A stretch of DNA of 64,000 nucleotides from Lingula anatina (lineage: Eukaryota; Animalia; Brachiopoda): positions 23,174,225-23,238,224 of the forward strand of contig CM120640.1 in the NCBI GenBank assembly GCA_051362555.1. The letters run 5' to 3'. Under the pieces are notes generated by a model that did no database searches, was not told where the DNA came from, and worked only from the letters and a program-made list of their open reading frames with translations. Within the stretch, counting starts at the first letter, position 1. The number at the start of each line of letters is the position of its first letter. The position numbers were made by a program, and so were the translations under genes. Shown here piece by piece: positions 1 to 64,000 of this stretch.

Positions 1-461
1 GTGCTATCGTGTGTAATGACACTCACTTTATTTGTCCCACGATTGATGGAAAAAATTAAAGTGATAATAACTCTTCGTTTCAGCCAAAAAATGAATTTTC
101 CTGGAGTAAACAACAATTTTCCCATACTTACCAATGGTTAATGAATCCATTTTTACATTCAAAGTTAGTCCCTGGTTTTTTTCTAAAAAGTTTGTTTTTT
201 TTGTTAAAATCTCTTAAGAGATTTTAACAGAGTATAGCCATCAATGGAGGTCATGTGGTCTAAAGACAAGCTCAGATATCAGAATAATAGCTATAACAGC
301 CGTTTTTGTGGGAAAACAGTATATATTATATTTTTATGAGTCACTCACAATGTTTTTATTGTGAAATACAGATTTCATACGAAGAGTTATTATCCCTTTA
401 ATGATACTGGGTCGCTTTCTTGTCAATTCTTTCAAAAAGGAAAAAAAGGAAACGGGCTTAC

Positions 462-2368
462 CCTTGCAGGTGCGACCTTCTATCTCGGACTTAAAACTGC
501 TAAAGTCTGTGAAATCAGTCAAGTCAAAAACATATTTTGAGTCTGGATTAGATGCAATGCTCTGAAGCTCGCTATAATCAATACCGCTTGTAACTCCTAC
601 GGCAAACACGATGATGTCATTCTCGTGTACACGTTCGGCATACTGAATAGTGAGCGATTCGTCGTTGGATTGGCCGTCTGTGATGACTATACCTATCTGT
701 GGAGTTCCCGTCACGTTCTGGCGTCCCGAACTTTTCATAACGTTGACAAGAGATGAAAGTCCCAAATGTGTTGCTGTACCGCCGCCTATGTAGTTAACAT
801 TACCAATACGTGGAATAACTGTTGCGTTGCTGGTGTAGTCGTTGAGATCGAACTCGATTATCGCCGCGTTGCTGTACTTAATCAAACCAACACGGATCTT
901 GTCCAAACCCACTTCCATTGAGTTCACGACATTCTGGACAAAAGTGAGCATCTGTTGAAAGTTACTGGCACCTACGCTGCCAGAGGAGTCCAGCACAAAT
1001 ACCAGATCAGCGCGTAGAATGTCGCACTCTAAAATGAAAATAATAATAGCAAATATACATACATATTGATAAAGAAAGAAGAATCGTTAACATCTCACTG
1101 AATTCCAAATCTGTTAGATCCAGAGGTATATGTTAGAACTTTATATGGCAAATAAATAAATAAATTTCCTTTTATATATATATATGAGTGAAATCACTAG
1201 TCTCAATCTCCATATCGAGAGGGACTAAAATTCAAACAAAGTAAATAACAAGCTATCCCTATCATCAACAGAAAGTACTCCAATTGACGGATTTCAATAC
1301 ACTTCATTTTCAATTTTTCGTTCCCAACCCATAACAAATAATGTAAAAACTCATTCCTTAGGTTCATTTTTGAATTTCGATTTACTGTCTTCTGCCTTTA
1401 ACAGCCTGCTTGCATAATTTTCTTTTCGTTTAACAGTGTATGACTTACTTGATTGTTTCTCTAATTCTGTAACGTCGTCTATAAATTTCTGTTCTGTCCC
1501 CGCTCCACTGTTGCTGTTATAATACCTTTTCCAGTACGTTGCCTGGCCACTAATGTCGCGGGGGATAACTTGGTTTATGTTGGAAAGGAACAATCTTGCA
1601 GCGAGACCAGAATACAGCGGCTTCTGGAGGTCCGACCATGAGACCGTTGTCCAGTCGATGTTAAATTTTGTCCTTATCGCTTCAAATTTTGATGTTAGAC
1701 CCGGGTGGCTAGATGTGTCCTGTGTCGATTCGAAGCCGATTCTATCAACCTGAAAATGAAGATGAATTTACATCCACCGTCAGTGTGCAAGATATCCAGG
1801 GAATTGCAAGCCGTTTTATTAACATGAAAATTGCAAAATAACTGTACTTTCGTTACAGATTGGAAAATTGAATTTCATCAATATGAAAATGAACACCAAT
1901 TATAAATATTTCTGACAAAAGGCTTCATCAGTATTATTCAATAACGATTGCTATTTGTCAACCAGACCAAGTAAGGGATGTACTCTATCAGTCAGAGAGG
2001 AAAGTGGTTAGGAAATATAAAAATAATAGTGAGGAACACCTTTTGCCGAAACTTTTAAAATTGGTTTTCGATTTCATAAAAATAAACTTATTACTTCCCG
2101 TAGATAAACTTTTTTTCACTTCATTTTATTTAAGGTTACATTAAGCAAATTCTCACCTGCCAAATACCCCCAAAATAATTGTCCCGGTACGTATTTGAGT
2201 CAGTCCCATCTTTGGACTCCACATAAGCAATTCTCCTCAGAAATAATTTGTCATCGGGGAATATGCCAGAACTTTGAATGCGGTCCACTACCGCCTCCAC
2301 TACGGCCGTACCAGACGCCTTTGCTTCTACTGTGCGATCCACAGCACACATAATGTTCCTAACGGCAA
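462..2368 (-). CDS. Lysozyme-like N-terminal domain + von Willebrand factor A (VWA) domain protein (matrilin/collagen VI/XII-like VWA); partial, continues beyond the window start, first exon not identified
   Basis: Three in-frame exons with GT-AG ends: 2368-2157 (..AVDRTVEAKASGTAVVEAVVDRIQSSGIFPDDKLFLRRIAYVESKDG..GGIWQ), 1749-1449 (VDRIGFESTQD..DLQKPLYSGLAARLFLS..IPRDISGQATYWKRYYNS..GAGTEQKF) and 1028-462. The last is a phase 1-1 VWA exon: ADLVFVLDSSGSVG (MIDAS DxSxS), GGGTATH, IVITDGQS, VFAVGV, IAS. Confidence 0.9.
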
Positions 2369-3248
2369 CTTGGAAAACGAAAAAAGAAATAATACTTTTC
2401 ACTACAAAAAACGCCATGTTTTCACACAGGTTGCAATTCCACAAGAAGCCCAGTGTCAGTCTCAAGCTGATTACACGTTTATTTTCCTTAATGCGCCACT
2501 GATCTCCCCTTTTTATAACCTGCCACGAGTCTAAATTTCTTTATGTCAATAACAAGGTGTGTCGTTTATCAATATATATGCGCATGCGAAATAGCACGGA
2601 GTTTTTTCATTGCTTCGTAGAACCGCATTCACCTGGATGTTATTTCAATCGGATATGAAAAATAGTCCCCGGTTAATATCGACCATGGGGGTGGAGTTGG
2701 CATCTGAAGGTCACATAGATTCTTGGAAGGACTATTTTTAAACCTGGTGTGCAATAGCGATGATGGGTATTACGGATTTTACCAACTTCCTTTATCATAT
2801 TATAGATATGTCAGCGACCAAGACAGATAGCCTGTTACTATAATATTTATTTTCATAACCACTTAGTGATAGGAACACATAGGGGTGTATTCTCTTATCA
2901 CAAGGGTGGCTAGTAGTGTTTTATTATAGAATTCGTCTATACCAAAGCCTGGATTACATTTAAAATGCGATACCCGTACGGTGCATGTAAACTGTCCCTT
3001 TTCGTACGGCGTCTGAGCGGAGGTAGACGGTGGCCGTGCGAAATCGAAAGGATTAAGGCCATGTAATGTAGACATTAATACTAGTACTCGGCGTAGCCCG
3101 TAGCTCCTTACGCGATTTCAGAGGATAAGGAGCACATACATGAAATTATCAGGTTCAGTTTTATTTGTGTGTATGTGATGGCTCGAAAGATTTATGTACG
3201 GACTTTGGCTGTTAGTATACTTTCTTTATCAAAGATCATGCAGGGTCG

Positions 3249-6200
3249 AGATAAGATTTTTTTATCAATTTACAGTATCTACCCCCCCCAAAGAAATATA
3301 ATTTACTAACCTTGAATTCTTGATCCAAAAAGAAGTCAATGTGCGCGTGGAGTCGCTCATCATCTTATGTCCTGTAAAAAGAAATAAAAAAACAAGATGA
3401 TATGTTTTTCTATTTACCTTTCCTCCCACCCCCCAAAATATTAAAATTTACTAACCTTAACTTGTATCCACGAGTGAATTCTATGTCTGGTTCAATTTAC
3501 CAATCCCCCTGCCAAAAAAAAAAAATCAAATTTACCAACTTTGAATTCTTGGTACAAAAAGTAGTCAATGTCCGTGTGGAGTCGCTCATCATCTTCTGTC
3601 CTGTAAAAAGAAATAAAAAGTGATTAGATTTTTTTTCAATTTACACCCCCCCTCCCCCAAAAAAATATTTACTAACCTTAGCTTGTATCTAAGACTGAAG
3701 TCAATGTCCGGTTGGAGAAGCTCTTCATCTTCTTTGTCCTGTAATAAGAAATATGCAGCAAGATTAGTTTTTTCAATTTACTAATCCTCGTCCCCAAATA
3801 AATAAAATTTACTAACCTTGAATTATTGATCCAAAAAGTAGTCAATGTCTGTGTGGAGTCCCACATCATCTTCTGTCCTGTAAAAAGAAAGAAGGAGATT
3901 AGATTTTTTCAATTCCCCCCCCCCCCCAAAGAAAAAAAAACTTTACTAACCTTATTTTGTGTGGACGAGTGAAGTTAATGTCAGGGTGGAGTTCCTCATC
4001 TTTTTTTTTTTTTGTTCTGTAAAAAGAAATATGAAACAAGATAAGATTTTTTTCAGTTAACCAATCCCCCTGCAAAAAATCAAATTTACTTACCTTGAAT
4101 TCTTGATCCAAAAAGTAGTCAATGTCCATGTGCAATCCTCATCATCTTCTGTCCTGTAAAAAGAAATAAAAAGGAGATTAGATTTTTTTTTCAATTTACA
4201 GCCCCCCCCCCCACCACCCAAAGAAAATAAACTTTACTAACCCTAACTTGTATCGACGTGTAAAGTCTTTGTCCGGATGGAGTCGCTCATCATCTTCTTT
4301 GTTCTGTAAAAATAAATGAGAAGTTGATTAGATTTTTTCAATTTACCAATTCCCCTCCCAAAAAAATTATTTTACTTACCTTAATTTGTATCGACAAGTG
4401 AAGTCTTTGTGCGGATGGAGTCGCTCATCATCTTCTTTGTCCTGTAAAAAGAAATAAAAAATAAGATAAGATTTTTTTCAGGCTACCTATTCCCCTCTTA
4501 ATAAATTTACTAATCTTGAATTCTTGATCCAAAAAGTAGTCAATGTCTGTGTAGAGTCCAACATCATCTTCTGTCCTGTAAAAAGAAATAGAAACGAGAT
4601 AAGATTTTTTAAAATTTACAACCCGCCCCCATCCCCCCAAAGAAAATAAACTTGACTAACCTTAACGTGTATCAACGAGTGAAGTCTTTGTCCGGGTGGA
4701 GTCGCTCATCATCTTCTTTGGTCTGTAAAAAAAGATATGAAACAAGATTAGATTTTTTTCAGTTAACCAATCTCCCCCCCCCCCCCAAAAAAAATATAAT
4801 TTACTAACCTTGAATTCTTGATCCAAAAAGTGGTCAATGTCTTTGCAGAGTCGCTCATCATCTTCTGTCCTGTAAAAAGAAATAAAAGGAGATTAGATGT
4901 TTTTTTCTATTTACAACCCCCCTTCCAAATTAAAAAAAAGTTTACTAACCTTATCTTGTATCGACGAGTGAAGTCAATGTGCGAGTGGAGTCGCTCATCA
5001 TCTTCTTTGTCCTGTAAAAAGAAATTAAAAACAAGATTAGATCTTTTCATTTTACCTCTTCTCCCCCTCCTCCCCCCCCCCAAAAAAAATAAAATAAAAT
5101 AAATAAATAAAATTTACTAACCTTGGATTTTTGATCCGAAGTCAATGTCTGTGTGGAGTCCCTCATTATCTTTTGTCCTGTAGAAAGAAAAATATAATTT
5201 ACTAACCTTGAATTCTTGATCCAAAAAGTGGTCAATGTCTTTGCAGAGTCGCTCATCATCTTCTGTCCTGTAAAAAGAAATAAAAGGAGATTAGATGTTT
5301 TTTTCTATTTACAACCCCCCTTCCAAATTAAAAAAAAGTTTACTAACCTTATCTTGTATCGACGAGTGAAGTCAATGTGCGAGTGGAGTCGCTCATCATC
5401 TTCTTTGTCCTGTAAAAAGAAATTAAAAACAAGATTAGATCTTTTCATTTTACCTCTTCTCCCCCTCCTCCCCCCCCCCAAAAAAAATAAAATAAAATAA
5501 ATAAATAAAATTTACTAACCTTGGATTTTTGATCCGAAGTCAATGTCTGTGTGGAGTCCCTCATTATCTTTTGTCCTGTAGAAAGAAATGTTTTTTTTTT
5601 TCAATTTACACCCGCCCCCTCAAAAAAAAATAATAAAATAAAATTTACTAACCTTAACTTGTATCAACGAGTGAGGTCTTTGTCCAAAAAGTAGTCAATG
5701 TCTGTGTAGAGTCCCACATCATCTTCTGTCCTGTAAAAAGAAATAGAAACGAGATAAGATTTTTTTAAATTTACAACTCGCCCCGATCCCCCCAAAGAAA
5801 ATAAACTTGACTAACCTTAACTTGTATCAACGAGTGAAGTCTTTGTCCGGTTGGAGTCGCTCATCATCTTCTTTGTCCTGTAAAAAGAAATAAAAAGGAG
5901 TTTAGATTTTTCAATTTACCTTTTCCCCTCCTAAAAAATATAATTTACTAACCTTAACTTGTATCGACGAGTGGAGTCCATGTCTGGGTGGGGTCGCTCA
6001 TAATCTTTGTCCTGTAAAAAGAAATGAAAACCAAGATTAGATTTTTTCATTTTACCTATTCCCTTCCACCCCCCCCCCCCCCCCCCCCCCAAAAAAAAAG
6101 AAAAACTTTACTAACCTTAACTTGTATTAACGAGTGAAGTCAATGTCCTGGTGGAGTTGCTCATCATCTTCTTTGTCCTGTAAAAAGAAAAAAAAACAAG

Positions 6201-6390
6201 ATCAGATTTTTGCAATTAACCTATCCTCCCCCCCCCCAAAAAAAAATTTTTTTTTTACTAACCTTAATTTGTATCCACGAGTGAAGTCAATGTCCGGGTG
6301 GAGTTGCTCATCATTTTCTTTGCCCTCTAAAAAGAAATAAAAAGGAGATTAGATTTTTTTTCAATTTACAACCCCCCCCCCCCCCCCGCA
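3249..6390. repeat. Complex tandem array of ~22 units of ~130-150 bp, with two unit types (A/B) that mostly alternate; each unit has exon-intron architecture on the minus strand
   Basis: Recurring + strand core tttactaacctt(gaattcttgatccaaaaagta|aacttgtatcgacgagtgaa)gtcaatgtc..ggagtcgctcatcatcttct(tt)gtcctgtaaaaagaaat..gattagattttttcaattta, then poly-C and poly-A. Includes a near-exact 398-bp duplication (~4791-5188 vs ~5189-5586). Confidence 0.95.
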
Positions 6391-7119
6391 CCTTAACCAC
6401 CTTAACATATCTAATAAATAAGACTGTTAACAATAACAACAGACGCAGGTGACGGTTATATGCACAGACACATCTGTGTCTGTACATAAAAACAAAAAAG
6501 GGAAAAACACTCACTCACACTTGAGAGAAAATGCACATCAGCCTTAGATGAGAAACACGACAACCAAACAAGCGTGACGTAAATAGGGCATATGAAGGTT
6601 TTGGTTCTAGCCTCAAAGGGCATTCAACTTTCAAAAACGACCTAGAAACATGGGGTTAGAGGAATATGACAGAAATGAAAAGAGAGTATGACATGGTGGT
6701 ACTAACCCATCTCCAGCTTGGATTTCAGTCCATTTACGATTAATTTTTTCTTCAGCGCTTATTCGACGTCTAAGAGCTGAGTGTTATTTGTACATGTACA
6801 TTTCCCAGAGCGACGAGTTCGCGTGGATTGAAGGGTCAAATTCAGAGAAGCACACCATGAGGAAAAGACGAAACATTCGATGTTTTGTGCTAGTAAAGAA
6901 ACTATCCTCAGGTTCGATGCATTGGCGTAGGATCACGTGAGATTTGAAGGCGGTTGCCCGAAGAAAATCTCTCTCACTTCTCGTCCTTTGTACTCCTCTG
7001 GAGTGAAACGCAACATGTTCGCAACTGCTTCACAATTGCCCGCTCTTAGACTTCCAATCTTAGATTGTCGGCTGGGGGCGTTGCTGTGGTCACCATCTTG
7101 TCAGTTTGAACTCGGGGGT

Positions 7120-7157
7120 GTCGTGTGAGAGTGAGACCCAAATTGCATTTTATATAC
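7120..7157 (-). promoter_or_regulatory. Candidate TATA-box core promoter pointing toward the repeat array and the VWA gene
   Basis: The minus strand reads gTATATAAAAtg at 7156-7148, with Inr-like TCACTC/TCACAC about 25-30 nt downstream. Motif only; no transcript data. Confidence 0.35.
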
Positions 7158-8198
7158 ACCTACGTTTGAAATGCATTCAGCGTTTCATACCTAAACTTTT
7201 TTGTTGAAACAGAAAAAACGCGCATTTACCTCGGAGGGAAGAATCAATGTTAGGCTATAATAGTTTTTGGAGGGAAACCACGCATGCCTCTCCCCCAATT
7301 ATGATTGACAGTATTCTTGCATCTTGTTGACATGATATCAACCTGAAGTTTACTAACCTGCCCCAGGCCATCATTGGACGACCTTGTCCGCTTACACTGG
7401 AACACTTATTCACAATATACACTGATCCACAATGCACTTTGAAGAAACTTTCATTTCATTTTTTGTTTCACAGATGATGATAATAAAGATAAAGTGATAA
7501 TTCATTTTGCTATAAACATTTATGTGGAGTTGTCCAGTATTTTTGTAGCATAATTAATTTTGCAAGGAGAAAGGATAACGAAAATTATTATATACTTGGT
7601 GTGATTTAATGTTTTAGTTACTTTTTACATTTGCTCAAATATTTTAACTACTTCTTATGTTTGCTTGAAAGAAGATGGCATACAGGGCTCCATAGTTCCC
7701 CTTTTCACTGTTCAGAACTGGCATGGTTTAAAAAACTTTCGTGTGTGTGTGTGTGTGTGTGGTGTGGGGGTGGAGGTAGGGAGCAAGAAAACAAGGCGGG
7801 GACATCGTGGGATATGGTGGCCAGGCTATGGATAGACGGCAGAGAGTTACAGGTGGTGCCCCCCTCTGAAAATGGAGGTAAGGCCAATGATCTGAGAAAT
7901 TAAGTATTCGACGTAAGGAAGTAACAGTTGATGTAACATGTACCGTTAATTACTTTTCGATTTCAATGGTGTGATGTGCGTAGAATTAGATTGTTTTTCT
8001 ACTTAAAGATGAAGCCTATTTAGTAATGTCAATCTATGGCAAATAACAGGGGATGGTGAAAATTGAGTAATTGAAGGTATGATCATTCCCCTATTTCTAC
8101 CCTTTACCCTTAATAGACAAAAAACTATGAAAACAAATATTTTAGTCGATATATATTTGTATCCTTATTAAAGATAAATTTCCTAAATTGATGGGTTT

Positions 8199-8483
8199 CA
8201 GGGGCGGATCTGGGATTATTTGAAGAGGTCCGGAACGACAGGCCTCAAACGCGAAGTCAACCATCGCCCCCTTGGCGTGGGGTTCGGGGCCTGTTCAAGG
8301 GCCCTGAAAATTTTTTGGTGTTTTGGAGTGCAAACGGTGCCCTTTGGTATGGTTTAGAACTATGATTCAGCTAGTCAAAATTTTTATTTCAAAAGGGGAA
8401 TATTGGTGTGATATTTTTTTCAGAAACCGAAGTGTGGGGGTCAGGACCCCCTTGCCCCCCCCCCCCTTCTAAATCCGCCACTG
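8199..8483. mobile_element. MITE (non-autonomous DNA transposon) with CAG(G/T)GGCGGAT termini
   Basis: caggggcggat at 8199-8209 and atccgccactg at 8473-8483 form a 10/11 inverted match. Interior is GC-rich with G/C runs. No clear TSD. Confidence 0.7.
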
Positions 8484-11063
8484 TCATGCGTCCTGCCGCT
8501 ACATGTATCCTGGCGATGTTACATAAACTGAATTTTTTTTTGCACAACATCACTATGTGGTGTGGTATAAATCATGGCTTTCTTGTTGCCAGCTTTTAGC
8601 ATCTATTTGTCTACTTTCAGAATAATCATTTTAAAAAAAGCTGCATGAAATAGCTAAATTTTGGAAAGGAATGTTATAGGAACATGAATGAAGTAGGTAT
8701 AGGGTGGCGAGGGATGTAACACGGAGGATGGGACTCGGCAACTTAGAACATTGCAGCATACTCAAGATGATATTTGCAAGAGTTATGTGAAAGCAGTGAT
8801 AATTCTAAACCATTGTTTAATGTTTTTTATCCCTGTTTTAGGCCTGGATTCACAGGAGCATGTGTAAAAAATGAGCATGTGTTGGGAAATGATGCAAAAT
8901 TTTCATGGTGGTACTATATTTGTTCAAACAATTGCTAAAATTTCACATGAAATCTTATATTTTGGTAAAGATTTAAGGAACATTGTACTAGTCTTACAAA
9001 GTAGATATTTCTAGTTTGAAGTGGATTTTTCTAAGGAAACCAACACGGCAGTTAAATTTACTCTGTGTGTCATAAATTAGACCAGTTCAGACGCATGACC
9101 CAAAGTAATCCTCACTCTTGGGAGACTACAGACATGGGGACAACTTTGGAGAAACTCCAGAGGACCTGCACTACAAGAAATATGCGGATCCTTCCAATTC
9201 TGTGCTGGCTCGAATGAAGTATTTTATTTCTGCTAGTCTTATGTTTATGTGGGATTAACAATTATGTATTGAATTTCCACTTAAACTTGACCATCCAGAG
9301 GACCTGCGGGAAAAAAAGGCACGACCTGTCGTACAGGCAGTTTCCTGATGTCTGAGACAAAGTAGATAAAATTAATGATGAAATGACAAGTTGCTATTTC
9401 AGTCAAAGTATTTGAACTTCACGAGACAAAACAAACACGGGTAAGAAGAGCCATCGATTCGCCGATAAAATGAAAGGTCTCTGCAGGATTTTGGCATCAA
9501 AAGATTAAACGAGTTCTTGGTGACGTTTTTTTTTCTATCACTCACTATTACTTCTTATTATACGTCTTTTAGAATTGCTTCGCGTCAGGGTCCCATTTCC
9601 TCTCAGGACTGTCCACTACTTGTTTATTATAGTTTCAAATTCAAAAATTCCACATGAAAATTTCATTTGCCAAATTTGTCTCCATTTGGCAGAAATCGAG
9701 TGAATGGTTACGTATGCAAAGGATGTTTGGACATACTACAATCTGTTATATTAATCACATTTGAAGTACTTTATTGTACTACAAGTGAAAAATACAAAAA
9801 AATAAAATAACTAAATATAAGTCAAAATAACTTTACAAAAATATAATTCTACGGGTTGACATGATAAAGAAGTGCAGAACCTTGGCAAACTGAAGATATG
9901 TAGGGAAGTGATTTTGGCCAAGATTTGATAAATGGAAAAAAATTAAATCTTACAAAAAAATACAGAATAAATGTTTTTAAAAATATGTTTAACTTCCATT
10001 AATTCATGTGGGGTTATTTATACAGAGCACACATATTTTTGAAAATGTATCTTAGAACAGAATTTGTATCCTAGGCATGCAAAAATATTTAATTTAAGAA
10101 GATTACAATTTTTCTATGACTGCCATTTTTTAATCAAGATATATTGTGATCAATGAATGAATTTTTTTCATTGCCCCAAAGCAAGATTCTTACACCACCA
10201 TGCTGCTGTGAGTTGGACTAAATGGGAGATTATTTGAAGATTAAAAAAAAAATCTTTCAACTCAAAATGCTTCTCTCTTAAAACAAAAATCATGGCATAT
10301 AAATACCTTGGCCAAGAAATATTCTGGTGCTTAAGCCCATGCAATATATTAACTTACTAATACTGTCAATCAAAAAGAAAAAAAAAAGAATTGGATAGGT
10401 TTAAACAAAACACAGTGCATCTCATCAAATGAGCTCTAAGAATGTAATCATCTATCAAACCATTTTGTGTAGCAATCTCTTAGATTTCGATTATGCTAAA
10501 CTGTATTCAAATACAATTGTTTCAAATTTACTACTCTAGTTAGTGGCAGGATCACAAAACTGCTATGACCATAAATGGCATCCATGGACAGTTTTACATC
10601 AAGGAGCATTATGGTTTTCAATATATTTAAACATATTTTAAATAAATTATGTAATACAGTCTTGTAAAATTAATCTTCAAACACGGAGATACTTATATCA
10701 AGCTCATGAATTAAATAAGCTGAAGTCCCATAAAAGGGTTTGACACTGAAGTATTTGATAACAATTCTTGAAAACAAATTAAGAAATAAAATAAGAAGAC
10801 CCTGCTGCTACCTGATTCTTAATTTTGAGCAGATATATCACAAACACTTGACGTTAGCTAACTACAGGCACACCATGACACACACAGTGCTTCTAAATAC
10901 ATGAACATTTTACACACTATTTAAGCCAGATAATCACTAAGCCTCATGCACTCATGTAGTAAATACATCAAACTTTCTCTACTAATATACCAGTGACAAA
11001 CTAAACCTTTTTTCACCAGCAGTTCTTTCAGTGCAAGGGCATTACTTGATGCAAACTTTTATA

Positions 11064-12213
11064 CTATAAGCATTCTTCAGTCTCTGCATCTGTTTTAATG
11101 GCTGAAAAACTGAGATCTATTGGCAGGGAATCTCCTTCCTCCCAGAGTGTTTCCAGGGGTCCCATGTCAGCAAATATTTTGCTGAAACTTTGGTTGTTCA
11201 CCATCTGTAAACTGTTGTTGAAAATGTCAGGTTTGGGCTTAATGGGTGTCAACCCTGGTATTCCAATATCTCCCAGTGAACCAAAACCTGGAGATTTAGA
11301 CTCTAGGTAAGTGGAAGAAGAGATCTTCATGTTGTCACTGTGTTGTTGACGATGGGCTCCTCCTGGTGACAGTGGGGAAAAGATGGCACTGTCAAACAGG
11401 TTACTTGAGTTGCGAAGGGGGGTCAGTCCCTTTATAGGGGAAACAAGCTCTACATCAGGACACATCCCTTTGTAGGGGGTTGAGGTAGAAAGAGGGTCCC
11501 TGTGCTTTGGTGGGGTCTTCAGTAGATTCCTGATGGGGGATGTAAACTCATTCTCAAGGTTTTCAAAAATATTTTTCAAGGCGGAATCTGAAAGAGTATT
11601 GCAAGTCAAACCATCTGCCTCCTGACCTCCTAGGAATGAAGAGCTTTTGGTTCTAACCAGACGGCTCTTGGTCCTCCTTCGACGGCATTTCTTGTGTTTA
11701 GGTGAAATCTGCCATGGAGCAGACTTTGGCATCTCGCCAATACTGCAATCACTGCCAGATCTTCCTGAGGACATATCTATACCAGAGTCATACCTGCGAT
11801 TCATCTCCATGCTGATGTTATCCCCACAGCTGGCATTTAACCATGCCTGGGTAATGATGTTGTTTTCATCGTACACTTGGACATTTGGTGCTATTTTGAC
11901 ATGTTTGGTTCGTGGAGCCTGGCTCTCTAGGCTGCTATTTGGGCGCTTGCGATTGGATGGAGGACCCGGATCCACTTTGCTCCCTGTAAAGTAAACAAGT
12001 GGTTTCTAGCACTAAAAATCTAGAGTGACAGATAAAAGTTAGGATAAATATTATATTTCTTGCTACATTAAAAAATTAACAATAAAACTTATTACCAGTC
12101 ATTTGTTGGTTTATCATATATAAAATAATATTTCAGCTTGCAGGTAATTTCCCAACTTTTTCATCATTTTATTAAAAACCAAAAACCTTTTTCAAAGCAC
12201 AAGACTGAAGCAG

Positions 12214-12246
<33 letters not shown>

Positions 12247-15180
12247 ATTTAAATGAAAAAAAGGAAATGCTGCTGACAATGTATCATCATGTCTTTTTAA
12301 CTTGCCTGCTGTTGTTAGCGGGGCAGCGCTGACAGACATCTGTGACAGCTGTGTGGCAGCCATATTAACTGAGACAAAGTTGGGGATGGGAATCAAAGCA
12401 TATGTCTGAGGACTAGGTCTTGGAAGTATTGGTGCTGGTGCTAAAATGAAAAAAAAAAATGCAGTGTAGATAACAGCAGTTATAAGGCGAAAAATTATGC
12501 AGTCTATTTCATTATTCATACTATATTGACAGAATAACATTAGGCAAAAAATATAAACAGTATAAAATAACAGATTTCTATTCATTTTGCATTGACCTCA
12601 GCATGACCCTGCCTGCATATTTTCTGTCTTATCCAAAATCCAAAAAGTTTTTGCTAACCATCTAAAGAAAATATCTAAAATAGTTTGGAAAATTACATAT
12701 GACAGCCTGAGCCTTGCATCAGTATGTTAGTTTAAAAAATAAGAAATTAGAAGTCTCACTATTAGTTAGCTTTTGTGCATAACTCTTAAATCAGCATAAT
12801 TAAATGTTCAAATTAAAAAAAAAAGTGCATCATGAATCCTAAACCCAGGGCACCATTTTGAGAGCCATACCAAACTAACTACCTTTTCTCAGCCCTGTTT
12901 TGGAAGAATTGTATCTTGTACATGTCCTTTGCCCTAGCACACCCCCTTGGACTTGCAGGGGGTTTGCCCGAGAGGGGGTGGAGGTGGCCACTGGAGTTGG
13001 CTGCGAGGAGCCAGGAGAGTTGGTCACAGATTCAAATAACACACAGGATGTATCAGCATCAGCTCTAGATGGTGCTACAATGAATATCACATCAAACTTC
13101 AATTGCTGTTAGTGAGCACACCCAGTCTTGATTAGTTTCCCTTATAAGTTGTCAGATATCTTATAAAGTCAACTTTTTGAATAAGGCAGCACAGGCACAA
13201 TGTTAAACAGTTAATTGCAAACATACTCCATTTCAAATAATTTTCTATTAAGAAATAAAATGCGTGTGCAAAAGTACGTGTTACATATAGACAGGATACT
13301 AAAAAAGCAAAATGTGTCAAGTGAGGGTCCACAGCACAACCCTAAGGAAACACTAACAAATTCTGTACCTGTGACAGCAAACTCTGGAGGTGGTCTAAAA
13401 CTGGAGCAGTCTGATGCAAGGGTCCAATAGGAACCATGCTTTCCTGGGGCTGTAGTCTTCTCACGCACAAACAAATCATATAATGACAAATTGTGGCGTA
13501 TTGAATTCTGAAAAAAATAAAAATAAATGAAATAAAATAAATAAATAATAAAATAACTAAATAAATAATCAGATCAGTTGACCTTGATAATGATAGTGGC
13601 TAATTTTTTTTTTATTAACAAATTAAATGTTTGATAAACAGGGTTTATTATCTTTCAGCTAAGCAGAGGAGGCCATTTTAACTGGATTATTATTTATAAC
13701 AGACCATTTAACATATTTAAGTTACAGTAGACATTGCTGTTTATTACCTTCCAACCTTGCTTGGCAGTGTGCTTGTAAAATGGGAAGGTATTTTCAATCC
13801 AATGATAAATTTCCCTGAGAGTCATCCTCTTGTCCTCTTTGCTGTTAATGGCCATTTGGATCAGATGCATATAGGAGTAGGCTGGTCTTTTGTGAGGACC
13901 ACACTCTCGATTCATCTGGAAAAGAAAATAACAGCATTCTATTCAGTTTTGCTTTGATGGTTTTATAAAGTGTCAGTATTCAAGAACAAAAAGAATGAAC
14001 TTTCTTGTTTAAGAACCATTTAGTTTTCTTTTTTTTTTCTGTTTTATACAAATAAAAATGTCTAAATACCTGTTATCAAATTAATAAAACACTCTAAAGA
14101 CAATAATAAAACAGCATTTAAAATTCCAGTTTGTACTTACTTTCTTCACATCTTTATCCGTAGTATAATGTTTGGTGGGAGCTTTGTTTATCTTGGCAAA
14201 GTTGTCTCCTGTCATGTCCCCCAACCAGTGAATGTTGGTCAGAGACTCGTCCAAAATGGTTGGGGAATTTCCTAAACAAAATAATTTTCAGTACTGATAA
14301 AAAAAAGAATTGATTGAATATAAATAAAGCTTATTTTCAAGAAAAAAAATAATAAGTTATCTAATTTCTTCTACTTAGTCAACAGAACCTCATTACAATT
14401 CTAAGATATGCTTAGCAAGAGCTAACCAGCTTTCATAATTTCAAATAAGAAAGATACATGAAGATGTTATTCTTCTTCCTGCCTAACTGACCTACCTGCT
14501 TCTTGGCATATCATATTTTGGTCTTTACTGAAAGTTGTTATTGGAGAGTTTTTCTTGAAGTCAAATGCTGTGGATCCTGTCTTGATTCCTCCATTGGAAA
14601 ACATGGGCAAACCTTCATAAGCAACTTGAGGCTCCCCAATTTTAGTGATCTCAATGACAGTCTCTTGCAGCTTGCTTTCTTCAGTCACAATGTGACCATC
14701 ATTTGCTAAGTTACTTTCATTTGCATGTTGTTGGATATCTTTGTTAATAGATTCCAGAGCTCTGGACCTAAGATTGGATGACTTCTCTCCAAGGGGTACA
14801 ACAACAAGTTTCTTCATGTACTGCCCCTTGTTGCTGTTGATAATACTGGGGGTTGATGTTGTGTTGATATTTCCTGTGCCAACTAACGAAGAGTGAACGA
14901 ACTTCTGGCATTCAACAGACTGCTTTTCCTGATAACCTGCCGCTTGCTGCTGTGAGGGTACGACTGTCAGATGCCACTGCCCTTTACTTACAGCGTTACA
15001 TGCTGTACTCTGATCAGTGATATAATTGTTGTTTGTTTGAACTTCTGTCAAATTTGTGTAATTTGGGTAATGGTTGGATGACGTACCATGGTGTTCTTCT
15101 GTCCCTCGTTCATGGTTAAGAACTACAACAAACGTCTTCCTGGCTATGTCACCTTCTGGTTCTTGTCCACAGATGTTCAT
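11064..15180 (-). CDS. FOXM1: Forkhead box protein M1 (~789 aa, 7 coding exons)
   Basis: Exons 15180-14496, 14271-14141, 13915-13748, 13507-13369, 13074-12883, 12440-12306 (GC donor) and 11983-11064 sum to 2370 nt in frame. FoxM1 hallmarks: LDESLTNIHWLGDM before the forkhead; forkhead KRPAYSYMHLIQMAINS..MTLREIYHWIENTFPFYK..WKNSIRHNLSLYDLFVRE..GSYWTL; HVKIAP; many SP/TP CDK sites (TPPK, STPYK, SPIK, TPIK); C-terminal NQSFSKIFADM. Confidence 0.93.
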
Positions 15181-15499
15181 TCTAGTTGCCTGACCTCGAA
15201 TTAAATGACAAATAAAAATACATCACTGGTAACATGAATTACCCTAGCATAACTATAACAAAATAATAGTACCAAAGTAAGAAACAACTCCGAAATTTGG
15301 TGAAATGGGAGTGAGTGCTCACAATGATATCAGTCAGTTGTATTTTATTAAAATTCCTTTGCCTGAAATCTTAAGGAATTTATTGCATTCAAAATTCTCA
15401 TGCTTTCAAAAATGACAGACAAGCGAAAATGTTCGAAAAATACTTACTATTCAGGTTTTTAAAAAATGTTTTAATCCTATCGAGTCATCTTGACCCAGA

Positions 15500-15610
15500 T
15501 CTTTTCAAATGTTTGACACCGTTCGAAATGGGACCAATCGCGTCGTTTGATTTCTTATCGCGAGAAAGCACGAGACATACCATAAAGTACGTATATTTCT
15601 ATTGGTCAAG
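15500..15610 (-). promoter_or_regulatory. FoxM1 G2/M-type promoter: CHR elements plus CCAAT boxes
   Basis: TTTGAA (minus strand, 15509-15504), TTCGAA at 15522-15527, CCAAT at 15534-15538 and ATTGG at 15601-15605. These lie just upstream of a candidate 5'UTR exon whose gtaagt donor is near 15450. Confidence 0.6.
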
Positions 15611-16846
15611 TTTGAGGGAAACCCAAACGATTAACTAACCAAAACACGTTTAGCATTTGGCTATAAACGCGTGTAATAATTTTTAAAAACCCGGAAGCTG
15701 TCGAAGTGGAATGACACAATAGGGCTATCGGATGTCCAGTTAGAAGATTTTAAACTAATCGTAACTTCATTAGAGAATTTCAAATGTACGATAAAAATAA
15801 TGAATAAACAGTGTCAAAGAAAAAAAAGGAAAAAATTAAAGTGGAATGAAATCTTTTTTATATGGTGCTGGTAGACCCTAATACACTCTTAAACGGCCCG
15901 AAATGCTAAGTTATGTTTATATTTGATGTGTAAATAGTATTGTGTTTCATATTAGTTATTTCCATTCTTAACACCCATTTGTTCATACCGTTCGTATGAG
16001 ATTCACATTTCACAATAAATATATACCGTAAACAACTCACAGAAACATGAAATTGATATATTCCATTTTACCACAAAAATCACAATTATTCTTGAATCTG
16101 TGCTTCCCATCAGACCATGTGGACCTTCATAGATAGCTATTCCTCAGTATTAATCTCTTAATTGAGAGATAATTAAAAAAACTTTTAGGAATAAAAAGAC
16201 GGACTAATTTTGAATGTTGGAGTGGATTCATTAACCATTGGTAACATTTTATGGGAAAATTGTTGTTTACCCCCGGAGAATCCCTTTTTTTTTGGGGGGG
16301 GGGCAGAGTTGTTAGTTGTTATCCCTTTCATATTCTAGTAATGTTTGTTTGTCTAGTAATCTTGAATCCTGAAATTATTAATAATTAACTATTAGTCATT
16401 CAATAGATCACCACCAAAATCTGATTGTTTCTTACTTGGTCAACTCCAGTTAGTTTATGAATGTTTTATCAATATTTGTCCACAATTTTCTCATAATGTT
16501 GCTAACTGACAGGTAAACAAAACCGAACCAAAATCTCCTTGTTAGGGGTTGAACTCACAAGTCTGAAAAACACTGAGTATGTAGTTTGATGATTCTGAAA
16601 TTTTGTGTTTTCCTGCACAGTACATTGAAAATACAATTTTTTGTTTGGCTGAGCTTATATCTGTTCTTTTCAAAGCACACAAAAATTTATATAAAGTTAA
16701 TGAATGTAGAAATAATCATAAAAATTGTCTTTAAAATTATTCTCAGTTATATCTAAAACTTCTGTTTTGAACAAATTATTAATTTGGTGCCTGTTTTGAA
16801 AAACAATTTTGAATTTTCTTTTTATTTGGGAGTTATCAATTAAGTG

Positions 16847-16849
16847 CTC

Positions 16850-16933
<84 letters not shown>
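16847..16933. repeat. Compound microsatellite (CT)n(CA)n
   Basis: Directly visible dinucleotide runs. Confidence 0.97.
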
Positions 16934-16934
<1 letters not shown>

Positions 16935-17130
16935 AAGAAAGAAAAAATAAACAGCCTGGAATTAGAAAAAAATTCAGAGATAACTTGATTTGCATTTGCA
17001 AATATACGTTTATTACTTTATCTACGACGAGTGCTGCATAGAGCGTGTTCTCTCTCGAAAACACTATTTGTTTGGCGTATCTTGGTTGTTTTTTTTTGCG
17101 CAATCTTTTGGGCCGAAGGAAGAAAAGTAG

Positions 17131-17356
17131 GTTGCTGTTGACAACCATAGATAAGTCCGCGCCTTCTTTATTTTAATATTCAACACCAAAACTTATAAAA
17201 ATAAATGAAAATAACTATGTATTATGAACAAAATACACACTTATAATGGTATAAATGCCAACATTGTGTATTTAAGCAGATCACGACATATATCGATCGC
17301 ATCTATTTGTTAGTGCGCATGTATGGAGTCTGGTTGCGAGGTGGCACACGTAAACA
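17131..17356 (+). promoter_or_regulatory. RFX X-box-like element and forkhead (FoxJ1-type) motif upstream of the ciliary gene
   Basis: gttgctgttgacaac at 17131-17145 (X-box-like palindrome) and GTAAACA at 17350-17356, within ~320 bp of the CIMIP2C ATG. Confidence 0.45.
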
Positions 17357-17453
17357 ATCGCGGCGTGGAAACGGGAAGTGTGTTCATTTGTCATATACCT
17401 TTCGTGCAATTTCTTGAAAATACTAGGATTTAATTGTGTCATCAAGATCCAGT

Positions 17454-20400
17454 ATGTCGAGAAGTGCCGGGACATTAGTAACAACCCACAACGCCACTTA
17501 TATTCCTCCAAGATTTATGCCAGGGTAAGTAAAACCCAAATAGTCTTTGCCGTCTTGTTGCCGCGTAGTGTATTTGCCTAATAGAGGCTATATGGTTTAG
17601 CCGTATTGCTTAAGCCCAATTAATTTTGTTTATAAACCTATACGATTGTTTTATCAACTCCTGTAATCCCTTTTTATATTTGTTCTTTCAAAATACCCCC
17701 AAAATATAGGCCCAGTGGACATTATCTCATTAAAATAATAATATGAAATTAAAAAAGATAAATAAATAAAAATAAGATGTCAAAAATTAAAAAAATTACA
17801 TTATATTTCTGATATCTTTAAAATGTTTATATTATTTAGCAAAAGTTAAAAAAAAGTTTGGTCCTTGTTATTTTTACATCAACCTGGCTGTGCATTACCT
17901 TAATTATCATACCAGAACAGAATGTGGTAATTTTAAAAGTTTTAGGCACTTTACTGACAATTCACAGTTGCAAATAACAAACAAATTGAAGTTTCTTAGT
18001 TTTGGTATTATATGCTACATAAATGCAGTAAGTATCTAGCATATTTATAAGTCCAATGACTGAGGCAACAAAATAGAAGGCATGGGAAAGATTATAAATA
18101 GTTGGTTGTAATAAGTAGCAGTCCGTGTTAAAATTACATATCAAGCAAAATCAACCATTACTGTGCCATTACTTCAATAGCTAGAGTAACAGATTTTAAT
18201 GAAGTGCCCAAAATAATCCCATTCTGTAATTTCTTTCAGATACCGTGGTCACTGTCCAGCCCTGAAGTTTGACTATGGAGAGACCTATGGCAACGCCACA
18301 GCAAAATACTTCCAGGACTACAGATCAACAGTGCTGAGCAGCTCCCAGAGTGTGTGGTGCAAGGGTGGCAGGTTCCCTACATACTACACACACGACCCCT
18401 CTTCTGTAATAGGAGCTAGGACACGTACAAGAGACAGGTGGTTGGATGCTCCCAAGTACAGACTCTATAATGTAGACCATGATAGAAATGAGGAACTTAA
18501 GCAATTTGATAAGGTCAGTTTTGATCCCTTTCAATTACCCCCACACTTAAATCTAGAAAAATATAGACAAAAATTAATAGGATACTGATGTTTCAGTGCT
18601 TTAAATGGATATTTTATTTATCTTGGAAGTTATGTAAACCAGGTGTTACTTTGAGATATTAAATCATTGTGACATTCATCTAATTTACTGACTAATGATA
18701 TTTAAGAAAGCATTCAAAAGTGTTGTTTTTTTCCCTTTAGCTTGCCCAGAAACACAGAGAACACTTCAATGACAAGAGTGCTACAGTAAAGCGTGTAGAT
18801 GCATTCATGTTACCAGTCAAGGCTGAAGATCAGTTTAAACAGCATGTACCATTGTAAGTACGGGTGTGCTGGTCTTTTTCTCTGACTCACCTGCTGTTGA
18901 TGTCATTGCTTTGTTGACACTGATCTGAGTGGAGTTCGTCAAACTGACTACACTGGCTGATATTATTTATCATTTCAAGTGTTGGAATAAAGTGGAAACT
19001 GTTTCATTATTTTTTTTTTTAGGTTTGATGAATAATACTGTGTACGTGTTTTTGATAAGAGTGATGCATAGTGTAAAACATTCAGAAACAACTACAACTG
19101 AACAAAGTTTTTGAGTTAATTAATAAATTTTGATTTTTATCACTTCATCTCATGCTAACAACAGTGACTAAGAATCACTATATACACCTCTGTGTTTTGT
19201 ATACTAACTGTTTGTTTGTAATAGTAAAGTAGAATTGTTGTATTTTTGACATTCATGTAATAGTTATAAATGAGTCATGAAAAGGTAAAAAATGTCCATG
19301 AGATGGACATTTATTAATGTATTAGACAACACCACTGAGCTATGGTGGTTGAATATAGGTGCTGTTCATGTATATGCAGATACAGACTTGTTGCAATAGC
19401 TAATCCTTTAAGTCATTTTCCAAATTGATAATGTGTGTACAAAAGAATTTGTGAGACAGGCTGATAGTTCAGGCACATGTCGGTCAGACTCTATATAAAA
19501 GATTATTTAACAAATTAATTTCAGGTTCTGCAAGTTTTGAAATTTAGCCATCTATAAAATTGAATTGGTGTCATTAAATAAAAAATTATGTTTTGAACAA
19601 TCAAAGTGTTTCTTGCTAACTTGCTGCTAAATGTTCTTATTGGCAATATGTATAGCTTATAATAAACCAAAGACTTTTGATGACTAAATGTGTTTGCCTT
19701 TTCTGCCATATATATTGTAGTGATGAATGGGGATGTAATTTAGGAAGTGCTATTTTTCCTCTTCAAAATAATAATAATAATAATTTTGCATAATATCACT
19801 GAATGCCTATAAAATGTTTAATATGACTTTTGGAAATGGTTATGGTTTTGCTTAGATATTATCAAAATAAATTCCTTGTTTACAAAATCATACATGCTTT
19901 CTAAGCATCATCTAGCAATTATTCTATAAATGTTCACTGAAAAGTGCTGTAGAACTTTCTTCACACACTGTGCCCAGATGTATTACAGGTAAGAATATGG
20001 ACACCTAGCATGATTTAAGTGTGGCAATGCTAGTCCGGAAAAGATTTAGTTACATGTACATGTAGTTGCATGCATATAGTATTTATCATTGTGACCACCT
20101 GCAAATAGCTGGTGGTGCCTGCATTTATATACCCTTTACCTTACTCCAAAGTTGTCTGCATATTCTGCATATTTTGCCCCTTCATGTAACCTTTTTATCA
20201 ATGCTCTTCACAAACTGCATTCAAATTTGGCTGACAGCCATGTTTAGGTTACTTTGAGTCTGCCTGATCTTGGATTCATGTGCTGCGATTTCACAGGTAT
20301 GGCAGTCATTAGCAAACTTTAACCAAATAATCTTTATAACTTTGTTGCTGCTTAGGGTTAGAGGTCCTTGTAGAGCGATCCAAGCGAAATAGTTATGTCA

Positions 20401-21533
20401 GTGTTTTCTCTTTTATATTGATTTTTAATGAATATAATAACTTCACAAAGGTTGGATTTTTAAAAATATTTTTAGATTATTGCTTTGTCCCAATTCAGAT
20501 GACAAAACATACAGTGATCACAAAATCTTTTCATCTTCAATATGCTCTTGCTCTTGTTAATATGCCTTTGAGTGGCATAGGCCAATTAATATGTTCAATA
20601 CAGTTGGTGGTACACATATCAGAAGCTTCCATACCTCTCTGTTCCTCTAGGTTTTTAAAAGCTTTTAGCAGGGGATTAGTGGTTATATTAGATGTGTCAA
20701 TATATTGCATATTTGGCAGATCCTGCTTTTAATAGATTTGTGCAGTTACAGTAGAGATACAGTGTAGTAATTTGGTGTACCGGTAGAGCCCATATGCAAT
20801 ACTTCAAGATTATGCTTTATCATTTATGTATTCTTTAACAGTGGTTTATTGCTTGCAGAAATCAATCACACTTAATTTATCAGCAGATTTTAGGACATAC
20901 TTTTTAATTTCTTATTTATCATGACATAATGTTGCACTTTGACGTATCATTGCACTTTGACCCAGGTAAAGTTATTACTTGTATGAACATATATATTCCT
21001 AATATGTAGTTTTATTTTGGTCTTCAGCACCGTTTATTTGACTTATGCTAGTAGTAGAAATTTTTGTACTTTTAACTTGCATGCATGTTATGTAGTATTA
21101 ATGTAGTATAACTGTAATTCTCACATTGTTTTCACAAAAAAATTTCTCATTTCTCTTGAGCACTTTTTCAATTATACACATTTTTATTTTGCCTCCTGCA
21201 ATTCACACATTACTCAAATTTCAAAGTAAAAATGGATTTAGTTTCAAAATATTTTGAAAAGTTTTTCTTAATGCACATAATAACTGAACAGCTAAGCTTT
21301 TATCAAATTTTACTAGAAAAAAAACATTATAACTTTAAAGATTTTATAGATATTATTATGAATTTTTTTATCACATTTTTTTCAGCATGATTCTGTCAAC
21401 GCGTCACACAGATGACATTTTCTTACCGGACATTAAGAACCTGTCCAACAGAGATCCACTTATCAAGAGGATAGTACCAAAATCCAATGTTAGGGACAGA
21501 GCAATGAGAGATGTGGTCTTTGAGAGGAGATAA
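17454..21533 (+). CDS. CIMIP2C: Ciliary microtubule inner protein 2C (FAM166C / C2orf70 homolog), 201 aa, 4 exons
   Basis: Exons 17454-17524, 18240-18513, 18741-18853 and 21386-21533 total 606 nt in frame: [96 protein letters not shown]. This matches the C2orf70 N-terminus (SRSAGTL..PPxxMPGYxGH) and C-terminus (RDxxFExR). Confidence 0.93.
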
Positions 21534-22454
21534 AAATGCATGCAAACTCTTCCACAATTTTGGTAAACATCAAGCATGTAGCATCTGCCATTAGATAGCC
21601 ATGACATTGAAAAGGGAATGGGGAGCCAGGTACAATTTTTTAGGCGATACACTTTATGGCTCTGGCATTATTAACAGACTCTTGATTTTCCTTTGTTACT
21701 ATGATTAATCATTTGCTAAGAGTATGAAATGCTGAAGTCCAATCTTGGAACTATATTGAAGATTTGAGAAATATGTGGTGTCTCATCTTTCATATTGTTG
21801 GACTTTGCAACCTTTTTTCCTAAGTCAAAAAATATATCAACAAGTTCAGTAGCTGGGAAGCAGTCTCAAATTAATGATTTTGTAAGATTGCTAACAAGAT
21901 CTATTTCTGATCTAACATTTTGTCAATTTTGTAAGTGGAATTTACATCTCTGTTTCAATGATGGTGATAAAAAAACAATCTGAATTGATATTACATTAAA
22001 GGAAGGAATTGCCTATTTAAAATGACCAGAATTTAAATGTGGTTCAAAATATTTTGCTCAGTCTTAACAATTCTTGCTCATCATAAGCCAAATATTTTAA
22101 ACCTCTATTTCATTTTATATCATAGCTTGACAATTGCTCATAGAAGTGAATCTCATTATTTCTGTTTAAATTGTAGTAGACAATATATACGAAGATTTTT
22201 TTTCAATAATTTAGCAATTAAGAGGTACAATGTACTTGTAATGCTCAGTTGCATTTTGTTTAGGCAATACTCTATGAAATCGAACACTTTCAGACTGACT
22301 ATTAATATATGTGATATTATGTGTAGTGATTCAAGTGCTTTCAATTTGTGTACTTTAAATTACTTATATTTTTTCTATTTAGATTAAAATGAATAAAATT
22401 AGGGATTTAAAATAAAGGTGTTTTCACTGATTGTTATTTTTTACAGAGTGTTTT

Positions 22455-22457
<3 letters not shown>

Positions 22458-22523
<66 letters not shown>
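22458..22523. repeat. (TA)n microsatellite between the converging 3' ends of CIMIP2C and CIB
   Basis: About 33 TA units, flanked by AATAAA on the plus strand (22392) and on the minus strand (22622-22617). Confidence 0.97.
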
Positions 22524-22525
<2 letters not shown>

Positions 22526-23462
22526 TTAACATGCTAGCACTATTTCCATGATTAAAGAAAAGTGTTCAGCAAAACTTAAAGTTATGATAAGTACTAGTTG
22601 TGTTGTAATAAGTTATTTTATTTACATATTTTAATGTGTTAAAATATGACGAGATAAACAGAATGATGATACCAAACATGATATACTTTCTCAAATGGAA
22701 CCATTCACTATTCCACAAAGATGTGGTTTTAACATTTTGTGATTTATATGAAATTTTTGGTAAAATAGTCATATAAACAGTTACATGGAAGACAAAACGA
22801 AAAGAGTTCATGAAAATCATAAAATCCTTATCACCTGAATGCATTACATTTTAATGCATTACATTTAATTAAAATGCATAAAGATAAATAAATTGTCGAT
22901 TAACAATAATGATTCAGTAAAAAAAGCAAATGAACAGATTTAATTATGTATCTGTATGACATAGAATAAAGTATGAATAAATTCTAGCACAAAATGAAAA
23001 TAGAGATTTCATAATATAATTACAATTTGTCTTGAAACCTTCAATGAGTTCATTAAACATATCCATTTTTAGCTGTACGGCTTTTATGTAAGATACAACA
23101 TATGCACTGCAGTCTACAAACTTGTTCAAATGTATTTAATTAAAATTACCTCACAACGTTAAATGAAAACCATTATTGGCTTTGAATATTTACTAACTAG
23201 TCCAATTTCCATTTTGTATCATTATATATCAGTGGAAAATTAGATTTACAACTAGTATTAGTAATGTACCTTGGATAATACTGACACACAACTGCAAAAG
23301 ATAAATCCACTTGAATTCAAAACAGAGAAAAACTCTTACAACTCTTTCGGTGATCTTATTTCTATTCCTTCAGAAAATGCAGTCTTGAATAAGCAATTGT
23401 GTTAACAAATTCTCTTTGCTGTTAACTGATTCCAGTGGGCAACAGAAGTAGTCCATGTAAAT

Positions 23463-26400
23463 CTACAGCCGAATCCTGAAAGAACTGCAAGCAAAAGAAA
23501 AATATGAAATTACCTCAAATCACTCTAAATAATGTATAAACAGAAATATTAAAGTTTTTTTTGTTATGTAGGACACTTACAACAAATCATTACTTACTTA
23601 CAACAAATTACTTTCTGTTATGTAATAACAACTACTAGATTTATTTTAATTCTTAAAAGTTATTAATACAGCCTCAGTTTATCAATAGAATAATCAAATC
23701 TGCATTTTCAATACTGTATAAATAATTTACATTTGCAAAACAAATGATAAGCAAGCAAACTACATATAGGCAAATGTCCACTCTCCTTTCACCACCACGC
23801 AGTAAGGGACTTAACAGATGGATTAACAGAGGCCAAACATTGTGAATAACTTTCACAGAAAACTAATGTTTCTATATATGTGTCATTAGGTTTGACTGTG
23901 ATCTGACTCTTCACTTCATTCTCTGCAATAAATAAAATCAGTAAAAAGCCCAGATGAGTGAGGAAAATGTGTTGCAAAGAGTCACAATCTATTTCATATA
24001 ACAGAAACAATAAAAAGCAAGTGTTTACTAAGGCAGCACACTATGAGCATTATAAATAATGCATAAAATGTTAATCATAAATAAGGTAATCAAAGAAAAA
24101 GCCAGTGTTTCAATTACAAAACCACTAGTGATGGAGAGAATAAGTTTAGGAAAATTGTCAAACAAAAACTGTGTCAAGTAGCAGAACATGCTTCCATAAA
24201 AGAATTGATTGTGCGCAATATAAAATGCAGAAAACAATATGCAAACATTAACTTCCATGCAAATACCAAATTGAGATAAAAAAAAACATTAAAGACATAA
24301 TACCAAAAGATAAAACCCATGCAAAAACAAAAACAGTTAAAAAGTGCTTGCCACAGTTAAAACCAAAATCCAAACCAATGTGTGCAATTGTTTATCACGA
24401 GACAAGTCTTACTTTGTGAAGTCGGGAGCTTTAGACATGACATGTTCAAATTCAGCATATGACAAGTTTTCGTCTCCATCTAGATCTACCTCACTGAATA
24501 TCTGCAGTAGCGACAGAACAGAAATGCAAAAGAGAACAAAGATTTACACAATGAACTAAAAGCACCCATGTAAATGCCAGTCGCAAATACATGCAAAAAG
24601 CCCAAGCTGTATGAAAATCTGTCAAATCAAATCAATTCCTGCTAGCACCAAAACAAATACACTGAATGCCCATTACATATGATAAAATAATATGAAGCTG
24701 CCCTGTAACTGAAGCCTGTAAATAAAACATGCTTAGTAACATGTGTTGTCAGGATTGTGTACATCGAAGAGATGTAATGATATACTGTCCTGTATATACA
24801 AGATATATGCAGTTTTTTGTAGGAAAAAATGCCCAAAATTGACTTCAAGTGTTGAAGAAATACAATTTTCAGTACACTAATCGTGACAGCAATGTACTTG
24901 ATAAGCGTAAGAAACATGGCAGCAAAGCTGTCAAATGGACAGACATATTAATGAAAAAAATTGTTCAAACGGTAAAATTATGGACAACCAAATTAAAAGG
25001 GAAAGGGCACAAAAAGTGTTAATGATGCAAGACCCATAGGAATGAGAAAAAACGAGAAAGAAAATTTTTTTCATAACTAAAAGAAAAATAATAAATAATC
25101 CAATCAGGCTGGCATTCAAATTAAACTGCATTTTAGTCCTATGGATCATTTTTGTAAATTTGAGAACAATTATTCTTTAACTGTGTTATTAAATAAAAAA
25201 TTCAAGGAAAGAGTGCAAACACAGCAATGTGAGAGATACTGGTGATAATATTATGTACAGACACATTGTGTCTGTCCACAATAAATCCATGCCTAAAGAT
25301 TTTCAGCACAACCCAGCAGTCTTACTTGGTGAATTCTGGAGCTTTGGACACGAGGTGGTCAAATTCAGGAAATGATAATTTTTTATCTCCATCTATATCT
25401 ATTGCTCTGAACATCTACAGTAGCAACAGAAGAGAAATGCAAGAGGTGTTACAGAAAAACAACACCTACACAATGAACTAGAAGCACCCTTTGTAAATGC
25501 AGATGGTTAAATTATATGCATATACAACTGAATAATATCAACTCCTGCTAACATCAAAGCAAGAACAATGAATGCTCATTCTATATGACAGAATAATAAT
25601 AAGCTGCCCAGCAAATGAGACTTTGAAATAAATGCTTAGTAATATGTTGTCAGGATTGTGTGCACTGAACCAGTGGGATGACTTGCATATAAACTATAGT
25701 GCCAAATAGTATATAGGCAATACATAGCTTTTTTTGCTTGTTTTAAAGAGAAAAAGCTACTTGAAATGTCAGATTCACTTTTCAGTATGCATGACAGCAA
25801 TGTACTCATACAGCATAAAAAACAAGGCAGCAAGGCTCTCAAATGTACAGACATATAACTGTCAAAAGAAGCAGTGACATATAACAGTCTGAAAGTATGA
25901 ATCATGCACTACTTTTATTGTGGAGATTCAGACACAGTGTAAGACTCATGGGAATTCAAAGCCACACCTAGAAAGTGTCAATTTGTAAAAAAAAATGAAA
26001 AACTTTAAAAGTTTGGGAAAAATAATCCACCCTTTTTTAAAATTTGAGCTGCATTTTGGTCCTATGAATCATTTCTTTTGGTTTGAAACTAACAAGTAAC
26101 AATTTTCCTTTATTGTGTTGTGAGGAAAATACATTGCTGAGAAATGCACAATTTGGAAAGTGCACAGTGATGAAGGCAAAGGATACAGGTGATGGCTATG
26201 TATGTCCAGACACACTGTGTCTGTCCATAAAGAGCAATGATCAAAAGCATTCAAGCAAAACTATTGCAGTAGAGGTGGGGGGAGAGAAGCTATAATCTTG
26301 TTATTGGACCATACTCATTCTAGTGCTTACTTGACGAAATCAGGTGCTTTAGATATCACATGCTCAAACTCAGCAAAAGACAAACTGTCATCATCATCCA

Positions 26401-29400
26401 AATCTGCTTCTTCAAAGATCTGTTAGAAAATAACACAAGAGAAAAGCTGATTGAAATTATAAATCAACCATGCAACCATGTCTGTGAATAGAACCTTTCC
26501 CAAAGATACCAGTACAGGGAGTCCAAATGGGGCAAAAATAATGTTAACACAATTTCTATGGGAGTCTAACAACGCCAGAATGCTGTGCATGTGAAGGGGT
26601 GGGTGGATAACAAATGCAAATGTGTGTGTGCGTGTGTGTGTGCGTGTGTGATAGTACTTTGCCTCTTTTAAAACAAAATAATTTTTGAAGTGTCTGACAA
26701 AGTGAAAACAAGCCTAGCAATAATGATAGGAAGGCAGCATATTGGCAATAATTGAGAGGAGTAGCCGATAAGCCTTGCTCAACTCTGCACTGGGGATAAC
26801 TGATTGTTACATGTTCTAGCATCTGGAATATGAAAACATTTGCACAGTTATTAGAAGAGCAAAAAATCACAGCAGCAGCCACAGATGCAAGTCAGCAATA
26901 TGTTTTCCTGTTCACCTTCATTTTAAGCTATTCAATCTTCAAAAAGTACTTTTCATGTACTTTCACACAACTGGGTATGGATCAAATAATCAGGATACAT
27001 TAAAATACTTTCTGAGAAATATCCAATTTGTCCCCATGTCCCAACAATTTAAGCAGTCATATCTGCAAAATTTTGCAAGCCATCCACCAGTATTCACAAT
27101 TGTCAAAATGTGTGTGTGTGTGTGTGTGTGTGTGGTGGGGGGGGGGGGGGGGGGGGATATTCTGAAGAAATTGGTAATTCAAATGGCTGCTGTATAGGTC
27201 TCTGGCACAGAAAGCCCTGGCAAGAACGTACAGCAACTTGTCATGCTGAAATGCTCCACAATGAAGGAAAAACACTGCCTTTTATTTGACATGCTTTACA
27301 ATTCATCATGAAACTCTTATTAAGTGATGGTGCAAGTTTGACAAATTCTCTCTTTTGTATTAGTCAAGAATGAGCATCACACTTAATCCTGTCTGAAACT
27401 GAATAATAATAAAGATCCACAAAATATTTAATGTTTAAATAACATTATGTTCATCAAAAGTATGAAATGTCACCCCATCAAATTCAGCAAATGTTCACAC
27501 AGTAAAAAAATTAATATACAATTATCTTATTAATAAGTTATACTAAATGTCTTGCTTCGTTCAGTCTGAATGAACATGTAAAACCAAGAGCACACACAAA
27601 ACCTTATGTGATATACCATTTATATTCAAATATGTTTAAATTCAACATTTTTCTAACTGTAAGAAAGATGGCACAATACACCACAAGAACTTAATTTAAA
27701 AAGATTACAGAATTGAGGGCAATAAATGGCTCCTTTTTTTATATAATTCAAATTTTTACTCTTTCATCCACATCTGACACCTCAAATTACTGCAAGAGTA
27801 CCCACAGAAGGTCCTACCCCTAACTTACATTATCAATGAGCTGCTGCATGTCCTCTTCACCAAGCCTCTGATCTCCTGTCAGTCTGTCTATCACCTCTTT
27901 TAGGTCATTGCTACTGATCATGTCATCTTCATCAAAATCTGAAATACAGTGCTCATGGAAAGCTATTGGTAATAACTTAAACATTAAAAAATACTCATTG
28001 GCTGACATTTAATGCTCTCCAGTAAATTTTTGTTCATCTGACAACTAGGACATGGCACGGCATATTATACAGTATCACATAAATTCAAAAATTTAATATG
28101 ATTTGTCAAGTTGTGAAGAGGATGTACATTCCTCAGTTTTTACACATAAAAACTAACAGTTTAATACATTCTACATTAACCGTACATATGCTGTTATGCT
28201 ACTTTATTTATTCATTTGTAACACTAAAACCTAAAACTAAAATATGTGAGCTTTTTTCACTTTATCACTCACCATATATCCTGAAAGCATATTCCACTTT
28301 GACATTCTTTGGTGCATTATCACTGAACACTGACATCATATCTAAGAAGTCTTCAAATGACATGCTGCCATCACCACTCGAGGAAAATACCTTACATATC
28401 CGATCTTTGAAAGGATTTACCTAAAATAAAAAATTCTTTTCCAGGAACATTTGTAGTGTAAAATAAGTTGCAAAATTAACTATAAAAGTGCAAAATTGGC
28501 ACAGATGTACAGGGCTTGTCCACAAATTGTGCTGCAAAACAAAAATGGGAACAAAAAAAAATGTCTGTTCAACAAGTTCAGCTGGTGTGAATTTATTCAT
28601 CTGCATCAATTTAACTCTTGTTAATTCTTACCCTTAGTTCTGGTAACATCATGATTTTATCTTGTGGTAGCGTGGCATTTTTGTCCACTTCAACCAAGTC
28701 TGGGGCCAGCTGTGTGAACCTCTTGTGTACACTAGATACAAATTTAAATTTATAAATCACCAGAATTTATCACACACCCAATCTGTACAGAAATATTTAT
28801 TTTGTCATATAGATTTAAATGTCTTAAATCAACCCTGAATGATAATTCCTAATAAAGTATAAAATAAATATTTCGAAGATAATTGGTTAAAAATTTTATT
28901 AATGCTGTAATGCATTTAAAGTTTATTTATTTGGATAGATTCTTTACAAGTTTGAAAAATTAACTGAATATCTATCATGTATGAACTTTACATCTTCTTT
29001 TAAATGTTGATAAAAAGCATAAAAATAATTATAGAGAAAAACCAATGAGTAATCATCATTTTTAAAAGATAGAGGAAAGAGCTGACCAGTTCAATATCTT
29101 GTCATGTCCTCCAAAAATACTCATATAATGTAACCCAATAAAAATGTTTTCAATGTATATCATATATACAAAGATTTGCAATCAAATGTCTTAAAGACAT
29201 TGATATAAATTAACTTACTGTAAAATTTCCTTTTTTGTGAAGTATGTCAGCTCCTGAAAAACAAAAAGACACAATAAGGTCTAAGATTTTCACAAATGTG
29301 ATCAGATTAACCATTTATGAAACTGTGGCTCATGGATATTACATGGACCTTGAGCACTCAGCTGGCTTATTCTGACATAAAGATAGCAGGAAAGCAAAAA

Positions 29401-30389
29401 CATTCTGAGGGTAATATTATGTGCAAGATGAGGCAAACTACAAAAGCAAAAACTAAATATAAATTGCATATAAATACTTGTTTCCTTAAAAAGCATATAT
29501 TCTCCATTTTTTAAAAAGAATCATTGACTGAGTAAACCACTTTCAATCTGGAAAGCAGGGGCTGGTGTACGTGATGGTGAATACAAAAGTGGCAGAAAAG
29601 TTTACTAATGACTATATTTTCAGTAATGTTTCAGAGCTTATTCCAATTGAAACTATCCCTCTACATAGATCAATCCAACTCGACAAGGACTCTCGCTTAA
29701 TGCAATCAGTTTAACCAACTGTTGCAACTCCTTGGTTTAACAGATTAACACGCCTTCTCCTGGTGATGAGTAAAATACAGAAAAGTTAATGACTATACCA
29801 GTACCTTAATTGGAATCTAGCACTCCTATTGAAGATTCTGATATGTACTGGTTAGCACAGCCAGAACGTATCAGAATCGTCAATAGGAGTGCTAACACAT
29901 GAATTTTCGTGCTACTTGGAAACAAGAGGCATGTTAATCTCTCAATTTGATTGCATTCAGCTAGAGTCCCCAAGGAGTTGGATCGATCTACGCAGACTGA
30001 TAGTTTCAAATCGATGGGAATGAGCCCTTATAGATTCATCACTAACCGATCAAAGTGGTGACCAAGCAATTTCTTATTCTACCTAAACACACTTATGATA
30101 ATATGAATATAACAGGATAAATTAAATGTCTTGGATTATTTTCATTTGTTTTGGTTACTTGCCAATTGCATTGTAATTTATCTTTTGTAATTGTCAACAA
30201 GCAGCCATTACACCTGTCACCTGTGGAATCCAAACCCGTTTTGAAGCGGTTTCAACGCCTTTTTTGCTATATATATTAGGAACGCAAAGAAAAAAGTTTA
30301 TCTTATTGAATAAAAGCAGTTATAATACATTACACTACCTGATAGTCTTCAAGTTCTTGTTCATCGAACTTGCTGTCGGAGCCTCCCAT
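23463..30389 (-). CDS. CIB1: Calcium- and integrin-binding protein (CIB1/CIB4-like), 184 aa, with three alternative copies of exon 6
   Basis: Exons 30389-30339 ([17 protein letters not shown], myristoylation-type Gly2), 29253-29219, 28731-28632, 28420-28273 ([33 protein letters not shown]), 27938-27829 ([11 protein letters not shown]3), one 89-nt exon 6, and 23484-23463 (NSFRIRL*). Total 555 nt in frame. Orthology to CIB1 versus CIB4 is not resolved. Confidence 0.92.
24413..24501 (-). CDS. CIB1: CIB exon 6c (alternative EF-hand 4)
   Basis: ctgcag|[29 protein letters not shown]|gtaaga; 89 nt, phase 0-2, no stop codons. Confidence 0.8.
25326..25414 (-). CDS. CIB1: CIB exon 6b (alternative EF-hand 4, most divergent variant)
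   Basis: ctgtag|[29 protein letters not shown]|gtaaga; 89 nt, phase 0-2, no stop codons. Confidence 0.75.
26331..26419 (-). CDS. CIB1: CIB exon 6a (EF-hand 4, most acidic variant)
   Basis: taacag|[29 protein letters not shown]|gtaagc; 89 nt, phase 0-2. Confidence 0.9.
29634..30027. mobile_element. MITE with long degenerate terminal inverted repeats (PIF/Harbinger-like ends) in CIB intron 1
   Basis: gagcttattcc..ttgaaactatc..tagatcaatccaactc..ggactct.gct.aatgcaatca (29634-~29708) is the reverse complement of tgattgcattcagctagagtcc..gagttggatcgatcta..gatagtttcaa..ggaatgagccc (~29948-30027). Flanks are tca / tta. A related fragment lies at ~42960-43050. Confidence 0.7.
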
Positions 30390-30399
30390 TTTGAGAGTG

Positions 30400-30720
30400 T
30401 GTCCGTGGCCTACTTCTTGCCTTAGTTTACCTTGTCGACTGACGTCATTACTCCCAAAACATGCCAGATGGCGGATTTTACAAGATAAGAAAAGTTCAAT
30501 TGTGAACGTTCCTGGATACTGTATTCGTAGGGTGCAGAGTAAAATGACAATACATTAGTTGATCTACTTGAAACTTTTTCAAACAGTCGGACCGATAATA
30601 TTTTAGAATAATAGGGATTTCTAAGATATTTTGTGCAATAAACACTCGGTTTACCTTGTATTGCTATTAAAGCGCCACCTAGAGCTATCATCTGATTCCT
30701 CTGGAGAGTGAGTAAGTCTC
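30400..30720. promoter_or_regulatory. Bidirectional CIB/VPS28 promoter with CRE, YY1-like and CTCF-like motifs
   Basis: The CIB ATG (30389, minus) and VPS28 ATG (30816, plus) are 427 bp apart. TGACGTCA at 30440-30447; AGATGGCGG at 30466-30474; agcgccacctagagc at 30671-30685 (minus strand GCTCTAGGTGGCGCT, CTCF core-like); VPS28 5'UTR exon donor gtgagt/gtaagt at 30708/30712. Confidence 0.65.
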
Positions 30721-30815
30721 CCTAAATAAAAATAGGATGTGTCAAAGTTAGGGACACATCATTTTATACTAAAACGTTTATAGCAAGTTTAGGGAAAGGG
30801 GAATAAGAAGACACC

Positions 30816-41449
<10,634 letters not shown>

Positions 41450-42781
41450 ACTGGAAATGTGGAGGACACAGGGACAGTAGACTAAACAGTTACTGGAGGA
41501 ATTTTTCCAGAGGACATCACATGGTGGGATAACTAGGCTCACTCTAGCATTCAGAGTGTTCATCAAAAGCTTAAGATGATGAGAGAAAATTTTTTCTTCT
41601 AACTTTGGTGTTTTTTACTTACTTTTAAATTATTTGTTACAAGTTTTTATTTTTTGTTTTTTATTTTATTTTATTATTATTTTTTTTTTTTTTGGTATTT
41701 GAACTGAAATGAAAAAATACGCTAGAGTGAGCCCTGGAAATAGCATGATATCTTGAAGCATGATATTTAAATATTTTCATTTCATCATTATTTTGAATCA
41801 GCAGTGCTATTAACATTTCATGGACATCCAAGACAAAGGACACTTGTATCATGATTATACATACTTTTTATTTAAATATTACATCCGATGTATCAGCTGC
41901 AATAAGATTATGATAATGATGTGGTGTAATATATATTTTAAGATCACTGATGGATCTAATTATGAAATGTGCCACATACCCTCGTGTTGTATAAAACATA
42001 ACTGTGTGGAATGACTAGGCGTCTAGACATGAAGGAAATACCATTGAATTCTTTATTGCTTGTGATGGTAAAGCTGCAGGCAGAATATAGTGCACACATT
42101 AACCCCTTCCTGCAGTTAGAACATCATTGTAGAATCATTAAAACATTTTTTTGAAATTTTAACTAAAAATTTTTTTGATACAATATGAGGTATCTGAAAT
42201 TATGAAGAAATGCCATTGAACATTTCAGTTGGTGACATTTTAATTGCAGTTGTCATTTATTTATTTACTTTTTATTTATCCTGTCTTTAACATGGAATTA
42301 ATCATTTAGAACAATAGTTGAAATGCTTGGAATTACTACAAACCATTTTAACCACATTGGTTATATATATCAATTGAGTTCAATTGTCTCCTGTCCATAA
42401 TATGTACATATGTTGAAATTATTTTAATATATTATGTGCTATATATGATGACACGAGTACTTATTGTTGTATTTTATTAATAATGAAATGGCATCCAACC
42501 CAGAAGAAGGCTGAATCCTCTTTTTTCTCTCTTAGTTATGTTGTTCCAGTTGATGCTGGTAACTAGTCTACTAGATAACTTGGTAATACATTTAAATGCT
42601 TTAGAACTGAAATTCCTATATATCACCCTGAGCTTGTATATTCAAGTAATTTATAAATATGCAGAACCTGTATAAAAATGGGTTGTAGTACCAGTACAAG
42701 TGTAATCCAGTGCATCATTGTCGTATAATGAAATCTGTGAATGTTTATTAATTCCCCCTTTAAATGTTAATTGTAAAATGA

Positions 42782-42787
42782 AATAAA
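42782..42787 (+). terminator. Candidate VPS28 polyadenylation signal
   Basis: AATAAA followed by U/GU-rich sequence (ttttgtgttc), 1.3 kb after the stop codon. Confidence 0.4.
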
Positions 42788-42959
42788 CATTGGATTTTGT
42801 GTTCAAATGAATATGAGACTTTTTGTTCTCAAAATTTGTCTAATGAGGAGGGGAATATCAAAAAAAAAAAAATTCTATTCAGATAGGAGATAAAAAATGA
42901 TCATTATGTATAAAGCAGTTGCAGAATTTGGACATACTCATATACGTCCTCATATGATC

Positions 42960-43050
42960 ACCAGTTTTCTATATTCTACTCAACACCAGGAGGAAGCATA
43001 TTAGTCAGTTTATCTGATTGCATTCAGCAGGAGTCCTTTTGGAGTTGGTG
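42960..43050. mobile_element. Fragment of the same repeat family as the 29.6-30.0 kb MITE
   Basis: Its reverse complement, ccaactcc..ggactcctgctgaatgcaatcag..tcctggtgttgagtagaatatagaaaa, matches ~29675-29790. Confidence 0.6.
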
Positions 43051-46000
43051 CACATAAGAGAGTAAACCCCCCTCTCTACTTAAAAGTAAGGACCTCACAA
43101 AGTGCACCACTTGAAATAAAAAGGACCTAATGCACTATTCCATCTTCATCGGCCAAGTCTCTGTGCACTTCTGGGATGCCCATTAGCACCTCCATTATGA
43201 GTCTCTAGACGGTCTCCCTTGATGACCCCCTTGAGCTTTGGGGGGGGGGGGGGAGAGAGATCAGGTGAAGAAGGTTGTTTCAATCTGCTGTTTTTTTTTA
43301 GCAAGGAACTGCTAGATGCTGAGCACAATGAGAGCAGGTGCATTGTTGTGCATTATGGCAAATGTAAACTAAAGCATGTGAAAAAAATATTTCCAGAAAG
43401 ATTAAAGTACTGTTATTTGTTCCCAAGATAATCATGTTCGATGATAATTTGATTGGCTGCATTTGACTCCTGCTAGAGTCCTTCTATTTTTCAGACATAC
43501 TTCCTATGATATATAGCGCAAAATTTTATAAGTTTATTATGGATATTGTTACTGTTCTCCATCTTCTCTTACAAGTTATGCAGAATTATTGAAAAATGCA
43601 GATTAATTATGAAACACTAATGTTGTGCTGTCTATGCCAAGAAAAGATTTGCATGGATTTTTTAAAAATATTTTTCTTTGTGAAAAAATGAGTTTCATCA
43701 GTTTCAGACTGTTTTATTGGCAGTTGAATTTTAGCATTTATTATTAATAAGGTCAACTAATTTCCACCAAATAAGGCAACAGCTGTATTTAAACATATTA
43801 AGCCAAGTCCATTGGATGTCACATTACACACAAAAAAAATGCACTAACATTCCATTTAAGTTGTGGTTAAACATTCCGTTGTTGATTTTTTTAATGTTGA
43901 CTAACGTAAGTCAGTATGTTCCAAGTGGTTTTTAAACAGCACCATCATGTCTAGAAATTTAGATTTTGGTGAAATATATCTTTGTGTTGAAAAGGTCTAT
44001 ATGTCAGCAAGTGCTGGGGGACAGATGGCAAGGGCCTCAGAGATTACCTGTTTGAAATTCGTGTCAGGCAAGAGGAAGAAAAATTGTCTGCTAATGTCTT
44101 TGTAGCAGACAGAATTTATCATCTGTGTTTAAGGGCTAAGCTGAGAGCACTGATAGAGGTTGGGGAGGTGAACCGGAGTTCTTGATGTGAAAACCCATTG
44201 TGAATGATGCATATCTTTTGTTGCAGGGGAGATCAATTAGTGGTGATTTTAGAGTGCGTATGTGGTATGTGTCTACGTAAGTTTTATTGGCTTGCAAATG
44301 AAAAATTGTCACATGAATGCTCTGACATTTGTAAATCTAAATTATGCATCATTCCACTCTTTGGGATTTTTAACAGAGAACTTAATGGGCTGACATGGAG
44401 AAAATCACAGTAACTGTGAAGCTCACTGTAGTTTGCAAGGGGATGACAATGCTGTACACTGTACTGTTTCTACACATGTATCATCATCAATGAGATCAGG
44501 AAGGCGAGGGGGTCTAGCTCTGAACCTTGAACCGTTTGCATGTTCAGCAAGGTCCAGGATTTCTAGTTCTCCATCATCTGTCTATGACTGCATATTTACA
44601 TACGCGATAAAATCGCAGTTACCTTCTTTAGAAGTGTGATGTTCCCCTTATGGTATCCTCTGCAACATTAAGTCCCTGAGTGCCGATGTTAACAAAAGAT
44701 ATGGTGGTAATGCGGTGAAAGGTCCGCACCCATTGAATAACAGACACAATGACTACTTATACTTTAACTATGCATGCAATATTTCAATATAAAATTTTCA
44801 AAATTCAGTCTGGCAAGTGATATTTTGCTGAATTTCACTTCTAGTTTGGAAGCACCCATTAGATGATACAAGTGATTTTTTAGGTGCATGCAGTATTAAT
44901 TGGGACAAAAAAGGAGAATTAACGTACCCTTTTAGACCCCCCTCCCCACCTCTTTAAATCTTTACAAAATATATGCACAATCAACTTAACAAGTTTAATA
45001 TTATTGTACATAACCAACAGAGCTGCACCATGCAAGCATGTTAACTTTTTTTTAAAAATTGCAGTTTGTTATTATATGTTGACAAATATTAATGTTTAGT
45101 ATCTAAAGAAATAGTGTTTAAAAGAAAAGGTTAAATTTTAACATTCGAATTGTGCAGGAGAAGTAGCTTTTTACCCTTTGCAATCAATTGTTGCAGTGCA
45201 GCAGAGAACAAACTCAAAAGCAGATGGTCCATTATTTAATCCACTGTGGTTGTCCCCGAAAATCTGCATACATTTTTCATGACTGCACTGAGACACTGAC
45301 ACCCACCGTGCCAATCTAAGATGCCATTTGTTTTCCTTGCTGTCCATCATAGCTCCACTGATGAGTTTTTGATACCAGAAGTCCTCATTGTTGTGGTGAA
45401 AAGAGCACATTGGGGGCTCTTGTGAACATTTTGATTTTTAGCCCTTCCTAAAAACTTGTTTTGAAAAGATTTGGTTAGAAACAAACAGTTGCATAGCATT
45501 GAGACAGCATGTCAAGTTGATATATTTCTGTTGTAATATTTGGTCCATTTTTATATTATTTTTATTTTAGTAAACTTAATTGTTAGTAAAATTCATCTGG
45601 CAAGTCACTAATGGTGTTGTTATTTGTTGTAGTGAATATAAGGGAGAAATGGGCACCAAGTAAGTGAAATTTAATTGTCTCCTTGCATGACCGACAAGTT
45701 AGAATAGCTAAGAATGAGAGGCATCTGGGACATTCAACCCAAGGCACAGAAGTTTCAAAGCTTTTTAGCATCTTAATGGATGATAATAATAAAGTAATAA
45801 TTTTTAAAAAATTTTATTAGACTTATCAGTTTTGTTTTATTTTATTTCATCTGCAGTGGGGTCCATCTTCAGTAAGTTTTTATTGATAAAGCTTACGTCT
45901 TCTATAATGTCTCCTTTAAGAATCAAAATGCTACATATGTACTAAAATTGCCCTGATCTAGTCTTTTATCCAAAAATTCATTGTAGTTCCCCCACCCCAC

Positions 46001-49000
46001 CTATTTTCGATTGCAACTTTTTTCTAGTTCTTATGATTGAACACTCGAATTGATGTAAATGTAAAAAATGGTTCAGATGGGATTATTTTTAGGCAATGCT
46101 GTTTTATGTTATTTATGCCTTGTTTTGTCCTGAAACTGCAGACAAACTTTTTTAAACAGGTTAATTTTTTCACCTTTTGAGAGACTGAAATGCATGAGTA
46201 GGTCATAACCCTTTCGGACTTGATACAGATGCTGTATTTTAATGATACTAAATGATATGAATTGTCTTATTTTATCATTTTAGTCTGAATTGCCATTAAA
46301 TTGAAATACAGTTAATTCTTGAATGTAATACTATTAAGTATAATGCATTGTAATAAATCAATGGTAAACCTGTGAACCCCTAAACCAGACACTCAAGCCA
46401 CTAGTATGTGGCAAGGGCCCTATTTAACAGCGGTTTTCTAAGTGCTTGGCATGCCTACAAAATTTTACCAAGGTTATTAAGTGGTTCAAAGTCATAAAAC
46501 ATAATTATTTTCTACCTTGGTTTTTAGTGTTCTTTTTACTTACATTTTTTTTTTTTTTGGTGTTTGAGTACGTCTAAATTATTCACTTTGTGGTCAGAAT
46601 TGTTCTGACATTTAAGATTATTAAAAAGGTATCTTGGATTAGTGTTAGGGGTGGCATTTTGGAATTTTGGGGCCTGTCAGGTATACAGAGTGCTACCTCA
46701 TCCTATCTGCATTAAATTCCCATCAGACATTGACTTCTGCTACTGTCCACTTGCGCTCACTACAAAAATACATGCGGAAAGAGATCAAATAAGCGATATG
46801 GCGAATGGTGCGCACACTGTATGGGCCGTGTTTGTGGTAGGCCGAGGTAAAACAAAACAAATAGATTGAGGAAAGGGATAGGTGACTGGACCAGTAAACA
46901 GGTGATTTGTGGTTGGAACGGAAGCCGGATTGTGAAATTCTTAAAACAGTTACAGTACAGCGTCACTGTGCCACTGTTCAACATTGGAAACATTGATTCC
47001 TATCATCTTGATGGTTACTGTCAGAGCATCATCAACATACTAAAGGTGTGGGGACATAGTCACCACAGTTAATTACATTTCCTATTTCTATGTTTTCTTT
47101 TTTGCATATGCTCTCCTCCCCCACAGATCATCATTACACAAGTTTTCCTGTTAAAAAAATTTTTTTTGACAATGTTTTTTTTTTCTTGTTATGATGATTC
47201 ACAAATAAATAGAAGTGGTTGGACAAACTAAATGTAAATAATTTTAAAGACTTTTTGAGATCAGTATTGATTTTAAGGACTGGTTATAGTGTTATAATAG
47301 AACATAATTATATGTAAGAAAGTATTGTGATTCTGTGTTAAAGGTAAAAGTAAAAAAAAAAAAATAGTTAAAAGAAGAGAAATGCAAGCAGTTTCTTTTT
47401 AACTCAAATTAAACCATTTGTTGTTTTTTGTACAATAGTAACCCAGCAAAAGTTACTGAAGTAGTTTTGTTGAATGTGAATGTAACTCTTCACGTGTTTG
47501 TTATTTTTGGACACAGAAAAACAAAAGATGACCACAAACATTCATAAAGATGATGACATTTGCCATGATCCAAAGATAAGATATTGGCGTCTACAGTGCG
47601 TTTGTCTCCCTGGACATGCCCATATATGGAAGATACATTGCTTAAAACTGTCAACAAGTAAACAGATGTTTATAGAGATACCAGCTGAGTAATCTAACAG
47701 TAGTCCGATCATCAGAAAGATAGGTCATAAGTTAACGGTAAAATGGTTTTGGTCGCGTCATATCTCTGGTGTGCACTAGGTGGTACTGGCTTGGGAGATG
47801 GAGTCACTGATTACCCGGGGTATGGGGCGGTGTGGAAAGTGAACCTGTCCTGAGAGGTCACTCCTTGGTCACACCTGGTCACTCCTATTAAATTGATCTT
47901 TGTAAGTGTGACTGTTTCTTTGAATCATACAATCATTGTCTTTATGACTTTGAATTCCTAGAGGAACTTAAGTTTTCTCTTCCTTTTAGAAGTTTGAATA
48001 GACCTGGAAAAGATTTTCATGAAAAAAATCCAGATAAATTCATTTTAGGAAAGTTCTTTGAAATAGACAAATCAGTGCTTTTTAAGAAAACTGGAAAATT
48101 TGTGTTGTAATTAAAAGTAATGAAGAAAAAATATATAAATGGAGCATAACACTTATTTTTGTATATAAGGTCAACTGAAGTAAATGAAAATAAATGATTG
48201 CTATTGCTGAAGAAAACCCATTTGCGGGCAATGATGGTACCACTTCTGACACAATATCCTATAGATTCAAAGAAACAGCAAAGGAAGGGTATTGTTGAAT
48301 TGGATTTTTTGCAATAAAAAGCTCAGTATATTAAGCCATAATTTGACACAAATATCAAAATTAAGGACACATACTCTAATGAATGGATCTAGGAAAAATT
48401 TAGATTCATTGAAAAAGGAAAAAGAGCACCATCTTTTTTATGATCAGACAGTATTTCAATGTTTACTTGAAATTTACAAGGAGAGGTTTCATGATAGAAA
48501 TGCAGGTCAAATTAAAAAATTAACATTATTGGATTGACCCAATAACACACACAAACTGTATTTGTGTTTGAGTTTTGAACATGAATTTCTGTCAAATTTT
48601 ATGCCTTCTTACGTTTGAAATATTGTTTAGAAGGTTATCTGTACTTGGCAAGTAACAAACTTGACTGATAAAAATGTACTTATTCCTTTTTAGTATTCAA
48701 AGGTTAAAAATGTACTTGCTAAGCAAGAAATCCAGCAATTCTCAAGCTTCAAAAATAAATATTATATTATCATGTTCATTAGTTGGCCGAGGAGTGTTCA
48801 GTGACATATAGTATGCTTTCTGTTTATGATAATAGCCTTTATTTTCTGTTGAATCACTCTCCTTAAAAATTGTTTTGCAATACATTACTTGGTACATACA
48901 GTCACACAGTGTTATCATTGTAGGTGAAACCAAAAGCACACATTTGAATAGTGTATTTTAATTTGACCATTTGATATTTTAATATATTTTAATTAAAATA

Positions 49001-52000
49001 CTACTGCTACTATTATAACAGTTACTGTTGATACCAGACTATTAAATATGTTTCATTGAACAGATTTCAGCTCACTTGTCATTGAGTTTTGACTGTCATG
49101 TTAAGTACTAGTACTTGAAAGAACTTTGTATCACTGCAAGTATACAATATTATAAGTTAAAGGAGAATTCTAGGGCTTCTGGGATCTGAAAAGGACTCAA
49201 ATTTATTTTTAAATGATTTGCAGTCTTTTTCTGTGCATTTTGGTGGCTTCAGGGGAAGTTGAAGTTAGCGGCTTCTGCCAGCTTTAAGTTATTGCCGCAT
49301 AACACTCACTTATCTGCCATTATCTTTGACCCCACTCTCCTCCAAACTCATGAAATCTTGCTCATTTTGGAGACTTCAGCTATGATTTCCATTATCCTCT
49401 TTTATGATGTTGTGCTTTCTTTCTTATCATATTGTAGGTTATTTTATCAATATAATCATTTTTAACTCAAAAGTACCAAGGCTTTCATTTTTATGTCATT
49501 ATCCTTACATAATTATAAAACGGAGCAAATAATTTTACTCTCTAGACAGTTGATCTTTTAAAATCATGAACATTCGAAAAAGCACCAAGTCTCCTTTCAA
49601 CAATATATAACTGACAAATAACAAAATGTCTAACCTAACAACATCTTATCTGTATCAGACTCTAGGAATCAAATGTACCATATCATGCTTTAAGCCTCAG
49701 GGTAGGCTGGAGAAGTGGGTTCATAAGTTCAGCTGGCCCAATGGCTTTAGGGAGGATTTGCATCTCTCTAGATCAGACTGTCCTGTGGACCCATACCTTA
49801 CTAGAAGTTGTGAACCCAAATCACTGAACACATGATGGTATGAAAGGCACCTATGGTAAAAGCACATGTCTAACAACACGTGATGTCAAGGCTATGGTCA
49901 GAATGATCAATGACAAAGGTGACCAATGGCCAGGGTGGGTCTGCTGACCTATTTGATGCACATGTTGTACCGGTGATATTCAAATGTTAGTAAGAATCTC
50001 TTTCTGATCTGCTAAGATTGGTCAAAGTTAGGGTTCAAAGCCCATCCCAACAATAAATAAATCATAGTCTGTCTTTTTCCTTTCATTATAAATATTTAGT
50101 TTTGTTCTTTAGATTAAAGAAATATTCTTGCATGTGTCACATTTTACTAGTATGTGAATAATATGTTTAATTCCCTCTGTCATTATACATAAATGACTTA
50201 GGACAATTATTTACAAAAACTTATGACATAATTATAAGAAGATATGTCTGTTTGAAGTCAGATATGTGAATTGAATATTATTTAAAATGCATGTTTCTGT
50301 AATCGGAAAAATTATCCATTATGATTTTATACAGTTGTAACACTTCTCAAAATACTGTCATTTAGTCATTTATGACACCCTTTCATTCAGATGCGCTCAT
50401 TTGTACCAACAGACACTGGTAAAATGTCAAAAATGACATTCAATTAAGCAAAAAATTAGAAGATGACATTGGTTTCTTGATTTGTCAGATTGTTTATAAT
50501 GCTGTAGAGAACACTTGTACATTGTTCATATCAGTATTTAAATGGGGTTTTAATGGACACATTTGACAGGGTATGCCTTACTTATATTTTTATTAAAAAT
50601 ATAACCCTCCTTTCTATTTCATTATTGTGTGCACAGGCGCATCAGCTGCTGTTTGAAATCACCATTATGGTAAATAGATGTGATTTGGATTGCATGATTT
50701 GAGGTTTTCACAGTTGCTTAATGCTGCTTTGTGGGCTATTTATAAAGCATTGGACAGGCCCCCTTCAAGGCTGCTACCCTACCCTGGATTCTCTTTCTGA
50801 CCCAATACATTTTGTCCAAATTTTATTACAGATTCACCATATCATGTCATGTTTGGATGGGTTATTTCATATATGATATGACCAGGGTTGATGTTATCAT
50901 CTAAGATAAAGTTGACATTTCACCAGTGCTGTCATTTATTTCCGACCACAAAATTATTTGTTTTTAAAAGTTTGAAGGACAATAGGTTTGCACTTGTTTT
51001 ACTCGTTTTACAGAATTCATATGACACATATGATATGTGAGCAACTACAAATCTGATGATAAAAGAAAAAGCAGGAGAAATGACACCTCAGATGACACCT
51101 TTAGGATTGATTGACATGGATTATTCAGACATTAACTATACCTCATTAAATGGTTATTTTGAGGGTTGATTGTGAAACAATAGATAAAAGAGGGGTTTGC
51201 ACTTGGTTAACATTGCTTGCACTCATGTACCAGACAGTGCAGGTGATAGCTTAGAGCAGCATTTTTATGTAAAACTTGTTACCAAGACAATTCATTTGAA
51301 AATGTCCTTAGTATTTTTAAGTTTAATCTATGATGAAACAATAAATAGGGTCCAATTGAAGGATATTGTCAAAAAAAAAAAAAAAATGAACAGTGTATAT
51401 GACTTCAAAAATTTTCTAGCCAACCATCAGCCATTCTGTCAAATGCCAAACTTAAAAATACCTGAATGATATATGTTTAAAAACATATTTTCAAACCACC
51501 CACTATAATTTTAAAGACAAGGTTCCAAATGAACTTATATTTTAAGCTATCATCTAAGTTTAAGTTGTCATTTACAATTTCACTGGAATATAGCTTTTAC
51601 TCGAAATGGCAGGTTCAAAACTAAAAGAACATCATACACTCCATCCATCTTTTGACCTGTTTATGAAAATTCTGTATGCAGATATGACAATTAAATAAAT
51701 TGACATATGAACATGCATCCCCCTCAATTCTTCCTTGAGCTACCAGCCTTTGAAATGATCAGTAAGTCCTGCAGGCTATTAGAGTCACTTAAAAGTTCAT
51801 GTACCACTGCTACGGGACTTGCATAAACTGTGATAATTGTGTAACTAACATCAGTCTTACACAATGATGTATGGTCCTCTTGTGGGAGAGTTAAATGATG
51901 TCACCACAAGGGCAATATCCTTACCTTCCGATGCCGTTTTGTGATAAAAGTACATTATTGTGTCTGTAAACTTTGAATAGCATGTGAACCTGACTCAAAT

Positions 52001-55000
52001 AAGAAAAAGACAACATATGTAATGCTGTGTTATTAGATGGTTGCCATCCCAGCAGAAGGTCATTTGAGTGAGTGGAGCCTGTCTGTATTAAGTGGAGCTG
52101 CTGCTGCTGCCTTTGTAATAATCTGATCACTACATTATGTCATGTAAACAAAATACATTGAATAAGATTGTGGTAGAAATGATATGCTGCATAGGAAATT
52201 GTATTGTAAAATATATGCATAGGTTGAAAATTATGTTATATGAGGACCAGCATAGAAAAAGGTAAATGGAAAATTATGATTAGTTTTTGCAGCAACTGTG
52301 TTCTATAACCAAGAGCATCATAAAGTACAATTCAGGAATTATCAATTTTTGATGCTGAGAATGAATTATAGAGCAATCCTTGTTCAGTATGTAAAGGACA
52401 TATAAGTTCCTGACCCATGACGGATTGTCTGAGGACAAATGAATTAAGTCAAGTTCATCTCATCACTGACTTATTAAGATCTCTATGTTCAATACTCATT
52501 GCTGAGAGCAATATAGACATTAACAGCAGAGTGGTGGTCACCTCTCCATTGACCTCACCTTGACCAGTGTATGCCATCATTGGCTACCCATGAATATTGT
52601 AATGAAAAATGTTATAGGTATGGAGTTTATAATTACCCCAGTGTTCATATCACTTATGCTCACCATTGGCTTGTGACCACCTTAGCTCTTCTAATTACTT
52701 TTCTTGTAATTATGGGGTCTGTATTTTTGAGACTTTAATATATGATTAACCTGCAACATACCTGCTTGTTTAATTCACCTTGAACTTGAAGGAATCAGTG
52801 ACTCTAGTTAAGTGTGCTTGAAGTACAATTTGGATATTTGTATTTCATGCTTGATTCTTAGCATCAGGTTTAATTATTGATATGATGATATGATACATTT
52901 TGTATGTTTTAGATTTAACATTTTATTTAACTTGGCTTATGTAAAGCATTATTTACCAGAATTTAAGCAAGATGGATGTTTTTCTTGATTCCCACCCACA
53001 ATGTATTTGGAAAGCAAGAATAAAAATCATCTGGAATAGTGTTTGCATTTTGGTTTCTTGAAGTTTATAACACTATTTAGGTTGGCAAAACTATAATTTA
53101 TCTCCCTCTCACTCCATTGGTACAATGAAATAGTCTCAAAAAGTTGCCCAGATGGAGAAGGTTGGACAAAGTGGGTCACAGTAGCTTAATTACTTTCATT
53201 ACTTGCAAGAATTGACAAAATGAGCTGCAGCACACAAAATTTGACACAATTGTCTTTTGCATGAAAGAGTTCATAATGTAAATTAAGATGATCTGAGTCA
53301 TTTTATTCAATCAACAGCTAGTATTGGAAATTGTTCTTTACATCCAATGATTATGTCTATCATTGCACCTTCAGGACTTGATTATATATAATATTGGAGG
53401 TAATTAAGATTTTTAATACCAGCTATTGATGTATGAAAAAAAATTGCTTAGACTTTAGTGCATACACTGTAACACAGCTGATGAAATCCTATTCTGAAGT
53501 AAATTAAGACATAAATAAATTGATTGGGCATCAATTGTGGCATACACTGAAAATGTTTGCTCAGATATTGTTGTGGAGACTCTTTCAGTCTTCTAACACC
53601 ATGCTCATTTTTCCATGAAAACTTTTTTCATTCGGGTTTTGCTCACTGCATTTGTAGATAACAGTGCATCATAAAAGACCAGTCATATGCTTTTTGCATC
53701 AAACATTATTGCTAGAGTCATTTCCAGATATGACATTAACTCAGTGTTACCATTTAGAATGTAAATACATAAATCATTTTTTTCAAAGGTTTTCATTTTC
53801 TGTTTATTACATAGGGTCAGGACATTCTAAAAAGCATCATGGCACCAAGACTGACCCATTGTCTACAAATTCAACACATATATCTCTCTTTATCAAAGGA
53901 AATGTCATTTCAAATACTTTGTCAATTTAATGAACAGCTAAATTTATTGTTAAATTAAGTAATCAATTTTTATCACTCCCTTTATAACAGGGAAAATGAC
54001 CATTTTAGGATGCACAGACAGTAGAAGCCACCCTTGTGGCTCAGTATCTGTTGCTTTTATGTTGGATCTAACAAGACCAAAACACTCAATGACTTAATAC
54101 CTGTACCTTAAATAAATCAGTAGTTGACAGAAAGAGTAGGAAATGTCATTTTGACTGTTTGGAGTGTTTAGGGGGATAAAGCCAACCCATGCAGTACAAA
54201 TATGATTTATTTTTATCTGAAAGTCTGATGGCTTAAATGTGAAAAAAGGGAAAATCGTCATACTGTCCCTCTGCTGGCTTAAACATTATAGCAATCAGGA
54301 ATAATCTGAAATTTAACAAAGTACATCTGTTCATTTTTTTAGAATAAAAAGATACTTTTATTACTATTTAAGATGTTTGAGTAAGCTAATGTCTGTATTT
54401 TCCACATTTCATATTTTATTTTATTAAATAAAGGGAGATGTCAAAATGATACCAAACAAGCATATTGCAGGTTTTTAACAATACATCTAAGGTAGTGAGT
54501 CTTGATTGCATTCACAAAAATATGTCACAGCAGCAGATCGATGCAAAAATGGTCAAGAGGATGGAAACTTTAGCATTTGGCAAATTAAACAAATTTTTTT
54601 CTGCTAATCTGCAGCTTTATCTCAACACCTGATGATTTTTACAGTCTGTTGACTTGAAATGCTTTATTTGAGGGCTGCACGTTTCTGCATTGGGTACCTG
54701 GATATGTCCCCAACATTCCCATTTGGGTGACTCAAACTGCAGTGCTTCAGCTAATAAATGACTAGAAACGTTTATCAGGTCAGGTGATGCTGCTGGCAAA
54801 TGATGAGGCCAGCCTTTGAATTCCAGTGACAGTCGGGGGAAAAAAATTGTACAAACCCAGCAGAGTATATTGACCAGTGCGTTTTTTTCAACCTTAAACA
54901 GATCAAATCTGGCTAGATTAGACTCAAAGATTTAGCATGGCATCCGATGTACCTGCGGTTGCTTAAACCAAAAATAAATACATTAACGTGTAAGATGTGA

Positions 55001-56283
55001 TATTTCAAAAACCTCAGCTGGTGATTCGGATAGATATAAATGTTGTTTTGATATGGTGAAAGTACCATTATGTAATTAATGAAAAAAAATAGAAAAAACA
55101 GTGACCTGTAACATATTGACGCACATGCCCATAAAAGTATATCTCTCTATTTTGGAAATTGTTTTTGCTATGATTTTTTAAAAGTGATGAATTTTTTTAT
55201 TTCAATTTTAATTGGGAAATTCTGGTATGGAATTTTTTTATTTCAATTTTAATCGGGAAATTCTGGTATGGTTTTTGTACATCAAGCCTTTTCAATATAA
55301 TTTTATTTTCAAAAGCAAGTGTATAGTATTACATTCTAAAATTTGTAAAATATTACGGTTTTAAATCTAATATGTTGAAGAATTTCATCATAGAATCTTA
55401 AATTATTTGTGCAGCATCAATATGAAAGAAAAAAAACATTCAAAACATACAATAAGAATATATCTAAATGTACATATATTGTTACTGTCTTAAGATTTCA
55501 AGTAGAGGGCTAGCATTTGTCCTTATCTCTGATGTTGGCTCTAAGCCTGGTTGCTTCTACCGGTACAAATTTAGCAGAAATGAGTGTGATAAGTATCACA
55601 GTCTTTGATGAATAGAGCGTGTGGGTGCATTTGCATTTAATAATTGTAACAGACAATAGAGAACATGACAAGACTTTACAGGGTCACTTGTCATATAATA
55701 AGTAAAATAATAAGTTCACCAGTGGTGAATGATGTTTATTTACAGCAAGGAGCTGTTAAAAAAAAACTTCCAGATACTCAGTTTTCTGAAAGTTTGTACC
55801 TAAATTTAATTAGATGCTTCATCAACTCACAGTCCTATATAAATCTTGAAGGTTTTTATTTATTTAATTTAAATTTGAACAAATGCACATGCAGAAAAAA
55901 AGGAAAATTTGCCCAAGCTTCCTGTATGCTTTAACCTCACATAAATGGAGCTTTTTAAACATATAATCAGTATGGCTGCATGTGCTTGCTGTCCTAGACA
56001 CGGCAGATGTAGAAGGGCAGATATATCTTCAGATTTGCAGTCATCCTTCTGTGCACTGATTGTATTGTTTTAGTCAGGGTCATGCCCTGTCTGGAATACA
56101 AATTGCATATTGTGCAGCAACATCAAACAAGAAATGGATTCTGTGTGACATAGAATGACTTTGTACCTTTTACCCGAACTTTTATCTTTTAAATAATGAT
56201 ATAATACAGGTGATTTGTTTGAAAGGAGGTGCAAGCATATATTGAGTTCTTCTCTGCTATATAGGAAACCCATATAAGATCTA

Positions 56284-59200
56284 CGGTAATGTGCCATGAA
56301 TTTCGAACAGTAGAAAATAATTAAATTTGGGAAAAGATCGTTCTGGCCGAAATTCATGAAATGGAGGTGCTCAGAACTTCTGAAAGTTCGAATTTCATGG
56401 AATTCTGTCAATTTTGACCGGAAGTTGTCTGTTCGTCGCTAGGCCTTCTGTTATCTTCTCCCGACGATCTATTTAGAGTTACCATAATGTATGATGTGTG
56501 AGTGTCGGTAATTGCGACCAAAGGCATACACGTACTTTCACCCGATCACTGTGTATGGCCCATAGCAGGCCCGTAGCCAGCAATTTCAAAAGGGGGGTTC
56601 TTTTTCTGAAAAAGTGGACCTTTTTTCATAAAAACTTCATGAACCTAGATCAAATTTTATCCAGAGTGGACCTTTTCCCACCAAAAGGGGTGGTTCTTTC
56701 GAACCCCCCGAACCCCCCCTGGCTACGGGCCTGCATAGATAGAGCGGTACTGTTGTCTAGGGCCGCAAAACAGCATCGTTATCAGTAGTGTCGTTTTTCA
56801 AAAGCGATTCTGGCAGCCAGAAACTAGTGTCGTTTTTCAAAAACGATCCTGGCGCTCAGAACGGGAGTGGACGGAGGGAGAGATGGTCGACGATTAGCGT
56901 CTGCCACGCCCAGATAACCTTTACTATGGAAGCTTAGTGTTACCGTTGCTCCTTTCCGTGCACTGAAACCGAGACGACAGCCGATCAGTGTCTATGGCGC
57001 ACGTGCAGGTAGCCTTCATCTGCGATAAATGTCTTCCGCGACCAGGTTCGTTGCCTTTACCGTTAAAGTCGGGCGGAGCTTTACGCGCAAATGCGTCCTC
57101 ATCTCGCCGTTCGCGGGTCGGTGTCTCCGACGCATACGTAGCCTTCCCTGCAGAAGCCGGCCTCGGCACTACGGCCTCTCCTCCGTGCGGGGAGGCCACT
57201 ACGACCGCAGATCGGTATGTGCGGCGCACAGGTAGCCTTCGCCACGGCAGCCGAACTGTGTATTACGGTCTCTCTCCGTCGTGCGCTGCGACCAAGATGA
57301 CCGCTGATTGTTGTCTGCGACCAAATATACTAGGTTTGGGGGGTGGGGGGTGGGGGGTGCAGGGCCGTTTTTTTTTTTTTTTGTTTTTTTTTTCGCTCAG
57401 GCAACTTAATCTTAACCAGCAGCAGCAACTGATTTCCTGGCGCATAGTTGCGTCAATGTACGCATTTGAAAAGCGTGTACGTTTTGTCATTGAAACCATC
57501 TTCAAACAAACGCGAGAGATAGGTAATCTAGAGTAAACCGAAAAGGCAGTTTTTATATTCGTTCAAGGGACTGGAAGATCGTCAATGGGAGATAGTGAGC
57601 GATCTGAGCGCGACAATAAGCCAATTTTCACACTAGTTCAAGGGACTTCGTTACCATATTCGTCAGCAAGAGATCGTCAGCGATCCGAGCAAGCATAGAA
57701 GCTTGGACTTTTTGTCCATGCCAGAAGGCAATTTTCATGTAGTCAGCAGGATATAGTTTGCTGGTTTGCGACAGGGGCGTAACCAGGCATACGCACGGAT
57801 ACACTGTGCGTATATAATTTTTTGGCCAACCATGATATTATTCTCTATAAATCTAGTGTACTTTTCAAGGAATATTATCGAAAATCCCCTTCGATTATAA
57901 GTTAACGTCACCTGAATGTACAAATTCTCTTTATAATTTTTTTTTTTTACTCATCTTTTAAGGTGGTTTTAGTGGTTTTAGTGGTTTTAGTAATAAATAA
58001 ATAATATGCACCATTGTTCTGACACCCTTCTCGTTTGCTTTCACAGAACTGAGGTAAACAATACTCCTTACCATCTGAAGACCGATCTTAATCTTCCATC
58101 TAGCTGGAACTTGCTTTACCTCTTAATTAGAGGGTAAAGTGCCCTTCAGCTCACAGGTAGCTTTTGTCTTGAGTGTATCGAACGCGATATTTATCTCAGA
58201 TAAAAATCTACCTGTGTGTTATTTTCAAAGAGCTGCTCCAGCAGACCTGGGGGCACTAGATAAATCTGATCATCGGGCTAAACAAGGATCCAGAGAAACA
58301 AAGGAAGATAGACGGCTTGCGACTTTTTTTAATGACGTCTTGGCTTGTCGGGACAGCCGTGGACGTTGTAAGAAATTTTCTTAGAGTAATTTGACGTACC
58401 TAGCTTTTATGATGCGTCACAGATGAATGGTACTACTTTGTAGTGTACGCTGATATTCAGTCACGACGAAACTACTTCCTAAAGCTTACAAAACACAATA
58501 AAATGTTTCTATGAACTTTAAGATACACATTCCACGCCGTATGCAGCAGTGACAAGAGTGATCTTCATCCGGGACAAAACACTAAGCAAACGACAGGCCA
58601 ATTTGTGAAAGGGGACACCTTCCGGACCTTCATACGCACGGCAACTGACAAAGCTGATTGACAAAAAGGAAAATTTCAAATTTTCAGCGAGAGATCGTTC
58701 GCAATCCGAGAGAGACCAGGAGGCAATTTTCATATTTGTTAAAGAGACTTTGTAAGCCAAAGGGCGAGACGAGAACGCAATTTTCGTATCGTCAGCGTCG
58801 CACTTCAGCGCCGAGTGAAACGAGAAAGCTCATACTCGTTCAGTGGCTTTCGTTTGCAGAAGATCGTCAGCCGGAGATCGTTCCTCGTTTGTTTTTAACC
58901 CTCCATCCCGCCCCATTGGAATTTATAATTTTTAAAAATATTTTTCATTTCATTTGTACATTTCAAGTGACTTCATTAGCGGAAGATCGTCAGCGGGAGA
59001 TCGTGAACGATCTGAGCGAGACAAGAAAGCAATAATGGTAATCTTTATTGCAGCTCTTAATATTGCTCTTTTGTTCTGTTACTGAAGTCTCTACTGTTCA
59101 CAATGCTTATGTGCGCCTCAGCAAAACTACCGATCGCTATCTCACACCGAATACTGCGGTAAAGAAACAACAGCCCGACAGTACAACTCTTAATAGATTC

Positions 59201-59515
59201 CACTGTTATCTGAATGAATGGATATGACGAAGTTGTTTAGCGTCCTAAACTAACTGTACCGATCGTTATCTTGCACCTTGGGCCGCACACGTAGTACTCA
59301 GGTAAAGGTACGCTAGGGCAACATTGCCGACTGTGAGATCTTTGTAAGCGCGAGAATAGCCCGGTGGCCGATTTTAAGGTGTACGAAATTCACGAAATCA
59401 AGATTGCGCAAAATTGCTTACTTGCCGAAATTCATGGTCCAGAAAAAACTCCAGACGGCCGATTTTAAGATCGTTCGAAATTCAAGAGCCGTTCGAAACT
59501 CATGGCACTTTACCG
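56284..59515. mobile_element. 3.2-kb non-autonomous DNA transposon with 25-bp TIRs and a TA target duplication (Tc1/mariner-pogo-like)
   Basis: Left TA|cggtaatgtgccatgaatttcgaac (56284-56308) and right gttcgaaactcatggcactttaccg|TA (59491-59515) match at 23/25. Subterminal cgaaattca(t/c)g repeats occur at both ends. The interior is GC/CpG-richer than the flanks. No transposase ORF recognised. Confidence 0.85.
56566..56733. mobile_element. Nested MITE (168 bp) with perfect 15-bp TIRs and a 5-bp TSD
   Basis: catag|caggcccgtagccag ... ctggctacgggcctg|catag. Confidence 0.9.
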
Positions 59516-62500
59516 TATCTAGACTGCAGAAAAAGGGGGATAATTTGTATTTGTGCTAGATCTTCAATGGCATGCTATTCTACAACCTTCTTTTTCTGAT
59601 TGAGAAAGACAGAGAGAGAAAATAGTCATTTAAGAAAGAGTTATGTTTCACGTCTTGTGAAATGGAAGCTGTCTCCATAACTTCATTTCCTACATTAAGA
59701 AAAGAGGGCCAGAAAATCACCAAATAAATAAAATATTTGTATAAACCATGACAAATAAAATATTTGTATAAACCATGACAAAGTCCAGGGATTTATGCTA
59801 TGTGGCATGAAACAATGTAAACTTTGCTAAAATTCTCACTCATAAAAAACAAAAAATATTTATGGTTGAAAAGGTTCCAGGAATACTGATGTCATCATGG
59901 TACCATGACTAGTATTTTTCCCCCTGGAAGCAAGTTGTAGTATAGTATACTCTCACTTGATGAAGATGCAAATTCAAAATTTTTTCAGGGTATTTTTATG
60001 CCCCTCTTAATACTTGTGGTTAGTGAGTAAACCTCTTGAGGTTTATTGGTATTGTTTAAAGAAATAATAATTGTTTACTGTGTCAGGCTCTGGGGTTCCC
60101 CAGTAGATTGCACATGAATCATTTCTTAAAGCTGGAGGATAATGGGATACCTTTATCATCCCCCTGGCATCAATAAAAAAAAGCCGTTGAAAATTAAATT
60201 GATTGTTAAGTCTTTCATTTCTCCCCAGGCCAGTGTTTGGTTATGTATGAAGAAAAGGAATAAAGAGAGGCCGATGGTTCATAATGTTTATTATTAAGTA
60301 TTACAAGCAGTGCATTAGGCAGTTTAACATAAACTTGCCTTAAGTGATTAAACATAAACTGAATACATTATCTTCAAAGAAATAAAAGAAGATATTTTAA
60401 CATGAATTAACATAAATGTGACAGATTTTGCACAAAAAGCACAAGTCATGTAGAGAAAGACAGAACAGAGATATGTAGTGTGAAATATAAATATATATTT
60501 ATGTAGATGTCCCCTATATTTCTGAATGCAGTTTGATGTTTAATCAATGCAGGTGAATGCCCCTGGCTGGTCTCCCAATGCTATCCCCAAATGCTATCTA
60601 CACTGACTGAAGTTTAAATAATTAGTTCATCAAGATCTGGCTTAGGTGGAGGTGCAGTGTTCCCAATGTTCTCAGAGTATTGCACCTCCCAATGTTCTTC
60701 CAATGTTCTCAGAAAACCAACCAAATTTTGATGCTATCCATAAAAACTTTAAGATTACCTCAAAGCAAATTATTTAACTAATTATCAGGTAATTAGATCA
60801 AGTTATTGAAAATAATGCATATGGAAATGACTGTGTGAAATCTAAAATCTAAAGAGAAAAGTTGCAATAAATGAACAGAATTGTGCATGAATCTACCAAT
60901 TACAGATGTTAGTTTTGTCAGTAGGGGTAAGCTTGCAGTTTATAGAATATTCTGGGGAAATGAAGTGTAGCTGTAATATAAACATTGGATTCTTTACATT
61001 CCCAACAGAATATAAAGTTCTTTAATTTAATTCTGATATAAATAACAAAAAATATATTGTGCAATTTTTTAACTTTGTACTGAAGAAAATTGTAGGCTCC
61101 ACAAGATTTTTGAAACCACAAGATTGTCCAGTATAGATCTAAATTTAAATGTTGTTTTGTTCATTACAACATCTTTTATTTGCATGATTGCCATTTGATC
61201 TTGCTGTAAGATCAAATGTTAATTTTTGTTATCCACAGGGCATAAATTCACTTCAGTTAACATCCATTTGACATTGTATATGTGGTCTTTTTATTACTAT
61301 GAGCAGACATTTGTTGTTTTTATCTTGTAATTGCAGAGTACCGTGTTGTCATTGGTGTGCACTGGTCCTTTTCCGGAGTTTTGGAACTGGAAATTCATTG
61401 TAGGGATTACCACTTTTAAGGATTGCTGCCATTCCCACAAAATCTCTTATCATTGCTGAATATCCCTTGCTATTTTTTTAAGTTTTCAGTAAGTGGGTGT
61501 GGAATAATGGAGTTTGATGGGTTCAAAAGAAGAAAATATTTTATATTTGAAAGCTCAGTATATGTCTGGAATATTGTCTCAAAAAGCAGTACACAAATAA
61601 CACAAATTAAATTGGTGAATATATACAGTTGTGCAAAAGATTTCAGAACTTGAAGATAAAACAAACAGAAGAATATCCATGGATAAATTATTTCAGCTTT
61701 CGTTCATTGCTCCACCTCACTCCTCTGCCATTATTTTTACACAAAGGCATAAGATATTAGACTTGAATGATCTCAGATGATTTCCATTGTAAATAAAATT
61801 TGATTTTGCTTTATTCAAAGTTCCCACCCTGAAAATATGTTTTGAGTTTCACACTTTTCAAAAGCTGAATTTTTGCATGAAACCCGAAAATCAGTCAGCT
61901 GTTGCCACATTACCTGGCCAGAAACCTCCTTAAAATGTATGTTGGTAAATAAATGTGTCTGCTGTAACTGTGCTGGATTTGCGTCAAAGTTTCCTGACTT
62001 ATAGTCTAATGACATGTACAATGTACTTAACATGACAGGGGACTGATAACACTGCAGAGACAATGAATGCTGCATGGATAAGTGCACTCCAGCAGCACGT
62101 AAGACAATATTTCACACGCACCATTACAACAGTGGAATAAATGTTGAGTGTTATTGTCTAGGGCTTATGACCAATACTGCTGCACCATCTCTTCCTTATA
62201 TATGTAGTGTTGATTGGAGAGAGTATTGAAGTCAGTCATGTAAAGATGCAAGGGTAATTTTGATTAAGGATAGCTTAAAGGCAAGATGCTTAAAGCTGTA
62301 TAAGTGTATCATGTACACATATCCAATTGTTGCAGTTAATATTTCCCAAAAAATTTTTAACCCTAATTTCTTCAGTGAATTTGTAATTTTGTATTACTAA
62401 TAAGTGACATTTTAGAATCCTGATAATTCCAAAATTTAAGATGTCTAAAGTGATGGTTGAGGAAGCATTACTCATCCAATTTTGGTATGTTTTGAAAGGA

Positions 62501-64000
62501 ACTTAACAGCGAGCATTACTGTTTTGAAATAAAAAAAGCTTGCTCAACTGTATCTGTAGTATTTGAAATTGGAATTGCAGGTATTGCTACTTATACAAGT
62601 TGTTATGTGATTTTGATGCATTTTATACTCCTTTATTGCGGAGTTGGCATCCGTGAATGGCTCAAAAGAATATTAATGGAACGGTAATGTCTGTATCCGT
62701 CTTAGCTTCTGTGGGAAGAAGGAGAAATCCGCGACGCATCATTTCTGAGTGTTATTACTTCCTATTTAGTCATCTAAATGACAAGATATTTTTTAGCAAA
62801 TTTTCTTGCTGGTGCTGAAAAAAATTTCAAAGTAAATTTTACTTTTGGAACTCATTTGTTTTTGGTTTTTTAATGATGTTGCAAAAAAATATCAAAACAA
62901 GAAAACTGATCATTTTCAGATATATTATTATTCCATTTGATCTAATATTAATAATCATACTTGAACAAGTACAGGAATTATACATGCATTATATATACAT
63001 ATGTATAAAATGTAAAATGTTAAATTTCTTGTACACAACAAAAATATGGATAAATCACATTTTTTCAGCATATATCAGAGAGATATCACAGTTCCACAGA
63101 TTATATTGACTAGAAGAGAATGCATTTGGAACTTTTGGCTGAAATATGGAACTGCCAGTGTAGCAAATTATACCTACTAGACAAAAACTTTAAACTTCAT
63201 ACAGATATTCTAAACTATGAACAAGAATACATAGTACTTTACTTTGAGTGAAAAGAAAGAAAGTGTTGATTTAAAAAAAAAAAAACATTGACATTGAAGT
63301 TTCGATTGGTTCTGCTTGTGACTGTGAATTAAACAATTTTAATTGCTTTCTCATTGTCTGAGATATGATCATCAACACCCATTGTTTCAAGCATATTGAA
63401 ACTTCAGTTAAGTAAAGTTCTGAGCTGACGAGTCACTATGTTCTATGCCAGCAAGGCCATTCATGTTTTCTACCACAATCCATTTTGCAAAGTATATCCC
63501 CATTTGTGATTTTCTCTCTCATGTTCCCACTAATTACTTGCATGATAACCCCTCTTTCTTTCCCTAATTACTGTAGTTGTCAGAACCAGTGCCTTACTCA
63601 AGTTTGTACAGATGTTATCAGAAAGATCCCAGCTTCAGTAAAGAAGCAATTTACATACTAATACCAATTATGAATTAGAACTGTATGACCTTATGGTACA
63701 GTACATAAGTTGCTCTTATGAGTGTTAGAGGTGGGTGAGATAGTGACTCTATCCTCCCCATTTAATTAAAATATGTAAGATTGTTAACTTATAAGGATTC
63801 GATGACTTCTGCACAATTCAGAATTGGTACTATGTGTACATCTGATGAGAAACAGTGTATGATGGTGAAGGATTTGAAATTTCTACAATCTGAAACAATC
63901 ACATTAAACTGTAACTTTTTTAAAAATAGCCTAGTAAAAATTCAAACTGATGTGAGAAAAGGAAAGCATAAAAGAGATCAGTTGCTTACTGTATCAGCCA

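Follow-up and report, generated by a model that had tools for sequence, protein, structure and literature searches.

A tandem array of exon-like and intron-like segments on the minus strand of a 64,000-nucleotide stretch of Lingula anatina DNA (contig CM120640.1 of assembly GCA_051362555.1, hereafter the window) comprises 22 units of a high-copy family that is most likely derived from a gene and now a non-coding satellite, the copy in the window probably being old, decaying, and outlying. This reading is based on the observed anatomy of the units, the damage that they carry, the high copy number of the family, and the near-uniform majority variant found elsewhere in the genome. The origin of a satellite usually leads back to a transposon or another repeat, and brachiopod satellites seem undescribed in the literature searched. 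A monomer made of a whole exon and a whole intron, in two frame-complementing variants, offers a clear record of a gene fragment becoming satellite DNA, and such an array, unusual and probably a fossil, provides a natural test of whether splice signals persist without a protein.

Structure of the array

The array (3250-6410, minus strand) is built from units of about 140 bp, each combining an exon with a mini-intron. Parsing of the sequence resolves 22 exon-like segments that run head to tail on the minus strand from 6324 to 3311, of which 21 are full and one, at 3490-3456, is partial as judged by alignment. Each exon-like segment measures 56-78 nt and lies between a pyrimidine tract ending in AG and a GTTAGT or GTAAGT. 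The order of the units is B, B, B, B, A/B, C, B, A, C, B, A, B, A, B, B, A, B, A, B, A, partial B, A, and Tandem Repeats Finder reports periods of 138 and 277 bp. Head-to-tail tandem monomers, a mark of satellite DNA, are present.

A first-pass annotation of this DNA had described exon and mini-intron units with two phase-complementary exon types, a description that the parse upholds, with both quoted exons recovered exactly. Type B is exemplified by the intact unit at 4950-5011 (minus strand, 62 nt, phase 0 to 2, DKEDDERLHSHIDFTRRYKI), with further intact B units on the same strand starting at 6324, 6011 (59 nt, in frame), 5409, 4441, 4303, and 3738. Type A is exemplified by the intact unit at 4809-4869 (minus strand, 61 nt, phase 2 to 0, TEDDERLCKDIDHFLDQEFK), with further intact A units, also on the minus strand, starting at 5267 and 3600. 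Between these two exemplars lies a typical intron-like spacer of 80 nt (4870-4949, minus strand), which reads GTTAGT, a T-run, a G-run, CTAAT 27 nt before the end, a pyrimidine tract, and CAG. Introns in the array measure 73-110 nt, apart from two short ones of 29 and 49 nt, the second of which precedes the partial unit. The two GTAAGT donors claimed previously are located at 4379 and 4093.

Relative to the B exon, the A exon has lost 2 nt at its start and gained a net 1 nt near its end, differences through which the B-A dimer keeps the frame. The earlier statement that B-to-A alternation preserves the frame is borne out in both neighbouring pairs tested, where the combined exons give 123 nt, or 41 amino acids, without a stop, and the types alternate in 16 of 21 neighbouring pairs. 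Because introns cluster weakly by the type of the exon that follows them (150 of 5000 permutations), the B-A dimer appears to be old; the intron tree, with one of 14 branches supported, is too weak for use.

Mean pairwise distances amount to 0.18 among B exons, 0.12 among A exons, and 0.23 among introns, and since they far exceed the heterozygosity of 1.6% given for Lingula (PMC4595640), the array is considered old. An exact 398-bp tandem duplication of C, B, and A units (4790-5585), detected by Tandem Repeats Finder and confirmed for identity, sits in an array that is otherwise 10-20% diverged, and it is either a very recent event or an assembly artefact.

Splice-like signals and their conservation

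Donor-like motifs number 20 on the minus strand of the array against none on the plus strand, and acceptor-like motifs 20 against three. In 12 of 20 introns, an exact CT[AG]A[CT] branch motif precedes the AG by 25-29 nt, and most of the remaining introns have CTTAT. For the two monomers that match a strict pattern of donor, branch, tract, and YAG, 4 of 5000 and 5 of 5000 dinucleotide shuffles match it as well, a third monomer tested failing the strict donor pattern itself, and none of 820 other 140-bp windows carries the donor, branch, tract, and YAG on one strand; the patterns were chosen after the sequence had been seen, and the margin is nonetheless wide. The exon-intron layout of the unit is not chance, and its origin from an exon and an intron is well supported by these signals. 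It is scarcely credible that an ordinary AT-rich satellite came by these motifs through chance: the low complexity of the unit and the descent of the family from one monomer, which makes it a single trial, would favour such an explanation, but the shuffle and window counts speak against it, as does a spacing that yields a normal short intron plus an open exon frame.

Across 18 units, changed bases make up 1 of 72 in AG/GT against 55 of 743 among non-CpG exon bases (P=0.03), and 7 of 234 in TTTACAG plus GTTAGT against the same exon bases (P=0.008). The splice cores are somewhat better conserved than the exons, an effect that is weak but real. This excess is given little weight, given the relatedness of the units, the equal conservation of 4-10% of 13-nt exon windows, and the post hoc choice of the cores, although the better-kept cores do leave room for a spliced non-coding RNA.

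Coding state of the array

Ten of the 22 units are intact and 12 are disabled. On the minus strand, stops occur in the units at 6177, 5877, 5730, 4722, 3877, and 3371, frameshifts in those at 5575 and 5177 (both 56 nt), 4153 (-1 nt), and 4016 (+4 nt), a lost donor at 4575, and a lost acceptor at 3490. All six lesions flagged in the first-pass annotation (near 3825, 4510, 4672, 5665, 5830, and 6128) are real in the unit parse, and the damage extends beyond them to the stop in the A unit at 3371, the four frameshifts, and the 398-bp duplication. One TGA stop is common to three units (5877, 5730, and 4722), which indicates that copying continued after the stop arose. The -1 and +4 exons offset one another, and with all units spliced in order the longest stop-free run, of 80 amino acids (3817-4303, minus strand), passes through B, A (-1 nt), B (+4 nt), and A up to its stop. 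A long open frame across the array within a host gene is thus absent.

The exons exhibit no detectable coding constraint. Among 8 B and 5 A gap-free exons, with the exact duplicate left out, the 44 distinct changes include 11 that are synonymous, where 8.4 would be expected (P=0.20), and pN/pS is 0.69, below 1 but not significantly. Changes to stops number 3 against 2.4 expected in the same exon set, a neutral rate. It had been stated in advance that exon portions evolving as fast as the introns would tell against an unusual cassette, and exons without detectable constraint come roughly to that.

A profile of 13 exon peptides found no match in a full HMMER scan of 1.84 billion representative proteins, a search in which two B-A pairs with 35% random change scored E 1e-7; repeat masking before annotation could hide a real protein from such databases. 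Five exons returned one chance-level match only in Pfam, a word search with alignment against longer proteins returned no match to the unit, Rfam returned none for 2400-9500, and exact motif scans of contigs from viruses, metagenomes (two scans), and prokaryote genomes returned none. Ordered B-B splices of five intact B exons meet a stop in 20 of 20 cases, which means that a B-only array cannot code. A working coding cassette at this locus is not supported.

Copy number and the majority form

The family was followed beyond the window by aligning six DNA runs, as contigs only, to the window. Over 6 kb, 1,455-10,558 contigs per run were aligned, whereas any given place in the single-copy VWA region is covered by a single contig, at a depth of 54-109 (16-22 in run X4). 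The mean summed depth over the array relative to the single-copy region was 394x in X1, 1,167x in X2, 735x in X3, and 14x in X4, values that are qualitative, since summed contig depth gives no copy number. After division by 31 for maximal contig overlap, we infer approximately 290-870 units in X1-X3. The high genome copy number typical of satellite DNA is evident, and the unit extends beyond this locus in many copies, with thousands of variant contigs piling on it, an outcome that had been listed beforehand as counting against an exceptional array. A copy-number difference between individuals was considered and dropped, as X4 and X5, which have one sample code, differ more than tenfold in the ratio of array depth to that of the Helentron-like (HINE) end described below, and as repeat letters were skipped in X4 and X8.

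At four sites (5855, 5941, 5974, and 6002), an alternative letter makes up 95-99% of the X2 depth, the homogenised majority variant characteristic of satellite DNA. Since most of the depth differs in its letters from the window units, a more uniform form exists elsewhere, and the window array is a diverged outlier. Bins at B-type starts in X2 reach 2.2 and 1.7 million, against 1,400 at the A-type start in 5691-5741, and depth at the A-type start at 5730 is about 1,400-4,000; the A share is possibly under-counted, because A-type contigs can align to B units, with 12 of 49 indel rows listed. A near-uniform B-like form dominates the family. Five of the six variant B-like exons inferred from joints stay at 62 nt, and loose ends at 5896 and 6007 indicate that the majority form retains its acceptor as well as its branch motif. 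No joint in the DNA contigs corresponds to the exact removal of one intron among the 15 of 55 and 15 of 30 joints listed, so these joints give no sign of processed copies, as far as a weak test can tell.

Elements flanking the array

A HINE-like 5' end at 6424-6488 (minus strand) abuts the array start and is present at very high genome copy. Its 13-bp inverted arms (6488-6476 and 6471-6459) are followed by a decayed microsatellite, and the subTIR, its inverted copy, and the microsatellite before the array that mark a HINE 5' end are all found there. Within about 60 bp after the array, no HINE 3' subTIR with a palindrome was found. An 11-nt stretch (3193-3203, minus strand) with one mismatch to the inverted HINE arm lies approximately 50 bp after the array, with no palindrome after it, and differs from the 3' end in the family's full copies. 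It is contained in a separate, multi-copy, Helitron-like element of 155 bp (3081-3235, minus strand), which starts between A and TC, has a hairpin with an 8-bp stem, and ends between CTAG and T. A Helitron end near 3080 that would close an array-carrying element was ruled out, as this mini-Helitron has its own 5' end at 3235 and its junction with the array is single-copy. The end of another multi-copy element (2930-3046, with loose ends at 3046) adjoins the mini-Helitron.

Two full copies of the HINE family, at approximately 24.9-25.3 and 25.8-26.2 kb, have a different 3' end and no array-type repeats inside, and they probably represent one insertion duplicated together with its host gene. None of the contig records listed joins HINE-type flanks to the array repeat. 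Loose ends are short on array units (median 8-37 nt in the rows listed) against 155-255 nt at the HINE end, which suggests that arrays are flanked by arrays. An inverted-repeat search of 2400-9000 yielded only low-complexity pairs among the 25 of 923 listed. Because no 3' end matches, the array was not filed as a HINE central repeat; it is Helentron-associated on one side only.

Upstream of the array, at 6500-7150 (minus strand), lies a multi-copy gene-like segment with broken reading frames, present in roughly 10-20 copies by depth. It contains a 65-nt intron-like stretch (6706-6642, GTTAGT..CTAAC..TAG), and a TATA-like motif is found near 7155. The wider 6500-8000 region is multi-copy as well, at about 8-90x the single-copy summed depth. 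The broken frame of the segment gave no match in Pfam or a word search, and matches under 0.8 only in the ESM Atlas.

Neighbouring genes

The first coding exon of the downstream VWA-domain gene (2157-2417, minus strand) lies outside the array, has its own ATG at 2417 and a hydrophobic N-terminus, and is accompanied by TATAAAA at 2517-2511. Along the full length of the query, its product has a 98% match to a VWA-domain protein of Lingula anatina, which places the host in Lingula or close to it, and VWA protein P0002 and two homologues begin at the same place as the window ATG. The first-pass annotation had suggested that the array might be fused to this gene; B exons end in phase 2 and A exons in phase 0, neither type fits the phase-1 candidate acceptor at 2368, and the proposed fusion is therefore at odds with the phases. 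The N-terminal region of the gene (1351-2417, minus strand) has no Pfam match and 23 homologues, many of about 200 amino acids without a VWA domain listed, and is an unnamed conserved domain that is probably secreted.

Further genes and repeats were recorded in the window. A forkhead-domain gene (11064-15222, minus strand, Pfam Forkhead), which we take to be FoxM1-like, lies upstream of the array, and an exon of a gene resembling ciliary microtubule inner protein 2 (CIMIP2-like; 18217-18588, plus strand, Pfam CMI2B-like) is oriented divergently from it. At 24405-26420 (minus strand), three diverged tandem copies of an EF-hand exon, about 0.9-1 kb apart, have Pfam EF-hand matches and presumably resemble CIB proteins; two of the three carry a HINE-like insert, which therefore probably predates the duplication. 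In a MITE-like arrangement at 29647-30009, a 77-bp palindrome (29818-29894) is flanked by inverted repeats of 62 bp (81%), and a dispersed repeat of about 300 bp is found at 86-383 and 15991-16290, 70% identical and in opposite orientation.

Origin of the array

In the proposed course of events, a formerly spliced gene would have supplied a short exon together with its intron, and this piece would have been tandemly duplicated, with the B-A dimer as an old local unit (period 277) that perhaps mirrors the source gene. Unequal exchange or rolling-circle copying may then have expanded the family, largely in the form of B-like monomers unable to code in tandem. Upstream of the VWA gene, a short mixed array would have come to lie amid the remnants of transposons and would have drifted since, its splice signals persisting as inherited fossils. 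Among the three options offered by the first-pass annotation, a tandem exon-pair expansion decaying into a satellite is the best fit, with the correction that the satellite is genome-wide and high-copy, not purely local. Several points count against the gene-derived satellite, namely the better-kept splice cores, the acceptor and branch motif of the majority form, and the variant exons that stay at 62 nt, along with the cancelling shifts at 4153 and 4016, a pN/pS that is below 1, though not significantly, an A share that may be under-counted, a source gene that was not found, and the chance that repeat masking hides a real protein.

The remaining two options fare less well. In the first, the locus is a working combinatorial micro-exon cassette that produces variable acidic repeat proteins through exon skipping, possibly spliced to the VWA gene. 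The complementary phases, the open 123-nt dimer, the ten intact units, the frequent alternation of types, and the weak intron grouping that makes the dimer old are all compatible with it, but it is very unlikely, given 12 disabled units, neutral-looking substitutions and stops, the lack of a start exon and of a protein match, the start of P0002 and its two homologues at the window ATG, the phase-1 acceptor, and the finding of Luo et al. that the shell matrix proteins of Lingula include no secreted acidic ones (PMC4595640). The other option, an exon pair amplified inside a Helitron-type element, holds for the start of the array, where the Helentron-like 5' end adjoins it, and not for the downstream end, which belongs to the separate 155-bp element and offers no matching 3' end with a palindrome. 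Its fullest form, in which a non-autonomous HINE subfamily would have the array as its central repeat and would have spread a captured exon-intron piece by rolling-circle transposition, seems rather improbable. In its favour, a 5' arm, its inverted counterpart, and a microsatellite lie some 25 bp ahead of the first unit in a layout like that of the oyster Cg_HINE (PMC7492417), the 11-nt arm-like match lies beyond the last unit, and one-sided 'intermediate' arrays are known (PMC12628747); yet the downstream arm lacks a palindrome and sits within another element, the two full family copies have a different 3' end and no such internal repeats, the loose-end lengths suggest arrays flanked by arrays, and the downstream junction is single-copy.

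Unlikely, too, is a multi-copy transcribed unit in which the gene-like segment at 6500-7150 serves as the head of a long exon-intron array, spliced to a non-coding RNA or to variable repeat transcripts as in SmPoMuc-type genes, with selection on the splice sites and not on the peptide, and with the window locus as one ageing member. The splice cores would be better conserved than the exons for this reason, the head, in its roughly 10-20 copies, has a same-style intron-like stretch on the same strand and a TATA-like motif, and paralogous contigs connect it to the hairpin end; however, no contig bridges head and array among the 32 records listed of about 14,900, the head has no homologue, 9 of 14 tabulated variants on its two frames change a residue, and a high-copy transposon end lies between the two. 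A related and equally tentative idea is that a satellite of hundreds to thousands of exon-intron monomers may be transcribed and spliced, with donors, branch points, and acceptors under selection while the exons drift, in which case it would be no fossil but a 'spliced satellite' RNA or a large stock of micro-exons that can replace one another. If the units are spliced, their near-identical introns, hundreds in number and with variants provided by nature, would serve as a ready assay of how short introns are recognised and would be a candidate splicing-factor sink; if they are silent, the array amounts to a curiosity that can trap gene predictors.

Comparison with known systems

The LPA KIV-2 and NBPF Olduvai repeats each contain two exons whose phases complete each other. 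The array likewise repeats two phase-complementary exons, but the KIV-2 and Olduvai units are of kilobase size and lie in intact, expressed genes, whereas the Lingula array has no host gene or long frame. No Lingula satellite, and no satellite with an exon-intron monomer, was found in the literature searched, although the supplements and repeat libraries of Lingula papers may list the family; the word 'satellite' is absent from the main text of PMC13121700.

The satellite-like arrays of oyster Cg_HINE share with the Lingula array a short, dispersed array of 140-bp-class monomers placed right after an inverted-arm hairpin and a microsatellite, within a high-copy family (PMC7492417, PMC12628747). 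Cg_HINE monomers are mostly 140-180 bp (PMC7492417), and a one-sided Helentron association has been described for oyster satellites (PMC12628747). The Lingula array differs in lacking the 3' palindrome, and the portions of these papers that deal with the oyster repeats describe no monomer that comprises an exon and an intron in full (PMC7492417, PMC12628747). The chicken LL2R tandem repeat RNA is comparable as a non-coding tandem repeat rich in one-strand splice signals, but its donors are in threefold excess and its transcription is proven (10.64898/2026.03.19.712899), whereas donors and acceptors in the Lingula array, known from DNA alone, are paired one to one.

The SmPoMuc genes of Schistosoma mansoni also carry tandem units of a small exon and an intron, up to about 20 per gene, in which two exon types can intermingle, and form a multi-copy family (PMC2576457). 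The SmPoMuc units, which are expressed, span about 1 kb and contain an in-frame exon of 27 bp (PMC2576457), whereas the Lingula units, observed at the DNA level, measure 140 bp, have non-symmetric exons of 61-62 nt, and are disabled in more than half of the cases. The array thus lacks the long frame that defines SmPoMuc, KIV-2, and Olduvai, but it resembles them in anatomy and is likened to a gene-derived satellite.

Follow-up and report, generated by a model that had tools for sequence, protein, structure and literature searches.

Tandem EF4 exons in a CIB calcium-sensor gene of Lingula anatina, two of them seen spliced one at a time

Introduction

How many calcium sensors can a single CIB gene make when the exon encoding its fourth EF-hand (EF4) is present in three tandem copies? 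This question is raised by the window analyzed here (the whole 64-kb stretch of Lingula anatina DNA), in which a first-pass annotation placed three paralogous 89-nt exons in a CIB gene, flanked by its exons 5 and 7, and proposed that this one gene makes three sensors, paralleling by splicing what vertebrates achieve with CIB paralogues. RNA reads show two of the three copies (6a and 6c) used singly between exons 5 and 7, the third (6b) is intact but unseen in the reads, and the swap probably fine-tunes calcium sensing rather than switching it.

Gene Organization and Family Placement

The gene is encoded on the minus strand. Coding exon 1, with the ATG and Gly2 (30339..30389), is joined by reads to exon 2 (29219..29253). 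Exon 3 (28632..28731) and exon 5 (27829..27938), which carries the EF3 loop and is the constant exon upstream of the cluster, are likewise supported by sequence and junction reads, as are exon 2 and the coding part of the last exon, exon 7 (23463..23484), which supplies the end of the C-terminal tail and the stop. Exon 4 (28273..28420) was placed by sequence and junction reads and matches the Lingula anatina CIB record P0002 at 100% identity. Between exons 5 and 7 are exon 6a (26331..26419), with a family-typical EF4, exon 6b (25326..25414), the most diverged copy, and exon 6c (24413..24501), an expressed alternative; all coordinates of the first-pass annotation proved exact. As it had also described, each copy is 89 nt long, preceded by an intact AG and followed by GTAAG, with intron phase 0 upstream and phase 2 downstream, and contains neither stops nor indels. 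A polypyrimidine tract precedes each AG. The protein is 184 amino acids long whichever copy is used, and joining any two copies shifts the frame. A tblastn search found only these three full-length exon 6 copies in the window. In having tandem homologous exons of equal length and phase, the cluster matches mutually exclusive tandem duplicated exons.

Full-length similarity to CIB1-3 (159-195 bits) exceeds that to calcineurin B and CHP (79-116 bits), and among PDB structures of the family human CIB1 (6ocx) scores 195 bits, C. elegans CALM-1 (7usw) 180 bits, CIB2 (8z3f) 179 bits, and CIB3 (6wu5) 159 bits. The protein shares with the family the full-length alignment, Gly2, a C-lobe whose EF3 and EF4 loops are intact, a short C-terminal tail, and a Glu at EF4 position 12 as in CIB1; Pfam EF-hand matches were obtained for all three isoforms. 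What differs is that EF4 diversity here arises by exon choice within a single gene. By the account of the first-pass annotation, the C-terminal helix of CIB1 gates its target-binding groove; in Lingula the C-terminal tail is mostly encoded by the constant exon 7. EF3 and EF4 are the metal sites of CIB1 in the available parts of two reports (PMC8999013, PMC11900603), in agreement with the first-pass annotation.

An assembly artefact or merged alleles might mimic tandem exons, as heterozygosity in Lingula is 1.6% (PMC4595640, in the part available). However, the copies are 22-35% apart, far above allelic levels (the three pairs share 58/89, 62/89, and 69/89 nucleotides, and 15/29, 21/29, and 16/29 amino acids), spliced reads link the same exons 5 and 7 to both 6a and 6c, and RefSeq models place all three exon 6 peptides on one 338-kb contig. 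We give this explanation practically no weight.

Exon Usage in Public RNA Reads

Junctions were collected from eight of the nine public RNA runs listed under the Lingula species label, 6-30% of each run being read, and a junction was listed only if supported in a run by at least three reads from two starts. Summed over the eight runs, with paired mates possibly counted twice, 273 reads joined exon 5 to 6a and 305 joined 6a to exon 7, making 6a the major form overall, while 40 joined exon 5 to 6c and 31 joined 6c to exon 7. Each of the two copies was found in 7/8 runs, so that 6a is not the only copy ever included. At this threshold and read fraction, no 6b junction was listed in any of the eight runs, and the proposal of three sensors made by one gene is not borne out in these data. 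Nor was any double inclusion (6a-6b, 6a-6c, or 6b-6c) or any exon 5-exon 7 skip junction listed in the eight runs, against 649 single-inclusion junction reads. At the listing threshold, exons 6a and 6c thus show neither the double inclusion nor the skipping that mutually exclusive exons should lack, and it is for these two that the reads demonstrate exclusivity. The first-pass annotation had derived the use of one exon per mRNA from the frameshift; this holds for 6a and 6c by the reads, but a frameshift by itself predicts decay and does not bar joining.

The same isoforms are present in RefSeq as CIB1 isoforms of Lingula anatina (XP_013404294-XP_013404297), with X1 containing 6a, X2 containing 6c, X3 containing 6b, and X4 nevertheless modeled as the skip form. 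Their three exon 6 peptides are the same as ours, and one exon 5 residue differs. These entries are database gene models, of which the reads analyzed here back X1 and X2 only.

Double inclusion is predicted to put a stop codon 73 nt short of the final exon junction, and nonsense-mediated decay (NMD) would be expected to remove such an mRNA. The 50-55 nt rule for NMD comes from vertebrates. The skip form, which stops in the last exon, is predicted to escape decay and yet was not listed, which suggests that exon choice is likely regulated. The variation between runs is less clear in this respect. In the six runs whose junction reads numbered above 20, the 6c share ranged from ~1% to 70%; by upstream reads it was 29/70 (~41%) in one study vs. 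8/239 (~3%) in a second, a comparison confounded by the many fixed differences of the second study's animals from the window and by unlabeled tissues. Within the first study, the 6c share did not differ between runs at the upstream junction (p = 0.38) but did at the downstream junction (p = 0.0002), so that these counts do not demonstrate regulated choice.

EF4 Residues of the Three Copies

The ligands D1/D3/D5/S9/E12 are present in 3/3 copies, and net charges per exon are -9, -2, and -7 for 6a, 6b, and 6c, as the first-pass annotation had given them. For the 12-residue loop alone the charges are -6, -2, and -5, the two expressed loops thus being one charge apart. Exon 6a shares up to 29/29 amino acids with other animal CIBs, including mollusc CIBs. 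Exon 6c has non-ligand changes in the loop (Asp4 to Gly, Asp6 to Glu, and Ser7 to Asn), helix changes at strongly conserved residues (Ala153 to Val and Ile170 to Met), and at two positions residues without counterpart in 88 homologues (Val5 and Asn12). Exon 6b retains 8/9 family-invariant residues, has residues found in 0/88 homologues at eight positions, and carries two lysines at loop positions 6-7 and a proline at 11. Pfam EF-hand_1 scores are 19.0 (6a), 24.9 (6b), and 25.7 bits (6c). Modeling the structure of the 6b isoform from its sequence alone gave a pLDDT of 36 and was uninformative.

Could one of the isoforms be calcium-insensitive, the swap being a true on/off switch of the alpha-actinin or CIB1-vs-CIB2 kind? 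The lysines, the proline, and the low net charge of the 6b loop could lower affinity. However, no copy has lost a ligand, and lysine at loop position 6 also occurs in 15/183 other CIBs. In the alpha-actinins ACTN1/ACTN4, duplicated exclusive exons likewise replace part of an EF-hand, but there are two copies, only one of which keeps calcium binding (PMC9741552, as excerpted), whereas Lingula has three with ligands in all. CIB1 and CIB2 differ at EF4 ligand positions 9 and 12 (N169/E172 vs. G165/D168; PMC8999013/PMC11900603, in the sections available), and both are constant in the Lingula copies, so at the ligand level the suggested parallel with vertebrate CIB paralogues is not supported. We consider an on/off switch improbable. 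In the preferred, fine-tuning reading, metal would be bound at EF4 by an identical ligand set in every form, and the loop and helix changes of 6c may cause a modest shift of affinity or C-lobe packing.

Selection on 6b and 6c

The family-profile score of 6c was reached under neutral simulation with P = 0.001, which argues that 6c is under purifying selection. Between 6a and 6c, pS is 0.92 and pN 0.16; the synonymous sites are saturated, and both exons have therefore been long retained. This bears on the possibility of functional equivalence among the isoforms, with the duplication fixed by drift and purifying selection just maintaining a working EF-hand in each used exon. The identical ligands, the one-charge difference between the expressed loops, and the free variability of loop positions 6 and 7 among 183 other CIBs would fit such equivalence, purifying selection on 6c is no sign of new function, and conservation beyond Lingula was not found in protein searches or in the 186-CIB comparison described below. 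On the other hand, the long retention of both exons, the Val5 and Asn12 of 6c, and the wide range of its share between runs are less easily accommodated, and we regard equivalence as possible but rather unlikely.

For 6b the signal is weaker. The absence of a stop together with a profile score this high had a neutral chance of 0.046, which points only weakly to purifying selection; including the lack of indels and the intact AG/GT lowers the combined chance to ~0.008, although its intactness is what drew attention to this exon. A two-way 6a/6c switch, in which 6b has been silenced and drifts neutrally as a still unbroken pseudo-exon, would explain why 6b junctions are missing from all runs, why its amino-acid changes are as many as expected under neutrality (P = 0.48), and why nearly fixed family residues are lost, including a Glu19 present in 88/88 homologues. 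On one neutral branch, remaining indel-free (P ~0.42) and retaining AG and GT (P ~0.40) are each unremarkable, and the dN/dS of 0.38 between 6b and 6c is compatible with one branch being constrained and the other free. Against decay of 6b are its complete set of metal ligands, a generic EF-hand score as high as that of 6c, the low neutral chances above, the well-conserved intron sequence before its acceptor (see below), and its RefSeq model, although this is a gene model. We hold this two-way switch to be a possibility of clearly less than even probability, and 6b to be, by a modest preference, a working exon of rare use, confined to certain tissues or stages, rather than a dead one.

Introns and Candidate Splicing Signals

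The co-duplicated introns with indels that had been noted were found for one pair only: the 6a-6b intron (25415..26330) and the 6b-6c intron (24502..25325) are homologous, as first and second copies of a duplicated intron-plus-exon unit, with 65% identity over ungapped columns and 17 gap openings. Over the 280 alignment columns that immediately precede the 6b acceptor, identity to the 6c side is 77%, vs. 53-65% in two upstream blocks. The cluster may have originated by duplication of an ancestral exon 6a, followed by a later duplication of ~900 nt of intron plus exon that gave 6b and 6c.

A palindromic hairpin downstream of 6a (26192..26238) is predicted to pair with its copy downstream of 6b (25249..25283), and the two, which flank 6b, could loop the exon out, in keeping with a silenced 6b. 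A third copy near 6446-6490 in the window identifies the hairpin as a dispersed repeat. As a selected splicing element it was not supported, its conservation being no better than that of six other intron blocks (chance of a block like this 0.25-0.70); this comparison and the third copy override uncorrected p-values of 0.002-0.009. A docking-site/selector cluster of the Dscam or 14-3-3zeta type was also rejected, as no flanking-internal intron duplex beat five shuffles, and the sole strong intron duplex was that between the two copies of the dispersed palindrome. Judged by their length, the intervening introns of 916 and 824 nt do not suit steric hindrance.

Two TGCATG motifs and one further GCATG, candidate RBFOX sites, lie 90-222 nt downstream of 6c (24187..24323, minus strand). 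With TGCATG also upstream of 6a, an RBFOX protein might favor 6c in some cell types. The excess of TGCATG is small and was found post hoc (5 observed vs. 1.8 expected, P = 0.036), and one TGCATG upstream of 6c counts against such a role. A more elaborate scheme would have three biochemically distinct sensors made by regulated choice of exon: 6a as the housekeeping form, 6c activated by RBFOX in muscle or nerve tissue, and 6b, its EF4 loop basic and its helix packing altered, as a form of low affinity or with other partners that the looping-out, repeat-derived RNA duplex silences in most tissues. We regard this scheme as unlikely.

Search for Other CIB Exon Swaps

We searched for the exon-swap signature in an all-pairs test of 186 CIB proteins, plus cluster look-ups for 20 proteins, and found it in three Lingula pairs only; outside Lingula there was none, 257 pairs among the 186 proteins having a near-identical upstream 70 amino acids. 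In protein searches against 90%-cluster representatives, which hide isoforms, the 6b C-terminus matched the Lingula record alone (1/1 candidate), and 6c matched 28 other CIBs at 70-83% identity, with no exact 6c. Among the matches listed (120 of 288), Lingula was the sole named brachiopod, and no named phoronid appeared. A metagenome scan gave eight loci, and the sole genomic one with exon 6 (L006) is single-copy, but with only ~450 nt beyond the exon it gives no information on a cluster. The cluster is apparently restricted to one lineage, though this is unproven.

As the first-pass annotation had supposed, no published description of exclusive exons in a CIB was found, in a search outside which lay subscription journals and bioRxiv supplements. 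CIB is mentioned neither in the main text of PMC4595640 nor in three text supplements of PMC13121700.

Relation to Known Systems and Significance

This is a real mutually exclusive exon cluster, of a well-known mechanism class. With other mutually exclusive homologous exons (PMC9741552, PMC4165533, PMC6071210) it shares equal-length, same-phase tandem paralogues, the use of one per mRNA as seen for 6a and 6c, a length not divisible by three, with a frameshift on double inclusion, and partly co-duplicated introns. In C. elegans, 14/19 exclusive clusters of such length partly rely on NMD, and UGCAUG is found in 11/29 exclusive clusters (PMC4165533, as excerpted). It differs in its family, CIB having no reported case in the literature searched, and in its apparent limitation to one lineage, human tandem-exon events being mostly described as ancient in the portions of that literature available.

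The isoforms were already known as RefSeq entries; to these the window contributes the anatomy of the exons, and the runs contribute reads backing X1 and X2. The 6b and 6c introns, which can still be aligned, make the locus a usable case of a young duplicated exon becoming regulated or silenced. Were the three-sensor scheme true, the locus would provide three natural EF4 variants on a single protein background, informative on non-ligand tuning toward CIB targets (e.g., TMC channels). With this cluster, mutually exclusive duplicated exons reach a conserved family of calcium sensors in which the EF4 exon is otherwise nearly invariant, and the isoforms offer a ready-made experiment on how non-ligand EF4 residues affect metal and target binding.

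Gene structure and protein identity

The CIB gene is encoded by the minus strand: exons 1-5 of its coding sequence are at 30389-30339, 29253-29219, 28731-28632, 28420-28273 and 27938-27829, and the coding part of its last exon (exon 7) is at 23484-23463. Between exon 5 and exon 7, and on the same strand, are three paralogous 89-nt exons encoding EF-hand 4 (EF4), referred to as 6a (26419-26331), 6b (25414-25326) and 6c (24501-24413). A polypyrimidine tract, AG and GTAAG are present at all three, their pairwise nucleotide identities are 58/89, 62/89 and 69/89, and their net charges are -9, -2 and -7 respectively. Re-derived from the sequence, the coordinates, length, splice sites and charges agree with the first-pass annotation. 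Use of any single copy gives a 184-aa protein, joining any two shifts the frame (182 aa, stop 73 nt before the last junction), and without any copy the product is 168 aa long and its stop lies in the last exon.

In comparison with solved structures, the 6a form reaches 195 bits with CIB1, 180 with CALM-1, 179 with CIB2 and 159 with CIB3, and at most 116 bits with calcineurin B constructs; by sequence it belongs to the CIB family and is not placed with one vertebrate paralogue. Exon 4 is 100% identical to the Lingula anatina CIB record P0002, whose protein cluster comprises four RefSeq isoforms: X1 (6a), X2 (6c), X3 (6b) and X4 (P0122), which skips all three copies and lacks EF4. The window differs from RefSeq CIB at one residue, in exon 5, and so most likely represents a different allele or assembly of the same species.

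Just upstream of the CIB start (30546-30800), opposite-orientation reads in stranded runs suggest a head-to-head plus-strand transcript and a promoter shared with CIB. Such reads also cover inverted repeats in intron 1 (29450-30009) that match 42965-43048, probably a small transposon.

Exon choice in RNA

We used 8 of the 9 listed public RNA runs, reading 6-30% of each, and listed junctions supported within one run by 3 reads from 2 starts. Summed over the 8 runs, exon 5-6a and 6a-exon 7 junctions had 273 and 305 reads, and exon 5-6c and 6c-exon 7 junctions 40 and 31; 6a and 6c were each seen in 7/8 runs. At this threshold, no run listed a 6b junction, a double-inclusion junction or the exon 5-exon 7 skip of X4. 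Since single-inclusion junctions are seen and neither double inclusion nor skipping is listed, 6a and 6c exclude each other in mature RNA. The alternative use claimed earlier thus stands for these two exons; of the three isoforms proposed, those with 6a and 6c are expressed, while the 6b junction is absent from the listings of all 8 runs. Given the threshold, 6b would not exceed roughly 2 reads in 80 in any of the deepest runs. Sequence divergence could hide 6b reads in study P3, yet reads at 85% likeness were accepted. Runs X7-X9 carry many fixed substitutions and indels across 22600-30800 under the same species label, which suggests a strongly diverged population or cryptic species.

The 6c share of upstream junctions was 29/70 in study P2 vs 8/239 in P3. 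This is not proof of regulated choice, because P3 animals are separated from the window by many fixed differences, read mates were possibly counted twice, the runs have no known tissue, and the two exon 6 junctions disagree in between-run tests within P2 (p=0.38 and p=0.0002).

Introns of the cluster (23485-27828) show low same-strand coverage in most bins of P1 and P2 runs, unlike bins of introns 2 and 4, where it is zero; splicing may be slow here, or the introns retained.

Probable mechanism of exclusivity

In vertebrates, NMD follows a 50-55 nt rule for the distance from stop to last junction. By prediction, NMD removes a double-inclusion mRNA and spares the skip form; that the latter is nevertheless not listed suggests that one exon is actively selected per mRNA. 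The predicted removal resembles that in C. elegans, where 14/19 non-3n exclusive clusters rely partly on NMD (PMC4165533).

Steric blocking is unlikely, as the introns between 6a/6b and 6b/6c are 916 and 824 nt long. Under the docking-site/selector model (from passages of PMC6071210), we found no pairing of flanking introns with the cluster better than shuffles. Two TGCATG motifs lie 90-152 nt downstream of 6c; of three more, one is 55 nt upstream of 6a, one 94 nt upstream of 6c and one mid-intron. CIB introns 1-4 contain none. Because this excess is small and post hoc (5 vs 1.8 expected, P=0.036), possible RBFOX control of exon 6 choice is a lead only.

Palindromic hairpins follow both 6a and 6b. 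Their predicted cross duplex, which would enclose 6b, has -41 kcal/mol vs -34.5 for the two local hairpins, ignoring loop cost. With a third copy at approximately 6446-6490 (83% identical over 47 nt) and conservation no higher than that of other intron blocks, the hairpin is probably a repeat remnant, and a role in silencing 6b would be hypothetical. Each duplicated intron also contains a 33-nt element (24913-24945 and 25821-25853). In 8/8 runs it attracts hundreds of reads that match it in part and have unrelated flanks, so it is a piece of a dispersed repeat that is transcribed.

Origin and selection of the exon copies

Compared with 88 homologues selected by exon 4, 6a is family-typical, sharing a median of 25/29 and a maximum of 29/29 residues. 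Only the 6a-6b and 6b-6c introns are homologous (65% identity, 17 gap openings), and since the duplicated intron is common to 6b and 6c, we infer that 6a came first and 6b/6c afterwards. Synonymous sites are saturated between 6a and 6c (pS 0.92, pN 0.16); 6b vs 6c gives dS 0.57 and dN 0.22. Under neutral simulation from candidate ancestors, the chance of reaching the observed family-profile score was P=0.001 for 6c and P=0.046 for 6b. The amino-acid change count of 6b is neutral-like (P=0.48), yet 6b retains all metal ligands and 8/9 invariant residues; Pfam EF-hand_1 scores are 19.0, 24.9 and 25.7 bits for 6a, 6b and 6c. We lean slightly towards 6b being functional but rare.

Comparison of 186 proteins that contain a segment resembling exon 6 gave 257 pairs with near-identical upstream sequence, of which only the 3 Lingula pairs carry an exon-6 swap signature. 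Protein searches over 90%-cluster representatives found no counterparts of the C-terminal ends with 6b and 6c, and the matches listed included no other named brachiopod. Several CIB records of Crassostrea virginica (P0086, P0098, P0125) diverge from one another throughout, EF4 included; oysters may diversify CIB by gene duplication instead.

Possible effect on calcium sensing

The first-pass annotation has the C-terminal helix of CIB gating the target groove; no such statement was found in the literature passages checked, and the C-terminal tail is mostly encoded by the constant exon 7. As the first-pass annotation had it, CIB1 binds metal at EF3 and EF4; the latter is its high-affinity calcium site (Kd 0.5 uM), and the lower affinity of CIB2 is ascribed to EF4 positions 9 and 12 and EF3 changes (parts of PMC8999013 and PMC11900603). 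While positions 9 and 12 vary between CIB1 and CIB2, all three Lingula exons retain Asp1, Asp3, Asp5, Ser9 and Glu12. The CIB1-vs-CIB2 difference is therefore not reproduced, and the suggested parallel with vertebrate paralogues fails at the ligand level. Likewise, one alternative exon of actinin loses calcium binding (PMC9741552, in part), whereas every Lingula copy keeps the ligands. EF4 loop charges are -6, -2 and -5 for 6a, 6b and 6c, and among 183 other CIBs loop positions 6 and 7 are widely variable. 6a and 6c differ at 8/29 residues; two of these, Ala153 and Ile170, are each conserved in 81/88 homologues. Most likely, affinity or the packing of the C-lobe would shift modestly between the two forms.

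Mutually exclusive exons are a well-known class with existing EF-hand cases, and Lingula CIB isoforms are already present as database models. In keeping with the earlier remark that this was not known to be described for CIBs, we found no published report of CIB exclusive exons, with subscription journals outside coverage, and no mention of CIB in the searched parts of two Lingula genome papers. With two forms (6a and 6c) expressed, a putative third (6b) and a hypothetical function, this is a real mutually exclusive exon cluster and, as far as searched, new for the CIB family.
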